Of a DNA stretch of 40,000 bases, positions 1-40,000 are shown in pieces. Numbering within the stretch: position 1 is the first letter of the stretch; every line of letters starts with the position of its first letter. The notes under the pieces were generated by a model that was not told the origin of the DNA, did no database searches, and saw only the letters and a list, made by a program, of their open reading frames with translations. The stretch spans positions 33,855 through 73,854 of the forward strand of contig CAAEBC010000013.1 of NCBI GenBank assembly GCA_900753975.1, in the 5' to 3' direction. Position numbers and translations under genes: made by a program. The DNA comes from Clostridia bacterium. GTDB taxonomy: Bacteria > Bacillota > Clostridia > TANB77 > UBA1234.

Positions 1-1830
1 AACAAAATTAACGTTTATAATGCTTCAAACTACATGACTTTAGACAACATAGCTAGAAAAAATTTAGAACTTACAGAAACACTTAGAGATAAAAATAAAA
101 AAGGAAGCTTACTTTGGGTATTAGATAAAACTTCTACTTCAATGGGTGGAAGAAACTTAAGACGTTGGATAGAAAAGCCTTTGATGGATATTGGAGATAT
201 TCATAAACGTTTGCAAGCTGTAAAAGAATTAAAAGAAGACGTTATATTAAGAAGTGACATATCAGAAACATTAAAAAAAGTTTATGATATAGAAAGACTA
301 ACTGGTAAGATAGCTTATGGAAGTGTAAATGCGAGAGATATGATTTCTTTAAAAACATCACTTATGCAATTACCTGCGTTAAAAGAGTTAATGAAAGATA
401 GAGCATCGGATTTATTAAAAGAACTTTATGACGAATTAGATGTTTTAGAAGATGTAGCAAAACTTATTGAAGATGCTATAGTAGATGATCCACCTGTTTC
501 TGTTAAAGAGGGAGGAATAATTAAATCTACTTACGACGAAGAAGTTAATAAACTTCGCACGGCTTCGACTGAAGGTAAGAATTGGGTTATTGCTATAGAA
601 AGTAAAGAAAGAGAAGCTACTGGAATTAAGAACTTAAAAGTTGGATATAACAAAGTATTTGGATATTATTTAGAAGTTTCTAAATCTTTTGTAAATATGG
701 TGCCAGATAGATTTATTAGAAAACAAACTTTGAGTACAGGAGAGCGTTATATAACGGACGAGCTTAAAGAAATAGAAAGTACAATACTTGGTGCTCAAGA
801 TAAAGTTGTTAATTTAGAATACGAGATTTTTACAAAGATAAGAGAGAAAATTGCTACACAAATAGAACGTTTGCAAATGAGTAGTAATGCTGTTGCTACT
901 ATTGATACACTTTGTTCTTTTGCAGAAGTTGCAGATTTGAATTCGTATGTTATGCCGGAAGTAGATGAATCAAATGATATTATAATAAAAGATGGCAGAC
1001 ATCCTGTAGTAGAAAGATTGATTGATTCCGGAAGTTTTGTTCCTAATGATACTTTTTTAAATACTACTGAAGATAGAATAAATATCATTACGGGACCTAA
1101 TATGGCTGGTAAGTCTACATACATGAGACAAGTAGCACAAATTGTTTTGATGGCTCAAATAGGCAGTTTCGTTCCTGCTAGTAGTGCGAAGATTGGTATT
1201 GTGGATAGAATATTTACCAGAGTTGGTGCTTCGGATGATTTATCTACCGGTCAATCAACATTTATGGTTGAGATGAACGAAGTTGCAAATATAGTTTTAA
1301 ATGCAACTCCAAGAAGTTTATTAATTTTAGATGAAATAGGAAGAGGAACTTCAACTTTTGATGGACTATCTATTGCTTGGGCTGTTGTAGAATATATTTC
1401 TAAAACAGAAAAAATAGGTGCAAGAACTTTGTTCGCGACACATTATCATGAACTAACAGAGCTTGAAGATAAGTTAGACGGAGTGAAAAATTATTGTATA
1501 GCTGTTAAGGAAAAAGGTGAAGATGTAATTTTCCTTCGTAAGATTATACGTGGCGGAGCAGACGAAAGCTACGGTATATACGTGGCAAAACTTGCCGGAA
1601 TTCCAAATGTAATAATCAAAAGAGCAAATGAAATTTTAAATGGATTAAAAGAAGGAAGTTACGCAATTTCACAAGTTAGAGAAAATAAAAATATAAAAAA
1701 TGTTTCTCAAGTAGATTTCTATAATTACAAACTTGGCGAAATAGAAAACGAACTTCAAAAGATAGATGTTAATGAATTGACACCTATTGATGCTTTAAAT
1801 ATTTTAGTAAAAATGAAAAGTAAATTGTAA
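1..1830 (+). CDS. mutS: DNA mismatch repair protein MutS, C-terminal ~610 aa (5' end outside window)
   Basis: Reading frame is open from nt 1 (no stop before the track ATG at 34), so the gene is cut by the window edge. MutS ATPase motifs GPNMAGKST (Walker A), STFMVEM, DEIGRGTSTFDG, THYHEL. Confidence 0.95.
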   Translation, partial: NKINVYNASNYMTLDNIARKNLELTETLRDKNKKGSLLWVLDKTSTSMGGRNLRRWIEKPLMDIGDIHKRLQAVKELKEDVILRSDISETLKKVYDIERLTGKIAYGSVNARDMISLKTSLMQLPALKELMKDRASDLLKELYDELDVLEDVAKLIEDAIVDDPPVSVKEGGIIKSTYDEEVNKLRTASTEGKNWVIAIESKEREATGIKNLKVGYNKVFGYYLEVSKSFVNMVPDRFIRKQTLSTGERYITDELKEIESTILGAQDKVVNLEYEIFTKIREKIATQIERLQMSSNAVATIDTLCSFAEVADLNSYVMPEVDESNDIIIKDGRHPVVERLIDSGSFVPNDTFLNTTEDRINIITGPNMAGKSTYMRQVAQIVLMAQIGSFVPASSAKIGIVDRIFTRVGASDDLSTGQSTFMVEMNEVANIVLNATPRSLLILDEIGRGTSTFDGLSIAWAVVEYISKTEKIGARTLFATHYHELTELEDKLDGVKNYCIAVKEKGEDVIFLRKIIRGGADESYGIYVAKLAGIPNVIIKRANEILNGLKEGSYAISQVRENKNIKNVSQVDFYNYKLGEIENELQKIDVNELTPIDALNILVKMKSKL

Positions 1831-1848
1831 TTAAAGGAGGAGAATTTT

Positions 1849-3858
1849 ATGGGTAGCATTGTTTTATTAGACGATTTAACGATAAATCAGATTGCAGCAG
1901 GCGAAGTTATAGAAAGACCAGCAAATGTAGTAAAAGAACTTGTTGAGAATTCTATTGATGCGGGTGCAACGTCTATAAATGTTGAAATAGAAAATGGTGG
2001 AATATCGCTTATAAGAATAACAGACAATGGCAAAGGTATAGCAGCAGATGATGTAGAGATAGCTTTTGAACGACATGCTACAAGTAAAATTCGAAGTGCC
2101 AAAGATCTTATAAAAGTTTCTACTATGGGGTTTAGAGGTGAGGCTTTAGCAAGTATAGCAGCTATTGCAAAAGTAGAACTTGTTACAAAAACAAAAGATG
2201 CAGAGATGGGAACGAGAATTATTGTAGAGGGAGGAGACGTAGTTTTAAAAGAAGAGTGCGGAGCTCCAAACGGTACGACAATAACAGTTAGAGAATTGTT
2301 TTTTAACACTCCTGTTAGATATAAATTTTTAAAGAAAGATTTTACTGAAGGAGGATATATTGAAACAGCTCTTGAAAGAATCTCACTTATAAATCCAGAA
2401 ATATCTTTTAGACTAATTAGTAACAAAAAACAAATTTTGCAGACAAGTGGAAACGGAGATATGAAAACTGTTGTGTTTAATATTTTTGGAAAAGATGTTT
2501 CGCAAAATATTGTTGATTTAAATTTTGAATATGAGGGAATAGAGGTTACTGGTGTTGCTGGAAAACCAGAGATAGCAAGATCAAACAGAAGTAATCAACT
2601 TTTCTATGTTAATGGTAGATTTATAAAAGATAAAACTTTATCTGCCGCAACAGAAGAGGCATATAGAACTTTGGTACCACAAGGTAAGTTTTGTTTTTGC
2701 ATAGTAAATGTAAATATGAATCCAGAAATGGTAGATGTCAATGTTCATCCTGCTAAGCTAGAAGTTAGATTTACTGAAGAGGGAAAAGTTTTTAAAGCTG
2801 TTTATCATGCAGTTAGAAATGCACTTTTAGGAAATGATTTGATAAAAGACGAATCTGCAGACGAAAAACCAATCGTTAGAGAAAACGCAGTAACTAATGA
2901 GACACCAGTGAAGAAAGGCTTGTTTGAAATCTTTAGAGGCGGTAAGTCAAATGAGAAAAAAGAAGAAAATACTAATCTAAGAACTATGAATATAGAAGTA
3001 ACCAAAAAAGAAAATGATGATACTTTTATTTCAAAGATGATGACTAAAGGTAGACAAGAAAATACGGAGGCAAGTGAAGAACATTTAGATAACAAAGATA
3101 CGGTTAGTGAACTAACTGTTAGGGAACAAACTAACAATTATAATGTTAACGATGAAGAAAATGAAATAGTTACAAATAATAAAGTTAAAGATATAGTAGA
3201 TGCATATAACGAAAAAGAATCATCAGAGCAAAAGCAAGTGCCAATGTTTTACGAACAAGACTTTATAGAAAAAGTAGAGTTGCCAGAATATCAAATTTTA
3301 GGAGTGGCATTTAATACATACATACTTTTGCAATTAGATGATGACATATATATTTTGGATCAACATGCTGCACATGAAAGGGTTTTGTATGAAAAAGTAA
3401 AACAAAATTTTTATAAAGATGGTGGCAAAGAGGTTCAAATGTTACTTCTGCCAGATGTAATAGATTTACCAAAAAAAGATATGAGACTAGTTCATGATAA
3501 TCTGAAATTGTTTGAACAATCTGGATTTGATATAGAAGAATTTGGTGAGAATACGATAAAGATTAATGGTGTTCCAGTAATTTGTTATGAGATGGATACA
3601 AAGGATTTATTTTTAGATATTATAGATGGACTTGATATAACAAATAGAACAAATAAACAAGATATAGAAGAAAAATTTATTTCTACTGTTGCTTGCAAGG
3701 CTGCAGTTAAAGCAAACATGTACTTAGATGAGAGAGAAATAAGAGGACTTTTAGATGAATTACTTCTTTTAGAAAATCCTTTTACATGTCCTCACGGAAG
3801 ACCAACAGCAATAAGAATTACAAAAACAGAAATAGAGAAAAAATTTGGGAGAAGATAA
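1849..3858 (+). CDS. mutL: DNA mismatch repair endonuclease MutL
   Basis: RBS aaggagg at 1834-1840. GHKL ATPase N-terminus (ELVENSIDAGA, DNGKGI), long low-complexity linker, C-terminal endonuclease motif DQHAAHERVLYE and CPHGRP. Confidence 0.95.
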   Translation: MGSIVLLDDLTINQIAAGEVIERPANVVKELVENSIDAGATSINVEIENGGISLIRITDNGKGIAADDVEIAFERHATSKIRSAKDLIKVSTMGFRGEALASIAAIAKVELVTKTKDAEMGTRIIVEGGDVVLKEECGAPNGTTITVRELFFNTPVRYKFLKKDFTEGGYIETALERISLINPEISFRLISNKKQILQTSGNGDMKTVVFNIFGKDVSQNIVDLNFEYEGIEVTGVAGKPEIARSNRSNQLFYVNGRFIKDKTLSAATEEAYRTLVPQGKFCFCIVNVNMNPEMVDVNVHPAKLEVRFTEEGKVFKAVYHAVRNALLGNDLIKDESADEKPIVRENAVTNETPVKKGLFEIFRGGKSNEKKEENTNLRTMNIEVTKKENDDTFISKMMTKGRQENTEASEEHLDNKDTVSELTVREQTNNYNVNDEENEIVTNNKVKDIVDAYNEKESSEQKQVPMFYEQDFIEKVELPEYQILGVAFNTYILLQLDDDIYILDQHAAHERVLYEKVKQNFYKDGGKEVQMLLLPDVIDLPKKDMRLVHDNLKLFEQSGFDIEEFGENTIKINGVPVICYEMDTKDLFLDIIDGLDITNRTNKQDIEEKFISTVACKAAVKANMYLDEREIRGLLDELLLLENPFTCPHGRPTAIRITKTEIEKKFGRR

Positions 3859-3860
3859 TT

Positions 3861-4769
3861 ATGAAACCAAAAGTAGTGGTTATAGTAGGACCTACAGCAT
3901 CTGGAAAAACAGCTGTGTCTATTGAACTTGCTAAAAAAATAAATGGAGAAATAATCTCGGCAGATTCTATGCAAATATATAAATATATGGATATTGGTAC
4001 AGCAAAGCCAACTTTAGATGAAATGCAAGGCATTAAGCATTATATGTTAGATGTGGTTATGCCGGATGAAACTTTTAATGTTGCAAAATATAAAAGTATG
4101 GCTGAAAGTGCGATAGAGGAAATCTTGAAAAAAGGTAAAGTGCCTATCATAGTTGGAGGAACTGGACTATATATAAATACTTTAGTAGATGGTATTGAAT
4201 TTGCAGATGTTCCTGGCGATGAAGAATACAGAAACGAATTAATTGAAAAGGGCTATCGTGAAGGAGCTATGTCGATTTATAAAGAACTTGAAAAAGTTGA
4301 TAGTGAGTCAGCAAAAAAAATTGATCCGAATAATATTAGAAGAGTAGCAAGAGCACTTGAAATATATAAAGTTACAGGGAAAACAAAAACCCAGCTAGAC
4401 ATTGAATCGAGAAAAGAAGTAAAATATGACTATAGACTTTTTGGTATGGAATGGGATCGTGAAACTTTATATAATAGAATTGATTTAAGAGTAGATAAAA
4501 TGATTGAGGCAGGTCTTATTGATGAAGTAAGAAATGTAACAGAAAAGTTTAAGATATCTAATACAGCTGTTCAAGGTTTAGGATATAAGGAAGTTATAGA
4601 ATTTTTAAATGGTAATATTTCTTATGAAGAAATGATTGAAAAATTAAAATTGGAAACTAGACATTATGCAAAAAGACAACTTACTTGGTTTAGAAGAGAT
4701 AAAAGAATTAAATGGATTAAGCCAGATGAAAATGCGACTTGTGTAATTATTAATGAATTACAGGTTTAA
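3861..4769 (+). CDS. miaA: tRNA dimethylallyltransferase MiaA
   Basis: P-loop GPTASGKT and SADSMQIYKYMDIGTAKP. Start placed at ATG 3861, 2 nt after the mutL stop; the track ORF start at 3786 overlaps mutL and adds a non-homologous K/N-rich extension. Confidence 0.9.
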   Translation: MKPKVVVIVGPTASGKTAVSIELAKKINGEIISADSMQIYKYMDIGTAKPTLDEMQGIKHYMLDVVMPDETFNVAKYKSMAESAIEEILKKGKVPIIVGGTGLYINTLVDGIEFADVPGDEEYRNELIEKGYREGAMSIYKELEKVDSESAKKIDPNNIRRVARALEIYKVTGKTKTQLDIESRKEVKYDYRLFGMEWDRETLYNRIDLRVDKMIEAGLIDEVRNVTEKFKISNTAVQGLGYKEVIEFLNGNISYEEMIEKLKLETRHYAKRQLTWFRRDKRIKWIKPDENATCVIINELQV

Positions 4770-4782
4770 AAGGAGTATGTAA

Positions 4783-6042
4783 ATGCAAAAGAAAAAGGGA
4801 AGTAATTTGATATTTGTTTTGCTATCAATTATCATAATTGTGCTTATATTTCTTGCCGTGAATATAGTGCGCCTTTTTAATAAACCAATAGAAACGACAC
4901 TTGTAAAAAATGGCGAACTTATAAAATATGAAGAAGTTACAGGATATATTATAAGAGATGAAACAGTTATAGATTTGAGTAATTATGATGGTGTTATGCA
5001 GGTAGTTACAGAAGATTTAAATAAGGTTAGAGCGGGTGGCGTTATAGCAAATTTCGTTTCAAGTTCTGAAAAAGATTTGATGAAAAAGATAGAAGAACTT
5101 GATAAAAAAATAGAAGAAGCTATGGAGACACAGCAAACGATATATCCTAGTGATGTGAAGGCTTTGGATGCGAGTATCCAAGTAGAATTGTATGAGAATA
5201 TAAAAAATAATAATGACATTAATTCTATAAAAGAAAATAAATCAAAGGTAAATACAAGCATAAAAAAGAAGGCACAAATCGTTGGAGAGTTAAGTCCTGT
5301 TGGTTCGAAACTTAAAGAATTAATTAACGAAAGAAATGATTATGAGAAGCAAATAAATAATGGTAAGAAGGAATTAATATCACCTAGGTCTGGAATTGTC
5401 TCATATAGAGTTGATGGATATGAAAATAATTTTACTAAAGACAATATCTCTAAGATGACGTGGGGGGATTTGTCTAGCTATAAACTTAATAGCAATCAAA
5501 TGGTTCCAGTAAGCAATAAAAATGTTAAGGTGGTAAATAATTTTGAGTCATACATAGCTATTTTTATGAATTCACCTGAAAGTAAAAATGCTAATCTAAA
5601 TGATAAACTATACTTGAGGTTTCAAAACACAGGAGAGAATCTTATTCCTGCAAGCATAGAGTATATTTCAGAAGAAGCAGGTGGCAGACTGATTGTTTTA
5701 AAAATTCAAGAAAATAACGAAGAGCTTACTAAATATAGAAAGATAAATCTTGATGTGGTTTGGTGGAGTTATACTGGATTTAAATTGCATAAAAGTGTTA
5801 TTTCTCAAAAAGAGGTTACAAATGTAGCAGGACAATATATTACTACACTTAGCAGTGTTACTATTCCGAAGGCTGGTTATAACGAGACAGCTTATGTTAA
5901 AATCGTAAAAGAGTTTGGTGACTATGTTATTGTAGACAATTATACTGATAAAGAATACCTAGATATGGGATTTACAGAGGAAGATATTAAAAATTTTGTC
6001 ACAATAAAAATGTACACTGAGGTCTTAGTAAACGAACAATGA
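4783..6042 (+). CDS. membrane-anchored HlyD-family (membrane-fusion-like) coiled-coil protein
   Basis: N-terminal TM helix, barrel-sandwich-like segment (GELIKYEEVTGYI...VRAGGVIANF), K/E-rich coiled-coil stretch, then ISPRSGIVSY typical of the HlyD beta-barrel part. Function call is motif-level only. Confidence 0.5.
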   Translation: MQKKKGSNLIFVLLSIIIIVLIFLAVNIVRLFNKPIETTLVKNGELIKYEEVTGYIIRDETVIDLSNYDGVMQVVTEDLNKVRAGGVIANFVSSSEKDLMKKIEELDKKIEEAMETQQTIYPSDVKALDASIQVELYENIKNNNDINSIKENKSKVNTSIKKKAQIVGELSPVGSKLKELINERNDYEKQINNGKKELISPRSGIVSYRVDGYENNFTKDNISKMTWGDLSSYKLNSNQMVPVSNKNVKVVNNFESYIAIFMNSPESKNANLNDKLYLRFQNTGENLIPASIEYISEEAGGRLIVLKIQENNEELTKYRKINLDVVWWSYTGFKLHKSVISQKEVTNVAGQYITTLSSVTIPKAGYNETAYVKIVKEFGDYVIVDNYTDKEYLDMGFTEEDIKNFVTIKMYTEVLVNEQ

Positions 6043-6111
6043 CGACATTTGTCGATATGTTACAGATATGTTACAAAAACATTAAATTAACATTACAATA
6101 TAGCATTTTGG

Positions 6112-6139
6112 TTGAAATATTTTTGGGTTTTGGTATAAA
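6112..6139 (+). promoter_or_regulatory. candidate sigma-A promoter for sepF-divIVA (TTGAAA-N16-TGgTATAAA)
   Basis: ttgaaa at 6112-6117 and tataaa at 6134-6139, preceded by tg at 6131-6132 (extended -10). Lies about 50 nt upstream of the sepF RBS. Confidence 0.4.
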
Positions 6140-6187
6140 ATGGTTCTGTACAAAAGATAAACTAGAATGTTTTAGGAGGGTATTTCA

Positions 6188-6646
6188 ATGGGAAATAAAT
6201 TTATGAATAAAGTATGGGGGATGTTAGGTGTAGAAAGTGATGATGATTACTATGACGATTACGATTCTACTGCTAACAATAATATAGATGACAAAGGTAC
6301 AAGCCTAACTACAACAAACAACAACAAGAAAAACAAAGTTGTTGGTATGCCAGGAATGCAACAAGTAAAGGTCATTATCTCACAACCTAGTACTTTTGAA
6401 CAATCTGAAGAAATTTGTGAACATTTGAAAGAGAAAAAGTCAATAATTGTTAATTTAGAATATGTTAATAAGGACGTTGCAAGAAGAATAGTGGATTTCA
6501 TTAGTGGAGCCGTTTATGGATTAGATGGTAACATTCAAAAGATATCAAATTCTATTTTCCTAGTAGCACCATTTAACTATGAAATTACAAATGAGGTAAT
6601 GAAAGAAGATATTAAAAACAAATTATCTGTATCTTGGATAAAGTAG
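6188..6646 (+). CDS. sepF: cell division protein SepF
   Basis: RBS aggaggg at 6174-6180. Acidic/N-rich linker followed by the conserved SepF/DUF552 core (VKVIISQPSTFEQSEEICEHLKEKKSIIVNLEYV...ARRIVDFISGAVYGLDG...IFLVAP). Confidence 0.85.
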   Translation: MGNKFMNKVWGMLGVESDDDYYDDYDSTANNNIDDKGTSLTTTNNNKKNKVVGMPGMQQVKVIISQPSTFEQSEEICEHLKEKKSIIVNLEYVNKDVARRIVDFISGAVYGLDGNIQKISNSIFLVAPFNYEITNEVMKEDIKNKLSVSWIK

Positions 6647-6674
6647 TAGATAATATTTTTAAGGAGGAGGTAGC

Positions 6675-7136
6675 ATGTTAACTCCATTAGACATTGAAAA
6701 CAAAACTTTTAATAAACAAATAATGAGTGGATATAGTGTAGACGAAGTACAAAACTTTATGAATGAACTACTTAAGGACTATGAGAAACTATATAAAGAG
6801 AATATCGAATATAAGGATAAAATTGACATGCTAAATCAAGGAATTCAGCATTATAAGTCAATCGAAGATACTTTGCAAAATGCACTTGTTGTCGCTCAAG
6901 GAACAGCTGAGAGTGTTAAGCAAAATGCAAAAGCAGAGGCTGATAATATAATAAAAGAAGCTGAATTAAATGCTTTAAAATCAGTTGATGATATTAATAA
7001 GCAAGTTGTAGAAAAAAGGCTTCAATTAGATGAGACTAAAAAACAATTTGACGTGTATAAAGCCAAGATGGAAGCACTTTTGATTTCACAACTTGAGATA
7101 TTAAAAGAAGTTAATAGAAATGAAAATAAAGAATAG
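6675..7136 (+). CDS. divIVA: DivIVA-domain cell division/polarity protein
   Basis: Canonical DivIVA N-terminus MLTPLDIENKTFNKQIMSGYSVDEVQNFMNEL followed by coiled coil. RBS aaggaggagg upstream. Synteny with sepF. Confidence 0.85.
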   Translation: MLTPLDIENKTFNKQIMSGYSVDEVQNFMNELLKDYEKLYKENIEYKDKIDMLNQGIQHYKSIEDTLQNALVVAQGTAESVKQNAKAEADNIIKEAELNALKSVDDINKQVVEKRLQLDETKKQFDVYKAKMEALLISQLEILKEVNRNENKE

Positions 7137-7246
7137 ACGTCCAAAAGGGCGTTTATTTTTATGGTGAATTTTAAGTTAAAAATATTGACATGATATGTTA
7201 TATGAAATAAACTCAAAATGTAATTTTTTTAAGAGGAGAGTGTGTG

Positions 7247-8137
7247 ATGAGTAAAATAACATTAACAGCCAAAGAGCAAAAAAGAAAAAAAGAAAAACAA
7301 ATTAAGGTGACAGTTGCTCTTATGATAATACTTTTACTAACGGTTTTAGCTATTTGGTATTTTGTTTTTTATGAGCCAGGTAATATAAATGCTATATCTG
7401 GAGAATCAAGACATAATGCAATAGATTGGTTAAATCCATCTAAGAATGAAAATGATAGTGGAGATGATGTTGTGAAAAATGAAGACAAAAATAGATACGC
7501 AAATGTAAAGAAAAATCCAGTTGTAACTATGGAAATGATGAGTGGCGAGATTATAAAGATTGAGTTATATCCTAAGATTGCACCGACTACTGTAGAAAAC
7601 TTTATATCGTTAGTTAAGAGCGAATTTTATGATGGACTTACATTCCATAGATTGATACCTGATTTTATGGCACAAGGCGGAGACCCTAGTGGAGATGGAA
7701 CAGGTGGACCTGGCTATTCGATATATGGCGAGTTCTCTGAAAATGGTTTTGAAAACAGTTTGAAACATGAAATAGGGGTTATCTCTATGGCTAGAGCAAA
7801 TGATCCTGATTCGGCCGGTTCACAGTTTTTTATAGTAACAAATGAAAATTCTTATTTAAGCTTAGATGGTAAATACGCTGGTTTTGGTAAGGTTATTGAA
7901 GGAATGGATACTGTTTATAAAATAGTTAATACAGAAACTAAGAGGAGTGATTATTCAGAAGAGCTTATGAATGCAATAAATGCTGCTGGTGGTCAAATTA
8001 CAACAGAAGAGTTATATTATAAATATATGGATGAAACGACAGAAATGTCTACACCAAAAAATGCACCAACAATAAAGAGAATGACAGTAGAAACTTTTGG
8101 TGAAACATATGCTGAACCTACTAAAATCAAAGACTGA
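7247..8137 (+). CDS. membrane-anchored cyclophilin-type peptidyl-prolyl cis-trans isomerase
   Basis: N-terminal TM anchor. Cyclophilin core FHRLIPDFMAQGGDPSGDGTGGPGY...GVISMARANDPDSAGSQFFI. RBS aagaggagag at 7231-7240 favours ATG 7247 over the GTG at 7244. Confidence 0.85.
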   Translation: MSKITLTAKEQKRKKEKQIKVTVALMIILLLTVLAIWYFVFYEPGNINAISGESRHNAIDWLNPSKNENDSGDDVVKNEDKNRYANVKKNPVVTMEMMSGEIIKIELYPKIAPTTVENFISLVKSEFYDGLTFHRLIPDFMAQGGDPSGDGTGGPGYSIYGEFSENGFENSLKHEIGVISMARANDPDSAGSQFFIVTNENSYLSLDGKYAGFGKVIEGMDTVYKIVNTETKRSDYSEELMNAINAAGGQITTEELYYKYMDETTEMSTPKNAPTIKRMTVETFGETYAEPTKIKD

Positions 8138-8185
8138 GAAAAAGGGACGGAGAAAAATGAGAATTTTCCTCCGTCCCCTTTTCTC
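8136..8185. terminator. bidirectional intrinsic terminator shared by convergent genes
   Basis: Long hairpin: gggacggag (8144-8152) pairs with ctccgtccc (8169-8177), with A/T extensions on both sides. The stop codons of both flanking genes sit in the stem base. Confidence 0.8.
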
Positions 8186-9140
8186 ATTTTAAATTGTCTA
8201 TAGTTGTGTCAATTATCCTGTTTACAGCTTCGATACTGTTGAAAGCATTGTGTGGAGTTAGAACTACGTTTTCGTTATCTAGTAATTTCTTGCTTGCAAC
8301 AATTAGTTTAGCTGCTTTTTCAATAGGAGAATTGAAGATGTTTTCTTCGACTAATAATTCTTCTCCTTCGATAACGTCTAAGCCTGCACCAGATAAGGTT
8401 TTATTGTCTAAAGCTTTTAAAAGTGCATCGGTATCTACTAGTCCACCACGAGCTGTGTTTATAAGAAGAGCTCCTTTTTTAAATAATTTTAACGAGTCTT
8501 CGTTTATTATATGTTCTGTATATTTGTTAAGTGGCACATGTAAAGAAACGATATCAGATGTCTTTAAAAGTTCTTCTAAGCTTACATATTTAAAATTTAT
8601 TAACTCTGCTAAAAATGTGTCTTGATGTATATCATATACACGCACGTGCATTCCAAAACTTTTGGCAATCCTTGCAACGTGTAGCCCAATTCTACCACCA
8701 CCTATGATACCGATTGTTTTATCTTTTAAATCAAAACCTTGTAAGCCATCTGTTGTAAAACTTCCTTGAATTGAACGAACATAAGACATGTGTATCTTTC
8801 TTGATAGTGAAAGAATTAAAGCAAATGTATGCTCGGCAACTGTATTCTCACCATAAAATGGTACATTTTTAATTGCTATATTTTTTTCTTTACAATATTC
8901 TGCATCGATATGATCTGTTCCTGTTGAACGAGTACAGATTAATTTTAAATTTGGAAGGCTTTCAAGTAGTTCTTTTGTAAGTTCAGAATGTACGAAAACG
9001 CATAACGTTTCGACATCTTTAAACTTTTCTACTTCCACATTTTGTATTGTATCTTCAAAAAATACAGTTTCATCAGTTCCAAAAGCATCAATAAATTTTT
9101 GTTTCTCAAAATCAGTTATTTCAAAAAAAGCAATTTTCAT
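8184..9140 (-). CDS. D-isomer-specific 2-hydroxyacid dehydrogenase family protein (NAD-binding)
   Basis: GIIGGGRIGLHVARIAKSFGMHVRVYD Rossmann motif, catalytic-domain pattern NTARGGLVD...LDV...E...P..TPH. Confidence 0.8.
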   Translation of the reverse strand: MKIAFFEITDFEKQKFIDAFGTDETVFFEDTIQNVEVEKFKDVETLCVFVHSELTKELLESLPNLKLICTRSTGTDHIDAEYCKEKNIAIKNVPFYGENTVAEHTFALILSLSRKIHMSYVRSIQGSFTTDGLQGFDLKDKTIGIIGGGRIGLHVARIAKSFGMHVRVYDIHQDTFLAELINFKYVSLEELLKTSDIVSLHVPLNKYTEHIINEDSLKLFKKGALLINTARGGLVDTDALLKALDNKTLSGAGLDVIEGEELLVEENIFNSPIEKAAKLIVASKKLLDNENVVLTPHNAFNSIEAVNRIIDTTIDNLK

Positions 9141-9204
9141 AGTACACCTCCTAAATAGTATTATAACAAAATAGTGAAAGTATGCAAATATTTGTTATTG
9201 TTCG

Positions 9205-9234
9205 CTTGACAAGAACGAATGTTTATTTTAAGAT
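9205..9234 (+). promoter_or_regulatory. candidate ruvA promoter (TTGACA-N18-TAAGAT) with an embedded LexA/Cheo-box-like site GAACgaatGTTT
   Basis: ttgaca at 9205-9210 and taagat at 9229-9234. agaacgaatgttta (9212-9225) fits the Firmicute SOS box CGAAC-N4-GTTCG apart from the flanking bases and the final half-site base. Confidence 0.35.
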
Positions 9235-9275
9235 TTTATGTGTGAGAAAAATTTGAATATAAAAAGGAGAATAAG

Positions 9276-9878
9276 ATGTTTGCATATATAAAAGGCACTT
9301 TAGAGATTAAAGGAAATGACTATGTTGTTGTCGATGTAATGGGAGTTGGTTATAAAATTTTTATGCCATCGACTACAATTAATAAATTAGGAGAAATTGG
9401 AGATACCGTTAAAGTTCATACGCATTATCATGTTAGGGAAGATGAAATAAGTTTATATGGCTTTGCAACGATAGAAGAGCTTAGGATGTTTGAACTTTTA
9501 ATAAGTGTAAGTGGTGTTGGAGCTAAATCTGCAAATACGATTTTAGCGAATATAACACCGTCAAATTTCGCTTTAGCAGTTATAACAAATAATATTAAAG
9601 AGCTAACAAAATTACCAGGAATAGGGGCAAAATCAGCTCAAAGAATAATACTTGAATTAAAGGACAAATTAAAGACAGAAGAAGCGATTGCATCGGTAGA
9701 TAATGAAATACAAGAAGTAATTGCAAAAGAAGGAAATGCTCATGAAGCTATTAGTGCTCTTCAAGTTTTAGGATATCCTGTAAAAGATGCAACTCGAGCC
9801 GTTACTTCTTTTGATAGTACGGATATGGAAGTAGAAGAAATAATTAAAAAGGCATTAGCATATTTTGCTAAAAAATAA
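9276..9878 (+). CDS. ruvA: Holliday junction DNA helicase subunit RuvA
   Basis: MFAYIKGTL...VVDVMGVGYKIF N-terminal OB domain, two HhH motifs (LISVSGVGAKSA, LTKLPGIGAKSAQRI), C-terminal domain III. Confidence 0.9.
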   Translation: MFAYIKGTLEIKGNDYVVVDVMGVGYKIFMPSTTINKLGEIGDTVKVHTHYHVREDEISLYGFATIEELRMFELLISVSGVGAKSANTILANITPSNFALAVITNNIKELTKLPGIGAKSAQRIILELKDKLKTEEAIASVDNEIQEVIAKEGNAHEAISALQVLGYPVKDATRAVTSFDSTDMEVEEIIKKALAYFAKK

Positions 9879-9935
9879 TATACAGAATTAATTATTCATT
9901 TGACTGTAAATGCATAGTTAAAAGAAAGGAACGAT

Positions 9936-11189
9936 ATGGAAAAGAATATACCACTAGCATATAGAATGTGTCCTACTACTATCGATGAATATGTTGGACA
10001 AGAGCACATCTTATCTAAAGATAAAATGTTATATAGATTAATAAAAGCAGATAGGCTTTCAAGTATAATACTTTGGGGACCTCCCGGTTGTGGAAAGACT
10101 TCACTCGCAAGAGTTATCGCTAACTCTACTAAAAACAAATTTGAAAAATTAAATGCAGTAGCTGCTGGTGTAAGTGATATAAAGTCTGCAGTAGAAGATG
10201 CTAAAAACTTACTTATGAATCCATCTGGCAAAGTAGTTTTGTTTATCGATGAGATACATAGATTTAATAAACTTCAGCAAGATGCATTACTACCTTATGT
10301 AGAAGATGGAACAGTAATTTTAATAGGAGCAACTACAGAAAATCCATATTTTTCAGTAAACAAAGCTTTGATTTCGAGGTCTACTGTTTTTAAGTTAGAG
10401 CCACTTACAATTCAAAACGTTGAGACAGTATTAAAAAATGCAATACAAGATAAAGAGAAAGGACTTGGAAAATATGCAATAAAAATAAACGATGATGTAA
10501 TAAAATACATAGCAGAACTTTCGGGTGGAGACGTCAGAGTTGCTTTAAATGCTTTAGAAATAGCGACACTTACTACAGATATGAATATTGATGGCGAGAT
10601 AGAAATAACTACTGAAATTGCTGCAGAATGTATACAAAAAAAGAAAGCACAGTTTGATAAAAGTGGAGATAGTCACTACGATAATATTAGTGCTTTTATA
10701 AAATCTATGCGTGGCGGAGATGCTGATGCTGTGCTATTTTATCTGGCTAGAGCTTTATATGCTGGTGAAGATCCTATGTTTTTAGCTAGAAGAATTGTTA
10801 TATGTGCTTCCGAAGATGTTGGTATGGCAAATTCGAACGCATTGGTTGTGGCAAATGCAGCAATGCAAGCAGTACATCAAATAGGTATGCCAGAAGCAAG
10901 ATTACTTCTTGCACACGCAGCTACTTATGTGGCAAGAAGTCCAAAATCAAATGCGGCATATCTTGGCATAAATAAAGCTTTAAATGATGTTGAAAATACA
11001 GATACTGGAACTATACCAATGCATATAAGAAATGCTCCAGCAGAGGGAATGAGCGACTTTGGATACGGAGTTGGCTATAAATATCCACATGATTTTCCAA
11101 ATCATGAAGTAGAGCAACAATATCTGCCAGATAAAATGCTTGGAACTAAGTATTACGTGCCAGATGAAACAGAAGAAAAACTAAAATAA
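9936..11189 (+). CDS. rarA: replication-associated recombination protein A (RarA/MgsA AAA+ ATPase)
   Basis: LAYRMCPTTIDEYVGQEHIL, Walker A GPPGCGKTS, Walker B LFIDEIHRFNK, C-terminal MgsA domain (HYDNISAFIKSMRGGDADA...YLARAL..GEDP.F..RR). Confidence 0.9.
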   Translation: MEKNIPLAYRMCPTTIDEYVGQEHILSKDKMLYRLIKADRLSSIILWGPPGCGKTSLARVIANSTKNKFEKLNAVAAGVSDIKSAVEDAKNLLMNPSGKVVLFIDEIHRFNKLQQDALLPYVEDGTVILIGATTENPYFSVNKALISRSTVFKLEPLTIQNVETVLKNAIQDKEKGLGKYAIKINDDVIKYIAELSGGDVRVALNALEIATLTTDMNIDGEIEITTEIAAECIQKKKAQFDKSGDSHYDNISAFIKSMRGGDADAVLFYLARALYAGEDPMFLARRIVICASEDVGMANSNALVVANAAMQAVHQIGMPEARLLLAHAATYVARSPKSNAAYLGINKALNDVENTDTGTIPMHIRNAPAEGMSDFGYGVGYKYPHDFPNHEVEQQYLPDKMLGTKYYVPDETEEKLK

Positions 11190-11225
11190 AAGAATAAAAA
11201 AAACAAAAAAATCCGATAATAAAGT

Positions 11226-11615
11226 TTGAATAAATCAATTTATATGAAAAGTTTAAGAGGTGAAATTTATGACATACCTAATTGGTTTATTGCGGACGGC
11301 TTTATTAGCGGATTTTTTGGTGCAGGTGGAGGACTATTAATACATCCTGCACTTACAAGAATTTTAAAACTAGATGAATATAAAGCAAGAGGAACAACTC
11401 TAATAACAGTCTTTCCAGCAATCTTAGTGGCATCAATTTTCTATGCGACTTATAATTATTTTGAGTGGAAAAATATAGTGAAAGTAGTAATCGGTGGAAC
11501 CATAGGCGGATTTGTTGGAGCAAAGCTTATGAGAAAAATACCTAAATTTTATTTAGAGATAATTTTTGATATTTTTTTAATTGGAATATCTATAAAAAAT
11601 ATAATTCAGGGGTAA
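11226..11615 (+). CDS. TSUP/TauE-SafE family transporter, half-size (4-TM) unit; N-terminus probably disrupted
   Basis: GFISGFFGAGGGLLIHPAL motif plus further TM helices. A good RBS (aagaggtg) precedes ATG 11269 in the +1 frame (MTYLIGLL...), which stops after 23 codons. This suggests a 1-nt deletion near 11290 separating the native start from the body. Confidence 0.55.
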   Translation: MNKSIYMKSLRGEIYDIPNWFIADGFISGFFGAGGGLLIHPALTRILKLDEYKARGTTLITVFPAILVASIFYATYNYFEWKNIVKVVIGGTIGGFVGAKLMRKIPKFYLEIIFDIFLIGISIKNIIQG

Positions 11616-11624
11616 GATACAAGT

Positions 11625-12012
11625 ATGGAATTAATTTTAGTTGGTATAATTTCGGGAATTGTTACAGGGCTTGGAATGCGGTGGTGGAAGTATTTTAATA
11701 TTAGTTTTAGTAAGTTTTATGGCTGTGCCACAGCATATAGCTCAAGCCACAAACTTAATATTCTTCATTCCGACTGCTATTATTGCAATATTTGTGCATA
11801 TAAAAAATAAAAACATAGATAAAGAAGTTGGCAAAAAACTATTTCTTGCTACAGTTATAGGTTCTGGACTAGGTGCTTATTTAACAACTTTTATCGCTTC
11901 AGAAAATTTGAAAAGATACTTTGGATTTTTCCTGCTAGCTGTTGGAATTTACGAAATTATAACGACATTTAAAGAACATAAAAATGAAAAAAAGGAGGAA
12001 AAAGAAAAATGA
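11625..12012 (+). pseudogene. second half-size TSUP/TauE unit interrupted by a +1 frameshift
   Basis: ATG 11625 reads MELILVGIISGIVTGLGM. After an extra c at 11679 the family continues in the next frame (GGGSILILVLVSF...ATNLIFFIPTAI...). Removing one base restores the typical GLGMGGGSIL motif. Confidence 0.6.
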
Positions 12013-12152
12013 AAAATTTAATTGCTGGTGTACTTTTGGGTGCTGTAATTGGTGGAGTTATCGGTACCGTTGCAAGTGATGATATTTATGATATGACAAA
12101 TCAAATGATGAAGAAAGGTAAGAAGTTTGCTAAAAAATGTAATTGGATTTAA
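12009..12152 (+). CDS. 47-aa small membrane protein with glycine zipper (not in ORF track)
   Basis: ATG overlaps the upstream TGA (ATGA at 12009-12012). MKNLIAGVLLGAVIGGVIGTV TM/GxxxG segment, then a basic tail. Followed by a hairpin terminator. Confidence 0.45.
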   Translation: MKNLIAGVLLGAVIGGVIGTVASDDIYDMTNQMMKKGKKFAKKCNWI

Positions 12153-12170
12153 ATAATGTGCCAAAATTAA

Positions 12171-12200
12171 AAAGGTTTGCATACAATTGCAAACTTTTAT
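12171..12200 (+). terminator. intrinsic terminator after the TSUP/small-ORF unit
   Basis: gtttgca (12175-12181) pairs with tgcaaac (12188-12194), 6-nt loop, followed by ttttat. Confidence 0.6.
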
Positions 12201-12230
12201 AGAAGAAATGTGCTTATAACAAATCATATA

Positions 12231-12265
12231 AAAAGGACTGTCAAGTAAGTGTGACAGTCCTTTTT
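12231..12265. terminator. intrinsic terminator (serves the minus-strand protease gene; A- and T-tracts on both sides)
   Basis: ggactgtca (12235-12243) pairs with tgacagtcc (12252-12260), flanked by aaaa and ttttt. Confidence 0.75.
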
Positions 12266-12294
12266 ATAAACTTTAATTTAGTATAAAAACATCT

Positions 12295-13158
12295 TTATTT
12301 TTTTATAATTTCTTTAATATATTCTGTCCTTGCCGGATATTTGTTAGAGAAAGTTTTTTCATTAATCAAATAGAACGAAATGCTTTCTGCAAAGTCTTCG
12401 TTGTAGTTTCCAGCTTCAACGTTTTCTTTAGCATATTTGCTAGGAAATCTTGTATCTTTATTAACAGCTAGTTTGTAATCACTATAAGAATAATCAATTA
12501 CTTTGTTTTGAATAAGTGTAAAAGCCCAAGTGTGTGCAATCTCGTGAATTACAATGTTTTTGATAGTAGAAGTAGAGTAACTAGAAATATTATATAAAGT
12601 AATCTTATCGTATTTTGTGATACCTGCTGCACCAGATGAATGATTTGCAGGAATCATTTTTATTTCTTTTACATTTGAAATAAATTTTTCATCTAAAGCT
12701 AAGATAATTTTTTCAACTTTGCTTATTGATTTTTTATCTTTTTCAGTGTAGATAACACTAATATTTCTAATTGTTTTAATGTAAGTTTTATAATCTTTAT
12801 TCTTTAATTCTTCAATCTTATAACTCTCCAAGTATCCATCATCATTTGAAAAGTAATATGTATAACTTACTTTCTCACCAATATCGTTAGAGATTTCAAA
12901 TTTGTTTTCTCCACTTAATCCTTTAGTATCTATAAAGAAACGATTTTCTTTAACTTCTAGTTGTTTTCCATTATAGTATAAAGTTTCGCCGCTTTCGAAA
13001 AGAGAGAAGCCGATTTTATTTGTATGAGTGCTATCAATAGCTTGTCCGTTTTGAAAGTCTGGCATAACATTATAAACAAGTGCAATATTTTGCGATGCAA
13101 ATGAAACACTTGAAACTAATAAAAAAATAAGTGCAACAGATATTAAAACTTTTTTCAT
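12295..13158 (-). CDS. secreted zinc metalloprotease, M34/ATLF-like, resembling Pro-Pro endopeptidases (PPEP)
   Basis: Signal peptide MKKVLISVALIFLLVSSVSFA. HExxH (IHEIAHTW) and a downstream NEDFAESISFYLIN...YPARTEYIKEI segment that, from memory, matches the third-ligand/C-terminal segment of C. difficile PPEP-1 (EEFFAESFAYYYLN...CPQTYSFLQNL). Start moved to ATG 13158, 9 nt after RBS aaaggag. Confidence 0.65.
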   Translation of the reverse strand: MKKVLISVALIFLLVSSVSFASQNIALVYNVMPDFQNGQAIDSTHTNKIGFSLFESGETLYYNGKQLEVKENRFFIDTKGLSGENKFEISNDIGEKVSYTYYFSNDDGYLESYKIEELKNKDYKTYIKTIRNISVIYTEKDKKSISKVEKIILALDEKFISNVKEIKMIPANHSSGAAGITKYDKITLYNISSYSTSTIKNIVIHEIAHTWAFTLIQNKVIDYSYSDYKLAVNKDTRFPSKYAKENVEAGNYNEDFAESISFYLINEKTFSNKYPARTEYIKEIIKK

Positions 13159-13267
13159 ACTAATCAACTCCTTTCGAAAACAAACTAACTAAGGTAAGTA
13201 ATGGTTTCTTTGGATCATTTTTCCTTTGTATGTCTATATTATAGCAAGAAAATACAAAAAAGTAAAT

Positions 13268-13309
13268 ATTATATACTAAACAAAATATTTGTCAATACTT
13301 TTTGACAAA
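13268..13309 (-). promoter_or_regulatory. consensus sigma-A promoter of the protease gene (TTGACA-N16-TATAAT) overlapped by an 8-6-8 palindrome
   Basis: On the minus strand, ttgaca = 13295-13290 and tataat = 13273-13268. Palindrome tttgtcaa (13288-13295) / ttgacaaa (13302-13309) covers the -35 element. Confidence 0.55.
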
Positions 13310-13511
13310 ATTGCTTGAAAAGTCTGCAAACATACGGAAAATAAGGTTTCAAGGATAAATGTGGCTCGAAATCAAGGAAAAACAGCATAAAAATTTTTAA
13401 AAAACATTTAAATTTTATCTCAAAAAGATGCAAAATTTGCATTTTTGAAACCCTTGTGCCCGTAAGGATACAAGATGCGTGCAAAATTAAAATTATACTT
13501 CAAAAGTAACC

Positions 13512-13527
13512 TTCCGTAAGAAAAAAC
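13512..13527 (+). promoter_or_regulatory. conserved upstream box TTCCGTAAGAAAAAAC, 12 nt upstream of the predicted -35 of the first SLH gene
   Basis: 15/16 identical to the box at 14618-14633 and at the same 12-nt distance from the predicted -35 (ttgcgt 13540-13545; -10 TGaTATCAT at 13559-13567). Confidence 0.5.
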
Positions 13528-13606
13528 GATAAATTCTTCTTGCGTTTTTTATAAAGAATGATATCATATACTTGTAATAGGAAAATTGATTGATTTGAGG
13601 TGTTTT

Positions 13607-14509
13607 ATGAATAGATTTTTTAAATTATTTTTGATAGTTTTTGTATATATATTAGCATTTGCAAGCATTTCTTATGCAGGTTTCTCGGATGTAGAAAATC
13701 ATTGGGCAAAAGAAAAGATAGAAGACTTTTTAGAAAGTGGCTTTGTGGATGGCTACGGAGACGGCACTTTCAGACCGGATCAAGATATTACACGTGCAGA
13801 GTTTTGTAAGATAATTAATGCATATATGGGATACGGTTTTTCAGGAGAGAGTGGAGAAAATGTTAGTGGAGAGATTGTGCCAAACATTAAAAGTGGAGAA
13901 ACTAATGAGTGGAAAGAAAAAAACTTTAAATTAGCGAATGAAAAAGGATATTTACAAGTTGGCAATGTTGACGAAAAACTTTCTAGAGAAGAGGCTTTTG
14001 TGGCACTTTCTAAAGTTATGAATTTATCAAACATAGAGTATGAGCTAAATTATGATGATGCAAGCGAAATAAGTGTTTGGGCTATTCCAGCAGTTAAAGC
14101 TCTTGCTAGTGCAAATCATATAAAAGGATATGGTGGAAAGCTAAGGCCAAAGGAAAACCTTACTAGAGCGGAACTTGTTTCAGTACTTTATGATTTTGTT
14201 GGCATTGGTGGTTTAGATGACGAACCTCAAGATAGAAAATTTGAAATTGGCCTTTTAGTTCACGATGAATATGGTTTGGCAGTAAAAAAACTTGTAGAAG
14301 ATTTGGAAATTTCAAGTGGAGATTCAGTCACATTTGCAGTAATGCTAGAAGAAAATGAAAGTGAGCCAGAAGTAAAAATAGTATCTGGTGATGAATATGT
14401 AGAGTTAGACAAAGTAAATTTGATTTTAGATGCAAAAAGTAGTGGCGAGGCTTTAATAAATTTTACTACGGATAAGCATGATGAGAATGTAAAAGTAATA
14501 ATTAAATAA
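13607..14509 (+). CDS. SLH-domain cell-surface protein with C-terminal Ig-like (Big_2-like) domain
   Basis: RBS gaggtg at 13596-13601, then ATG 13607. Signal peptide MNRFFKLFLIVFVYILAFASISYA. SLH repeats (FSDVENHWAKEKIEDFLESGFVDGYGDGTFRPDQDITRAEF; ...ASEISVWAIPAVKALASANHIKGYGGKLRPKENLTRAEL). Confidence 0.85.
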   Translation: MNRFFKLFLIVFVYILAFASISYAGFSDVENHWAKEKIEDFLESGFVDGYGDGTFRPDQDITRAEFCKIINAYMGYGFSGESGENVSGEIVPNIKSGETNEWKEKNFKLANEKGYLQVGNVDEKLSREEAFVALSKVMNLSNIEYELNYDDASEISVWAIPAVKALASANHIKGYGGKLRPKENLTRAELVSVLYDFVGIGGLDDEPQDRKFEIGLLVHDEYGLAVKKLVEDLEISSGDSVTFAVMLEENESEPEVKIVSGDEYVELDKVNLILDAKSSGEALINFTTDKHDENVKVIIK

Positions 14510-14617
14510 AAGAAAACAAGAAAAAATCGGTATAAGTAAAAATTATATCGATTTTTTACGTTTTTTATAGCCAAAAGTCGAATTTTGTCGAAACTTAGAA
14601 CATCTTGAAACATAATG

Positions 14618-14633
14618 TTCCGTAGGAAAAAAC
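14618..14633 (+). promoter_or_regulatory. conserved upstream box TTCCGTAGGAAAAAAC (TTCC-N3-GGAA dyad), 12 nt upstream of the predicted -35 of the giant adhesin gene
   Basis: Same box and spacing as at 13512-13527. Downstream promoter is TTTACA (14646-14651)-N17-TGaTATAAT (14666-14674). Confidence 0.5.
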
Positions 14634-14729
14634 TACTAAAATTACTTTACATTTCCAACATGCGATGATATAATTCCTTTGCTTAAGTTTAATAGGCACG
14701 AAGAAAATATTAAGAGGGAGTTGATAACT

Positions 14730-17700
14730 TTGAAAAAGGCATTTAAAGTAATTACATTATTGATGCTTGTTATTTTAGTAGTAACAGCTTTTGCAATGCC
14801 AGCTAGTGCGAAACAAGTTTTTACAGATTTATCGCCAGAGCATTGGTGTTATGCTAAAATAATGGATTTTGAAAAGAAAGGTTATGTATGTGGATATTCC
14901 GATAACACATTCAGAGCAGATAGAACAATCACGAGAGCTGAGTATGTAAAAATAGTAAATAACTTTTTTGGATACAAGCCAAGTGAAAAAACAACATCTG
15001 CTTTTAAAGATGTAAACAGTGGAGACTGGTTTATGCCATACGTAAACGAAGCTGTAGATAGAGGTTATATCGAAGGATTTGAAGATGGTACATTTAGGCC
15101 ACAAGATCCTATCAGAAGACAAGAAGCTACAGTAATCTTAGCAAGAATATTAAAGATAGACAAAGAAGTTTATCCAGCTGACCACAAAGACGGTTTAGCA
15201 CAATATTCTGATAGTGATGAGGTTCAAGAGTGGGCTAGAGTTGCTATTCATAGTTATTCTGTTTATAACTTTATAAATGGTTATGAAGATGGAACACTTA
15301 GAATCTTAAGAAATGTAACAAGAGCAGAAACAGTTGAACTTTTACACATTTTAGAGCAAAAAGTAGTCATAGATAGAAAACCAGGTGGTGGGGGAACAAA
15401 AACTCCTACTTTAAAACCAGATATAGATGTTTTAGTAAGAAATTTAATTGAAGTTCCAGTTGAAAATGAAATTGCTATAAAAGAAGAATACACACCTGCT
15501 ATTTATACAAAATCAAACTGGATAAATAAAAAGAATTCTAATTTTGAAAAAGAAACTGCTAGAAATGGTGCTTTTGTAAATATTACATCTCAAACAACAG
15601 GTTCTACAATTCATGATACAGTTGATGTAATATCTAGAAAAGAAGAATATAAAACAACAAAACGTGATGAATACGATAATAAATTTTTCTTAACTGATGG
15701 CGTATATACAGTTACAGCTAAAGCTACTAAATCTGGAAGAAAAGATAGTAGTACTGCTGAAAGAGAAGTTAAAATTGATACAGTTGCTCCTATTGCTTAT
15801 GGTGTAGCTACTACAAAGAGTGGAGAAATTAGTCATGAGCAATCAATTACAGTATCAGTAAAAGATCTAAATTTATATAAAACAAATGAAATAAGTGGAT
15901 TAGACAAAGTTGCATATGCTTGGTTTAATGCAGATACAGAAGAAAGAGTTACTTCTTGGGTAGCTTTATCTTTAGTAAATGGACAAGCCAAAGTAGATGC
16001 GCCAGTAGCGTATGGTAGCTATAAATTAGGAATTTCTGCTATCGACGTAGCTGAAAATACTTTTGGAACAAAAACAGAATTCAATGTTAAAGCAGAAGAT
16101 ATTAGTGGCGATGTACCAACAAATCCGAGTGGAGATGTTGATTATGACTTTGTTAAAGAAATAGAAAGTGGAGAAGAAACTCCAAGTGGTGATGACATAG
16201 TAGTTATTGTAGGAAATAATCCTCCAACTATCGAAGACTTAATATTATACACAAGCGTTAATGAACTTGTAAGTGGAGAATTAATTGGTAAAGATATCGA
16301 TAGTGGTGATGTATTAAGTTACGAACTAAAAGATGAACCTAATTATGGAACAGCAAATGTAACTGGTAATGAAACAACTTACGTATCTGATAAAACTGGT
16401 ACTTACACTTATACAGTAAGAGTAAAAGATAATAATAGTGGAGAAGCTATTGGTAATGTTACCGTTTATGTTTATGATGCCGAAGTAGAAATACCAGAAA
16501 ATCCAAGTGGAGATGAAATTAAATATCCAGATTTATCTGGTGACAAATTGATTATTTTCACTGGCGAAGAAAAAGATATGACTGTGACAGTCGCACCAAG
16601 TGGAGAGCCTATTAAAGATATAAAATATAATTGGAGTTTTAAAGCAAACGAAGAAAAAGCCAAAATTTCTTCAGGAGCAGATGAAGAAAAAGTAACTGTG
16701 AAAGGTTTAATTCCTGGAGAAACAAAAATAACTGTAAAAGTTAAAGTAAATATAGAAAAATCAAATGGCGAAACTGAAACAGTTGAAATAAAAAAAGAAA
16801 TAACTGTAGTAGTATTAAGCAGAATTACAATTCAAATACCAAGTGATAGCAAAACTTATGATGGAACACCGTTAAAAGCTAAAAATTTTGAAGTTGTAAG
16901 TGGAAGTAAAGCACTTATTGAAGGTGTAATGGCTAGCGGAGACCAAATAACAGTTGGAGTATCTGGAGAAAGAATTGATGTTGGTTCTAGTGATGCAGTA
17001 CTAGAAAGTTATACAATTTTAAATAGAAATAGCGAAGATGTTGCAAAATATTACGTACCAACTTTTAAAGACGGTACATTAACAATAATTGCAAAAGCAG
17101 ATGAAATTGTAATAAAAGCTATTAGTGATTCAAAAAAATATGATGGAACAGTTTTAAAAAATAGTGGATACACATATACAAGTGGTGTATTAGTATCTGG
17201 AGATATTTTAGAAGCAGTTGTTAGTGGAGAGCAACTAAATGCTGGTTCTGGTGACAATAAAGTAATTAGCTACAAGGTTACTAGAAACGGCGTAGATGTT
17301 ACTGATAATTATACTTTTGGTGAATGTGTAGATGGAGTGCTTGAGGTTACAAAGAGAAAAGTAACATTAACAAGTGCATCAGCTAGCAAAGTATACGATG
17401 GAAGAGAATTAACAAGTGGAGATGTTACCGTAACAGGTGACGGATTTGTGTCTGGCGAAGGTGCAACGTATGATGTAACAGGAACTATAACAAACGTAGG
17501 CGAGGCAAAAAATGAATTTACTTATACATTGAAAGATAATACTTCTGGAGATAACTATGAAATTACAACTAATACTGGAATTTTGAAAGTAACTCCAGTT
17601 ACAGAAGAAGTTGTTATCAAAGTAAAAGGTAATAGTGCTAGTGGAGATAAATATGATGGAAATGAAAAGAAAGTAACTGGATACGAAGTAGTTTCTATTA

Positions 17701-20615
17701 CTAATGACAACGGACTATATAGCTCCGATGATGTAAGTTACAGTGGAGAGGCGATTGCTAAAGGCACAAATGCAGGAACGTACAAAATGGGATTAAGCAG
17801 AGATAAATTCATAAATACTAATGAAAATTTTGCTAACGTAATATTTGTATTAGAAGAAGACGGCAAGCTTGAAATCGCAAAAAGAGAAGTAACATTAACA
17901 AGTGCAACAGATAGTAAGGTATATGACGGAACAGCATTAACTAACAAAAAGGTTTTGGCGAGTGGAGATGGATTTGTAAAAGGTGAAGGTGCAACGTATG
18001 ATGTAACAGGAACTATAACAAACGTAGGCGAGACAAAAAATGAATTTTCTTATACATTAAAAAATAATACTTTTGAAAGTAACTATGACATTACTAAAGA
18101 AGAAGGAACACTTGAAATAACACCGGTTACAACAGAAGTTATAGTGACAATTACTGGTAAAAATGCAGAATACAAATACGATGGTCAAGAAAAAACAGTA
18201 AGTGGATACGATGTTTTAATAAGTGATTCATTATATAAGAAAAATGATTTTGAATTTACAGGAACAGCGGAAGTTACTGCTAAAAAGGCATCTGACAAAA
18301 ATTACAATATGAATTTATCAGAGGCAGACTTTGAAAATAAAAATAACAACTTTACTAATGTAATATTTAAAGTTACAGATGGATATTTAAAGATTAATAA
18401 GAGAAATGTAACATTAACAAGTGCATCAGCTAGTAAAGTATACGATGGAAGAGAATTAACAAGTGGAGATGTTACCGTAACAGGTGACGACTTTGCAAGT
18501 GGTGAAGGTGCAACGTATGATGTAACAGGAACTATAACAAATGTAGGAAGTGTGGAAAATAGTTTTACTTATACACTAAATGAGGGTACTTTAGCAGATA
18601 ACTATAATATTACAAAAGTAGAGGGAACACTTAAAATTACAGAAAAGATTCCAAGTGTGACTATATCAGTAACACCGGATTATCCAAATAACGGAAAAGA
18701 AGCAGAGCCGGGCGATACTATTTCTTACGATGCAGAAATAAAAAATAATGAATCATATAATATAAATGTAAAAATTGATATTGATTCAGATTCTGATTTT
18801 GCAGAAACAATTGATACAATAACAGTATATGATAAAGATGGAAATAAAATTGAAGAAGTTACAAGTATAGATGAAACAATAACAATTCTAGCTGGCGGTA
18901 CGGTAAAAGTAACGTATAAATCAGAAGTTTCAAGTACACATCCTATAAACACTGATTTTAATTCTACAGTAAAAGTTTCTACAGAAACAGGTAAGAAAAT
19001 TAGTAGTATAACAGTAAACAATGATATAGAAAAATCTGTTGGAGTATTTGATGCAACACATAAAGATAAAAATGTTATTTTAATATTGGATTTGTCTGGT
19101 AGTATGGATGATAAGACAAAAGATGGCAAAACAACAAAGATAAAAGCCTTACGTACAGCTACGCAACAATTTGTAGATAAGTTATATAACAGTTCAAAAG
19201 AAACAAATACAAAAGTTACTTTAAATGTAATAGGAATTGGAGAGGCACATGATGTTTATTATGGTGTGTGGCCTTTGGGATATTCTTATGATTCACCAAG
19301 CAAGAGAAATAATAAAGATAAACCAATTCTTTTTGATTCAAGATATGGTGACACTGATGCATATTTGATAGATAGCTACATCAATACAAATCAAAATACT
19401 TGGATAGCTAGCGATTTTATAGAAAATAGATTGAATGCAGATGGTGGTACTAATATAGTAGGTGCTCTAAAGTTAGCAAATGGAATTATGGACGGAACAT
19501 ATACTTCTAAAAATGGTATTAGCAATTTCATTACAAATGCAGATAATTATGTAGTTATTTTAACTGATGGAGCTAATGGACTAAAATACGATAATTGGGG
19601 AAATATTGAAAATAAGCCAATATCTAAAGATAAAGACGGTTTAAAATATTCTAAGTCATTAAGAGAATCAGGTGCTGGAATATATGCTGTGTATTTTGAA
19701 GGAAATAACGCAGATGAAAATGACATCGGTAAAGCAGATTTAAATACTATACTAAATAATGAATATCCACTATATGGAGCTAGCAGCGCAGATTCATTAA
19801 ATATGGCTTTTGATTCTATTGCAAGTAGTATTAGTAAAACTCAAAGTAAAGGCGGAGAGATTACAGCTACATTACCTAGTGGTGATAAATCTTTCCTAAT
19901 AATAGTTACTTGTAAAGAAAATAATGAAGAAAAAACATTGATTACAGTAAATGAAATATCGGATTTAGAAAAGTATGGCATGGAAATCAGGGGCAATAAA
20001 CTTATATGGAATATATCTGGAACAAAATATTCTGCATGTGAGGACTTAAAATTAAAAGTAACTTTAGATAATACTGCAACAGATGGAAAGTCAACAGAGG
20101 GTGCATCAAAATTGCTTTCAATTGAGAGTGAAGAAACAACAGTGATTGCACCAGTAGTAGACGAAAAGGAAGACATTACTTCTGGCGATGTAGGTACATC
20201 TAAAGAAAATAAAACAACAGTTTCTGGTGATACTGAAATCCCAAATAATGATGAAGCAAAATCTTCTGAAACAGTATCTGGTGAAGACAAGGTTTTAGAT
20301 AACAAAGACGTTGAACTTGATAATAACAAAAATGAGCAACAAAATGAAGAGAAAAACCAAGAAGAAAACGTTGATGGTAAAGAAGAAAACAAAGAAGTCG
20401 ATAACGAAAACCAAGTTAATGAAGTTGAAGGCAAGCAAAATGAAAAAGTAGACAACCAAAAAGAAGAAAAAGAAGAAAGTGAAAAAGAAACTAAAGAAGA
20501 GCCAAAACTTGAAGAAGATAATAACGAAGAGAAAAAAGAGCCAATGATTCTTGAAGAAAAACGAGATGATGATGACTCAAACGACACTAGCGATAGTGAC
20601 AAAAAAATTGAATAA
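14730..20615 (+). CDS. giant (1961-aa) SLH-anchored adhesin: signal peptide, 3 SLH, Ig/cadherin-like and Big_2 domains, ~7 MBG-type YDG repeats, DUF11-like, vWA (MIDAS) domain, acidic E/K/N-rich tail
   Basis: TTG start at 14730, 9 nt after RBS agagggag, gives signal peptide KKAFKVITLLMLVILVVTAFAMPASA. SLH repeats at about 14811-15354. YDG(T/R/N) motifs recur about every 88 aa between 16860 and 18450. vWA MIDAS DLSGSM at 19089-19106 and TDG at about 19565. No LPXTG motif. Confidence 0.9.
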   Translation: MKKAFKVITLLMLVILVVTAFAMPASAKQVFTDLSPEHWCYAKIMDFEKKGYVCGYSDNTFRADRTITRAEYVKIVNNFFGYKPSEKTTSAFKDVNSGDWFMPYVNEAVDRGYIEGFEDGTFRPQDPIRRQEATVILARILKIDKEVYPADHKDGLAQYSDSDEVQEWARVAIHSYSVYNFINGYEDGTLRILRNVTRAETVELLHILEQKVVIDRKPGGGGTKTPTLKPDIDVLVRNLIEVPVENEIAIKEEYTPAIYTKSNWINKKNSNFEKETARNGAFVNITSQTTGSTIHDTVDVISRKEEYKTTKRDEYDNKFFLTDGVYTVTAKATKSGRKDSSTAEREVKIDTVAPIAYGVATTKSGEISHEQSITVSVKDLNLYKTNEISGLDKVAYAWFNADTEERVTSWVALSLVNGQAKVDAPVAYGSYKLGISAIDVAENTFGTKTEFNVKAEDISGDVPTNPSGDVDYDFVKEIESGEETPSGDDIVVIVGNNPPTIEDLILYTSVNELVSGELIGKDIDSGDVLSYELKDEPNYGTANVTGNETTYVSDKTGTYTYTVRVKDNNSGEAIGNVTVYVYDAEVEIPENPSGDEIKYPDLSGDKLIIFTGEEKDMTVTVAPSGEPIKDIKYNWSFKANEEKAKISSGADEEKVTVKGLIPGETKITVKVKVNIEKSNGETETVEIKKEITVVVLSRITIQIPSDSKTYDGTPLKAKNFEVVSGSKALIEGVMASGDQITVGVSGERIDVGSSDAVLESYTILNRNSEDVAKYYVPTFKDGTLTIIAKADEIVIKAISDSKKYDGTVLKNSGYTYTSGVLVSGDILEAVVSGEQLNAGSGDNKVISYKVTRNGVDVTDNYTFGECVDGVLEVTKRKVTLTSASASKVYDGRELTSGDVTVTGDGFVSGEGATYDVTGTITNVGEAKNEFTYTLKDNTSGDNYEITTNTGILKVTPVTEEVVIKVKGNSASGDKYDGNEKKVTGYEVVSITNDNGLYSSDDVSYSGEAIAKGTNAGTYKMGLSRDKFINTNENFANVIFVLEEDGKLEIAKREVTLTSATDSKVYDGTALTNKKVLASGDGFVKGEGATYDVTGTITNVGETKNEFSYTLKNNTFESNYDITKEEGTLEITPVTTEVIVTITGKNAEYKYDGQEKTVSGYDVLISDSLYKKNDFEFTGTAEVTAKKASDKNYNMNLSEADFENKNNNFTNVIFKVTDGYLKINKRNVTLTSASASKVYDGRELTSGDVTVTGDDFASGEGATYDVTGTITNVGSVENSFTYTLNEGTLADNYNITKVEGTLKITEKIPSVTISVTPDYPNNGKEAEPGDTISYDAEIKNNESYNINVKIDIDSDSDFAETIDTITVYDKDGNKIEEVTSIDETITILAGGTVKVTYKSEVSSTHPINTDFNSTVKVSTETGKKISSITVNNDIEKSVGVFDATHKDKNVILILDLSGSMDDKTKDGKTTKIKALRTATQQFVDKLYNSSKETNTKVTLNVIGIGEAHDVYYGVWPLGYSYDSPSKRNNKDKPILFDSRYGDTDAYLIDSYINTNQNTWIASDFIENRLNADGGTNIVGALKLANGIMDGTYTSKNGISNFITNADNYVVILTDGANGLKYDNWGNIENKPISKDKDGLKYSKSLRESGAGIYAVYFEGNNADENDIGKADLNTILNNEYPLYGASSADSLNMAFDSIASSISKTQSKGGEITATLPSGDKSFLIIVTCKENNEEKTLITVNEISDLEKYGMEIRGNKLIWNISGTKYSACEDLKLKVTLDNTATDGKSTEGASKLLSIESEETTVIAPVVDEKEDITSGDVGTSKENKTTVSGDTEIPNNDEAKSSETVSGEDKVLDNKDVELDNNKNEQQNEEKNQEENVDGKEENKEVDNENQVNEVEGKQNEKVDNQKEEKEESEKETKEEPKLEEDNNEEKKEPMILEEKRDDDDSNDTSDSDKKIE
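17352..18650 (+). repeat. three in-frame tandem repeats (528- and 519-bp periods) inside the adhesin gene
   Basis: gtaacattaa(caagtgc) recurs at 17361, 17889 and 18408. Copies 1 and 3 are near-identical for about 160 bp. Copies 1 and 2 share a 45-bp perfect run (ggtgcaacgtatgatgtaacaggaactataacaaacgtaggcgag). Confidence 0.85.
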
Positions 20616-20792
20616 TTATCGATATTTAAAAGATATCTAAATGAGGTGCACTTCAAATGTTAGAAAAAATTTAACGTTTGGAGTGTACTTTATTTTTAGG
20701 TATCTTTTTTAGGTTATTTGGAAGAAATGTATTTTTATTTTGATAATGTCTGATATAATGTATGTATAAAAACAAAAGAGGAGGATGTAAAA

Positions 20793-22736
20793 TTGAAAAA
20801 GACAGTTGTACTTTGGGTCATAATTGTTATTTTACTTTTATCGAATGCATTTTTTGTGTACGAGTATTTTAAAAAAGATAATTCGGTGCCTAACTATCCA
20901 AATAGTGAGTCATCTGGAGAAAACAAGAACAACGATAACGAAAAAACTTCAGGAGATATATTTTCAACTGTAGTAAAAAATTCTGGTGAATCAATTATAA
21001 ACGAAGAGCCAACTTTAGATAACAAAGATAAAAACAAAGAGGTAACGGCAAAATACGATGTTATAGTATTTGATGCAGAGCCAGAGGGAATTTGTGCTGC
21101 AATTTCTGCTGCAAGAAATAATAAAAAAGTTTTATTAGTAGAAAAAAGAGATGGTCCTGGTGGTCTTATGACTTATGCCATGCTAAATACAATCGACATG
21201 AATACAGATCCGAATGGAACACTTTTGAGCCAAGGTATTTTTGAAGAGTTTTATAAAAAAGTTGGCAACAAGGTTTCTTTTGATGTAAAGACTGCTAAAA
21301 AAGCATTTGAAGAAATGCTTGATGCGGAAGAAAATATTACAACAATATACGACGTAGAAGATATACGTATAGGTTCAGACGGTTCAAAGATTGAATATGC
21401 TATTATTGATGAAGAAAAATATGTTGCAGATATGTACATAGATTGCACACAGGATGCAGATATAACAGTAGCTGCAGGTGGCAAGTATGTAAAAGGTTGG
21501 GAAGATATTAACGAAGAAAATCGTTCTATGTCAGCTACTTTAGTAATTGCTATGGATAATGTTGATTGGAATAAATGTTGTGAATCAATCAAAAAAGCAA
21601 ATCTGCCTAACACAGGCTATACATCAGATAGTATCTGGGCATTTGGAAACATTACTCAAAAGTATGTTCCAAAACAATCTCACATGAGATTAAAAGCTTT
21701 AAATATAGGACTTCAAAATGATGGGACTGTTTTAATAAATTCTCTTCAAGTAATAAACGCAGACATGCTAGATAGTAAAGCAAAAGAAAAAGCTTATGAA
21801 AAATGTGTTAAAGAAGCAGAATATGTTGCTAAATTTATAAAAGAAAATGTACCAGGTTTTGAAAAGGCTACACTTTCAGGAGTTGCACCAGAGCTATATG
21901 TAAGAGAAACGAGACACATAGTTGGTGAGTATAAACTAACTGTAAAAGATATTTTAGAATCTAAATATTCATATAATGCTATAGGAATGGCAGCATATCC
22001 AATAGATGTTCAAACTACAAGCATATATGACTGGGGATATATTATCGGAAATCCAAAGCAATATTATTTACCAATGGGAATAGTTATTCCAAAAGGTTAC
22101 ACCAATCTTATGACTGTAGGACGTTCTGGTTCTTACACATCAATTGCAGCTGGTTCTGCTAGAGTCATTCCAACAGGTATGACACTCGCTCAATCTGCTG
22201 GCGTTATGGCAGCTGTTTGCATAGACCATAAAATGAACTTGCAAGAATTACTTGCAGATTATAATGTTAAAAGAGAAATAACAACAAGACTTACAAATCA
22301 AGGAATGTATTTGAAAAAGAACTCTATGCCAGCAGTTGATACAAATGGTAGGTATTATGATTTTATGATAGAAATGTGTGAATTAGGACTTTTAAGTTTG
22401 GGATATAATAATGAATTTAATCCAAATGAGTTGGTTTCAGAAAGAGAATTTATATCTCTTACAAAAACTTATTTAAAGAGAAACTTCTTAAAAGAAGAAC
22501 TTTGGAATACAGACCACATAAATTTACTAGATGCTAGCGAAGAAGCTGTATCTGCAAATAGAGCAAAGGAAATTATGTATGATATAACTACATACAATAT
22601 TAAAGACGAAGCTGTGAGAGAAAAAATCGAAGATTACATAGAAAAAGTTGCACCAGAGGGAAATGAAAAGATGACGTTAGTAAGAGTATATGAAATACTT
22701 AGATATCTGAAGGATTTTTTAGTAAAAAATATTTAA
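20793..22736 (+). CDS. membrane-anchored FAD-dependent oxidoreductase family protein
   Basis: TTG start after RBS agaggagga. N-terminal TM helix, S/N-rich linker, dinucleotide-binding motif YDVIVFDAEPEGICAAISAARNNKKVLLVEKRDGPGG. Confidence 0.7.
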   Translation: MKKTVVLWVIIVILLLSNAFFVYEYFKKDNSVPNYPNSESSGENKNNDNEKTSGDIFSTVVKNSGESIINEEPTLDNKDKNKEVTAKYDVIVFDAEPEGICAAISAARNNKKVLLVEKRDGPGGLMTYAMLNTIDMNTDPNGTLLSQGIFEEFYKKVGNKVSFDVKTAKKAFEEMLDAEENITTIYDVEDIRIGSDGSKIEYAIIDEEKYVADMYIDCTQDADITVAAGGKYVKGWEDINEENRSMSATLVIAMDNVDWNKCCESIKKANLPNTGYTSDSIWAFGNITQKYVPKQSHMRLKALNIGLQNDGTVLINSLQVINADMLDSKAKEKAYEKCVKEAEYVAKFIKENVPGFEKATLSGVAPELYVRETRHIVGEYKLTVKDILESKYSYNAIGMAAYPIDVQTTSIYDWGYIIGNPKQYYLPMGIVIPKGYTNLMTVGRSGSYTSIAAGSARVIPTGMTLAQSAGVMAAVCIDHKMNLQELLADYNVKREITTRLTNQGMYLKKNSMPAVDTNGRYYDFMIEMCELGLLSLGYNNEFNPNELVSEREFISLTKTYLKRNFLKEELWNTDHINLLDASEEAVSANRAKEIMYDITTYNIKDEAVREKIEDYIEKVAPEGNEKMTLVRVYEILRYLKDFLVKNI

Positions 22737-22743
22737 ATTAATG

Positions 22744-22772
22744 TTTACATAAGTTACAAAATCTGGTATAAT
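22744..22772 (+). promoter_or_regulatory. candidate promoter TTTACA-N17-TGgTATAAT for the OB-fold gene
   Basis: tttaca at 22744-22749, tataat at 22767-22772, with tg at 22764-22765. Confidence 0.5.
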
Positions 22773-22812
22773 TATAGAGGGTTACTAAATTATTACGTAA
22801 GGAGTGTTTTGA

Positions 22813-23457
22813 ATGATTGAAAACACCAATAGGGAAGTTTTAATTCCAGAGACAGACGAAGTGTTCTTGGTTGGAGAGTTTATTTATTCCTGTGAAGAAA
22901 GTCATAGGAATAACGGAACAATTTTTTATAGGACCGTTTTGAGGACAATGCGGAATAGTGGAGAATTTGATTATGTTCCAATAGTCCTAGAAGAAAAGGA
23001 CAAACTGGTTGCTATGCAAGGTGACACGGTACGTTTGAGGGGCTTAGTGCTTACACACTATAAGCCTGGAAAATACAAGAATGTTCTCATGTATGTCATG
23101 GTGAGGGAGATTGAAAAGGTCCCCTCTAATACACCACATGAGAATGTGGTGTATCTGGCAGGCGATATGAGTCATTATGTCGAGCCAGATTTAAGAATGA
23201 CGCCTCTTGGACGACAAATTTGCGACTTTGTTGTCCAAAGAAAGCATCGCACACGGGATTATACCTATAACATCTCGTGTGTGGGTTGGGGCAGAACCGC
23301 AAAGCTGATTTCCTGCATCGGAAAAGGTAGGAAAATAGCTATCAAAGGTAGGTTCCAGTCAAGGGTCTATTGGAAAGAAAATGGGGATGAATTGAACAAA
23401 ATCCCCATTAGAACGCATGAGATTTCGGTAACAAAGCTCTTGAGTATTAGAATCTAA
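22813..23457 (+). CDS. tandem OB-fold, SSB-like single-stranded DNA-binding protein (no acidic tail), compositionally foreign
   Basis: The C-terminal half aligns by eye to bacterial SSB (NVVYLAG...EPDLRMTPLGRQ...ISCVGWGRTAKL...KGRKIAIKGRFQSRVY...THEISV). The N-terminal half has a second OB-like pattern (FLVGEF...FYRTVLRTMRNSGEFDYVPIVLEE...GDTVRLRGLV). G+C is clearly above the flanks. Confidence 0.5.
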   Translation: MIENTNREVLIPETDEVFLVGEFIYSCEESHRNNGTIFYRTVLRTMRNSGEFDYVPIVLEEKDKLVAMQGDTVRLRGLVLTHYKPGKYKNVLMYVMVREIEKVPSNTPHENVVYLAGDMSHYVEPDLRMTPLGRQICDFVVQRKHRTRDYTYNISCVGWGRTAKLISCIGKGRKIAIKGRFQSRVYWKENGDELNKIPIRTHEISVTKLLSIRI

Positions 23458-23464
23458 ACTTCCC

Positions 23465-23497
23465 AAAAATCGCCGACATTTTGTCGGCGATTTTTTT
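23465..23497 (+). terminator. strong GC-rich intrinsic terminator
   Basis: atcgccgaca (23469-23478) pairs with tgtcggcgat (23482-23491), 3-nt loop, followed by a T-run. Confidence 0.85.
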
Positions 23498-23498
23498 G

Positions 23499-23527
23499 TT
23501 GCTTTTTGATATGTTAAGGTATATAAT
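23499..23527 (+). promoter_or_regulatory. candidate promoter TTGCTT-N17-TATAAT for the AlaRS-HIT unit
   Basis: ttgctt at 23499-23504, tataat at 23522-23527. RBS aagaggagga at 23541-23550. Confidence 0.5.
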
Positions 23528-23555
23528 ACTCGTATCTGTAAAGAGGAGGAAAACT

Positions 23556-25316
23556 ATGAAAGCATATGAATTAAGAAGAAAATACATAGAATTTTTTAAA
23601 GCACATGGACATAAGGAAATTCCAAGTGCACCAGTTGTACCTGAAAACGATCCAACTGTTTTATTTACAACTGCAGGAATGCATCCTCTAGTTCCTTATT
23701 TATTAGGTGAGCCTCATCCACAAGGAAAGAGACTTACTGATTATCAAAAATGTATTAGAACTGGAGATATTGATTCTGTAGGTGATAACAGTCACTTAAC
23801 ATTTTTTGAAATGATGGGTAACTGGTCTTTAGGAGATTATTTTAAGCATGAATCTATAGAGATGAGCTATAACTTTTTAAAAGATGTTTTAGGTTTTGAT
23901 ATGAATAAAATTTCTGTAACTGTTTTTGCGGGTGAAGATGGAATCCCAAGAGATGAAGAAGCAGCAGACAGATGGGCAGAAATGGGAATACCAAGAGATA
24001 GGATTTATTATTGCTCTAGAGAGCATAACTGGTGGGGACCTGCTGGAGAAACAGGACCTTGTGGACCAGATACAGAGATTTTCTATGATACGGGTAAGGA
24101 AAAATGCAGTGAGCATTGCGACCCAACTTGTAGCTGTGGAAAATATCTAGAGATTTGGAATAACGTTTTTATGCAATACAATAAAACAAAAGACGGAAAA
24201 TACGAACCTTTAAAAGCACCAAACGTAGATACAGGACTTGGATTAGAGAGAGTTATTGGACTTTTACAAGGCAAGAGCAGTGTATATGACACAGAGCTTT
24301 TTGCAGACGTAATTGCTAAAATTAAAGAACTATCTACAGACTATAACGTACCAAGTGCACGTATTATAGCAGATCATTTAAGAACATCTATGTTTATGAT
24401 AGTAGATGGTGTTAGACCAAGTAACGTAGAACAAGGATATGTTTTAAGAAGACTTCTAAGAAGAGTTATTAGACACATGAGAAAGATAGGATTTAATCCT
24501 GATGATATCACAGTATTAATAGATACATTTGTAAAAATCACAACAGAAATGTATCCAGAAATACCAGCAAATCAAGATACAATAAAAGAAGTAGTTATCG
24601 AAGAAAAAAATAAATTCATGAAAACTTTGGAGCACGGCGAAAAAGAATTTTCTAAAAACGTAGCCAAAGCAAAAGCAGAAGGAAAAGAAAAACTAGATGG
24701 TCAAGTGGTATTTAGATTATATGATACATTTGGTTTTCCTCCTGAAATGACAGCAGAGCTTGCCGAAGAAGCTGGACTTAAGATAGACATGGAAGAATTT
24801 AACGAACTATTTAAAAAGCATCAAGACTTATCTAGAGCTGGTTCAGAAGCAAAATTCAAGGGCGGACTTGCTGATCATAGTGAGCAAACAACAGCTTATC
24901 ATACAGCTACACACTTATTACATAAGGCTCTTCAAATCGTTTTAGGTGAGCATGCAACACAAAAAGGCTCAAACCTAACAGCTGAAAGACTAAGATTTGA
25001 CTTTGCAAATCCATGTAAAGTTACTCCAGAGCAACTAAAAGAAGTTGAAGATATTGTAAATGAACAAATCAAAAGAGATTTACCTGTAACTTGTGAAGAA
25101 ATGACTTTGGAAGAAGCAAAGGCCTCTGGTGCTACTGGACTTTTTGCTAATAAATATGGAGAGAAAGTAAAAGTATATACTATTGGAGATTTCAGCAAAG
25201 AAATTTGTGGAGGACCTCACGTAGAGAGAACTGGTGGAATGGGTCACTTTAAGATATTAAAAGAGGAAGGTGTAGCAGCTGGAATCAGAAGAATTAAAGC
25301 TGTACTTGAAAAATAA
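23556..25316 (+). CDS. alaS: alanine--tRNA ligase, short form (586 aa) ending after the editing domain (no C-Ala/DHHA1 domain)
   Basis: Start at ATG 23556 behind the RBS, not the track start at 23481. Class II AlaRS motifs FTTAGM, QKCIRT, HLTFFEMMGNWSLGDYFK, PCGPDTEIFYD, LEIWNNVFMQYN, GLGLERV. Editing-domain zinc motifs HTATHLLH and CGGPHV. Ends at GIRRIKAVLEK. Confidence 0.75.
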   Translation: MKAYELRRKYIEFFKAHGHKEIPSAPVVPENDPTVLFTTAGMHPLVPYLLGEPHPQGKRLTDYQKCIRTGDIDSVGDNSHLTFFEMMGNWSLGDYFKHESIEMSYNFLKDVLGFDMNKISVTVFAGEDGIPRDEEAADRWAEMGIPRDRIYYCSREHNWWGPAGETGPCGPDTEIFYDTGKEKCSEHCDPTCSCGKYLEIWNNVFMQYNKTKDGKYEPLKAPNVDTGLGLERVIGLLQGKSSVYDTELFADVIAKIKELSTDYNVPSARIIADHLRTSMFMIVDGVRPSNVEQGYVLRRLLRRVIRHMRKIGFNPDDITVLIDTFVKITTEMYPEIPANQDTIKEVVIEEKNKFMKTLEHGEKEFSKNVAKAKAEGKEKLDGQVVFRLYDTFGFPPEMTAELAEEAGLKIDMEEFNELFKKHQDLSRAGSEAKFKGGLADHSEQTTAYHTATHLLHKALQIVLGEHATQKGSNLTAERLRFDFANPCKVTPEQLKEVEDIVNEQIKRDLPVTCEEMTLEEAKASGATGLFANKYGEKVKVYTIGDFSKEICGGPHVERTGGMGHFKILKEEGVAAGIRRIKAVLEK

Positions 25317-25337
25317 TGTTATTTAGGAGGTTTCGAA

Positions 25338-25685
25338 ATGTCAGATTGTATTTTTTGTAAGATAGCAAATCACGAAATACCAGCAAAAATAATAGATGAA
25401 AATGAGTATGTTATAGCTTTTGAAGATGCATCACCAGTTGCACCAGTACACGTATTGGTTGTTCCTAAAAAACATATTTCAAATTTTATGGAATTAGATG
25501 ATGAAAATCTTGAATATGTAAAAGAAATTCACAAAATGATTCAAAAAGTTGCTAAAGTTAAAAAGGTTGATGAGACTGGTTTTAGAGTGATAACAAATTA
25601 TGGTGAAGATGGTGGACAAACAGTTATGCATCTACACTATCATATTATTGGTGGCAAGAGATTAGGACCTAAAATAGTTCATTAA
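25338..25685 (+). CDS. HIT-family (histidine triad) nucleotide hydrolase
   Basis: CIFCKI N-terminus and HLHYHIIGG histidine triad. RBS aggagg at 25325-25330. Confidence 0.85.
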   Translation: MSDCIFCKIANHEIPAKIIDENEYVIAFEDASPVAPVHVLVVPKKHISNFMELDDENLEYVKEIHKMIQKVAKVKKVDETGFRVITNYGEDGGQTVMHLHYHIIGGKRLGPKIVH

Positions 25686-25705
25686 TAAAATATAAAAATC
25701 ATTGT

Positions 25706-25753
25706 GGGTGGCAATGAGACTTATTATATTGTAGTCTTGTTGCGCCCTTTTTT
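25706..25753 (+). terminator. intrinsic terminator after the HIT gene
   Basis: gggtggcaatgagac (25706-25720) pairs with gtcttgttgcgccc (25734-25747) with one bulge, followed by tttttt. Confidence 0.7.
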
Positions 25754-25795
25754 CTTGTAACATTCGTTACGAAAATTTCAAAGGTAAGGTGTAAA

Positions 25796-26365
25796 ATGGA
25801 AAATATAAATAGTTATTTTAAATTGGCAATGTTTATTCCTATTGGAATAGCAGTGTTTATTTCAATATTAATAACTCCGTATTTAAAGTTAGGAAACTAT
25901 AAGATTGTATGTAAAGCAAGAGAGCAAAACATATATGTAAAAGGTAATTTTATTTGGCCTACTCCTGGAGTGACAGGGATATCTTCTTATTTTGGAAGAA
26001 GAAAAACTCCAGTAAAAGGAGCTTCTACATTTCATAAAGGGATAGATATTTTAGCGTCTCAAGGTACAAATGTTTATGCAACAGCAAGTGGAAAAGTAGT
26101 GATAGCGGGATTTAGTGCTTCTGGTGGATATATGTTAAAAATAGAACATGAAAATAATTATACGTCGTCGTATTGTCATTTATCGGAAAGATTGTATGTT
26201 AAGAATGGCGAATATGTGAGGAGCGGACAAAAAATTGGAACCGTAGGTCCAAAGTATCTTTCAAATGGAAAATTAAATGGTGCAACAACAGGAGTTCATT
26301 TACACTTTGCTATTACCAATAATGGAGAGGCAATAGATCCACTAAAAATATTAAATATTAGGTAG
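25796..26365 (+). CDS. M23-family (LytM-type) metallopeptidase with N-terminal TM anchor
   Basis: HKGIDI, SSYCHLS and VHLHF motifs of the peptidase M23 zinc site. Confidence 0.85.
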   Translation: MENINSYFKLAMFIPIGIAVFISILITPYLKLGNYKIVCKAREQNIYVKGNFIWPTPGVTGISSYFGRRKTPVKGASTFHKGIDILASQGTNVYATASGKVVIAGFSASGGYMLKIEHENNYTSSYCHLSERLYVKNGEYVRSGQKIGTVGPKYLSNGKLNGATTGVHLHFAITNNGEAIDPLKILNIR

Positions 26366-26462
26366 CCGTAGGTATTTCATAATGTACAATAAAATTTACG
26401 GTATAAGTAAAATAAATTTTACAAAAAGTAACAAAAATTAACTCTCCGTAATGAGAATGTAA

Positions 26463-26498
26463 ACAGTTTGTAAAATTGGTAAACATTTTATAAACTGT
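26463..26498. promoter_or_regulatory. 14-8-14 dyad abutting the -35 of the S-layer promoter (candidate operator)
   Basis: acagtttgtaaaat (26463-26476) versus the reverse complement of attttataaactgt (26485-26498): 13/14 match. Confidence 0.4.
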
Positions 26499-26499
26499 G

Positions 26500-26527
26500 T
26501 TGACTCTAAAAATTTAACGTATATAAT
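26500..26527 (+). promoter_or_regulatory. near-consensus sigma-A promoter of the expressed S-layer gene (TTGACT-N16-TATAAT), giving a ~135-nt leader
   Basis: ttgact at 26500-26505, tataat at 26522-26527. The leader contains two interleaved stems (26578-26585/26613-26620 and 26593-26599/26631-26637). RBS aaaggagga at 26652-26660. Confidence 0.6.
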
Positions 26528-26668
26528 GACATTGTAGTTAGGAAAACATGGCAATAATTCCATAAATTTCTTAACACTTAGGTTGTTACAGAGCAGAAAA
26601 GGTGGAAAGGGGCAACCTAATAAAAATTACTTTCTGCCGAAACAAAAAATTAAAGGAGGATATTCTAA

Positions 26669-29254
26669 ATGAAAAGAATAGTATCATTATTATTAGCGCT
26701 TTCAATGGTTCTTAGTATGTTTACTGTATCTTTTGCTGGAACAAGCTTAAAAGATATCGAAGGTAAAAAATACCAAGCTGCAGTTGAAGCACTAGTTGAA
26801 TTAGGTGTTGTTTCTGGTTACCCAGATGGAACATACCTACCAGACAATGTAGTAACAAGAGCAGAACTTGCTAAATTATTAGTAGTTGCTTATGGATTAG
26901 AGCCAGCTGCTGAAGCTTCAAAAGGTGTTACACCTTTCGCTGATGTAAACGCAGTTGCAAATCACTGGGCTTCTGGCTACATTAACGTATCAGCTGATTA
27001 CAAATTCGTTAATGGTTACCCAGATGGTTCATTCAAAGGTGATGCTACAGTTACATATGCTGAAGCTATCACAATGTGTTTAAGAGTTTTAGGTTATGCT
27101 AATGAAATTGATTCAAAGGGAACATGGCCAACAAACTACATAGCAAAAGCACAAGATCTTAAATTAATGAAAGATATCGAATTTGCTTCTTACAACGATG
27201 GAGCTAAAAGAGGAGATATCGCTTTATTAATCTGGAATATGTTAAGAACTCCTATGTGGGAAGTTACTGGCGAAACAGAGGGTGATGGTTTAGCATCTGC
27301 ACCTAACAGATATATGTTAAACGTAAAATTCTCTGATTATGCATATACAGACAAAGCTACTTTCGAAGGATTCGAAATTAAAGAAGATAAGAAAGAAGAA
27401 GTTGCTAAAGTATATGTTTCATTAGAAAATGGCGACAGCAAAAAAGAATACGAAATATTAGATAATAAAGAATATGAATATGCTGGAAATGATTTTTATA
27501 AATTTGTTCCTGGAACAGAAGTAGAAGTATTAGTTAACGAAGATGATAAAACTTTATTAACTATGGTTGCTACAGGTTCTGACAAATTAGTAGAAGGCGA
27601 CAAAGATGAAGTTAATGATAAATATGATTTATCAGGTGACTATGATTATGCTTATGCAAGAGTTGAAGGTAAGAAAGTAAAAAATTCTACAACTTTAACT
27701 GGTGCTAAATACGAATATGTATACAAATTTGAAGAAAAAACAGATTACGTAAAAGTAAATGGTAGAAGATTAGAAAAAGATGATTATACAGATAAACTAA
27801 TTCTTCGTGGTGGCGAAAGAGTTGAATTATCTGATATCAAAGTTGGAGACATTATCACTACTGTTGAAGTTTCAAATGGTGAGACATTCTATGTAATCGG
27901 TGGAACAGAAGTTGAAGGTAAATTAACTAAAGTTTCTGAAGAAGATTACGAAAATGTTACTGGAACGTACATCAATGCAGTTATCGGTGGAAAAGACTAC
28001 AAAGTAGCAGACGGTGCTAAATATGTAGAAGATCCAGAAAAAGATGCTGAAAAAGCGGGAACAACATTAGCAAATTCTTGGGAAAAAGGAATGAAGAACG
28101 AAGAAGTTGTTGCTAAATTAGATCCAGTTTTCGGTAAAGTTGTAAGAGTTGAATTCGATGGTCACATTGGTGATGGCGAAGACACAACATACAAATTCTT
28201 TGCTGCAACATCTGATGTTTACACAGGTAAAACATCTAAAGAGTATTATATTGAATTAGCTACAGTTGATGGAGATGCTGAAGAATTCAAATTTGCTAAA
28301 GCAGCTATCACTACAGCTAAAGCTTTATATACTGAAGAATTAGAAGGCAGATTCGTTGCTGTTGAATTAAATGATGACGACGAAGTTGTTGATGTAAAAG
28401 TAGTAGCTGACGAAAGTAAGATCACATATGGTGCTGAACCTAACGAATACTACGAAATCACAAAATTAACAAACGCTGAATATGACAAAGATGAAAAAGC
28501 TGTTACAGACGGAACAGATAGCTTCCCAGTAACAAAGAATGTTATCGTTGTAATCGAAAAGACTATCAACGAAGGAAAGAAGAACGAAGAAAAAGTTGTT
28601 GAATTCTCTGACTTAAGCGAATTAGAAGGCTTAAAGAAGAAAGATATGGTTGTTGTTATTGATAAAGACGCTGACATCCAAACAGCTAAATATGTTGTAA
28701 TCAAAGATGCTGAAAAGACATCTGATAACAAAGTTGGTAAAGTTAAGAGTGTTGTTAAGAATAAACTTGGCGACTACGAAGTAACTCTTGAAACAGAAGA
28801 TGGTAAAGAAACAGCTATCGTTGCTGATGCTGATTACGCTAAAGTAAAAGCTCATGAAGATGGTGTTGTTGTTTACACAACTGAAACAAATAGCGATGAT
28901 GAATTAGAATTCAACTTCGTTAAAGGTATCGCATATGATGAATTAGATGACACAAATACAAATCATGGTTATGTATCAGCTGTTGACGGTGATTTATTCA
29001 CAGTTAAGAATGCTGGTGCTGGTACTTACGATTTAACATCTAAGACAGTTACAGATGCTTGGGAAGATGCTACAATCGTTATCGTAGAAGTAACAGAAGT
29101 TAAAGGTGACGCTCATCAATACGAAGTAGATACTATCACAACAGTAGCTTTAGACGAATTAAGTCTTGAAGTTGCAGATAGAATATCTTTAGGTAAAGAC
29201 GGAGAAGACGTTGAAGCTGTATTCGTAATCAGAAACATGGCTGAAATGGACTAA
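26669..29254 (+). CDS. S-layer-type surface protein with signal peptide and three N-terminal SLH repeats (expressed copy)
   Basis: Signal peptide MKRIVSLLLALSMVLSMFTVSFA. SLH repeats (aa ~25-75, ~88-140, ~150-195). Acidic, repeat-poor 660-aa body. Strong promoter, long leader, dedicated terminator. Confidence 0.9.
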   Translation: MKRIVSLLLALSMVLSMFTVSFAGTSLKDIEGKKYQAAVEALVELGVVSGYPDGTYLPDNVVTRAELAKLLVVAYGLEPAAEASKGVTPFADVNAVANHWASGYINVSADYKFVNGYPDGSFKGDATVTYAEAITMCLRVLGYANEIDSKGTWPTNYIAKAQDLKLMKDIEFASYNDGAKRGDIALLIWNMLRTPMWEVTGETEGDGLASAPNRYMLNVKFSDYAYTDKATFEGFEIKEDKKEEVAKVYVSLENGDSKKEYEILDNKEYEYAGNDFYKFVPGTEVEVLVNEDDKTLLTMVATGSDKLVEGDKDEVNDKYDLSGDYDYAYARVEGKKVKNSTTLTGAKYEYVYKFEEKTDYVKVNGRRLEKDDYTDKLILRGGERVELSDIKVGDIITTVEVSNGETFYVIGGTEVEGKLTKVSEEDYENVTGTYINAVIGGKDYKVADGAKYVEDPEKDAEKAGTTLANSWEKGMKNEEVVAKLDPVFGKVVRVEFDGHIGDGEDTTYKFFAATSDVYTGKTSKEYYIELATVDGDAEEFKFAKAAITTAKALYTEELEGRFVAVELNDDDEVVDVKVVADESKITYGAEPNEYYEITKLTNAEYDKDEKAVTDGTDSFPVTKNVIVVIEKTINEGKKNEEKVVEFSDLSELEGLKKKDMVVVIDKDADIQTAKYVVIKDAEKTSDNKVGKVKSVVKNKLGDYEVTLETEDGKETAIVADADYAKVKAHEDGVVVYTTETNSDDELEFNFVKGIAYDELDDTNTNHGYVSAVDGDLFTVKNAGAGTYDLTSKTVTDAWEDATIVIVEVTEVKGDAHQYEVDTITTVALDELSLEVADRISLGKDGEDVEAVFVIRNMAEMD

Positions 29255-29273
29255 TCTATAGTCACTAACTAAG

Positions 29274-29307
29274 AAAGCGAGAGGTTTTAAAGCCTCTCGT
29301 TTTTTTG
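29274..29307 (+). terminator. intrinsic terminator of the expressed S-layer gene
   Basis: cgagagg (29278-29284) pairs with cctctcg (29293-29299), followed by ttttttt. Confidence 0.8.
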
Positions 29308-29453
29308 TTTTTTGATTAGTTGATAAAGTTAGAATTGCATATTCAATTTTCTTTGCCATTTTTATTAAATTATTTAATAAAATAATTTTTATAATACACT
29401 TATAATACACATAAATATCCCCCAGTAAAAAAGTGGGGGTTTCTTCTAAATAC

Positions 29454-29489
29454 AAAAAAGCGAGAGGTCTTAAAACCTCTCGTTTTTTT
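29454..29489. terminator. terminator copy belonging to the silent cassette (palindromic, A- and T-tracts both sides)
   Basis: cgagagg (29461-29467) pairs with cctctcg (29476-29482). A-run at 29454-29459, T-run at 29483-29489. Confidence 0.75.
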
Positions 29490-29505
29490 AGTTAGTGACT
29501 ATAGA

Positions 29506-31726
29506 TTAGTCCATTTCAGGCATGTTTCTGATTACGAATACAGCTTCAACGTCTTGTCCGTCTTTACCTAGAGATATTCTATCTGCAACTTCAAGACTTA
29601 ATTCGTCTAAAGTTACTGTTGTGATAGTATCTACTTTGTATTGAACATTTACTTTGTCATCTTCTGTTACTTCTATGATAACGATTGTAGCATCTTCATA
29701 AGTATCTTTAAATGTTTTAGATGTTAAATTGTAAGTCTTGTCACCTTCAATTGTGAACATATTTCTACTAATAGCTGATACATAACCATATTTGTATTTG
29801 TAGCGTTTAATTCATCATATTTGATACCTTTAACGAAGTGGAATACTAATTCATCATCGCTATTTGTTTCAGTTGTGTAAACAACAACACCATCTTCATG
29901 AGCTTTTATGTTATCTTTTTCTGCATTAGCAACGATAGCTGTTTCTTTACCATCTTCTGTTTCAAGAGTTACTTCGTAGTCGCCAAGTTCATTTTTAACA
30001 ACACTCTTAACTATACCAACTTTGTTATCTGATGTCTTTTCAGCATCTGCGATTATAACAAATTTAGCTGTTTGAATATCCTCATCTTTATCTACTACAA
30101 CAGTCATATCTTTTCTCTTTAATCCTTCTAATTCGCTTAAGTCAGAGAATTCAACAACTTTTTCTTCGTTCTTCTTGCCTTTGTTGATAGTCTTTTCGAT
30201 TACAACAATAACATTATCAGTTACTAGAACTTTATTTGATCCATCAGTAACAACATTTTCATCTTTGTCATATTCAGCATTTCCTAATGAAGTAATTTCA
30301 TAGTATTCACCAGATTCTGTACCATAAGTAATTACATCTTCGTTTACTACTACTTTTACATCAACAACTTCGTCGTCGTCGTTTAACTCAACAGCAACGA
30401 ATCTACCTTTTAAATCAGCATTATATAAAGCTTGAGCTTTAGCCTTAGCTTCTTTAGTTGTAGCAAATTGGAATTCTTCAGCATCACCATCAACTGTAGC
30501 TAATTCAATATAGTACTCTTTAGATGTTTTACCATTATAAACATCAGATGTTGCAGCAAAGAATTTGTATGTTGAGTCTTCACCATCACCAATGTGGCCG
30601 TCAAATTCAACTCTTACAACTTTACCGAAAACTGGATCTAATTTAGCAACAACTTCTTCGTTCTTCATTCCAGATATCCAACCACTATCAAAAGATTTGC
30701 CAGCTTTGTCAGCGTCTTTCTCTGGATCCTCTACATAATTAGCACCTTTTGCTACTACATAGTCTTCTCCACCGATAACTGCATTGATGTATGTTCCATC
30801 AACATTTTCGTAGTTTTCTTTAGAAACTTTAGTTAATTTACCTTCAACTTCTGAACCACCAATTACGTAGAAAGTTTCACCGTTTGAAACTTTAACAGTT
30901 GTGATGATGTCTCCAACTTTGATATCAGAAAGTTCAATTCTTTCGCCGTTACGAAGAATTAAGTCATCTGTATAATCATCTTTGTCTAATCTTCTACCAT
31001 TTACTTTTACGTAATCTGCTTTATCTTCGAATTTGTATACATATTCGAAGCTTTCGCCAGATAAAGTTGTAGAAGCTTTTACTTCTTTACCTTCAACTCT
31101 TGCATAAGCATAATCATAGTCGCCTGATAATTCATATTTATCGTTAATAGCATCTTTCTTACCTTCTACTAATTTGTCAGAACCTGTAGGAACGATAGTT
31201 AATAAAGTTTTATCTTCTTCATTAACTAAAACTTCTACTTCTGTTCCTTTAACAAATGTATAGAAGTCGTTTCCAGCATATTCATATTCTGTATTTTTTA
31301 ATACATCATATGAAGTCTTTGTATTTTCATTAGGTGTTATGTGATCATCTAATGTAATATATACTTTAGCAACTTCTTCTTTCTTGTCTTCTGCGATTTC
31401 GAATCCTTCGAAAGTAGCTTTATCTGTATATGCATAATCAGCGAATTTTACATTTAACATGTATCTGTTAGGTTCAGATGCTAAACCATTGCCTTCAGAT
31501 TCACTTGTGATTTCCCACATTGGAGTTCTTAACATATTCCAGATTAATAAAGCGATATCTCCTCTTTTAGCTCCATCGTTGTATGAAGCGAAATCGATAT
31601 CTTTCATTAATTTAAGTTCTTGTGCTTTTGCTATGTAGTTTGTTGGCCATGTTCCTTTTGATTCGATTGCTTTAGCATAACCTAAAACTCTTAAACACAT
31701 TGTGATAGCTTCAGCATATGTAACTG
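29506..31726 (-). pseudogene. promoterless, 5'-truncated, frameshifted second S-layer gene copy (silent cassette)
   Basis: Homology to the expressed gene begins inside SLH repeat 2 (VTYAEAITMCLRV). An in-frame TAA lies 13 codons upstream of the Met and there is no RBS, start codon or signal peptide. A 1-nt deletion (aat-at-ggt versus aat-cat-ggt, about 29779) splits it into track ORFs 29724-31700 and 29506-29760. Confidence 0.85.
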
Positions 31727-31761
31727 GCGTGCTTGCTTGAAAGCTTAATTTGGTTTAGTTC

Positions 31762-31790
31762 TTGCCTTAACGTGTGTATTATGTGATACT
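31762..31790 (+). promoter_or_regulatory. candidate promoter of the recombinase gene (TTGCCT-N17-TGtGATACT)
   Basis: ttgcct at 31762-31767, gatact at 31785-31790 with an upstream tg. RBS aaaggag at 31813-31819. Confidence 0.4.
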
Positions 31791-31827
31791 TTTTAATGAA
31801 AATCTATTTATGAAAGGAGATTTTGTT

Positions 31828-32859
31828 ATGAGACTGCCAAATGGTTTTGGTTCGGTTCACAAACTAACAGGTAACAGAAGAAAGCCTTACAGAGTTAGGA
31901 TTACTGTGGGTTGGGAAGATGCTAATGATATTAATAGAACACAAAAGTATAAAACAATAGGATATTTTTCTACAAAAGAGGAGGGACTTATCGCTCTTGC
32001 CTGTTTTAATAAAAATCCTTATGATATTTCTTTCGATAACATGACTTTTAATGAAGTGTATAAGCTTTGGAGCAATGAACATTATAAAAATATTACTTCA
32101 TCTTCTAAAAGAATTTGGATTGCAGCATATAAGCATAGTGAATGTTTGTATAATAAAAATTTTAGGAGTTTAAAAGTTTCCGATTTAGAATTAGCTATAA
32201 ATGTAGCAGATGTTGGTGCTGCTACTAAACTTAGGATGAAGTGTTTATATAATATGATGTATAAATATGCAATCAAACACGAGATTACAGATAAAAATTA
32301 TGCAATGTATTGTGATGTACCAAGGGTAGTTACAGTCATGGAGCGACTTCCTTTTTCGGATGAGGAGATTGATATTTTGTGGGATAATCTTAATATGCCT
32401 TTTGTAGATATGATTTTGATTAATATTTATTCTGGTCTTCGTCCACGAGAACTTGTGGAGCTACAAACAAAAAATATTGATTTAGAAAAAAAGTTAATTG
32501 TAGGTGGAATGAAGACAGATGCCGGAAAGGACAGATGTGTGCCAATACACGATAAAATATATTTTCTTATAAAGAAAAGGTTTGATTTAAAAAACGAAAG
32601 ACTATTTTTAAATGAAGATATGCAAGAAATGGATTATTATAGTTACAGATTAAGATTTATGAAGGTTATGAAAAATCTTAATATGTTTCACAGACCGCAT
32701 GATGCACGTCATACTTTTATAACTAAAGCAAAACACGCAGATATAAATGAATATATTTTAAAACAAATTGTTGGTCATAAGATTTCAGATATTACAGAAA
32801 AAGTTTATACGCATAGGAATATTGACGAATTATACGCAGAAATTAACAAAATAAAGTAA
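31828..32859 (+). CDS. tyrosine site-specific recombinase (phage-integrase family, AP2-like arm-binding N-terminus), solitary
   Basis: Start at ATG 31828 behind the RBS. N-terminus MRLPNGFGSVHKLTGNRRKPYRVRI is typical of Firmicute integrases. Complete catalytic set: R (GLRPRE), K (GGMKTDAGKDRCVPI), HxxR (HDARHT), H (GHK), Y (VYTH). Confidence 0.9.
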   Translation: MRLPNGFGSVHKLTGNRRKPYRVRITVGWEDANDINRTQKYKTIGYFSTKEEGLIALACFNKNPYDISFDNMTFNEVYKLWSNEHYKNITSSSKRIWIAAYKHSECLYNKNFRSLKVSDLELAINVADVGAATKLRMKCLYNMMYKYAIKHEITDKNYAMYCDVPRVVTVMERLPFSDEEIDILWDNLNMPFVDMILINIYSGLRPRELVELQTKNIDLEKKLIVGGMKTDAGKDRCVPIHDKIYFLIKKRFDLKNERLFLNEDMQEMDYYSYRLRFMKVMKNLNMFHRPHDARHTFITKAKHADINEYILKQIVGHKISDITEKVYTHRNIDELYAEINKIK

Positions 32860-32914
32860 TTATGAACGATTAGTCACAAAGTATTTCCATTAAGGAGCAA
32901 TTAGTATTTAGCTC

Positions 32915-32943
32915 TTGCAATTATGTATATTGTGGTTTAAAAT
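32915..32943 (+). promoter_or_regulatory. candidate topA promoter TTGCAA-N17-TAAAAT
   Basis: ttgcaa at 32915-32920, taaaat at 32938-32943. Confidence 0.4.
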
Positions 32944-32980
32944 AGTATGGTAGAAAAATTAAAATGGATAGGAGATAAAT

Positions 32981-35005
32981 ATGGCTGATTATTTAGTGAT
33001 CGTGGAATCACCTGCTAAGGCGACTACCATAAAAAAGATTTTAGGAAGTAAATATAAAGTTGAAGCTTCTATGGGACATGTTAGAGATTTACCTAAATCA
33101 CAATTAGGAATTGATATAGAAAATGATTTTGAACCTAAATATATTAATATACGAGGAAAAGCAGATTTAATTAAAAAACTTAAAACTGAAGCTAAGTCAG
33201 TTAAAAGAGTTTATCTTGCAACCGACCCTGATCGTGAGGGAGAAGCTATTGCTTGGCACTTAGCCTATATTTTAGGGATAGACGATAATTCTAATTGTAG
33301 AATTGCTTTTAACGAGATAACAAAAAATGGAATTCAAAGTGCGATAAAAGAACCACGCAAACTTGATAAGGATTTGATTGATGCACAGCAAGCAAGAAGA
33401 GCTTTGGATAGAATTGTTGGATATAAGATTAGCCCTCTTTTATGGAAGAAAGTAAGAAAAGGTCTTTCTGCTGGTAGAGTGCAATCTGTTGCTGTTAGAC
33501 TTATTGTCGATAGAGAAGAGCAAATAGAAAATTTTGTGCCCGAAGAATATTGGACTTTGGATGCTGAGCTTCTTTCTGGTAGGAAAAAATTTGACAGCAA
33601 ATTTTGGGGTGAGGGTGACAAAAGGTTAGATATAACTTCTGAAGTTCAAATGAATGAAATTTTGGATTATTTGGAAGATAAAAAATATATTGTAAAAGAT
33701 GTTAGAACAGGAGAAAAGAAAAGAAATCCTGCACCACCTTTTACTACTAGTACACTTCAACAAGAAGCTTCTAGAAAGCTTGGCTTTGCTATTAAAAAGA
33801 CGATGTCTTTAGCTCAAGGTTTATATGAAAGTGGTCTTATAACATACATGAGAACGGACTCTACAAGAATTTCTGAAGAAGCACGTAGTATGGCAAAAGA
33901 GCAAATCGTTAAAACTTTTGGTGCAGAGTATTATGAGAATAGATATTATAAAACTAAAAAAGATGCACAAGATGCACACGAAGCAATTAGACCTACTTAT
34001 TTAAATGTTCTACCAAGCGAGATAAAAGAAAAATATTCTTACGATCAATATAAACTTTATAAACTTATTTATGAAAGATTACTTGCTTCTCAAATGGCTG
34101 CCGCTGTTTATAATACAACAAGTGTTGATATTGAAGCAGGTAAATATATGTTTAGAACAAACGGATCTAAGTTAAAGTTTAATGGTTTTATGGCATTATA
34201 TGTTGAGGGTAATGATGATAATCTTGAAGAAAAAGATGTGATTTTACCTGACTTAAAAATTGGTGCTGAAGTGAAGTTAAAGGAACTTATACCAAGTCAA
34301 CATTTTACAGAGCCACCTGCAAGATACACAGAAGCAAGTCTTGTAAAGATGCTTGAAGAAAAAGGCATTGGTAGACCAAGTACTTATGCACCTACAATTA
34401 CTACTATTTTAGAAAGAAGATATGTAGAAAAAGAAAAGAAGATTTTGTATCCAACTGAGCTTGGAAGAATTGTTGATAAACTTTTAAAAGATAATTTTAA
34501 AGATATAGTTAATGTTGAATTCACAGCACAGATGGAAGAAAAACTTGATGATGTTGCAGAAGGAAAAGTTAAGTGGAAAGCAATCTTAGAAGATTTTTAT
34601 CCGCCTTTCGAAAAGAACTTAAAAGAGGTTGAAGAGAAAATTGGAAAAGTCGAAATTAAAGACGAAGAGACAGACATACCTTGTGAAAAATGTGGCAGAA
34701 TGATGGTAATCAAGATGGGAAGATTTGGCAAGTTCTTAGCATGTCCAGGTTTTCCAGAGTGTAGGAATGTTAAATCTATAATCGAGAAATTAGATAAAGT
34801 TAAATGTCCAAAATGTGGTGGTGATATTCTTATAAAGAAGAGTAAACGTGGTAAAAAATATTATATTTGTGAACACAACGATGGAGAAAAAGGGCATTGT
34901 GATTTTATAGCTTGGAACGGTCCAGATAAAAATGGAAATATTAAGGCGGCAGATCTTGATGAAAAGCCAAAAAGAAAGACAAGAAAGACGAAGAGCAAAA
35001 AATAA
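32981..35005 (+). CDS. topA: DNA topoisomerase I (type IA) with C-terminal zinc ribbons
   Basis: TOPRIM start LVIVESPAKA, DPDREGE, active-site region ITYMRTDS. C-terminal CxxC...C motifs (CEKCGRMM...CPGFPEC; CPKCGG...CEH) and a basic tail. Confidence 0.95.
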   Translation: MADYLVIVESPAKATTIKKILGSKYKVEASMGHVRDLPKSQLGIDIENDFEPKYINIRGKADLIKKLKTEAKSVKRVYLATDPDREGEAIAWHLAYILGIDDNSNCRIAFNEITKNGIQSAIKEPRKLDKDLIDAQQARRALDRIVGYKISPLLWKKVRKGLSAGRVQSVAVRLIVDREEQIENFVPEEYWTLDAELLSGRKKFDSKFWGEGDKRLDITSEVQMNEILDYLEDKKYIVKDVRTGEKKRNPAPPFTTSTLQQEASRKLGFAIKKTMSLAQGLYESGLITYMRTDSTRISEEARSMAKEQIVKTFGAEYYENRYYKTKKDAQDAHEAIRPTYLNVLPSEIKEKYSYDQYKLYKLIYERLLASQMAAAVYNTTSVDIEAGKYMFRTNGSKLKFNGFMALYVEGNDDNLEEKDVILPDLKIGAEVKLKELIPSQHFTEPPARYTEASLVKMLEEKGIGRPSTYAPTITTILERRYVEKEKKILYPTELGRIVDKLLKDNFKDIVNVEFTAQMEEKLDDVAEGKVKWKAILEDFYPPFEKNLKEVEEKIGKVEIKDEETDIPCEKCGRMMVIKMGRFGKFLACPGFPECRNVKSIIEKLDKVKCPKCGGDILIKKSKRGKKYYICEHNDGEKGHCDFIAWNGPDKNGNIKAADLDEKPKRKTRKTKSKK

Positions 35006-35024
35006 AAAAATATTATTACAGATA

Positions 35025-35053
35025 TTGCAAATCTAAAATAGTTGTGCTAATAT
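35025..35053 (+). promoter_or_regulatory. candidate promoter of the antitoxin-like sRNA (TTGCAA-N17 with TGc-TAATAT)
   Basis: ttgcaa at 35025-35030, tg at 35045-35046, taatat at 35048-35053. Same architecture as the convergent promoter at 35354-35382. Confidence 0.45.
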
Positions 35054-35058
35054 AGTTA

Positions 35059-35183
35059 TAGAATATATTGAGGGGTGTAAAAATCCCGATGTATAAATCT
35101 GGTTATGTATGAATTTTTTGTTCAGTATTTTCTCTCAGAGAACAATACAAAAAAGGCTAGTGTTGTGGCACTAGCCTTTTTTT
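35059..35183 (+). ncRNA. putative ~125-nt antisense (antitoxin-like) sRNA ending at the shared terminator
   Basis: Bounded by the promoter above and the terminator at 35149-35183. Nt 35111-35147 are a condensed direct-repeat copy of the small ORF 5' region, so this RNA is complementary to the start-codon region and 5' end of that mRNA. Confidence 0.4.
35149..35183. terminator. bidirectional intrinsic terminator
   Basis: ggctagtg (35155-35162) pairs with cactagcc (35169-35176). A6 upstream, T7 downstream. Confidence 0.8.
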
Positions 35184-35187
35184 ATTA

Positions 35188-35295
35188 CTAATGGAAAAAA
35201 ATAAGTAGTATGAAACAAGTTAGTAAAACTGATTCTAAAGCTAATAATATTAGAAAAACCATTAGTAATCTAGTTATTATGAACTTCTTGTTCAT
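35188..35295 (-). CDS. 35-aa hydrophobic peptide, type I toxin-like (not in ORF track)
   Basis: Hand translation: MNKKFIITRLLMVFLILLALESVLLTCFILLIFFH. Strong RBS ggaggag about 9 nt upstream of the ATG (35295). Single TM helix with a basic N-terminus. Ends at the bidirectional terminator. Confidence 0.5.
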   Translation of the reverse strand: MNKKFIITRLLMVFLILLALESVLLTCFILLIFFH

Positions 35296-35353
35296 AGTAT
35301 TGTTCTCCTCCTTTCTGTTCTATAATTTGAAAAGCAATTCAGAGAACAATAAC

Positions 35354-35382
35354 ATATTAGCATAAAGTGTAATGAAAAGCAA
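35354..35382 (-). promoter_or_regulatory. candidate promoter of the small-peptide mRNA (TTGCTT-N17 with TGc-TAATAT)
   Basis: On the minus strand, ttgctt = 35382-35377, tg = 35362-35361, taatat = 35359-35354. Predicted start near 35350-35346. Confidence 0.5.
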
Positions 35383-35471
35383 TATAAAAGCGAACTAAAG
35401 TTTGCAATTATTTTACACGCCTCGATTGACATTTTTTGCAAAATAGCATACTATAATTTAGAGGTGATGAT

Positions 35472-36551
35472 ATGAAAATTCTTATCGCAGCAGGTGGAAC
35501 TGGTGGGCATATAACACCGGGAATAGCTATAGCAAATATGCTTAGAGAAAGAGGCGATAATGTAAAGTTTGTTGGTACTGAAACAGGAATGGAAAAAGAT
35601 TTAGTACCAAAGGCAGGATATGATTTAGAGTACATACATGCAGAAGGCTTACATAGAGGTTTATCTTTGAAAAATATTAAGACATTAATGACTTTGAAAA
35701 AGGGAATTGATGATTGCTTAAAAATTATAGATACTGAAAAACCAGATATAGTAATTGGAACGGGTGGATATGTAACTGCCCCACTTATGATAGCTGGAAT
35801 TAAAAGAAAAATACCAACTATGATACATGAAAGTAATGCACTTCCTGGTAAAACTACAATTTGGCTTTCAAAAAAAGTTGATGTTATTGCACTTGGATTT
35901 GAAGATGCGAAAAAGAGAGTGCCAAATGCAAAATGTGCAGTCTATACTGGCAATCCTACTAAGATGAATGACTCTTTAAATAAAGATGAAATGAAAAAGA
36001 AATTAGGACTTGAAGGAAAGTCTGTTTTAATTTTTGGTGGCAGTCAAGGAGCAAGAAAAATAAACGATACAATCATTGATATGATTAATGAAAATAAAGA
36101 TTTATCATACAAGGTAATTTATGCTACTGGACCAAAAAATTACGATGAAGTAATTAGTAAGATAAATGTAGAAAATAGTAGATTTAAAGTTGAAAAATAC
36201 ATATATAATATGCCGGAAGTTATGGCAGCAAGTGATTTGGTAGTCTGTAGAAGTGGTGCATTAACGGTTACTGAAATTAGTGTTTTGGGAGTACCGTCTA
36301 TAATGATACCTTTTCCTTATGCTGCAGAAAATCATCAATATTATAATGCTAAAACTATTGAAGATGCGGGTGCTGGGATTATAATCGAAGAAAAAGATTT
36401 GACTAAAGATGTTTTAGAAGATAAGATTGAAAGCATTATAAACGATGACAAAAAATTAATGGAGATGTCATTAAATGCTAAGAAAGTTGGAGACAACAAA
36501 GCTATCGAAAGAATAGAAAATGAAATTGATAAATTGGTGGTAAAGAAGTAA
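35472..36551 (+). CDS. murG: UDP-N-acetylglucosamine--N-acetylmuramyl-(pentapeptide) pyrophosphoryl-undecaprenol GlcNAc transferase MurG
   Basis: MKILIAAGGTGGHITPGIAIA N-terminus, GGSQGA, and the C-terminal ADLVVCRSGALTVTEI...PS pattern. Confidence 0.95.
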   Translation: MKILIAAGGTGGHITPGIAIANMLRERGDNVKFVGTETGMEKDLVPKAGYDLEYIHAEGLHRGLSLKNIKTLMTLKKGIDDCLKIIDTEKPDIVIGTGGYVTAPLMIAGIKRKIPTMIHESNALPGKTTIWLSKKVDVIALGFEDAKKRVPNAKCAVYTGNPTKMNDSLNKDEMKKKLGLEGKSVLIFGGSQGARKINDTIIDMINENKDLSYKVIYATGPKNYDEVISKINVENSRFKVEKYIYNMPEVMAASDLVVCRSGALTVTEISVLGVPSIMIPFPYAAENHQYYNAKTIEDAGAGIIIEEKDLTKDVLEDKIESIINDDKKLMEMSLNAKKVGDNKAIERIENEIDKLVVKK

Positions 36552-38473
36552 TGTCGAAAAAATTATTGATTACAGAGAAGCCTAGTGTTGCAACAGAGTT
36601 TGCTAAGGCTTTAAAAATAAATACAACACGAAAAAATGGATATGTAGAATCAGATGACTATGTTATTACTTGGTGTGTTGGACATCTAGTAACAATGAGT
36701 TATCCAGAAGTTTATGACGAAAAGTATAAAGCTTGGCGATTTGACACTTTGCCGTTTATTCCTACTGAGTGGAAATATGAAGTTATTGCAAGTGTTCAAA
36801 ATCAATTTGACATTGTAAAATCTTTGCTTTTGCGTGATGATGTTGATACGATTTATGTTTGTACTGACTCTGGAAGAGAGGGAGAATACATTTATAGATT
36901 AGTGGATGCGATGGTTGGTGTGAAAGGTAAAGAGAAAAAAAGAGTTTGGATTGATTCGCAAACAGAAGAAGAAATACTAAAAGGAATTAACGGTGCAAAG
37001 GATTTAAGTGAATATGATGCTCTTGCTGATAGTGCTTACTTAAGGGCGAAAGAAGATTATTTAATAGGTATTAATTTTTCTAGACTTCTTACACTTACTT
37101 ATGGAAAAAAACTAGCAGAATTTTTAAATCAAGAAAGAGCACCTATTTCTGTTGGACGTGTAATGACTTGCGTTTTGGGAATGGTTGTGTCTAGAGAAGT
37201 TGAAATAAGAAATTTTGTAAAATCCAAGTTTTATAAGATTGGTGCAAATTTTGAAGAGGGAATAAGTGCTGAGTGGAAATATGATGCTGAAAATCAAAAT
37301 AATTTTAAAGAACTAATTAATGTTGTAGAAAAAAATAATTTATATAATGATAACGGTTTTAAAATCGAAGAAGATGCGAATAAATTTATTGAAATACTAA
37401 AATTGCAAAATCCAAAGGGTAAGGTTTTGGAAGCAAGTAAAAAAACTCAAAAAGAAAATGCACCACTTTTATATAATTTGGCTGAAATTCAAAATGAATG
37501 TAGTAAGCGATTTAAAATTTCACCAGATCAGACACTAGAAGTTATTCAGCTACTTTATGAGAAGAAACTAGTTACTTATCCTAGAACAGATGCCAGAGTT
37601 TTATCAACAGCAGTTGCAAAAGAAATTAGTAAAAATTTAAATGGACTTGCTAAATGGGGAAAAGATGCGAAGATTAAAAGCTTATTAGATAGTATGATTG
37701 CCAATAAATATTCAATAGATATTGTTAAATCAAAATATGTAGATGATTCAAAAATAACAGATCACTACGCTCTTATTCCAACAGGACAAGGTTTCGAAAA
37801 TTATGATGCATTATCTGATTTGCAAAAAGATATATATATACTTATTGTAAAAAGATTTTTAAGCATTTTCTTTCCACCCGCAGAATATACAAAGCTTGCG
37901 ATAACTGTAGATATAGCTGGTCAAAAATTTTATGCGAATGCTAAAATTTGTACAAAACAAGGTTATTTAGAAGTTATAAAAGATGAAACAAGAGATGATG
38001 ATTCCAAAACAAATATTGAAGCTTTATCAAAAATAAAAAAAGGACAAGAACTAGCATTAACAGATTTGTATACTAAAGAAGGTGAAACTTCGCCACCTAC
38101 TAGATACACATCGGGTTCTATTATTCTTGCGATGGAAAATGCAGGAAGACTTATAGAAGATGAAAGGCTTCGTGAACAAATAAAAGGCAGTGGAATTGGT
38201 ACAAGTGCGACAAGAGCCGAGATTATAAAAAAATTAAATAGAATAGGTTATATTAATATAAATGCAAAAACGCAAGTACTTACTCCAAGCGAAAAAGGAG
38301 AACTTGTGTATAAGGCAGTTGGATGGTCTATGCCAGATATGTTAAATCCTGATTTAACAGCAAGCTGGGAAAAAGGTTTGGATATGGTTGCTAAAAAAGA
38401 AATTAAACCAGACGAATTTATGGGAAAACTTGAGCTTTATATAAGATCAAAAACTGCGAAGATAAAGAGATAG
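36551..38473 (+). CDS. topB: DNA topoisomerase III (type IA)
   Basis: TOPRIM LLITEKPS, TDSGREGE, active-site VTYPRTDARVLS, no zinc-ribbon tail. The ATG overlaps the murG TAA by one base (taatg). Confidence 0.9.
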   Translation: MSKKLLITEKPSVATEFAKALKINTTRKNGYVESDDYVITWCVGHLVTMSYPEVYDEKYKAWRFDTLPFIPTEWKYEVIASVQNQFDIVKSLLLRDDVDTIYVCTDSGREGEYIYRLVDAMVGVKGKEKKRVWIDSQTEEEILKGINGAKDLSEYDALADSAYLRAKEDYLIGINFSRLLTLTYGKKLAEFLNQERAPISVGRVMTCVLGMVVSREVEIRNFVKSKFYKIGANFEEGISAEWKYDAENQNNFKELINVVEKNNLYNDNGFKIEEDANKFIEILKLQNPKGKVLEASKKTQKENAPLLYNLAEIQNECSKRFKISPDQTLEVIQLLYEKKLVTYPRTDARVLSTAVAKEISKNLNGLAKWGKDAKIKSLLDSMIANKYSIDIVKSKYVDDSKITDHYALIPTGQGFENYDALSDLQKDIYILIVKRFLSIFFPPAEYTKLAITVDIAGQKFYANAKICTKQGYLEVIKDETRDDDSKTNIEALSKIKKGQELALTDLYTKEGETSPPTRYTSGSIILAMENAGRLIEDERLREQIKGSGIGTSATRAEIIKKLNRIGYININAKTQVLTPSEKGELVYKAVGWSMPDMLNPDLTASWEKGLDMVAKKEIKPDEFMGKLELYIRSKTAKIKR

Positions 38474-38569
38474 AAATTGTAAGAGGGATTTTCTTCATTC
38501 TCAAACGAACTTTTTTAAAAAAGTAGGCATACTAATATAGTGAATATATTAAGTAATGAGGTGAAGAAA

Positions 38570-39815
38570 GTGAATGATAGATACATAATCAAAGGACGGA
38601 AATGAACTTAAAGGAGAACTAAAAATTTCTGGTTCTAAAAATGCATCACTTCCTGTTATTGCGGCATCATTATTATGTAAGGACATCGTTGAATTAGAAA
38701 ATTGTCCTGACATTCATGATGTAAAAATAATGTTAGATATTTTGCAAAAATTAGGTTGCAAAGTTGCCTATAGTAATAGTAAAATAGTAGTCGACAGTAG
38801 AGGGCTTAATTCTTGTGAAATACCAAATGATTTAATGCATGAGATGCGTTCTTCTGTTATTATTGTTGGCGCACTTTTAGGAAGAAGTGGTAAATGTAAA
38901 TTTACTTATCCAGGGGGATGTGAGATTGGAGCAAGACCAATCAATATGCACTTAGATGCGTTTGAACAATTAGGAGTGACTATTAAAGAAGATATGGGTG
39001 AAATTGAATGTAAGGCAGACAAACTTGTAGGTACCGAGATTGTTCTTGATTTTCCATCTGTTGGTGCTACTGAAAATATTATGCTTGCGAGTTGCCTTGC
39101 AGAAGGAGTGACACATATTAAAAATGTTGCTCGTGAGCCCGAGATTAAGTGCTTACAAGATTTCTTAAATAGTATGGGTGCAGATATTGTAGGAGCAGGA
39201 AGTAATTCTATTATGATTAAAGGTGTAAAGAGTTTACATGCATCTTCTTTTAAAGTTATACCAGATAGAATTGAGACAGGTACGTATCTTCTAATGGCTA
39301 TGGCGACTAGAGGAGAAATCTTAGTAAAAGATGTTGTTCCAGAACATGTTGAATCTTTAATCCATAAAATGAAAAGAATGAATTGTAAAGTGCTAGTATC
39401 TCAAGATTCGATTTTTGCTAAATATAATAAATATCTTAAAGCTGTTGATGTGAAGACGATGCCTTATCCGGGTTTTCCGACAGATTTGCAATCACAGTTT
39501 GTTACGACGATGACACTTGCCAAAGGCACCTCTATAGTTGTAGAAAATATTTTTGAAAACAGATACAAATATGTAAATGAACTTTTACGAATGGGAGCTA
39601 ATATAACTATTGAAGGCAAGACCGCGATAATTCAAGGAGTAGACAAATTAAATGCTGCCAAACTTGAAGCAAAAGATTTAAGAGGTGGTGCAGCTCTTAT
39701 TGAAGCGGCTTTAACTTCAGAAGGAGAAAGTGAAATCACAGGAATTAATTATATAGAAAGAGGATATGAAAATATAGTTCAAAAATTAACTAGTATTGGT
39801 GCAATAATAAATTAG
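38570..39815 (+). pseudogene. murA: UDP-N-acetylglucosamine 1-carboxyvinyltransferase MurA with a +1 frameshift in codon ~10
   Basis: RBS gaggtg, then GTG 38570 reads VNDRYIIKGRK-stop. The next frame, from 38598, continues GNELKGELKISGSKNASLPVIAAS...DVKIMLDILQKLG into the track ORF (38730-39815). Deleting the c at 38597 restores a 414-aa MurA. Confidence 0.8.
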
Positions 39816-39831
39816 TTAGGAGGTTTGATAA

Positions 39832-40000
39832 ATGGCCGGTAGCAAGAAAATTTTAATTTTTGTATTGGTTATGATTTTAATAGGTCTAGCTGCTGGCTGT
39901 TTATTTTCTCCTGTGTTTAATATTGTCGAAGTTAGAGCTGATAATGGAATTAATGTAACTTCGGGTGAGGTTCTAGAAAAAGCAAGTATTCCTATTGGTG
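39832..40000 (+). CDS. FtsQ/DivIB-like cell division protein, N-terminal part (3' end outside window)
   Basis: RBS taggagg at 39816-39822. Short cytoplasmic N-terminus, TM helix, then FNIVEVRADNGINVTSGEVLEKASIPIG resembling the start of a POTRA domain. Confidence 0.5.
   Translation, partial: MAGSKKILIFVLVMILIGLAAGCLFSPVFNIVEVRADNGINVTSGEVLEKASIPIG

Follow-up and report, generated by a model that had tools for sequence, protein, structure and literature searches.

A candidate two-slot switch for an SLH-anchored coat gene beside a phage-type tyrosine recombinase in uncultured gut Clostridia

The window, meaning the whole 40,000-nucleotide stretch analyzed here, comes from an uncultured human-gut Clostridia bacterium. 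Gene A (26669-29254, forward strand), an ORF with Pfam SLH matches, is the expressed copy of the locus and encodes a putative SLH-anchored S-layer protein of 861 aa. It is preceded by the promoter TTGACT-16-TATAAT (26500-26527, forward strand), an 11/12 match to the consensus that is both the sole strong and the best-scoring sigma-70 match in a consensus scan of 26300-33100. Between promoter and gene, a 5′ leader of ~135 nt (26528-26668, forward strand), read directly from the sequence, carries the RBS AAAGGAGGATA at 26652-26662 and has zero family matches in Rfam. A complete gene with a near-consensus promoter and a leader of this length is what the first-pass annotation had described.

The mature product is 92.5 kDa with a pI of 4.4, as calculated from composition. 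Pfam finds only two SLH stretches, one fewer than had been annotated. On the other hand, the AlphaFold model of the N-terminus (pLDDT 82) superposes on the SLH domains of SpaA and Sap, which have three repeats each, with TM scores of 0.70-0.79 across 165-181 alignment columns, so three repeats are confirmed at the level of modeled structure. The protein body is beta-rich in the model, has no PDB match, and yielded no characterized homologue. Both 'S-layer' and 'antigenic variation' are labels that we infer for this locus.

On the reverse strand lies a second, 5′-truncated copy, silent cassette B (29506-31726), which aligns with codons 127-861 of gene A. The two are collinear, with 85% nucleotide and 80% amino acid identity (the low end of the 80-85% estimated earlier) and a dN/dS of 0.43. 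Because the resemblance extends over 2.2 kb at 85% identity, chance is excluded as its source by the alignment. Similarity sets in abruptly at codon 127 of A with a 55-bp perfect match (27048 = revcomp 31726), exactly as annotated. The remaining part of A is a fixed N-terminal module (26669-27047, forward strand; codons 1-126) that runs from the signal peptide through SLH1 to the middle of SLH2; it is exclusive to the expression site and has a counterpart in 0 silent cassettes. Cassette B lacks a promoter, a start codon and a signal peptide, and its frame meets an in-frame stop 9 codons upstream of the homology boundary. This anatomy agrees with the first-pass annotation, which however overlooked the loss of a single base pair between 29789 and 29790 (reverse-strand frame). 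The resulting frameshift divides the cassette into ORFs of 658 and 84 aa; it is specific to the window strain and L003, and is missing from L002, L004 and L102, where the intact cassette spans 731 aa.

The homology begins with a shared 5′ block, whose expression-site arm (27048-27268, forward strand) encodes the second SLH2 helix and SLH3 and whose silent-site arm is at 31506-31726 (reverse strand). Perfect runs at its onset are 55 bp, then 38 and 62 bp, the longest A/B run overall being 68 bp. In L001, of the same species, the first 202 bp of the block (27048-27249) are 100% identical between both sites, and alignable similarity fades by ~27268. The boundary, immediately before CAGTTACATATGC, falls on the same nucleotide in every species, and its silent-side flank lacks conservation across species. 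The block is the smallest inverted repeat common to every cassette type and, as far as alignments tell, must be the exchange zone for all of them. As noted post hoc, synonymous sites are unusually conserved in its first 11 invariant codons and across its outer 45 nt. No dyad-symmetric core site was identified in the block, and its outer part would be the best candidate for a recombinase site.

At their 3′ ends the two copies converge through arms at 29116-29315 and 29445-29644 that are 94% identical (inverted repeat I4), leaving the stop codons of A and B 251 nt apart. Terminators were located for gene A (29270-29307, forward strand) and cassette B (29461-29482, reverse strand). The shared ends and terminators were thus correctly annotated, but the unique spacer in the gap between the I4 arms (29316-29444) measures 129 nt rather than 143 bp.

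A gene for a phage-type tyrosine recombinase of 343 aa (31828-32859, forward strand) begins 101 bp past the 5′ end of cassette B, and topA is the next gene. The protein matches PF00589 (63.9 bits, cut-off 27.1) and phrog_1 (4.6e-41). Its residues R205, K229, H291, R294, H317 and Y327 align with those of XerA 4a8e, verifying the complete catalytic set assigned earlier; all six are invariant among orthologues, and the N-terminal domain is conserved as well. The intergenic region (31727-31827) is species-specific except for an RBS at ~31812 and one motif, TGTGTATTAT(A)TG.TAC at 31773-31789, which is kept in 7/7 species and is probably the -10 region of the recombinase promoter. Of the promoter and RBS originally ascribed to this gene, the RBS stands, while the consensus scan gave no sigma-70 promoter and the -10-like motif takes its place.

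To the right, junction relics occupy 32843-32904. The segment 32843-32889 persists as a 47-nt remnant in L098, which like strain L097 is without cassette and recombinase, and 32889-32904 is the final 16 nt of an FtsX-type permease gene otherwise deleted in the window. Flanking direct repeats, an excisionase and transfer genes are all absent around the cassette and recombinase in the window. Outgroup integrases are located at prophage ends, and we infer that the recombinase is a domesticated phage-type integrase.

Conservation was surveyed across species. Recombinase homologues with at least 57% identity (L012-L022, ~7 uncultured gut Clostridia species) all divergently adjoin a 5′-truncated cassette, as against 0/74 homologues at 53% identity or less, so the co-occurrence of recombinase and truncated SLH cassette anticipated in the first-pass annotation is borne out. 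Wherever the contig reaches far enough (L012-L014, L016-L019 and L021), a full-length SLH gene faces the cassette. Flanking genes differ between species, yet cassette and recombinase are placed identically with respect to the coat gene throughout. The cassettes start at A residue 127; in L021 the tblastn match starts at residue 104 with an unchanged DNA boundary.

In 11/13 loci the silent cassette is an open frame of 738-792 codons, and a stop lies 0-37 codons ahead of the boundary; when the cassettes were simulated under neutrality, 99.9% of replicates gained a stop. The dN/dS is 0.15 between silent cassettes L018_S and L019_S, and for the recombinase it is 0.03 against L001, 0.09 against L099 and 0.14-0.19 across species. 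By these measures, silent cassettes and recombinase are both under purifying selection. In the other species, the two bodies within one locus are just 32-49% identical.

Alternative orientations were found in metagenome assemblies, from which all the orientation evidence comes. Between L016 and L103 (sister species), an exact boundary-to-boundary inversion of 4760 nt at 98.9% identity separates the two loci, L016 7975-12734 matching L103 12731-7975 reversed between collinear flanks. Reciprocity of the exchange is perfect from offset 307 onward. Within the window's species, A is the expressed gene and C the silent body in L001; L010 and L011 correspond to L001 with the segment inverted, body C′ following the exact 194-aa N-terminus of A and the body of A occupying the silent slot. 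Furthermore, seven body clusters (≥80% identity) were seen in two forms, joined to the N-terminal module in one and truncated to a cassette in the other, and L016_E is 99.9% identical to silent P0105. These comparisons of assembled loci show both orientations among strains, supporting the annotated proposal that inversion of ~27.1-31.7 kb swaps the bodies. Among A/B-type contigs, A is expressed in all of ~12, and no database protein joining a signal peptide to the body of B was found. The P0108 body type of a second species was seen in silent form only, in a search down to 60% identity. The silent slot itself differs between near-identical strains: within the window's species it holds B or C, and within the sister species W, Y or Z.

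Chimeric S-layer products from internal crossovers, also proposed earlier, are supported by A/B conversion tracts in L003, L004 and L102. These tracts are 16-215 bp long, non-reciprocal and scattered in the bodies, run both ways between A and B, and look like the homologous recombination typical of RecA. Tentative crossover intervals differ by case (offsets 98-169 versus 262-306), and the sequence exchanged between L001 and the window strain tails off gradually within the recombinase gene.

We conceive of the locus as probably a two-slot coat-protein switch, in which a crossover between the shared blocks inverts the segment and the adjacent recombinase takes part. The expression site alone carries a promoter and leader together with codons 1-126, which cover the signal peptide, SLH1 and half of SLH2. 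The two sites have in common an inverted block of ~220-380 bp coding for the rest of the SLH anchor, and the body that follows the block differs between them. Recombination of one block with the other would invert ~4.7 kb (27048 to 31726), so that the N-terminal module, which stays in place, gains the stored body and the current body is retired; the domesticated integrase would catalyze or promote this flip. In the window's species, homologous recombination would also move short patches in both directions between the 85%-identical bodies to give mosaic alleles, and the silent slot would gain new cassettes through between-strain exchange. Because the stored copy of the window strain is frameshifted, a flip there by crossover upstream of the frameshift (27048 to ~28960) would yield a C-terminally truncated protein, predicted as 793 aa with an aberrant tail. 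If the switch operates, the cell can change its outer coat.

The same switch could instead run wholly on RecA-type homologous recombination, for flip and mosaics alike, on the pattern of Campylobacter fetus sap, with the recombinase serving some other purpose, for instance regulation or the import or stabilization of cassettes. This is less likely, though a substantial alternative: homologous recombination can work with blocks that are 200-380 bp long and 90-100% identical, crossover intervals do not fall at a single position, the conversion tracts are non-reciprocal in both directions, and the exchange with L001 fades as a homologous import would. However, it leaves unexplained an integrase clade confined to the locus under strong purifying selection and kept intact though the coat proteins diverged to 32-49% identity, as well as the synonymous conservation of the outer 45 nt. 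It is improbable that cassette and recombinase make up a small module, mobile or integron-like, that integrates beside the coat gene and takes up or swaps cassettes by site-specific recombination at the block, even though the module is absent from L097 and L098, bodies in the silent slot vary among near-identical strains, and the recombinase is integrase-type with a conserved N-terminal domain. The 47-nt remnant of the recombinase 3′ end persisting in L098 indicates deletion rather than an empty target, direct repeats, excisionase and transfer genes are lacking, and the import tract ends diffusely within the recombinase gene. The position beside the coat gene is also constant despite changing neighbors, and the outgroup integrase loci that were scanned for tRNA genes contained none.

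Two further readings appear highly implausible. A functionless, decaying duplicate beside a dead prophage integrase remnant would fit the missing 5′ end and frameshift of B and the generic phage family of the integrase, but not an architecture and exact boundary kept in ~7 species with open cassette ORFs, nor the low dN/dS of silent cassette (0.15) and recombinase (0.03-0.19), and the frameshift is missing from three related loci. That the locus never flips and its orientations are assembly artefacts at inverted repeats deserves no more credit. The 202-bp perfect repeat of the L001 type does exceed a typical short read, the L010 and L011 contigs end inside or near the second arm, and L003 has only 7x coverage. 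The L016/L103 repeats, in contrast, match perfectly for only ~96 bp at a stretch and contain diagnostic mismatches, the seven body types in both forms come from many samples and pipelines, and L010 and L011 have in their expressed copies the same in-frame deletion of 543 nt, which L001 lacks; artefacts would also leave selection on silent cassettes unexplained.

The recombinase-assisted two-slot switch can be compared with known systems; in the literature we found no earlier description of it. Lactobacillus acidophilus slpB is a complete gene, and we know of no dedicated recombinase gene adjoining it. Here, the stored copy is without its first 126 codons, the region coding for the anchor contains the crossover, and the cassette has a conserved integrase as its neighbor; moreover, the slpA/slpB proteins are not SLH-anchored, whereas the gene A product is. 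The likeness is that active and silent S-layer genes are opposed and inversion sets the silent gene behind the single promoter (PMC3666127), the silent state being dominant and just 0.3% of chromosomes flipped (Boot et al. 1996, reviewed in PMC3666127). The locus differs from Campylobacter fetus sap in having only one cassette, which is truncated, and a promoter and N-terminus that lie outside the inverted segment and do not move. In sap, the promoter is on an invertible element between several complete homologues, a conserved 5′ anchor block common to the variable bodies is the recombination substrate, and inversion exchanges the expressed body in a RecA-dependent manner, with no dedicated recombinase known. 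Clostridioides difficile cwpV is an ON/OFF leader switch between short repeats with a distant recombinase, and is not known to exchange coding bodies. Mycoplasma vpma and vsa draw on many cassettes and recombine at short specific sites within the 5′ untranslated region, unlike the one cassette and long coding repeat here. The Mycoplasma switches (Xer1 and HvsR, respectively) nevertheless share one expression site, promoterless stores and an adjacent tyrosine recombinase with our locus (PMC5634654 for Vpma/Xer1), and cwpV/RecV is likewise a clostridial cell-wall protein controlled by tyrosine-recombinase-driven inversion (PMC2784873).

The locus belongs to the gene-altering programmed inversions (Milman, Yelin and Kishony 2023, PMC9881135), a group in which the hsdS shufflons of Type I restriction systems likewise lie beside a tyrosine recombinase. 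As in those systems, a gene faces an inverted, shorter and promoterless partial copy, the repeats are coding and a tyrosine recombinase is near; SLH occupies one enrichment-table line there, without description or validation. What sets the locus apart from those systems is its recombinase, a full-length integrase of phage type whose clade is confined to the locus.

Gene A (26669-29254, + strand), the expressed coat-protein gene of the locus, is an ORF of 861 aa with a near-consensus promoter at 26500-26527, a leader of ~135 nt and an RBS, AAAGGAGGATA, at 26652-26662. Two SLH stretches were detected by Pfam in its protein, and an AlphaFold model (60 homologues, pLDDT 82) has three helical SLH repeats followed by a beta-rich body. 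Superposition of the modelled repeats and the complete SLH domains of SpaA and Sap gives TM of 0.70-0.79, so on the model-based count the protein carries a triple SLH anchor, and a signal peptide is recognized by eye. The mature protein is 92.5 kDa with a pI of 4.4 and one Cys, a make-up typical for S-layer proteins. From the promoter, the long leader and this composition, we infer that A encodes an S-layer protein. When the A body was compared with the PDB by sequence and fold searches, only the SLH domain was matched and no solved S-layer protein was, the DDB1 matches being of low probability. An Rfam scan of 26300-33100 gave no match.

Copy B (31726->29506, - strand) is a silent, inverted cassette collinear with A from codon 127, with identities of 85% in nucleotides and 80% in amino acids. 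The homology sets in abruptly at 27048 and 31726, here called the boundary, with a 55-bp perfect run (27048-27102 = reverse complement of 31726-31672), and the longest perfect run is 68 bp. We refer to the shared 5' repeat (27048-27268 at the expression site, 31506-31726 at the silent site) as the block, and to the variable rest as the body. An in-frame stop lies 9 codons 5' of the B boundary. At the other end, the two copies have their last 200 nt and terminators in common and converge on a 129-nt unique spacer; a search for att-like repeats at the module ends found only this 3' homology.

The first-pass annotation had described A, the inverted B and the recombinase beside it, and this arrangement is confirmed at the sequence level. 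It had overlooked a 1-bp deletion in B between 29789 and 29790, which leaves ORFs of 658 and 84 aa. A flip with the frameshifted B is predicted to yield a product of 793 aa, the last 17 of them aberrant. Among same-species contigs from human-gut metagenomes, retrieved by exact-protein look-ups, B is intact (731 aa) in L002, L004 and L102, and the frameshift is common to the window and L003. Its absence from the former three indicates that an unexpressed copy is decaying at the level of single strains.

The gene for the recombinase (31828-32859), with its start 101 bp from the boundary, encodes a full catalytic set. The protein is a tyrosine recombinase of the phage integrase type, scoring 63.9 bits against PF00589 (cut-off 27.1) and matching the phrog_1 integrase with an E of 4.6e-41. 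Its R205, K229, H291, R294, H317 and Y327 align with the R-K-H-R-H-Y set of XerA (4a8e), and these residues are invariant in three orthologues. It does not belong to the XerC/D/A/S or integron integrase subfamilies, as all NCBIfam scores are far under the cut-offs (the best is XerA, 64.5 bits against 220). The N-terminus, MRLPNGFGSVHKL.GNRR.PYR, which may form an arm-type DNA-binding domain, is invariant and common to prophage integrases, and Pfam gives no credible match for it. Because its dN/dS is 0.03 against the same-species contig L001, 0.09 against the related locus L099 and 0.14-0.19 between species, the substitution pattern argues that the recombinase is not a relic. A motif, TGTGTATTAT(A)TG.TAC, at 31773-31789 is conserved in all 7 species (also L012, L016-L022) and, lying ~35-60 nt 5' of the recombinase start codon, is probably its -10 region. 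The block edge AGTTACATAT is similar to the reverse complement of this motif, perhaps by chance.

Conservation was examined by scanning a genome collection with the recombinase alignment, which returned 80 loci. The first-pass annotation had proposed such a survey for co-occurrence of recombinase and cassette, and all homologues with 57% identity or more (L012-L022, from uncultured Clostridia MAGs with differing flanking genes) diverge from an adjoining truncated cassette. None of the 74 homologues of 53% identity or less has a cassette neighbour. The recombinase therefore both adjoins the locus and is co-conserved with the cassette. One of the more distant homologues lies at the end of a prophage, with a cI-like repressor as its neighbour, and no tRNA genes were found in the eight outgroup integrase loci scanned.

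The cassettes of L012-L022 begin at the position of A residue 127. Where the partner is on the contig (L012-L014, L016-L019 and L021), the cassette faces a convergent full-length SLH gene, and the two have in common a 5' block of at least 295 nt, mostly 90-96% identical over 295-360 nt. The homology boundary (...|CAGTTACATATGC...) is at the same nucleotide in all species, while the silent-side flank is unrelated between them. The two bodies at each of these loci are only 32-49% identical, indicating that the block is the sole element kept alike.

Some of these loci carry further SLH genes. In L012 (4611-6575), L016 (3866-6667), L103 and L104, an extra SLH gene of 654-933 aa lies directly 3' of the recombinase, the position held by topA in the window. 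The most divergent locus, L022 from a rabbit-gut MAG, has an additional pair of short SLH genes (1-2154), which converge and share a 448-nt inverted repeat of 97% identity, and a clear expression-site partner of its cassette is absent from the contig.

Stored cassettes are under selection. In 11 of 13 loci, their frame stays open for 738-792 codons past the boundary, and the L020 cassette has a single stop, at its third codon. When neutral substitution was simulated at the A/B divergence, a stop was gained in 99.9% of replicates. The stored bodies of L018 and L019, silent in both genomes, have a dN/dS of 0.15 between them, compared with 0.36 for the expressed bodies of the same loci, which evolve ~4 times faster at synonymous sites. 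Open frames and dN/dS together imply that stored copies must be translated at times. The reading of the locus as a pseudogene beside a dead integrase was rejected on the cross-species conservation and dN/dS.

Both orientations occur among genomes of one species, in two cases. In the sister-species contigs L016 and L103, both flanks are collinear at 95-99% identity, and L016 7975-12734 equals L103 12731-7975 reversed, with 98.9% identity over 4760 nt, exactly from boundary to boundary. Their arms are perfectly reciprocal from offset 307, and perfect runs in the repeats are ~96 bp or less. Further body combinations were found in L104 and L017. In the window's own species, L001 has an A identical to the window's and a 684-aa stored cassette, C, which is nucleotide-unrelated beyond the block and 100% identical to A over 202 bp of it. 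Two proteins from two further samples, P0063 and P0074 (on contigs L010 and L011), consist of A's exact first 194 residues joined to a relative of C, here C', with A's body in the silent, convergent position. This arrangement matches the reciprocal product expected of inversion across the block, although the 202-bp perfect repeat of the L001 type is longer than a typical short read and the L010 and L011 contigs end near the second arm. The expressed C' has in both contigs an in-frame 543-nt deletion (at L010 3509/3510 and L011 2250/2251) relative to the silent C (L001 13319-13861), and its C-terminal end differs from that of C (GIEWGILMVKIFY against GIEWGD).

Bodies of 125 classified database proteins (127 retrieved) were clustered at 80% identity together with locus-derived bodies, and 7 clusters hold both full-length and truncated forms. 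For example, the expressed body of L016 and the silent P0105 have 99.9% identity, and P0010 and the silent P0079 have 93%. All contigs of the A/B type have A at the expression site, and none of 1402 homologues joins the A N-terminus to the B body. When JGI metagenomes were scanned for flipped A/B by means of the block, 2 matches came up, and in each the expression site has a body of the A or P0004 type. For the P0108 body type, no expressed form above 48% identity was found. Some body types are nearly always silent, as in L. acidophilus, in which only 0.3% of chromosomes have the silent gene at the expression site (PMC3666127). The inversion switch that the first-pass annotation had put forward is supported at the comparative level, by cassette co-occurrence and by both orientations among strains; the alternative orientations it anticipated in related genomes were found for L016/L103 and for L001 versus L010/L011, but not for the window's own A/B pair.

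Chimeric coat genes had also been anticipated, and A/B mosaics are seen in L003, L004 and L102. Compared with the window, L003 has 17 differing sites in A and B, all 17 matching the base of the paralogue. In L004 and L102, A carries a mosaic patch over 28408-28697, and L102 also shows conversion of B by A over 28630-28844 and of the A block by B. A low-coverage assembly artefact was considered for the L003 patches and rejected, as larger tracts in L102 and L004 (k141/scaffold assemblies) show the same. A 553-aa protein on a 2290-nt contig, P0034, has a coat N-terminus of the P0004 type that runs after ~325 residues into a UvrD-like helicase C-terminus, so that either the contig is chimeric or the coat gene of some strain has received an insertion.

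Whether the adjacent recombinase catalyzes the flip is ambiguous from the sequences. Its clade occurs only at the cassette locus and is under strong constraint, making it a candidate. For 10 of the 11 invariant codons that come first in the block, four species use one and the same codon, compared with 40% upstream, in a stretch delimited post hoc; over the block as a whole, synonymous conservation is not significantly different from that upstream (55% against 40%, p = 0.16). Moreover, the block has no convincing dyad as a core site, and crossover intervals are inconsistent between cases. Homologous recombination, by contrast, is plainly active at the coat locus: the conversion tracts are non-reciprocal and so are attributable to it rather than to a tyrosine recombinase.

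Which body is stored also differs between strains. It is B or C in the window's species; the sister species has at least three (W, Y and Z), and a fourth body type is seen there only at the expression site. The cassette replacement that separates the window strain from L001 ends diffusely inside the recombinase gene. We think it quite improbable, but conceivable, that the recombinase, besides any role in the inversion, acts as an integron-like capture enzyme, which would use the conserved block to recombine incoming coat cassettes into the silent slot. Such a role would explain unrelated stored bodies in near-identical strains, and would give this uncultured gut Clostridia family a dedicated system for coat-protein acquisition and trial.

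The module can be lost. L097 and L098, ~90% identical in the flanks, are without cassette and recombinase, and L098 keeps 47 nt of the recombinase 3' end, a remnant indicating deletion. Likewise, an FtsX-type permease gene of an efflux operon is reduced in the window to its final 16 nt (EALRSN*) at 32889-32904, and an HlyD-like/efflux operon still lies between the coat locus and topA in L097 (9238-9570) and L098 (8089-9165), suggesting that the region downstream of the coat gene is a deletion hotspot. Coat alleles in the L097/L098 lineage (P0004 and P0002 strains) are highly diverse, at 79-90% identity to A; allelic replacement evidently continues there without the switch.

Other features of the window were noted. 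Two type IA topoisomerase genes (32981-35005 and 36551-38473) lie on either side of murG, one being topA with zinc ribbons and the other encoding a 640-aa Toprim/Topoisom_bac protein. Upstream, a 1978-aa SLH (and VWA) protein (14679-20615) is hypervariable between strains otherwise ~99.6% identical, being 1965 or 1895 aa elsewhere (L001 and L002 1-3963 compared). Between the window and L001, there are >300 differences in 20000-21200 and then zero over ~3 kb.

As in gene-altering programmed inversions, an expressed gene here faces a shorter, promoterless, inverted paralogue, with the repeats in coding sequence. The comparisons support a new, well-conserved system of this kind, which would combine an SLH surface-layer protein with a domesticated phage-type integrase. 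SLH-domain proteins were 2.3-fold enriched among gene-altering inversions predicted by Milman et al. 2023, where they appear in a table only (PMC9881135). In the literature searched, we found no description of this system or of SLH-type S-layer switching. Domestication of a phage integrase for host function has a clean natural example in this locus, where the shares of site-specific and homologous recombination in programmed inversions could also be told apart. Many Gram-positive bacteria have an S-layer as their outermost surface, an obvious target of phages and host antibodies. The coat-switching signature, a full gene plus a cassette starting at ...CAGTTACATATGC plus a specific integrase clade, is conserved and easily recognized in a lineage of uncultured human-gut Clostridia, and can be scored in existing metagenomes by read orientation counts against phage load, host immunity or diet.

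The arrangement differs from two known S-layer inversions. In the slp-type inversion of L. acidophilus, the silent gene is complete with its own 5' coding end, whereas the cassette here begins only with codon 127, closely preceded by a stop. In the sap-type inversion of C. fetus, the promoter is on the invertible segment between the homologues, whereas here it lies outside the repeat boundaries and would stay in place as the bodies are exchanged.
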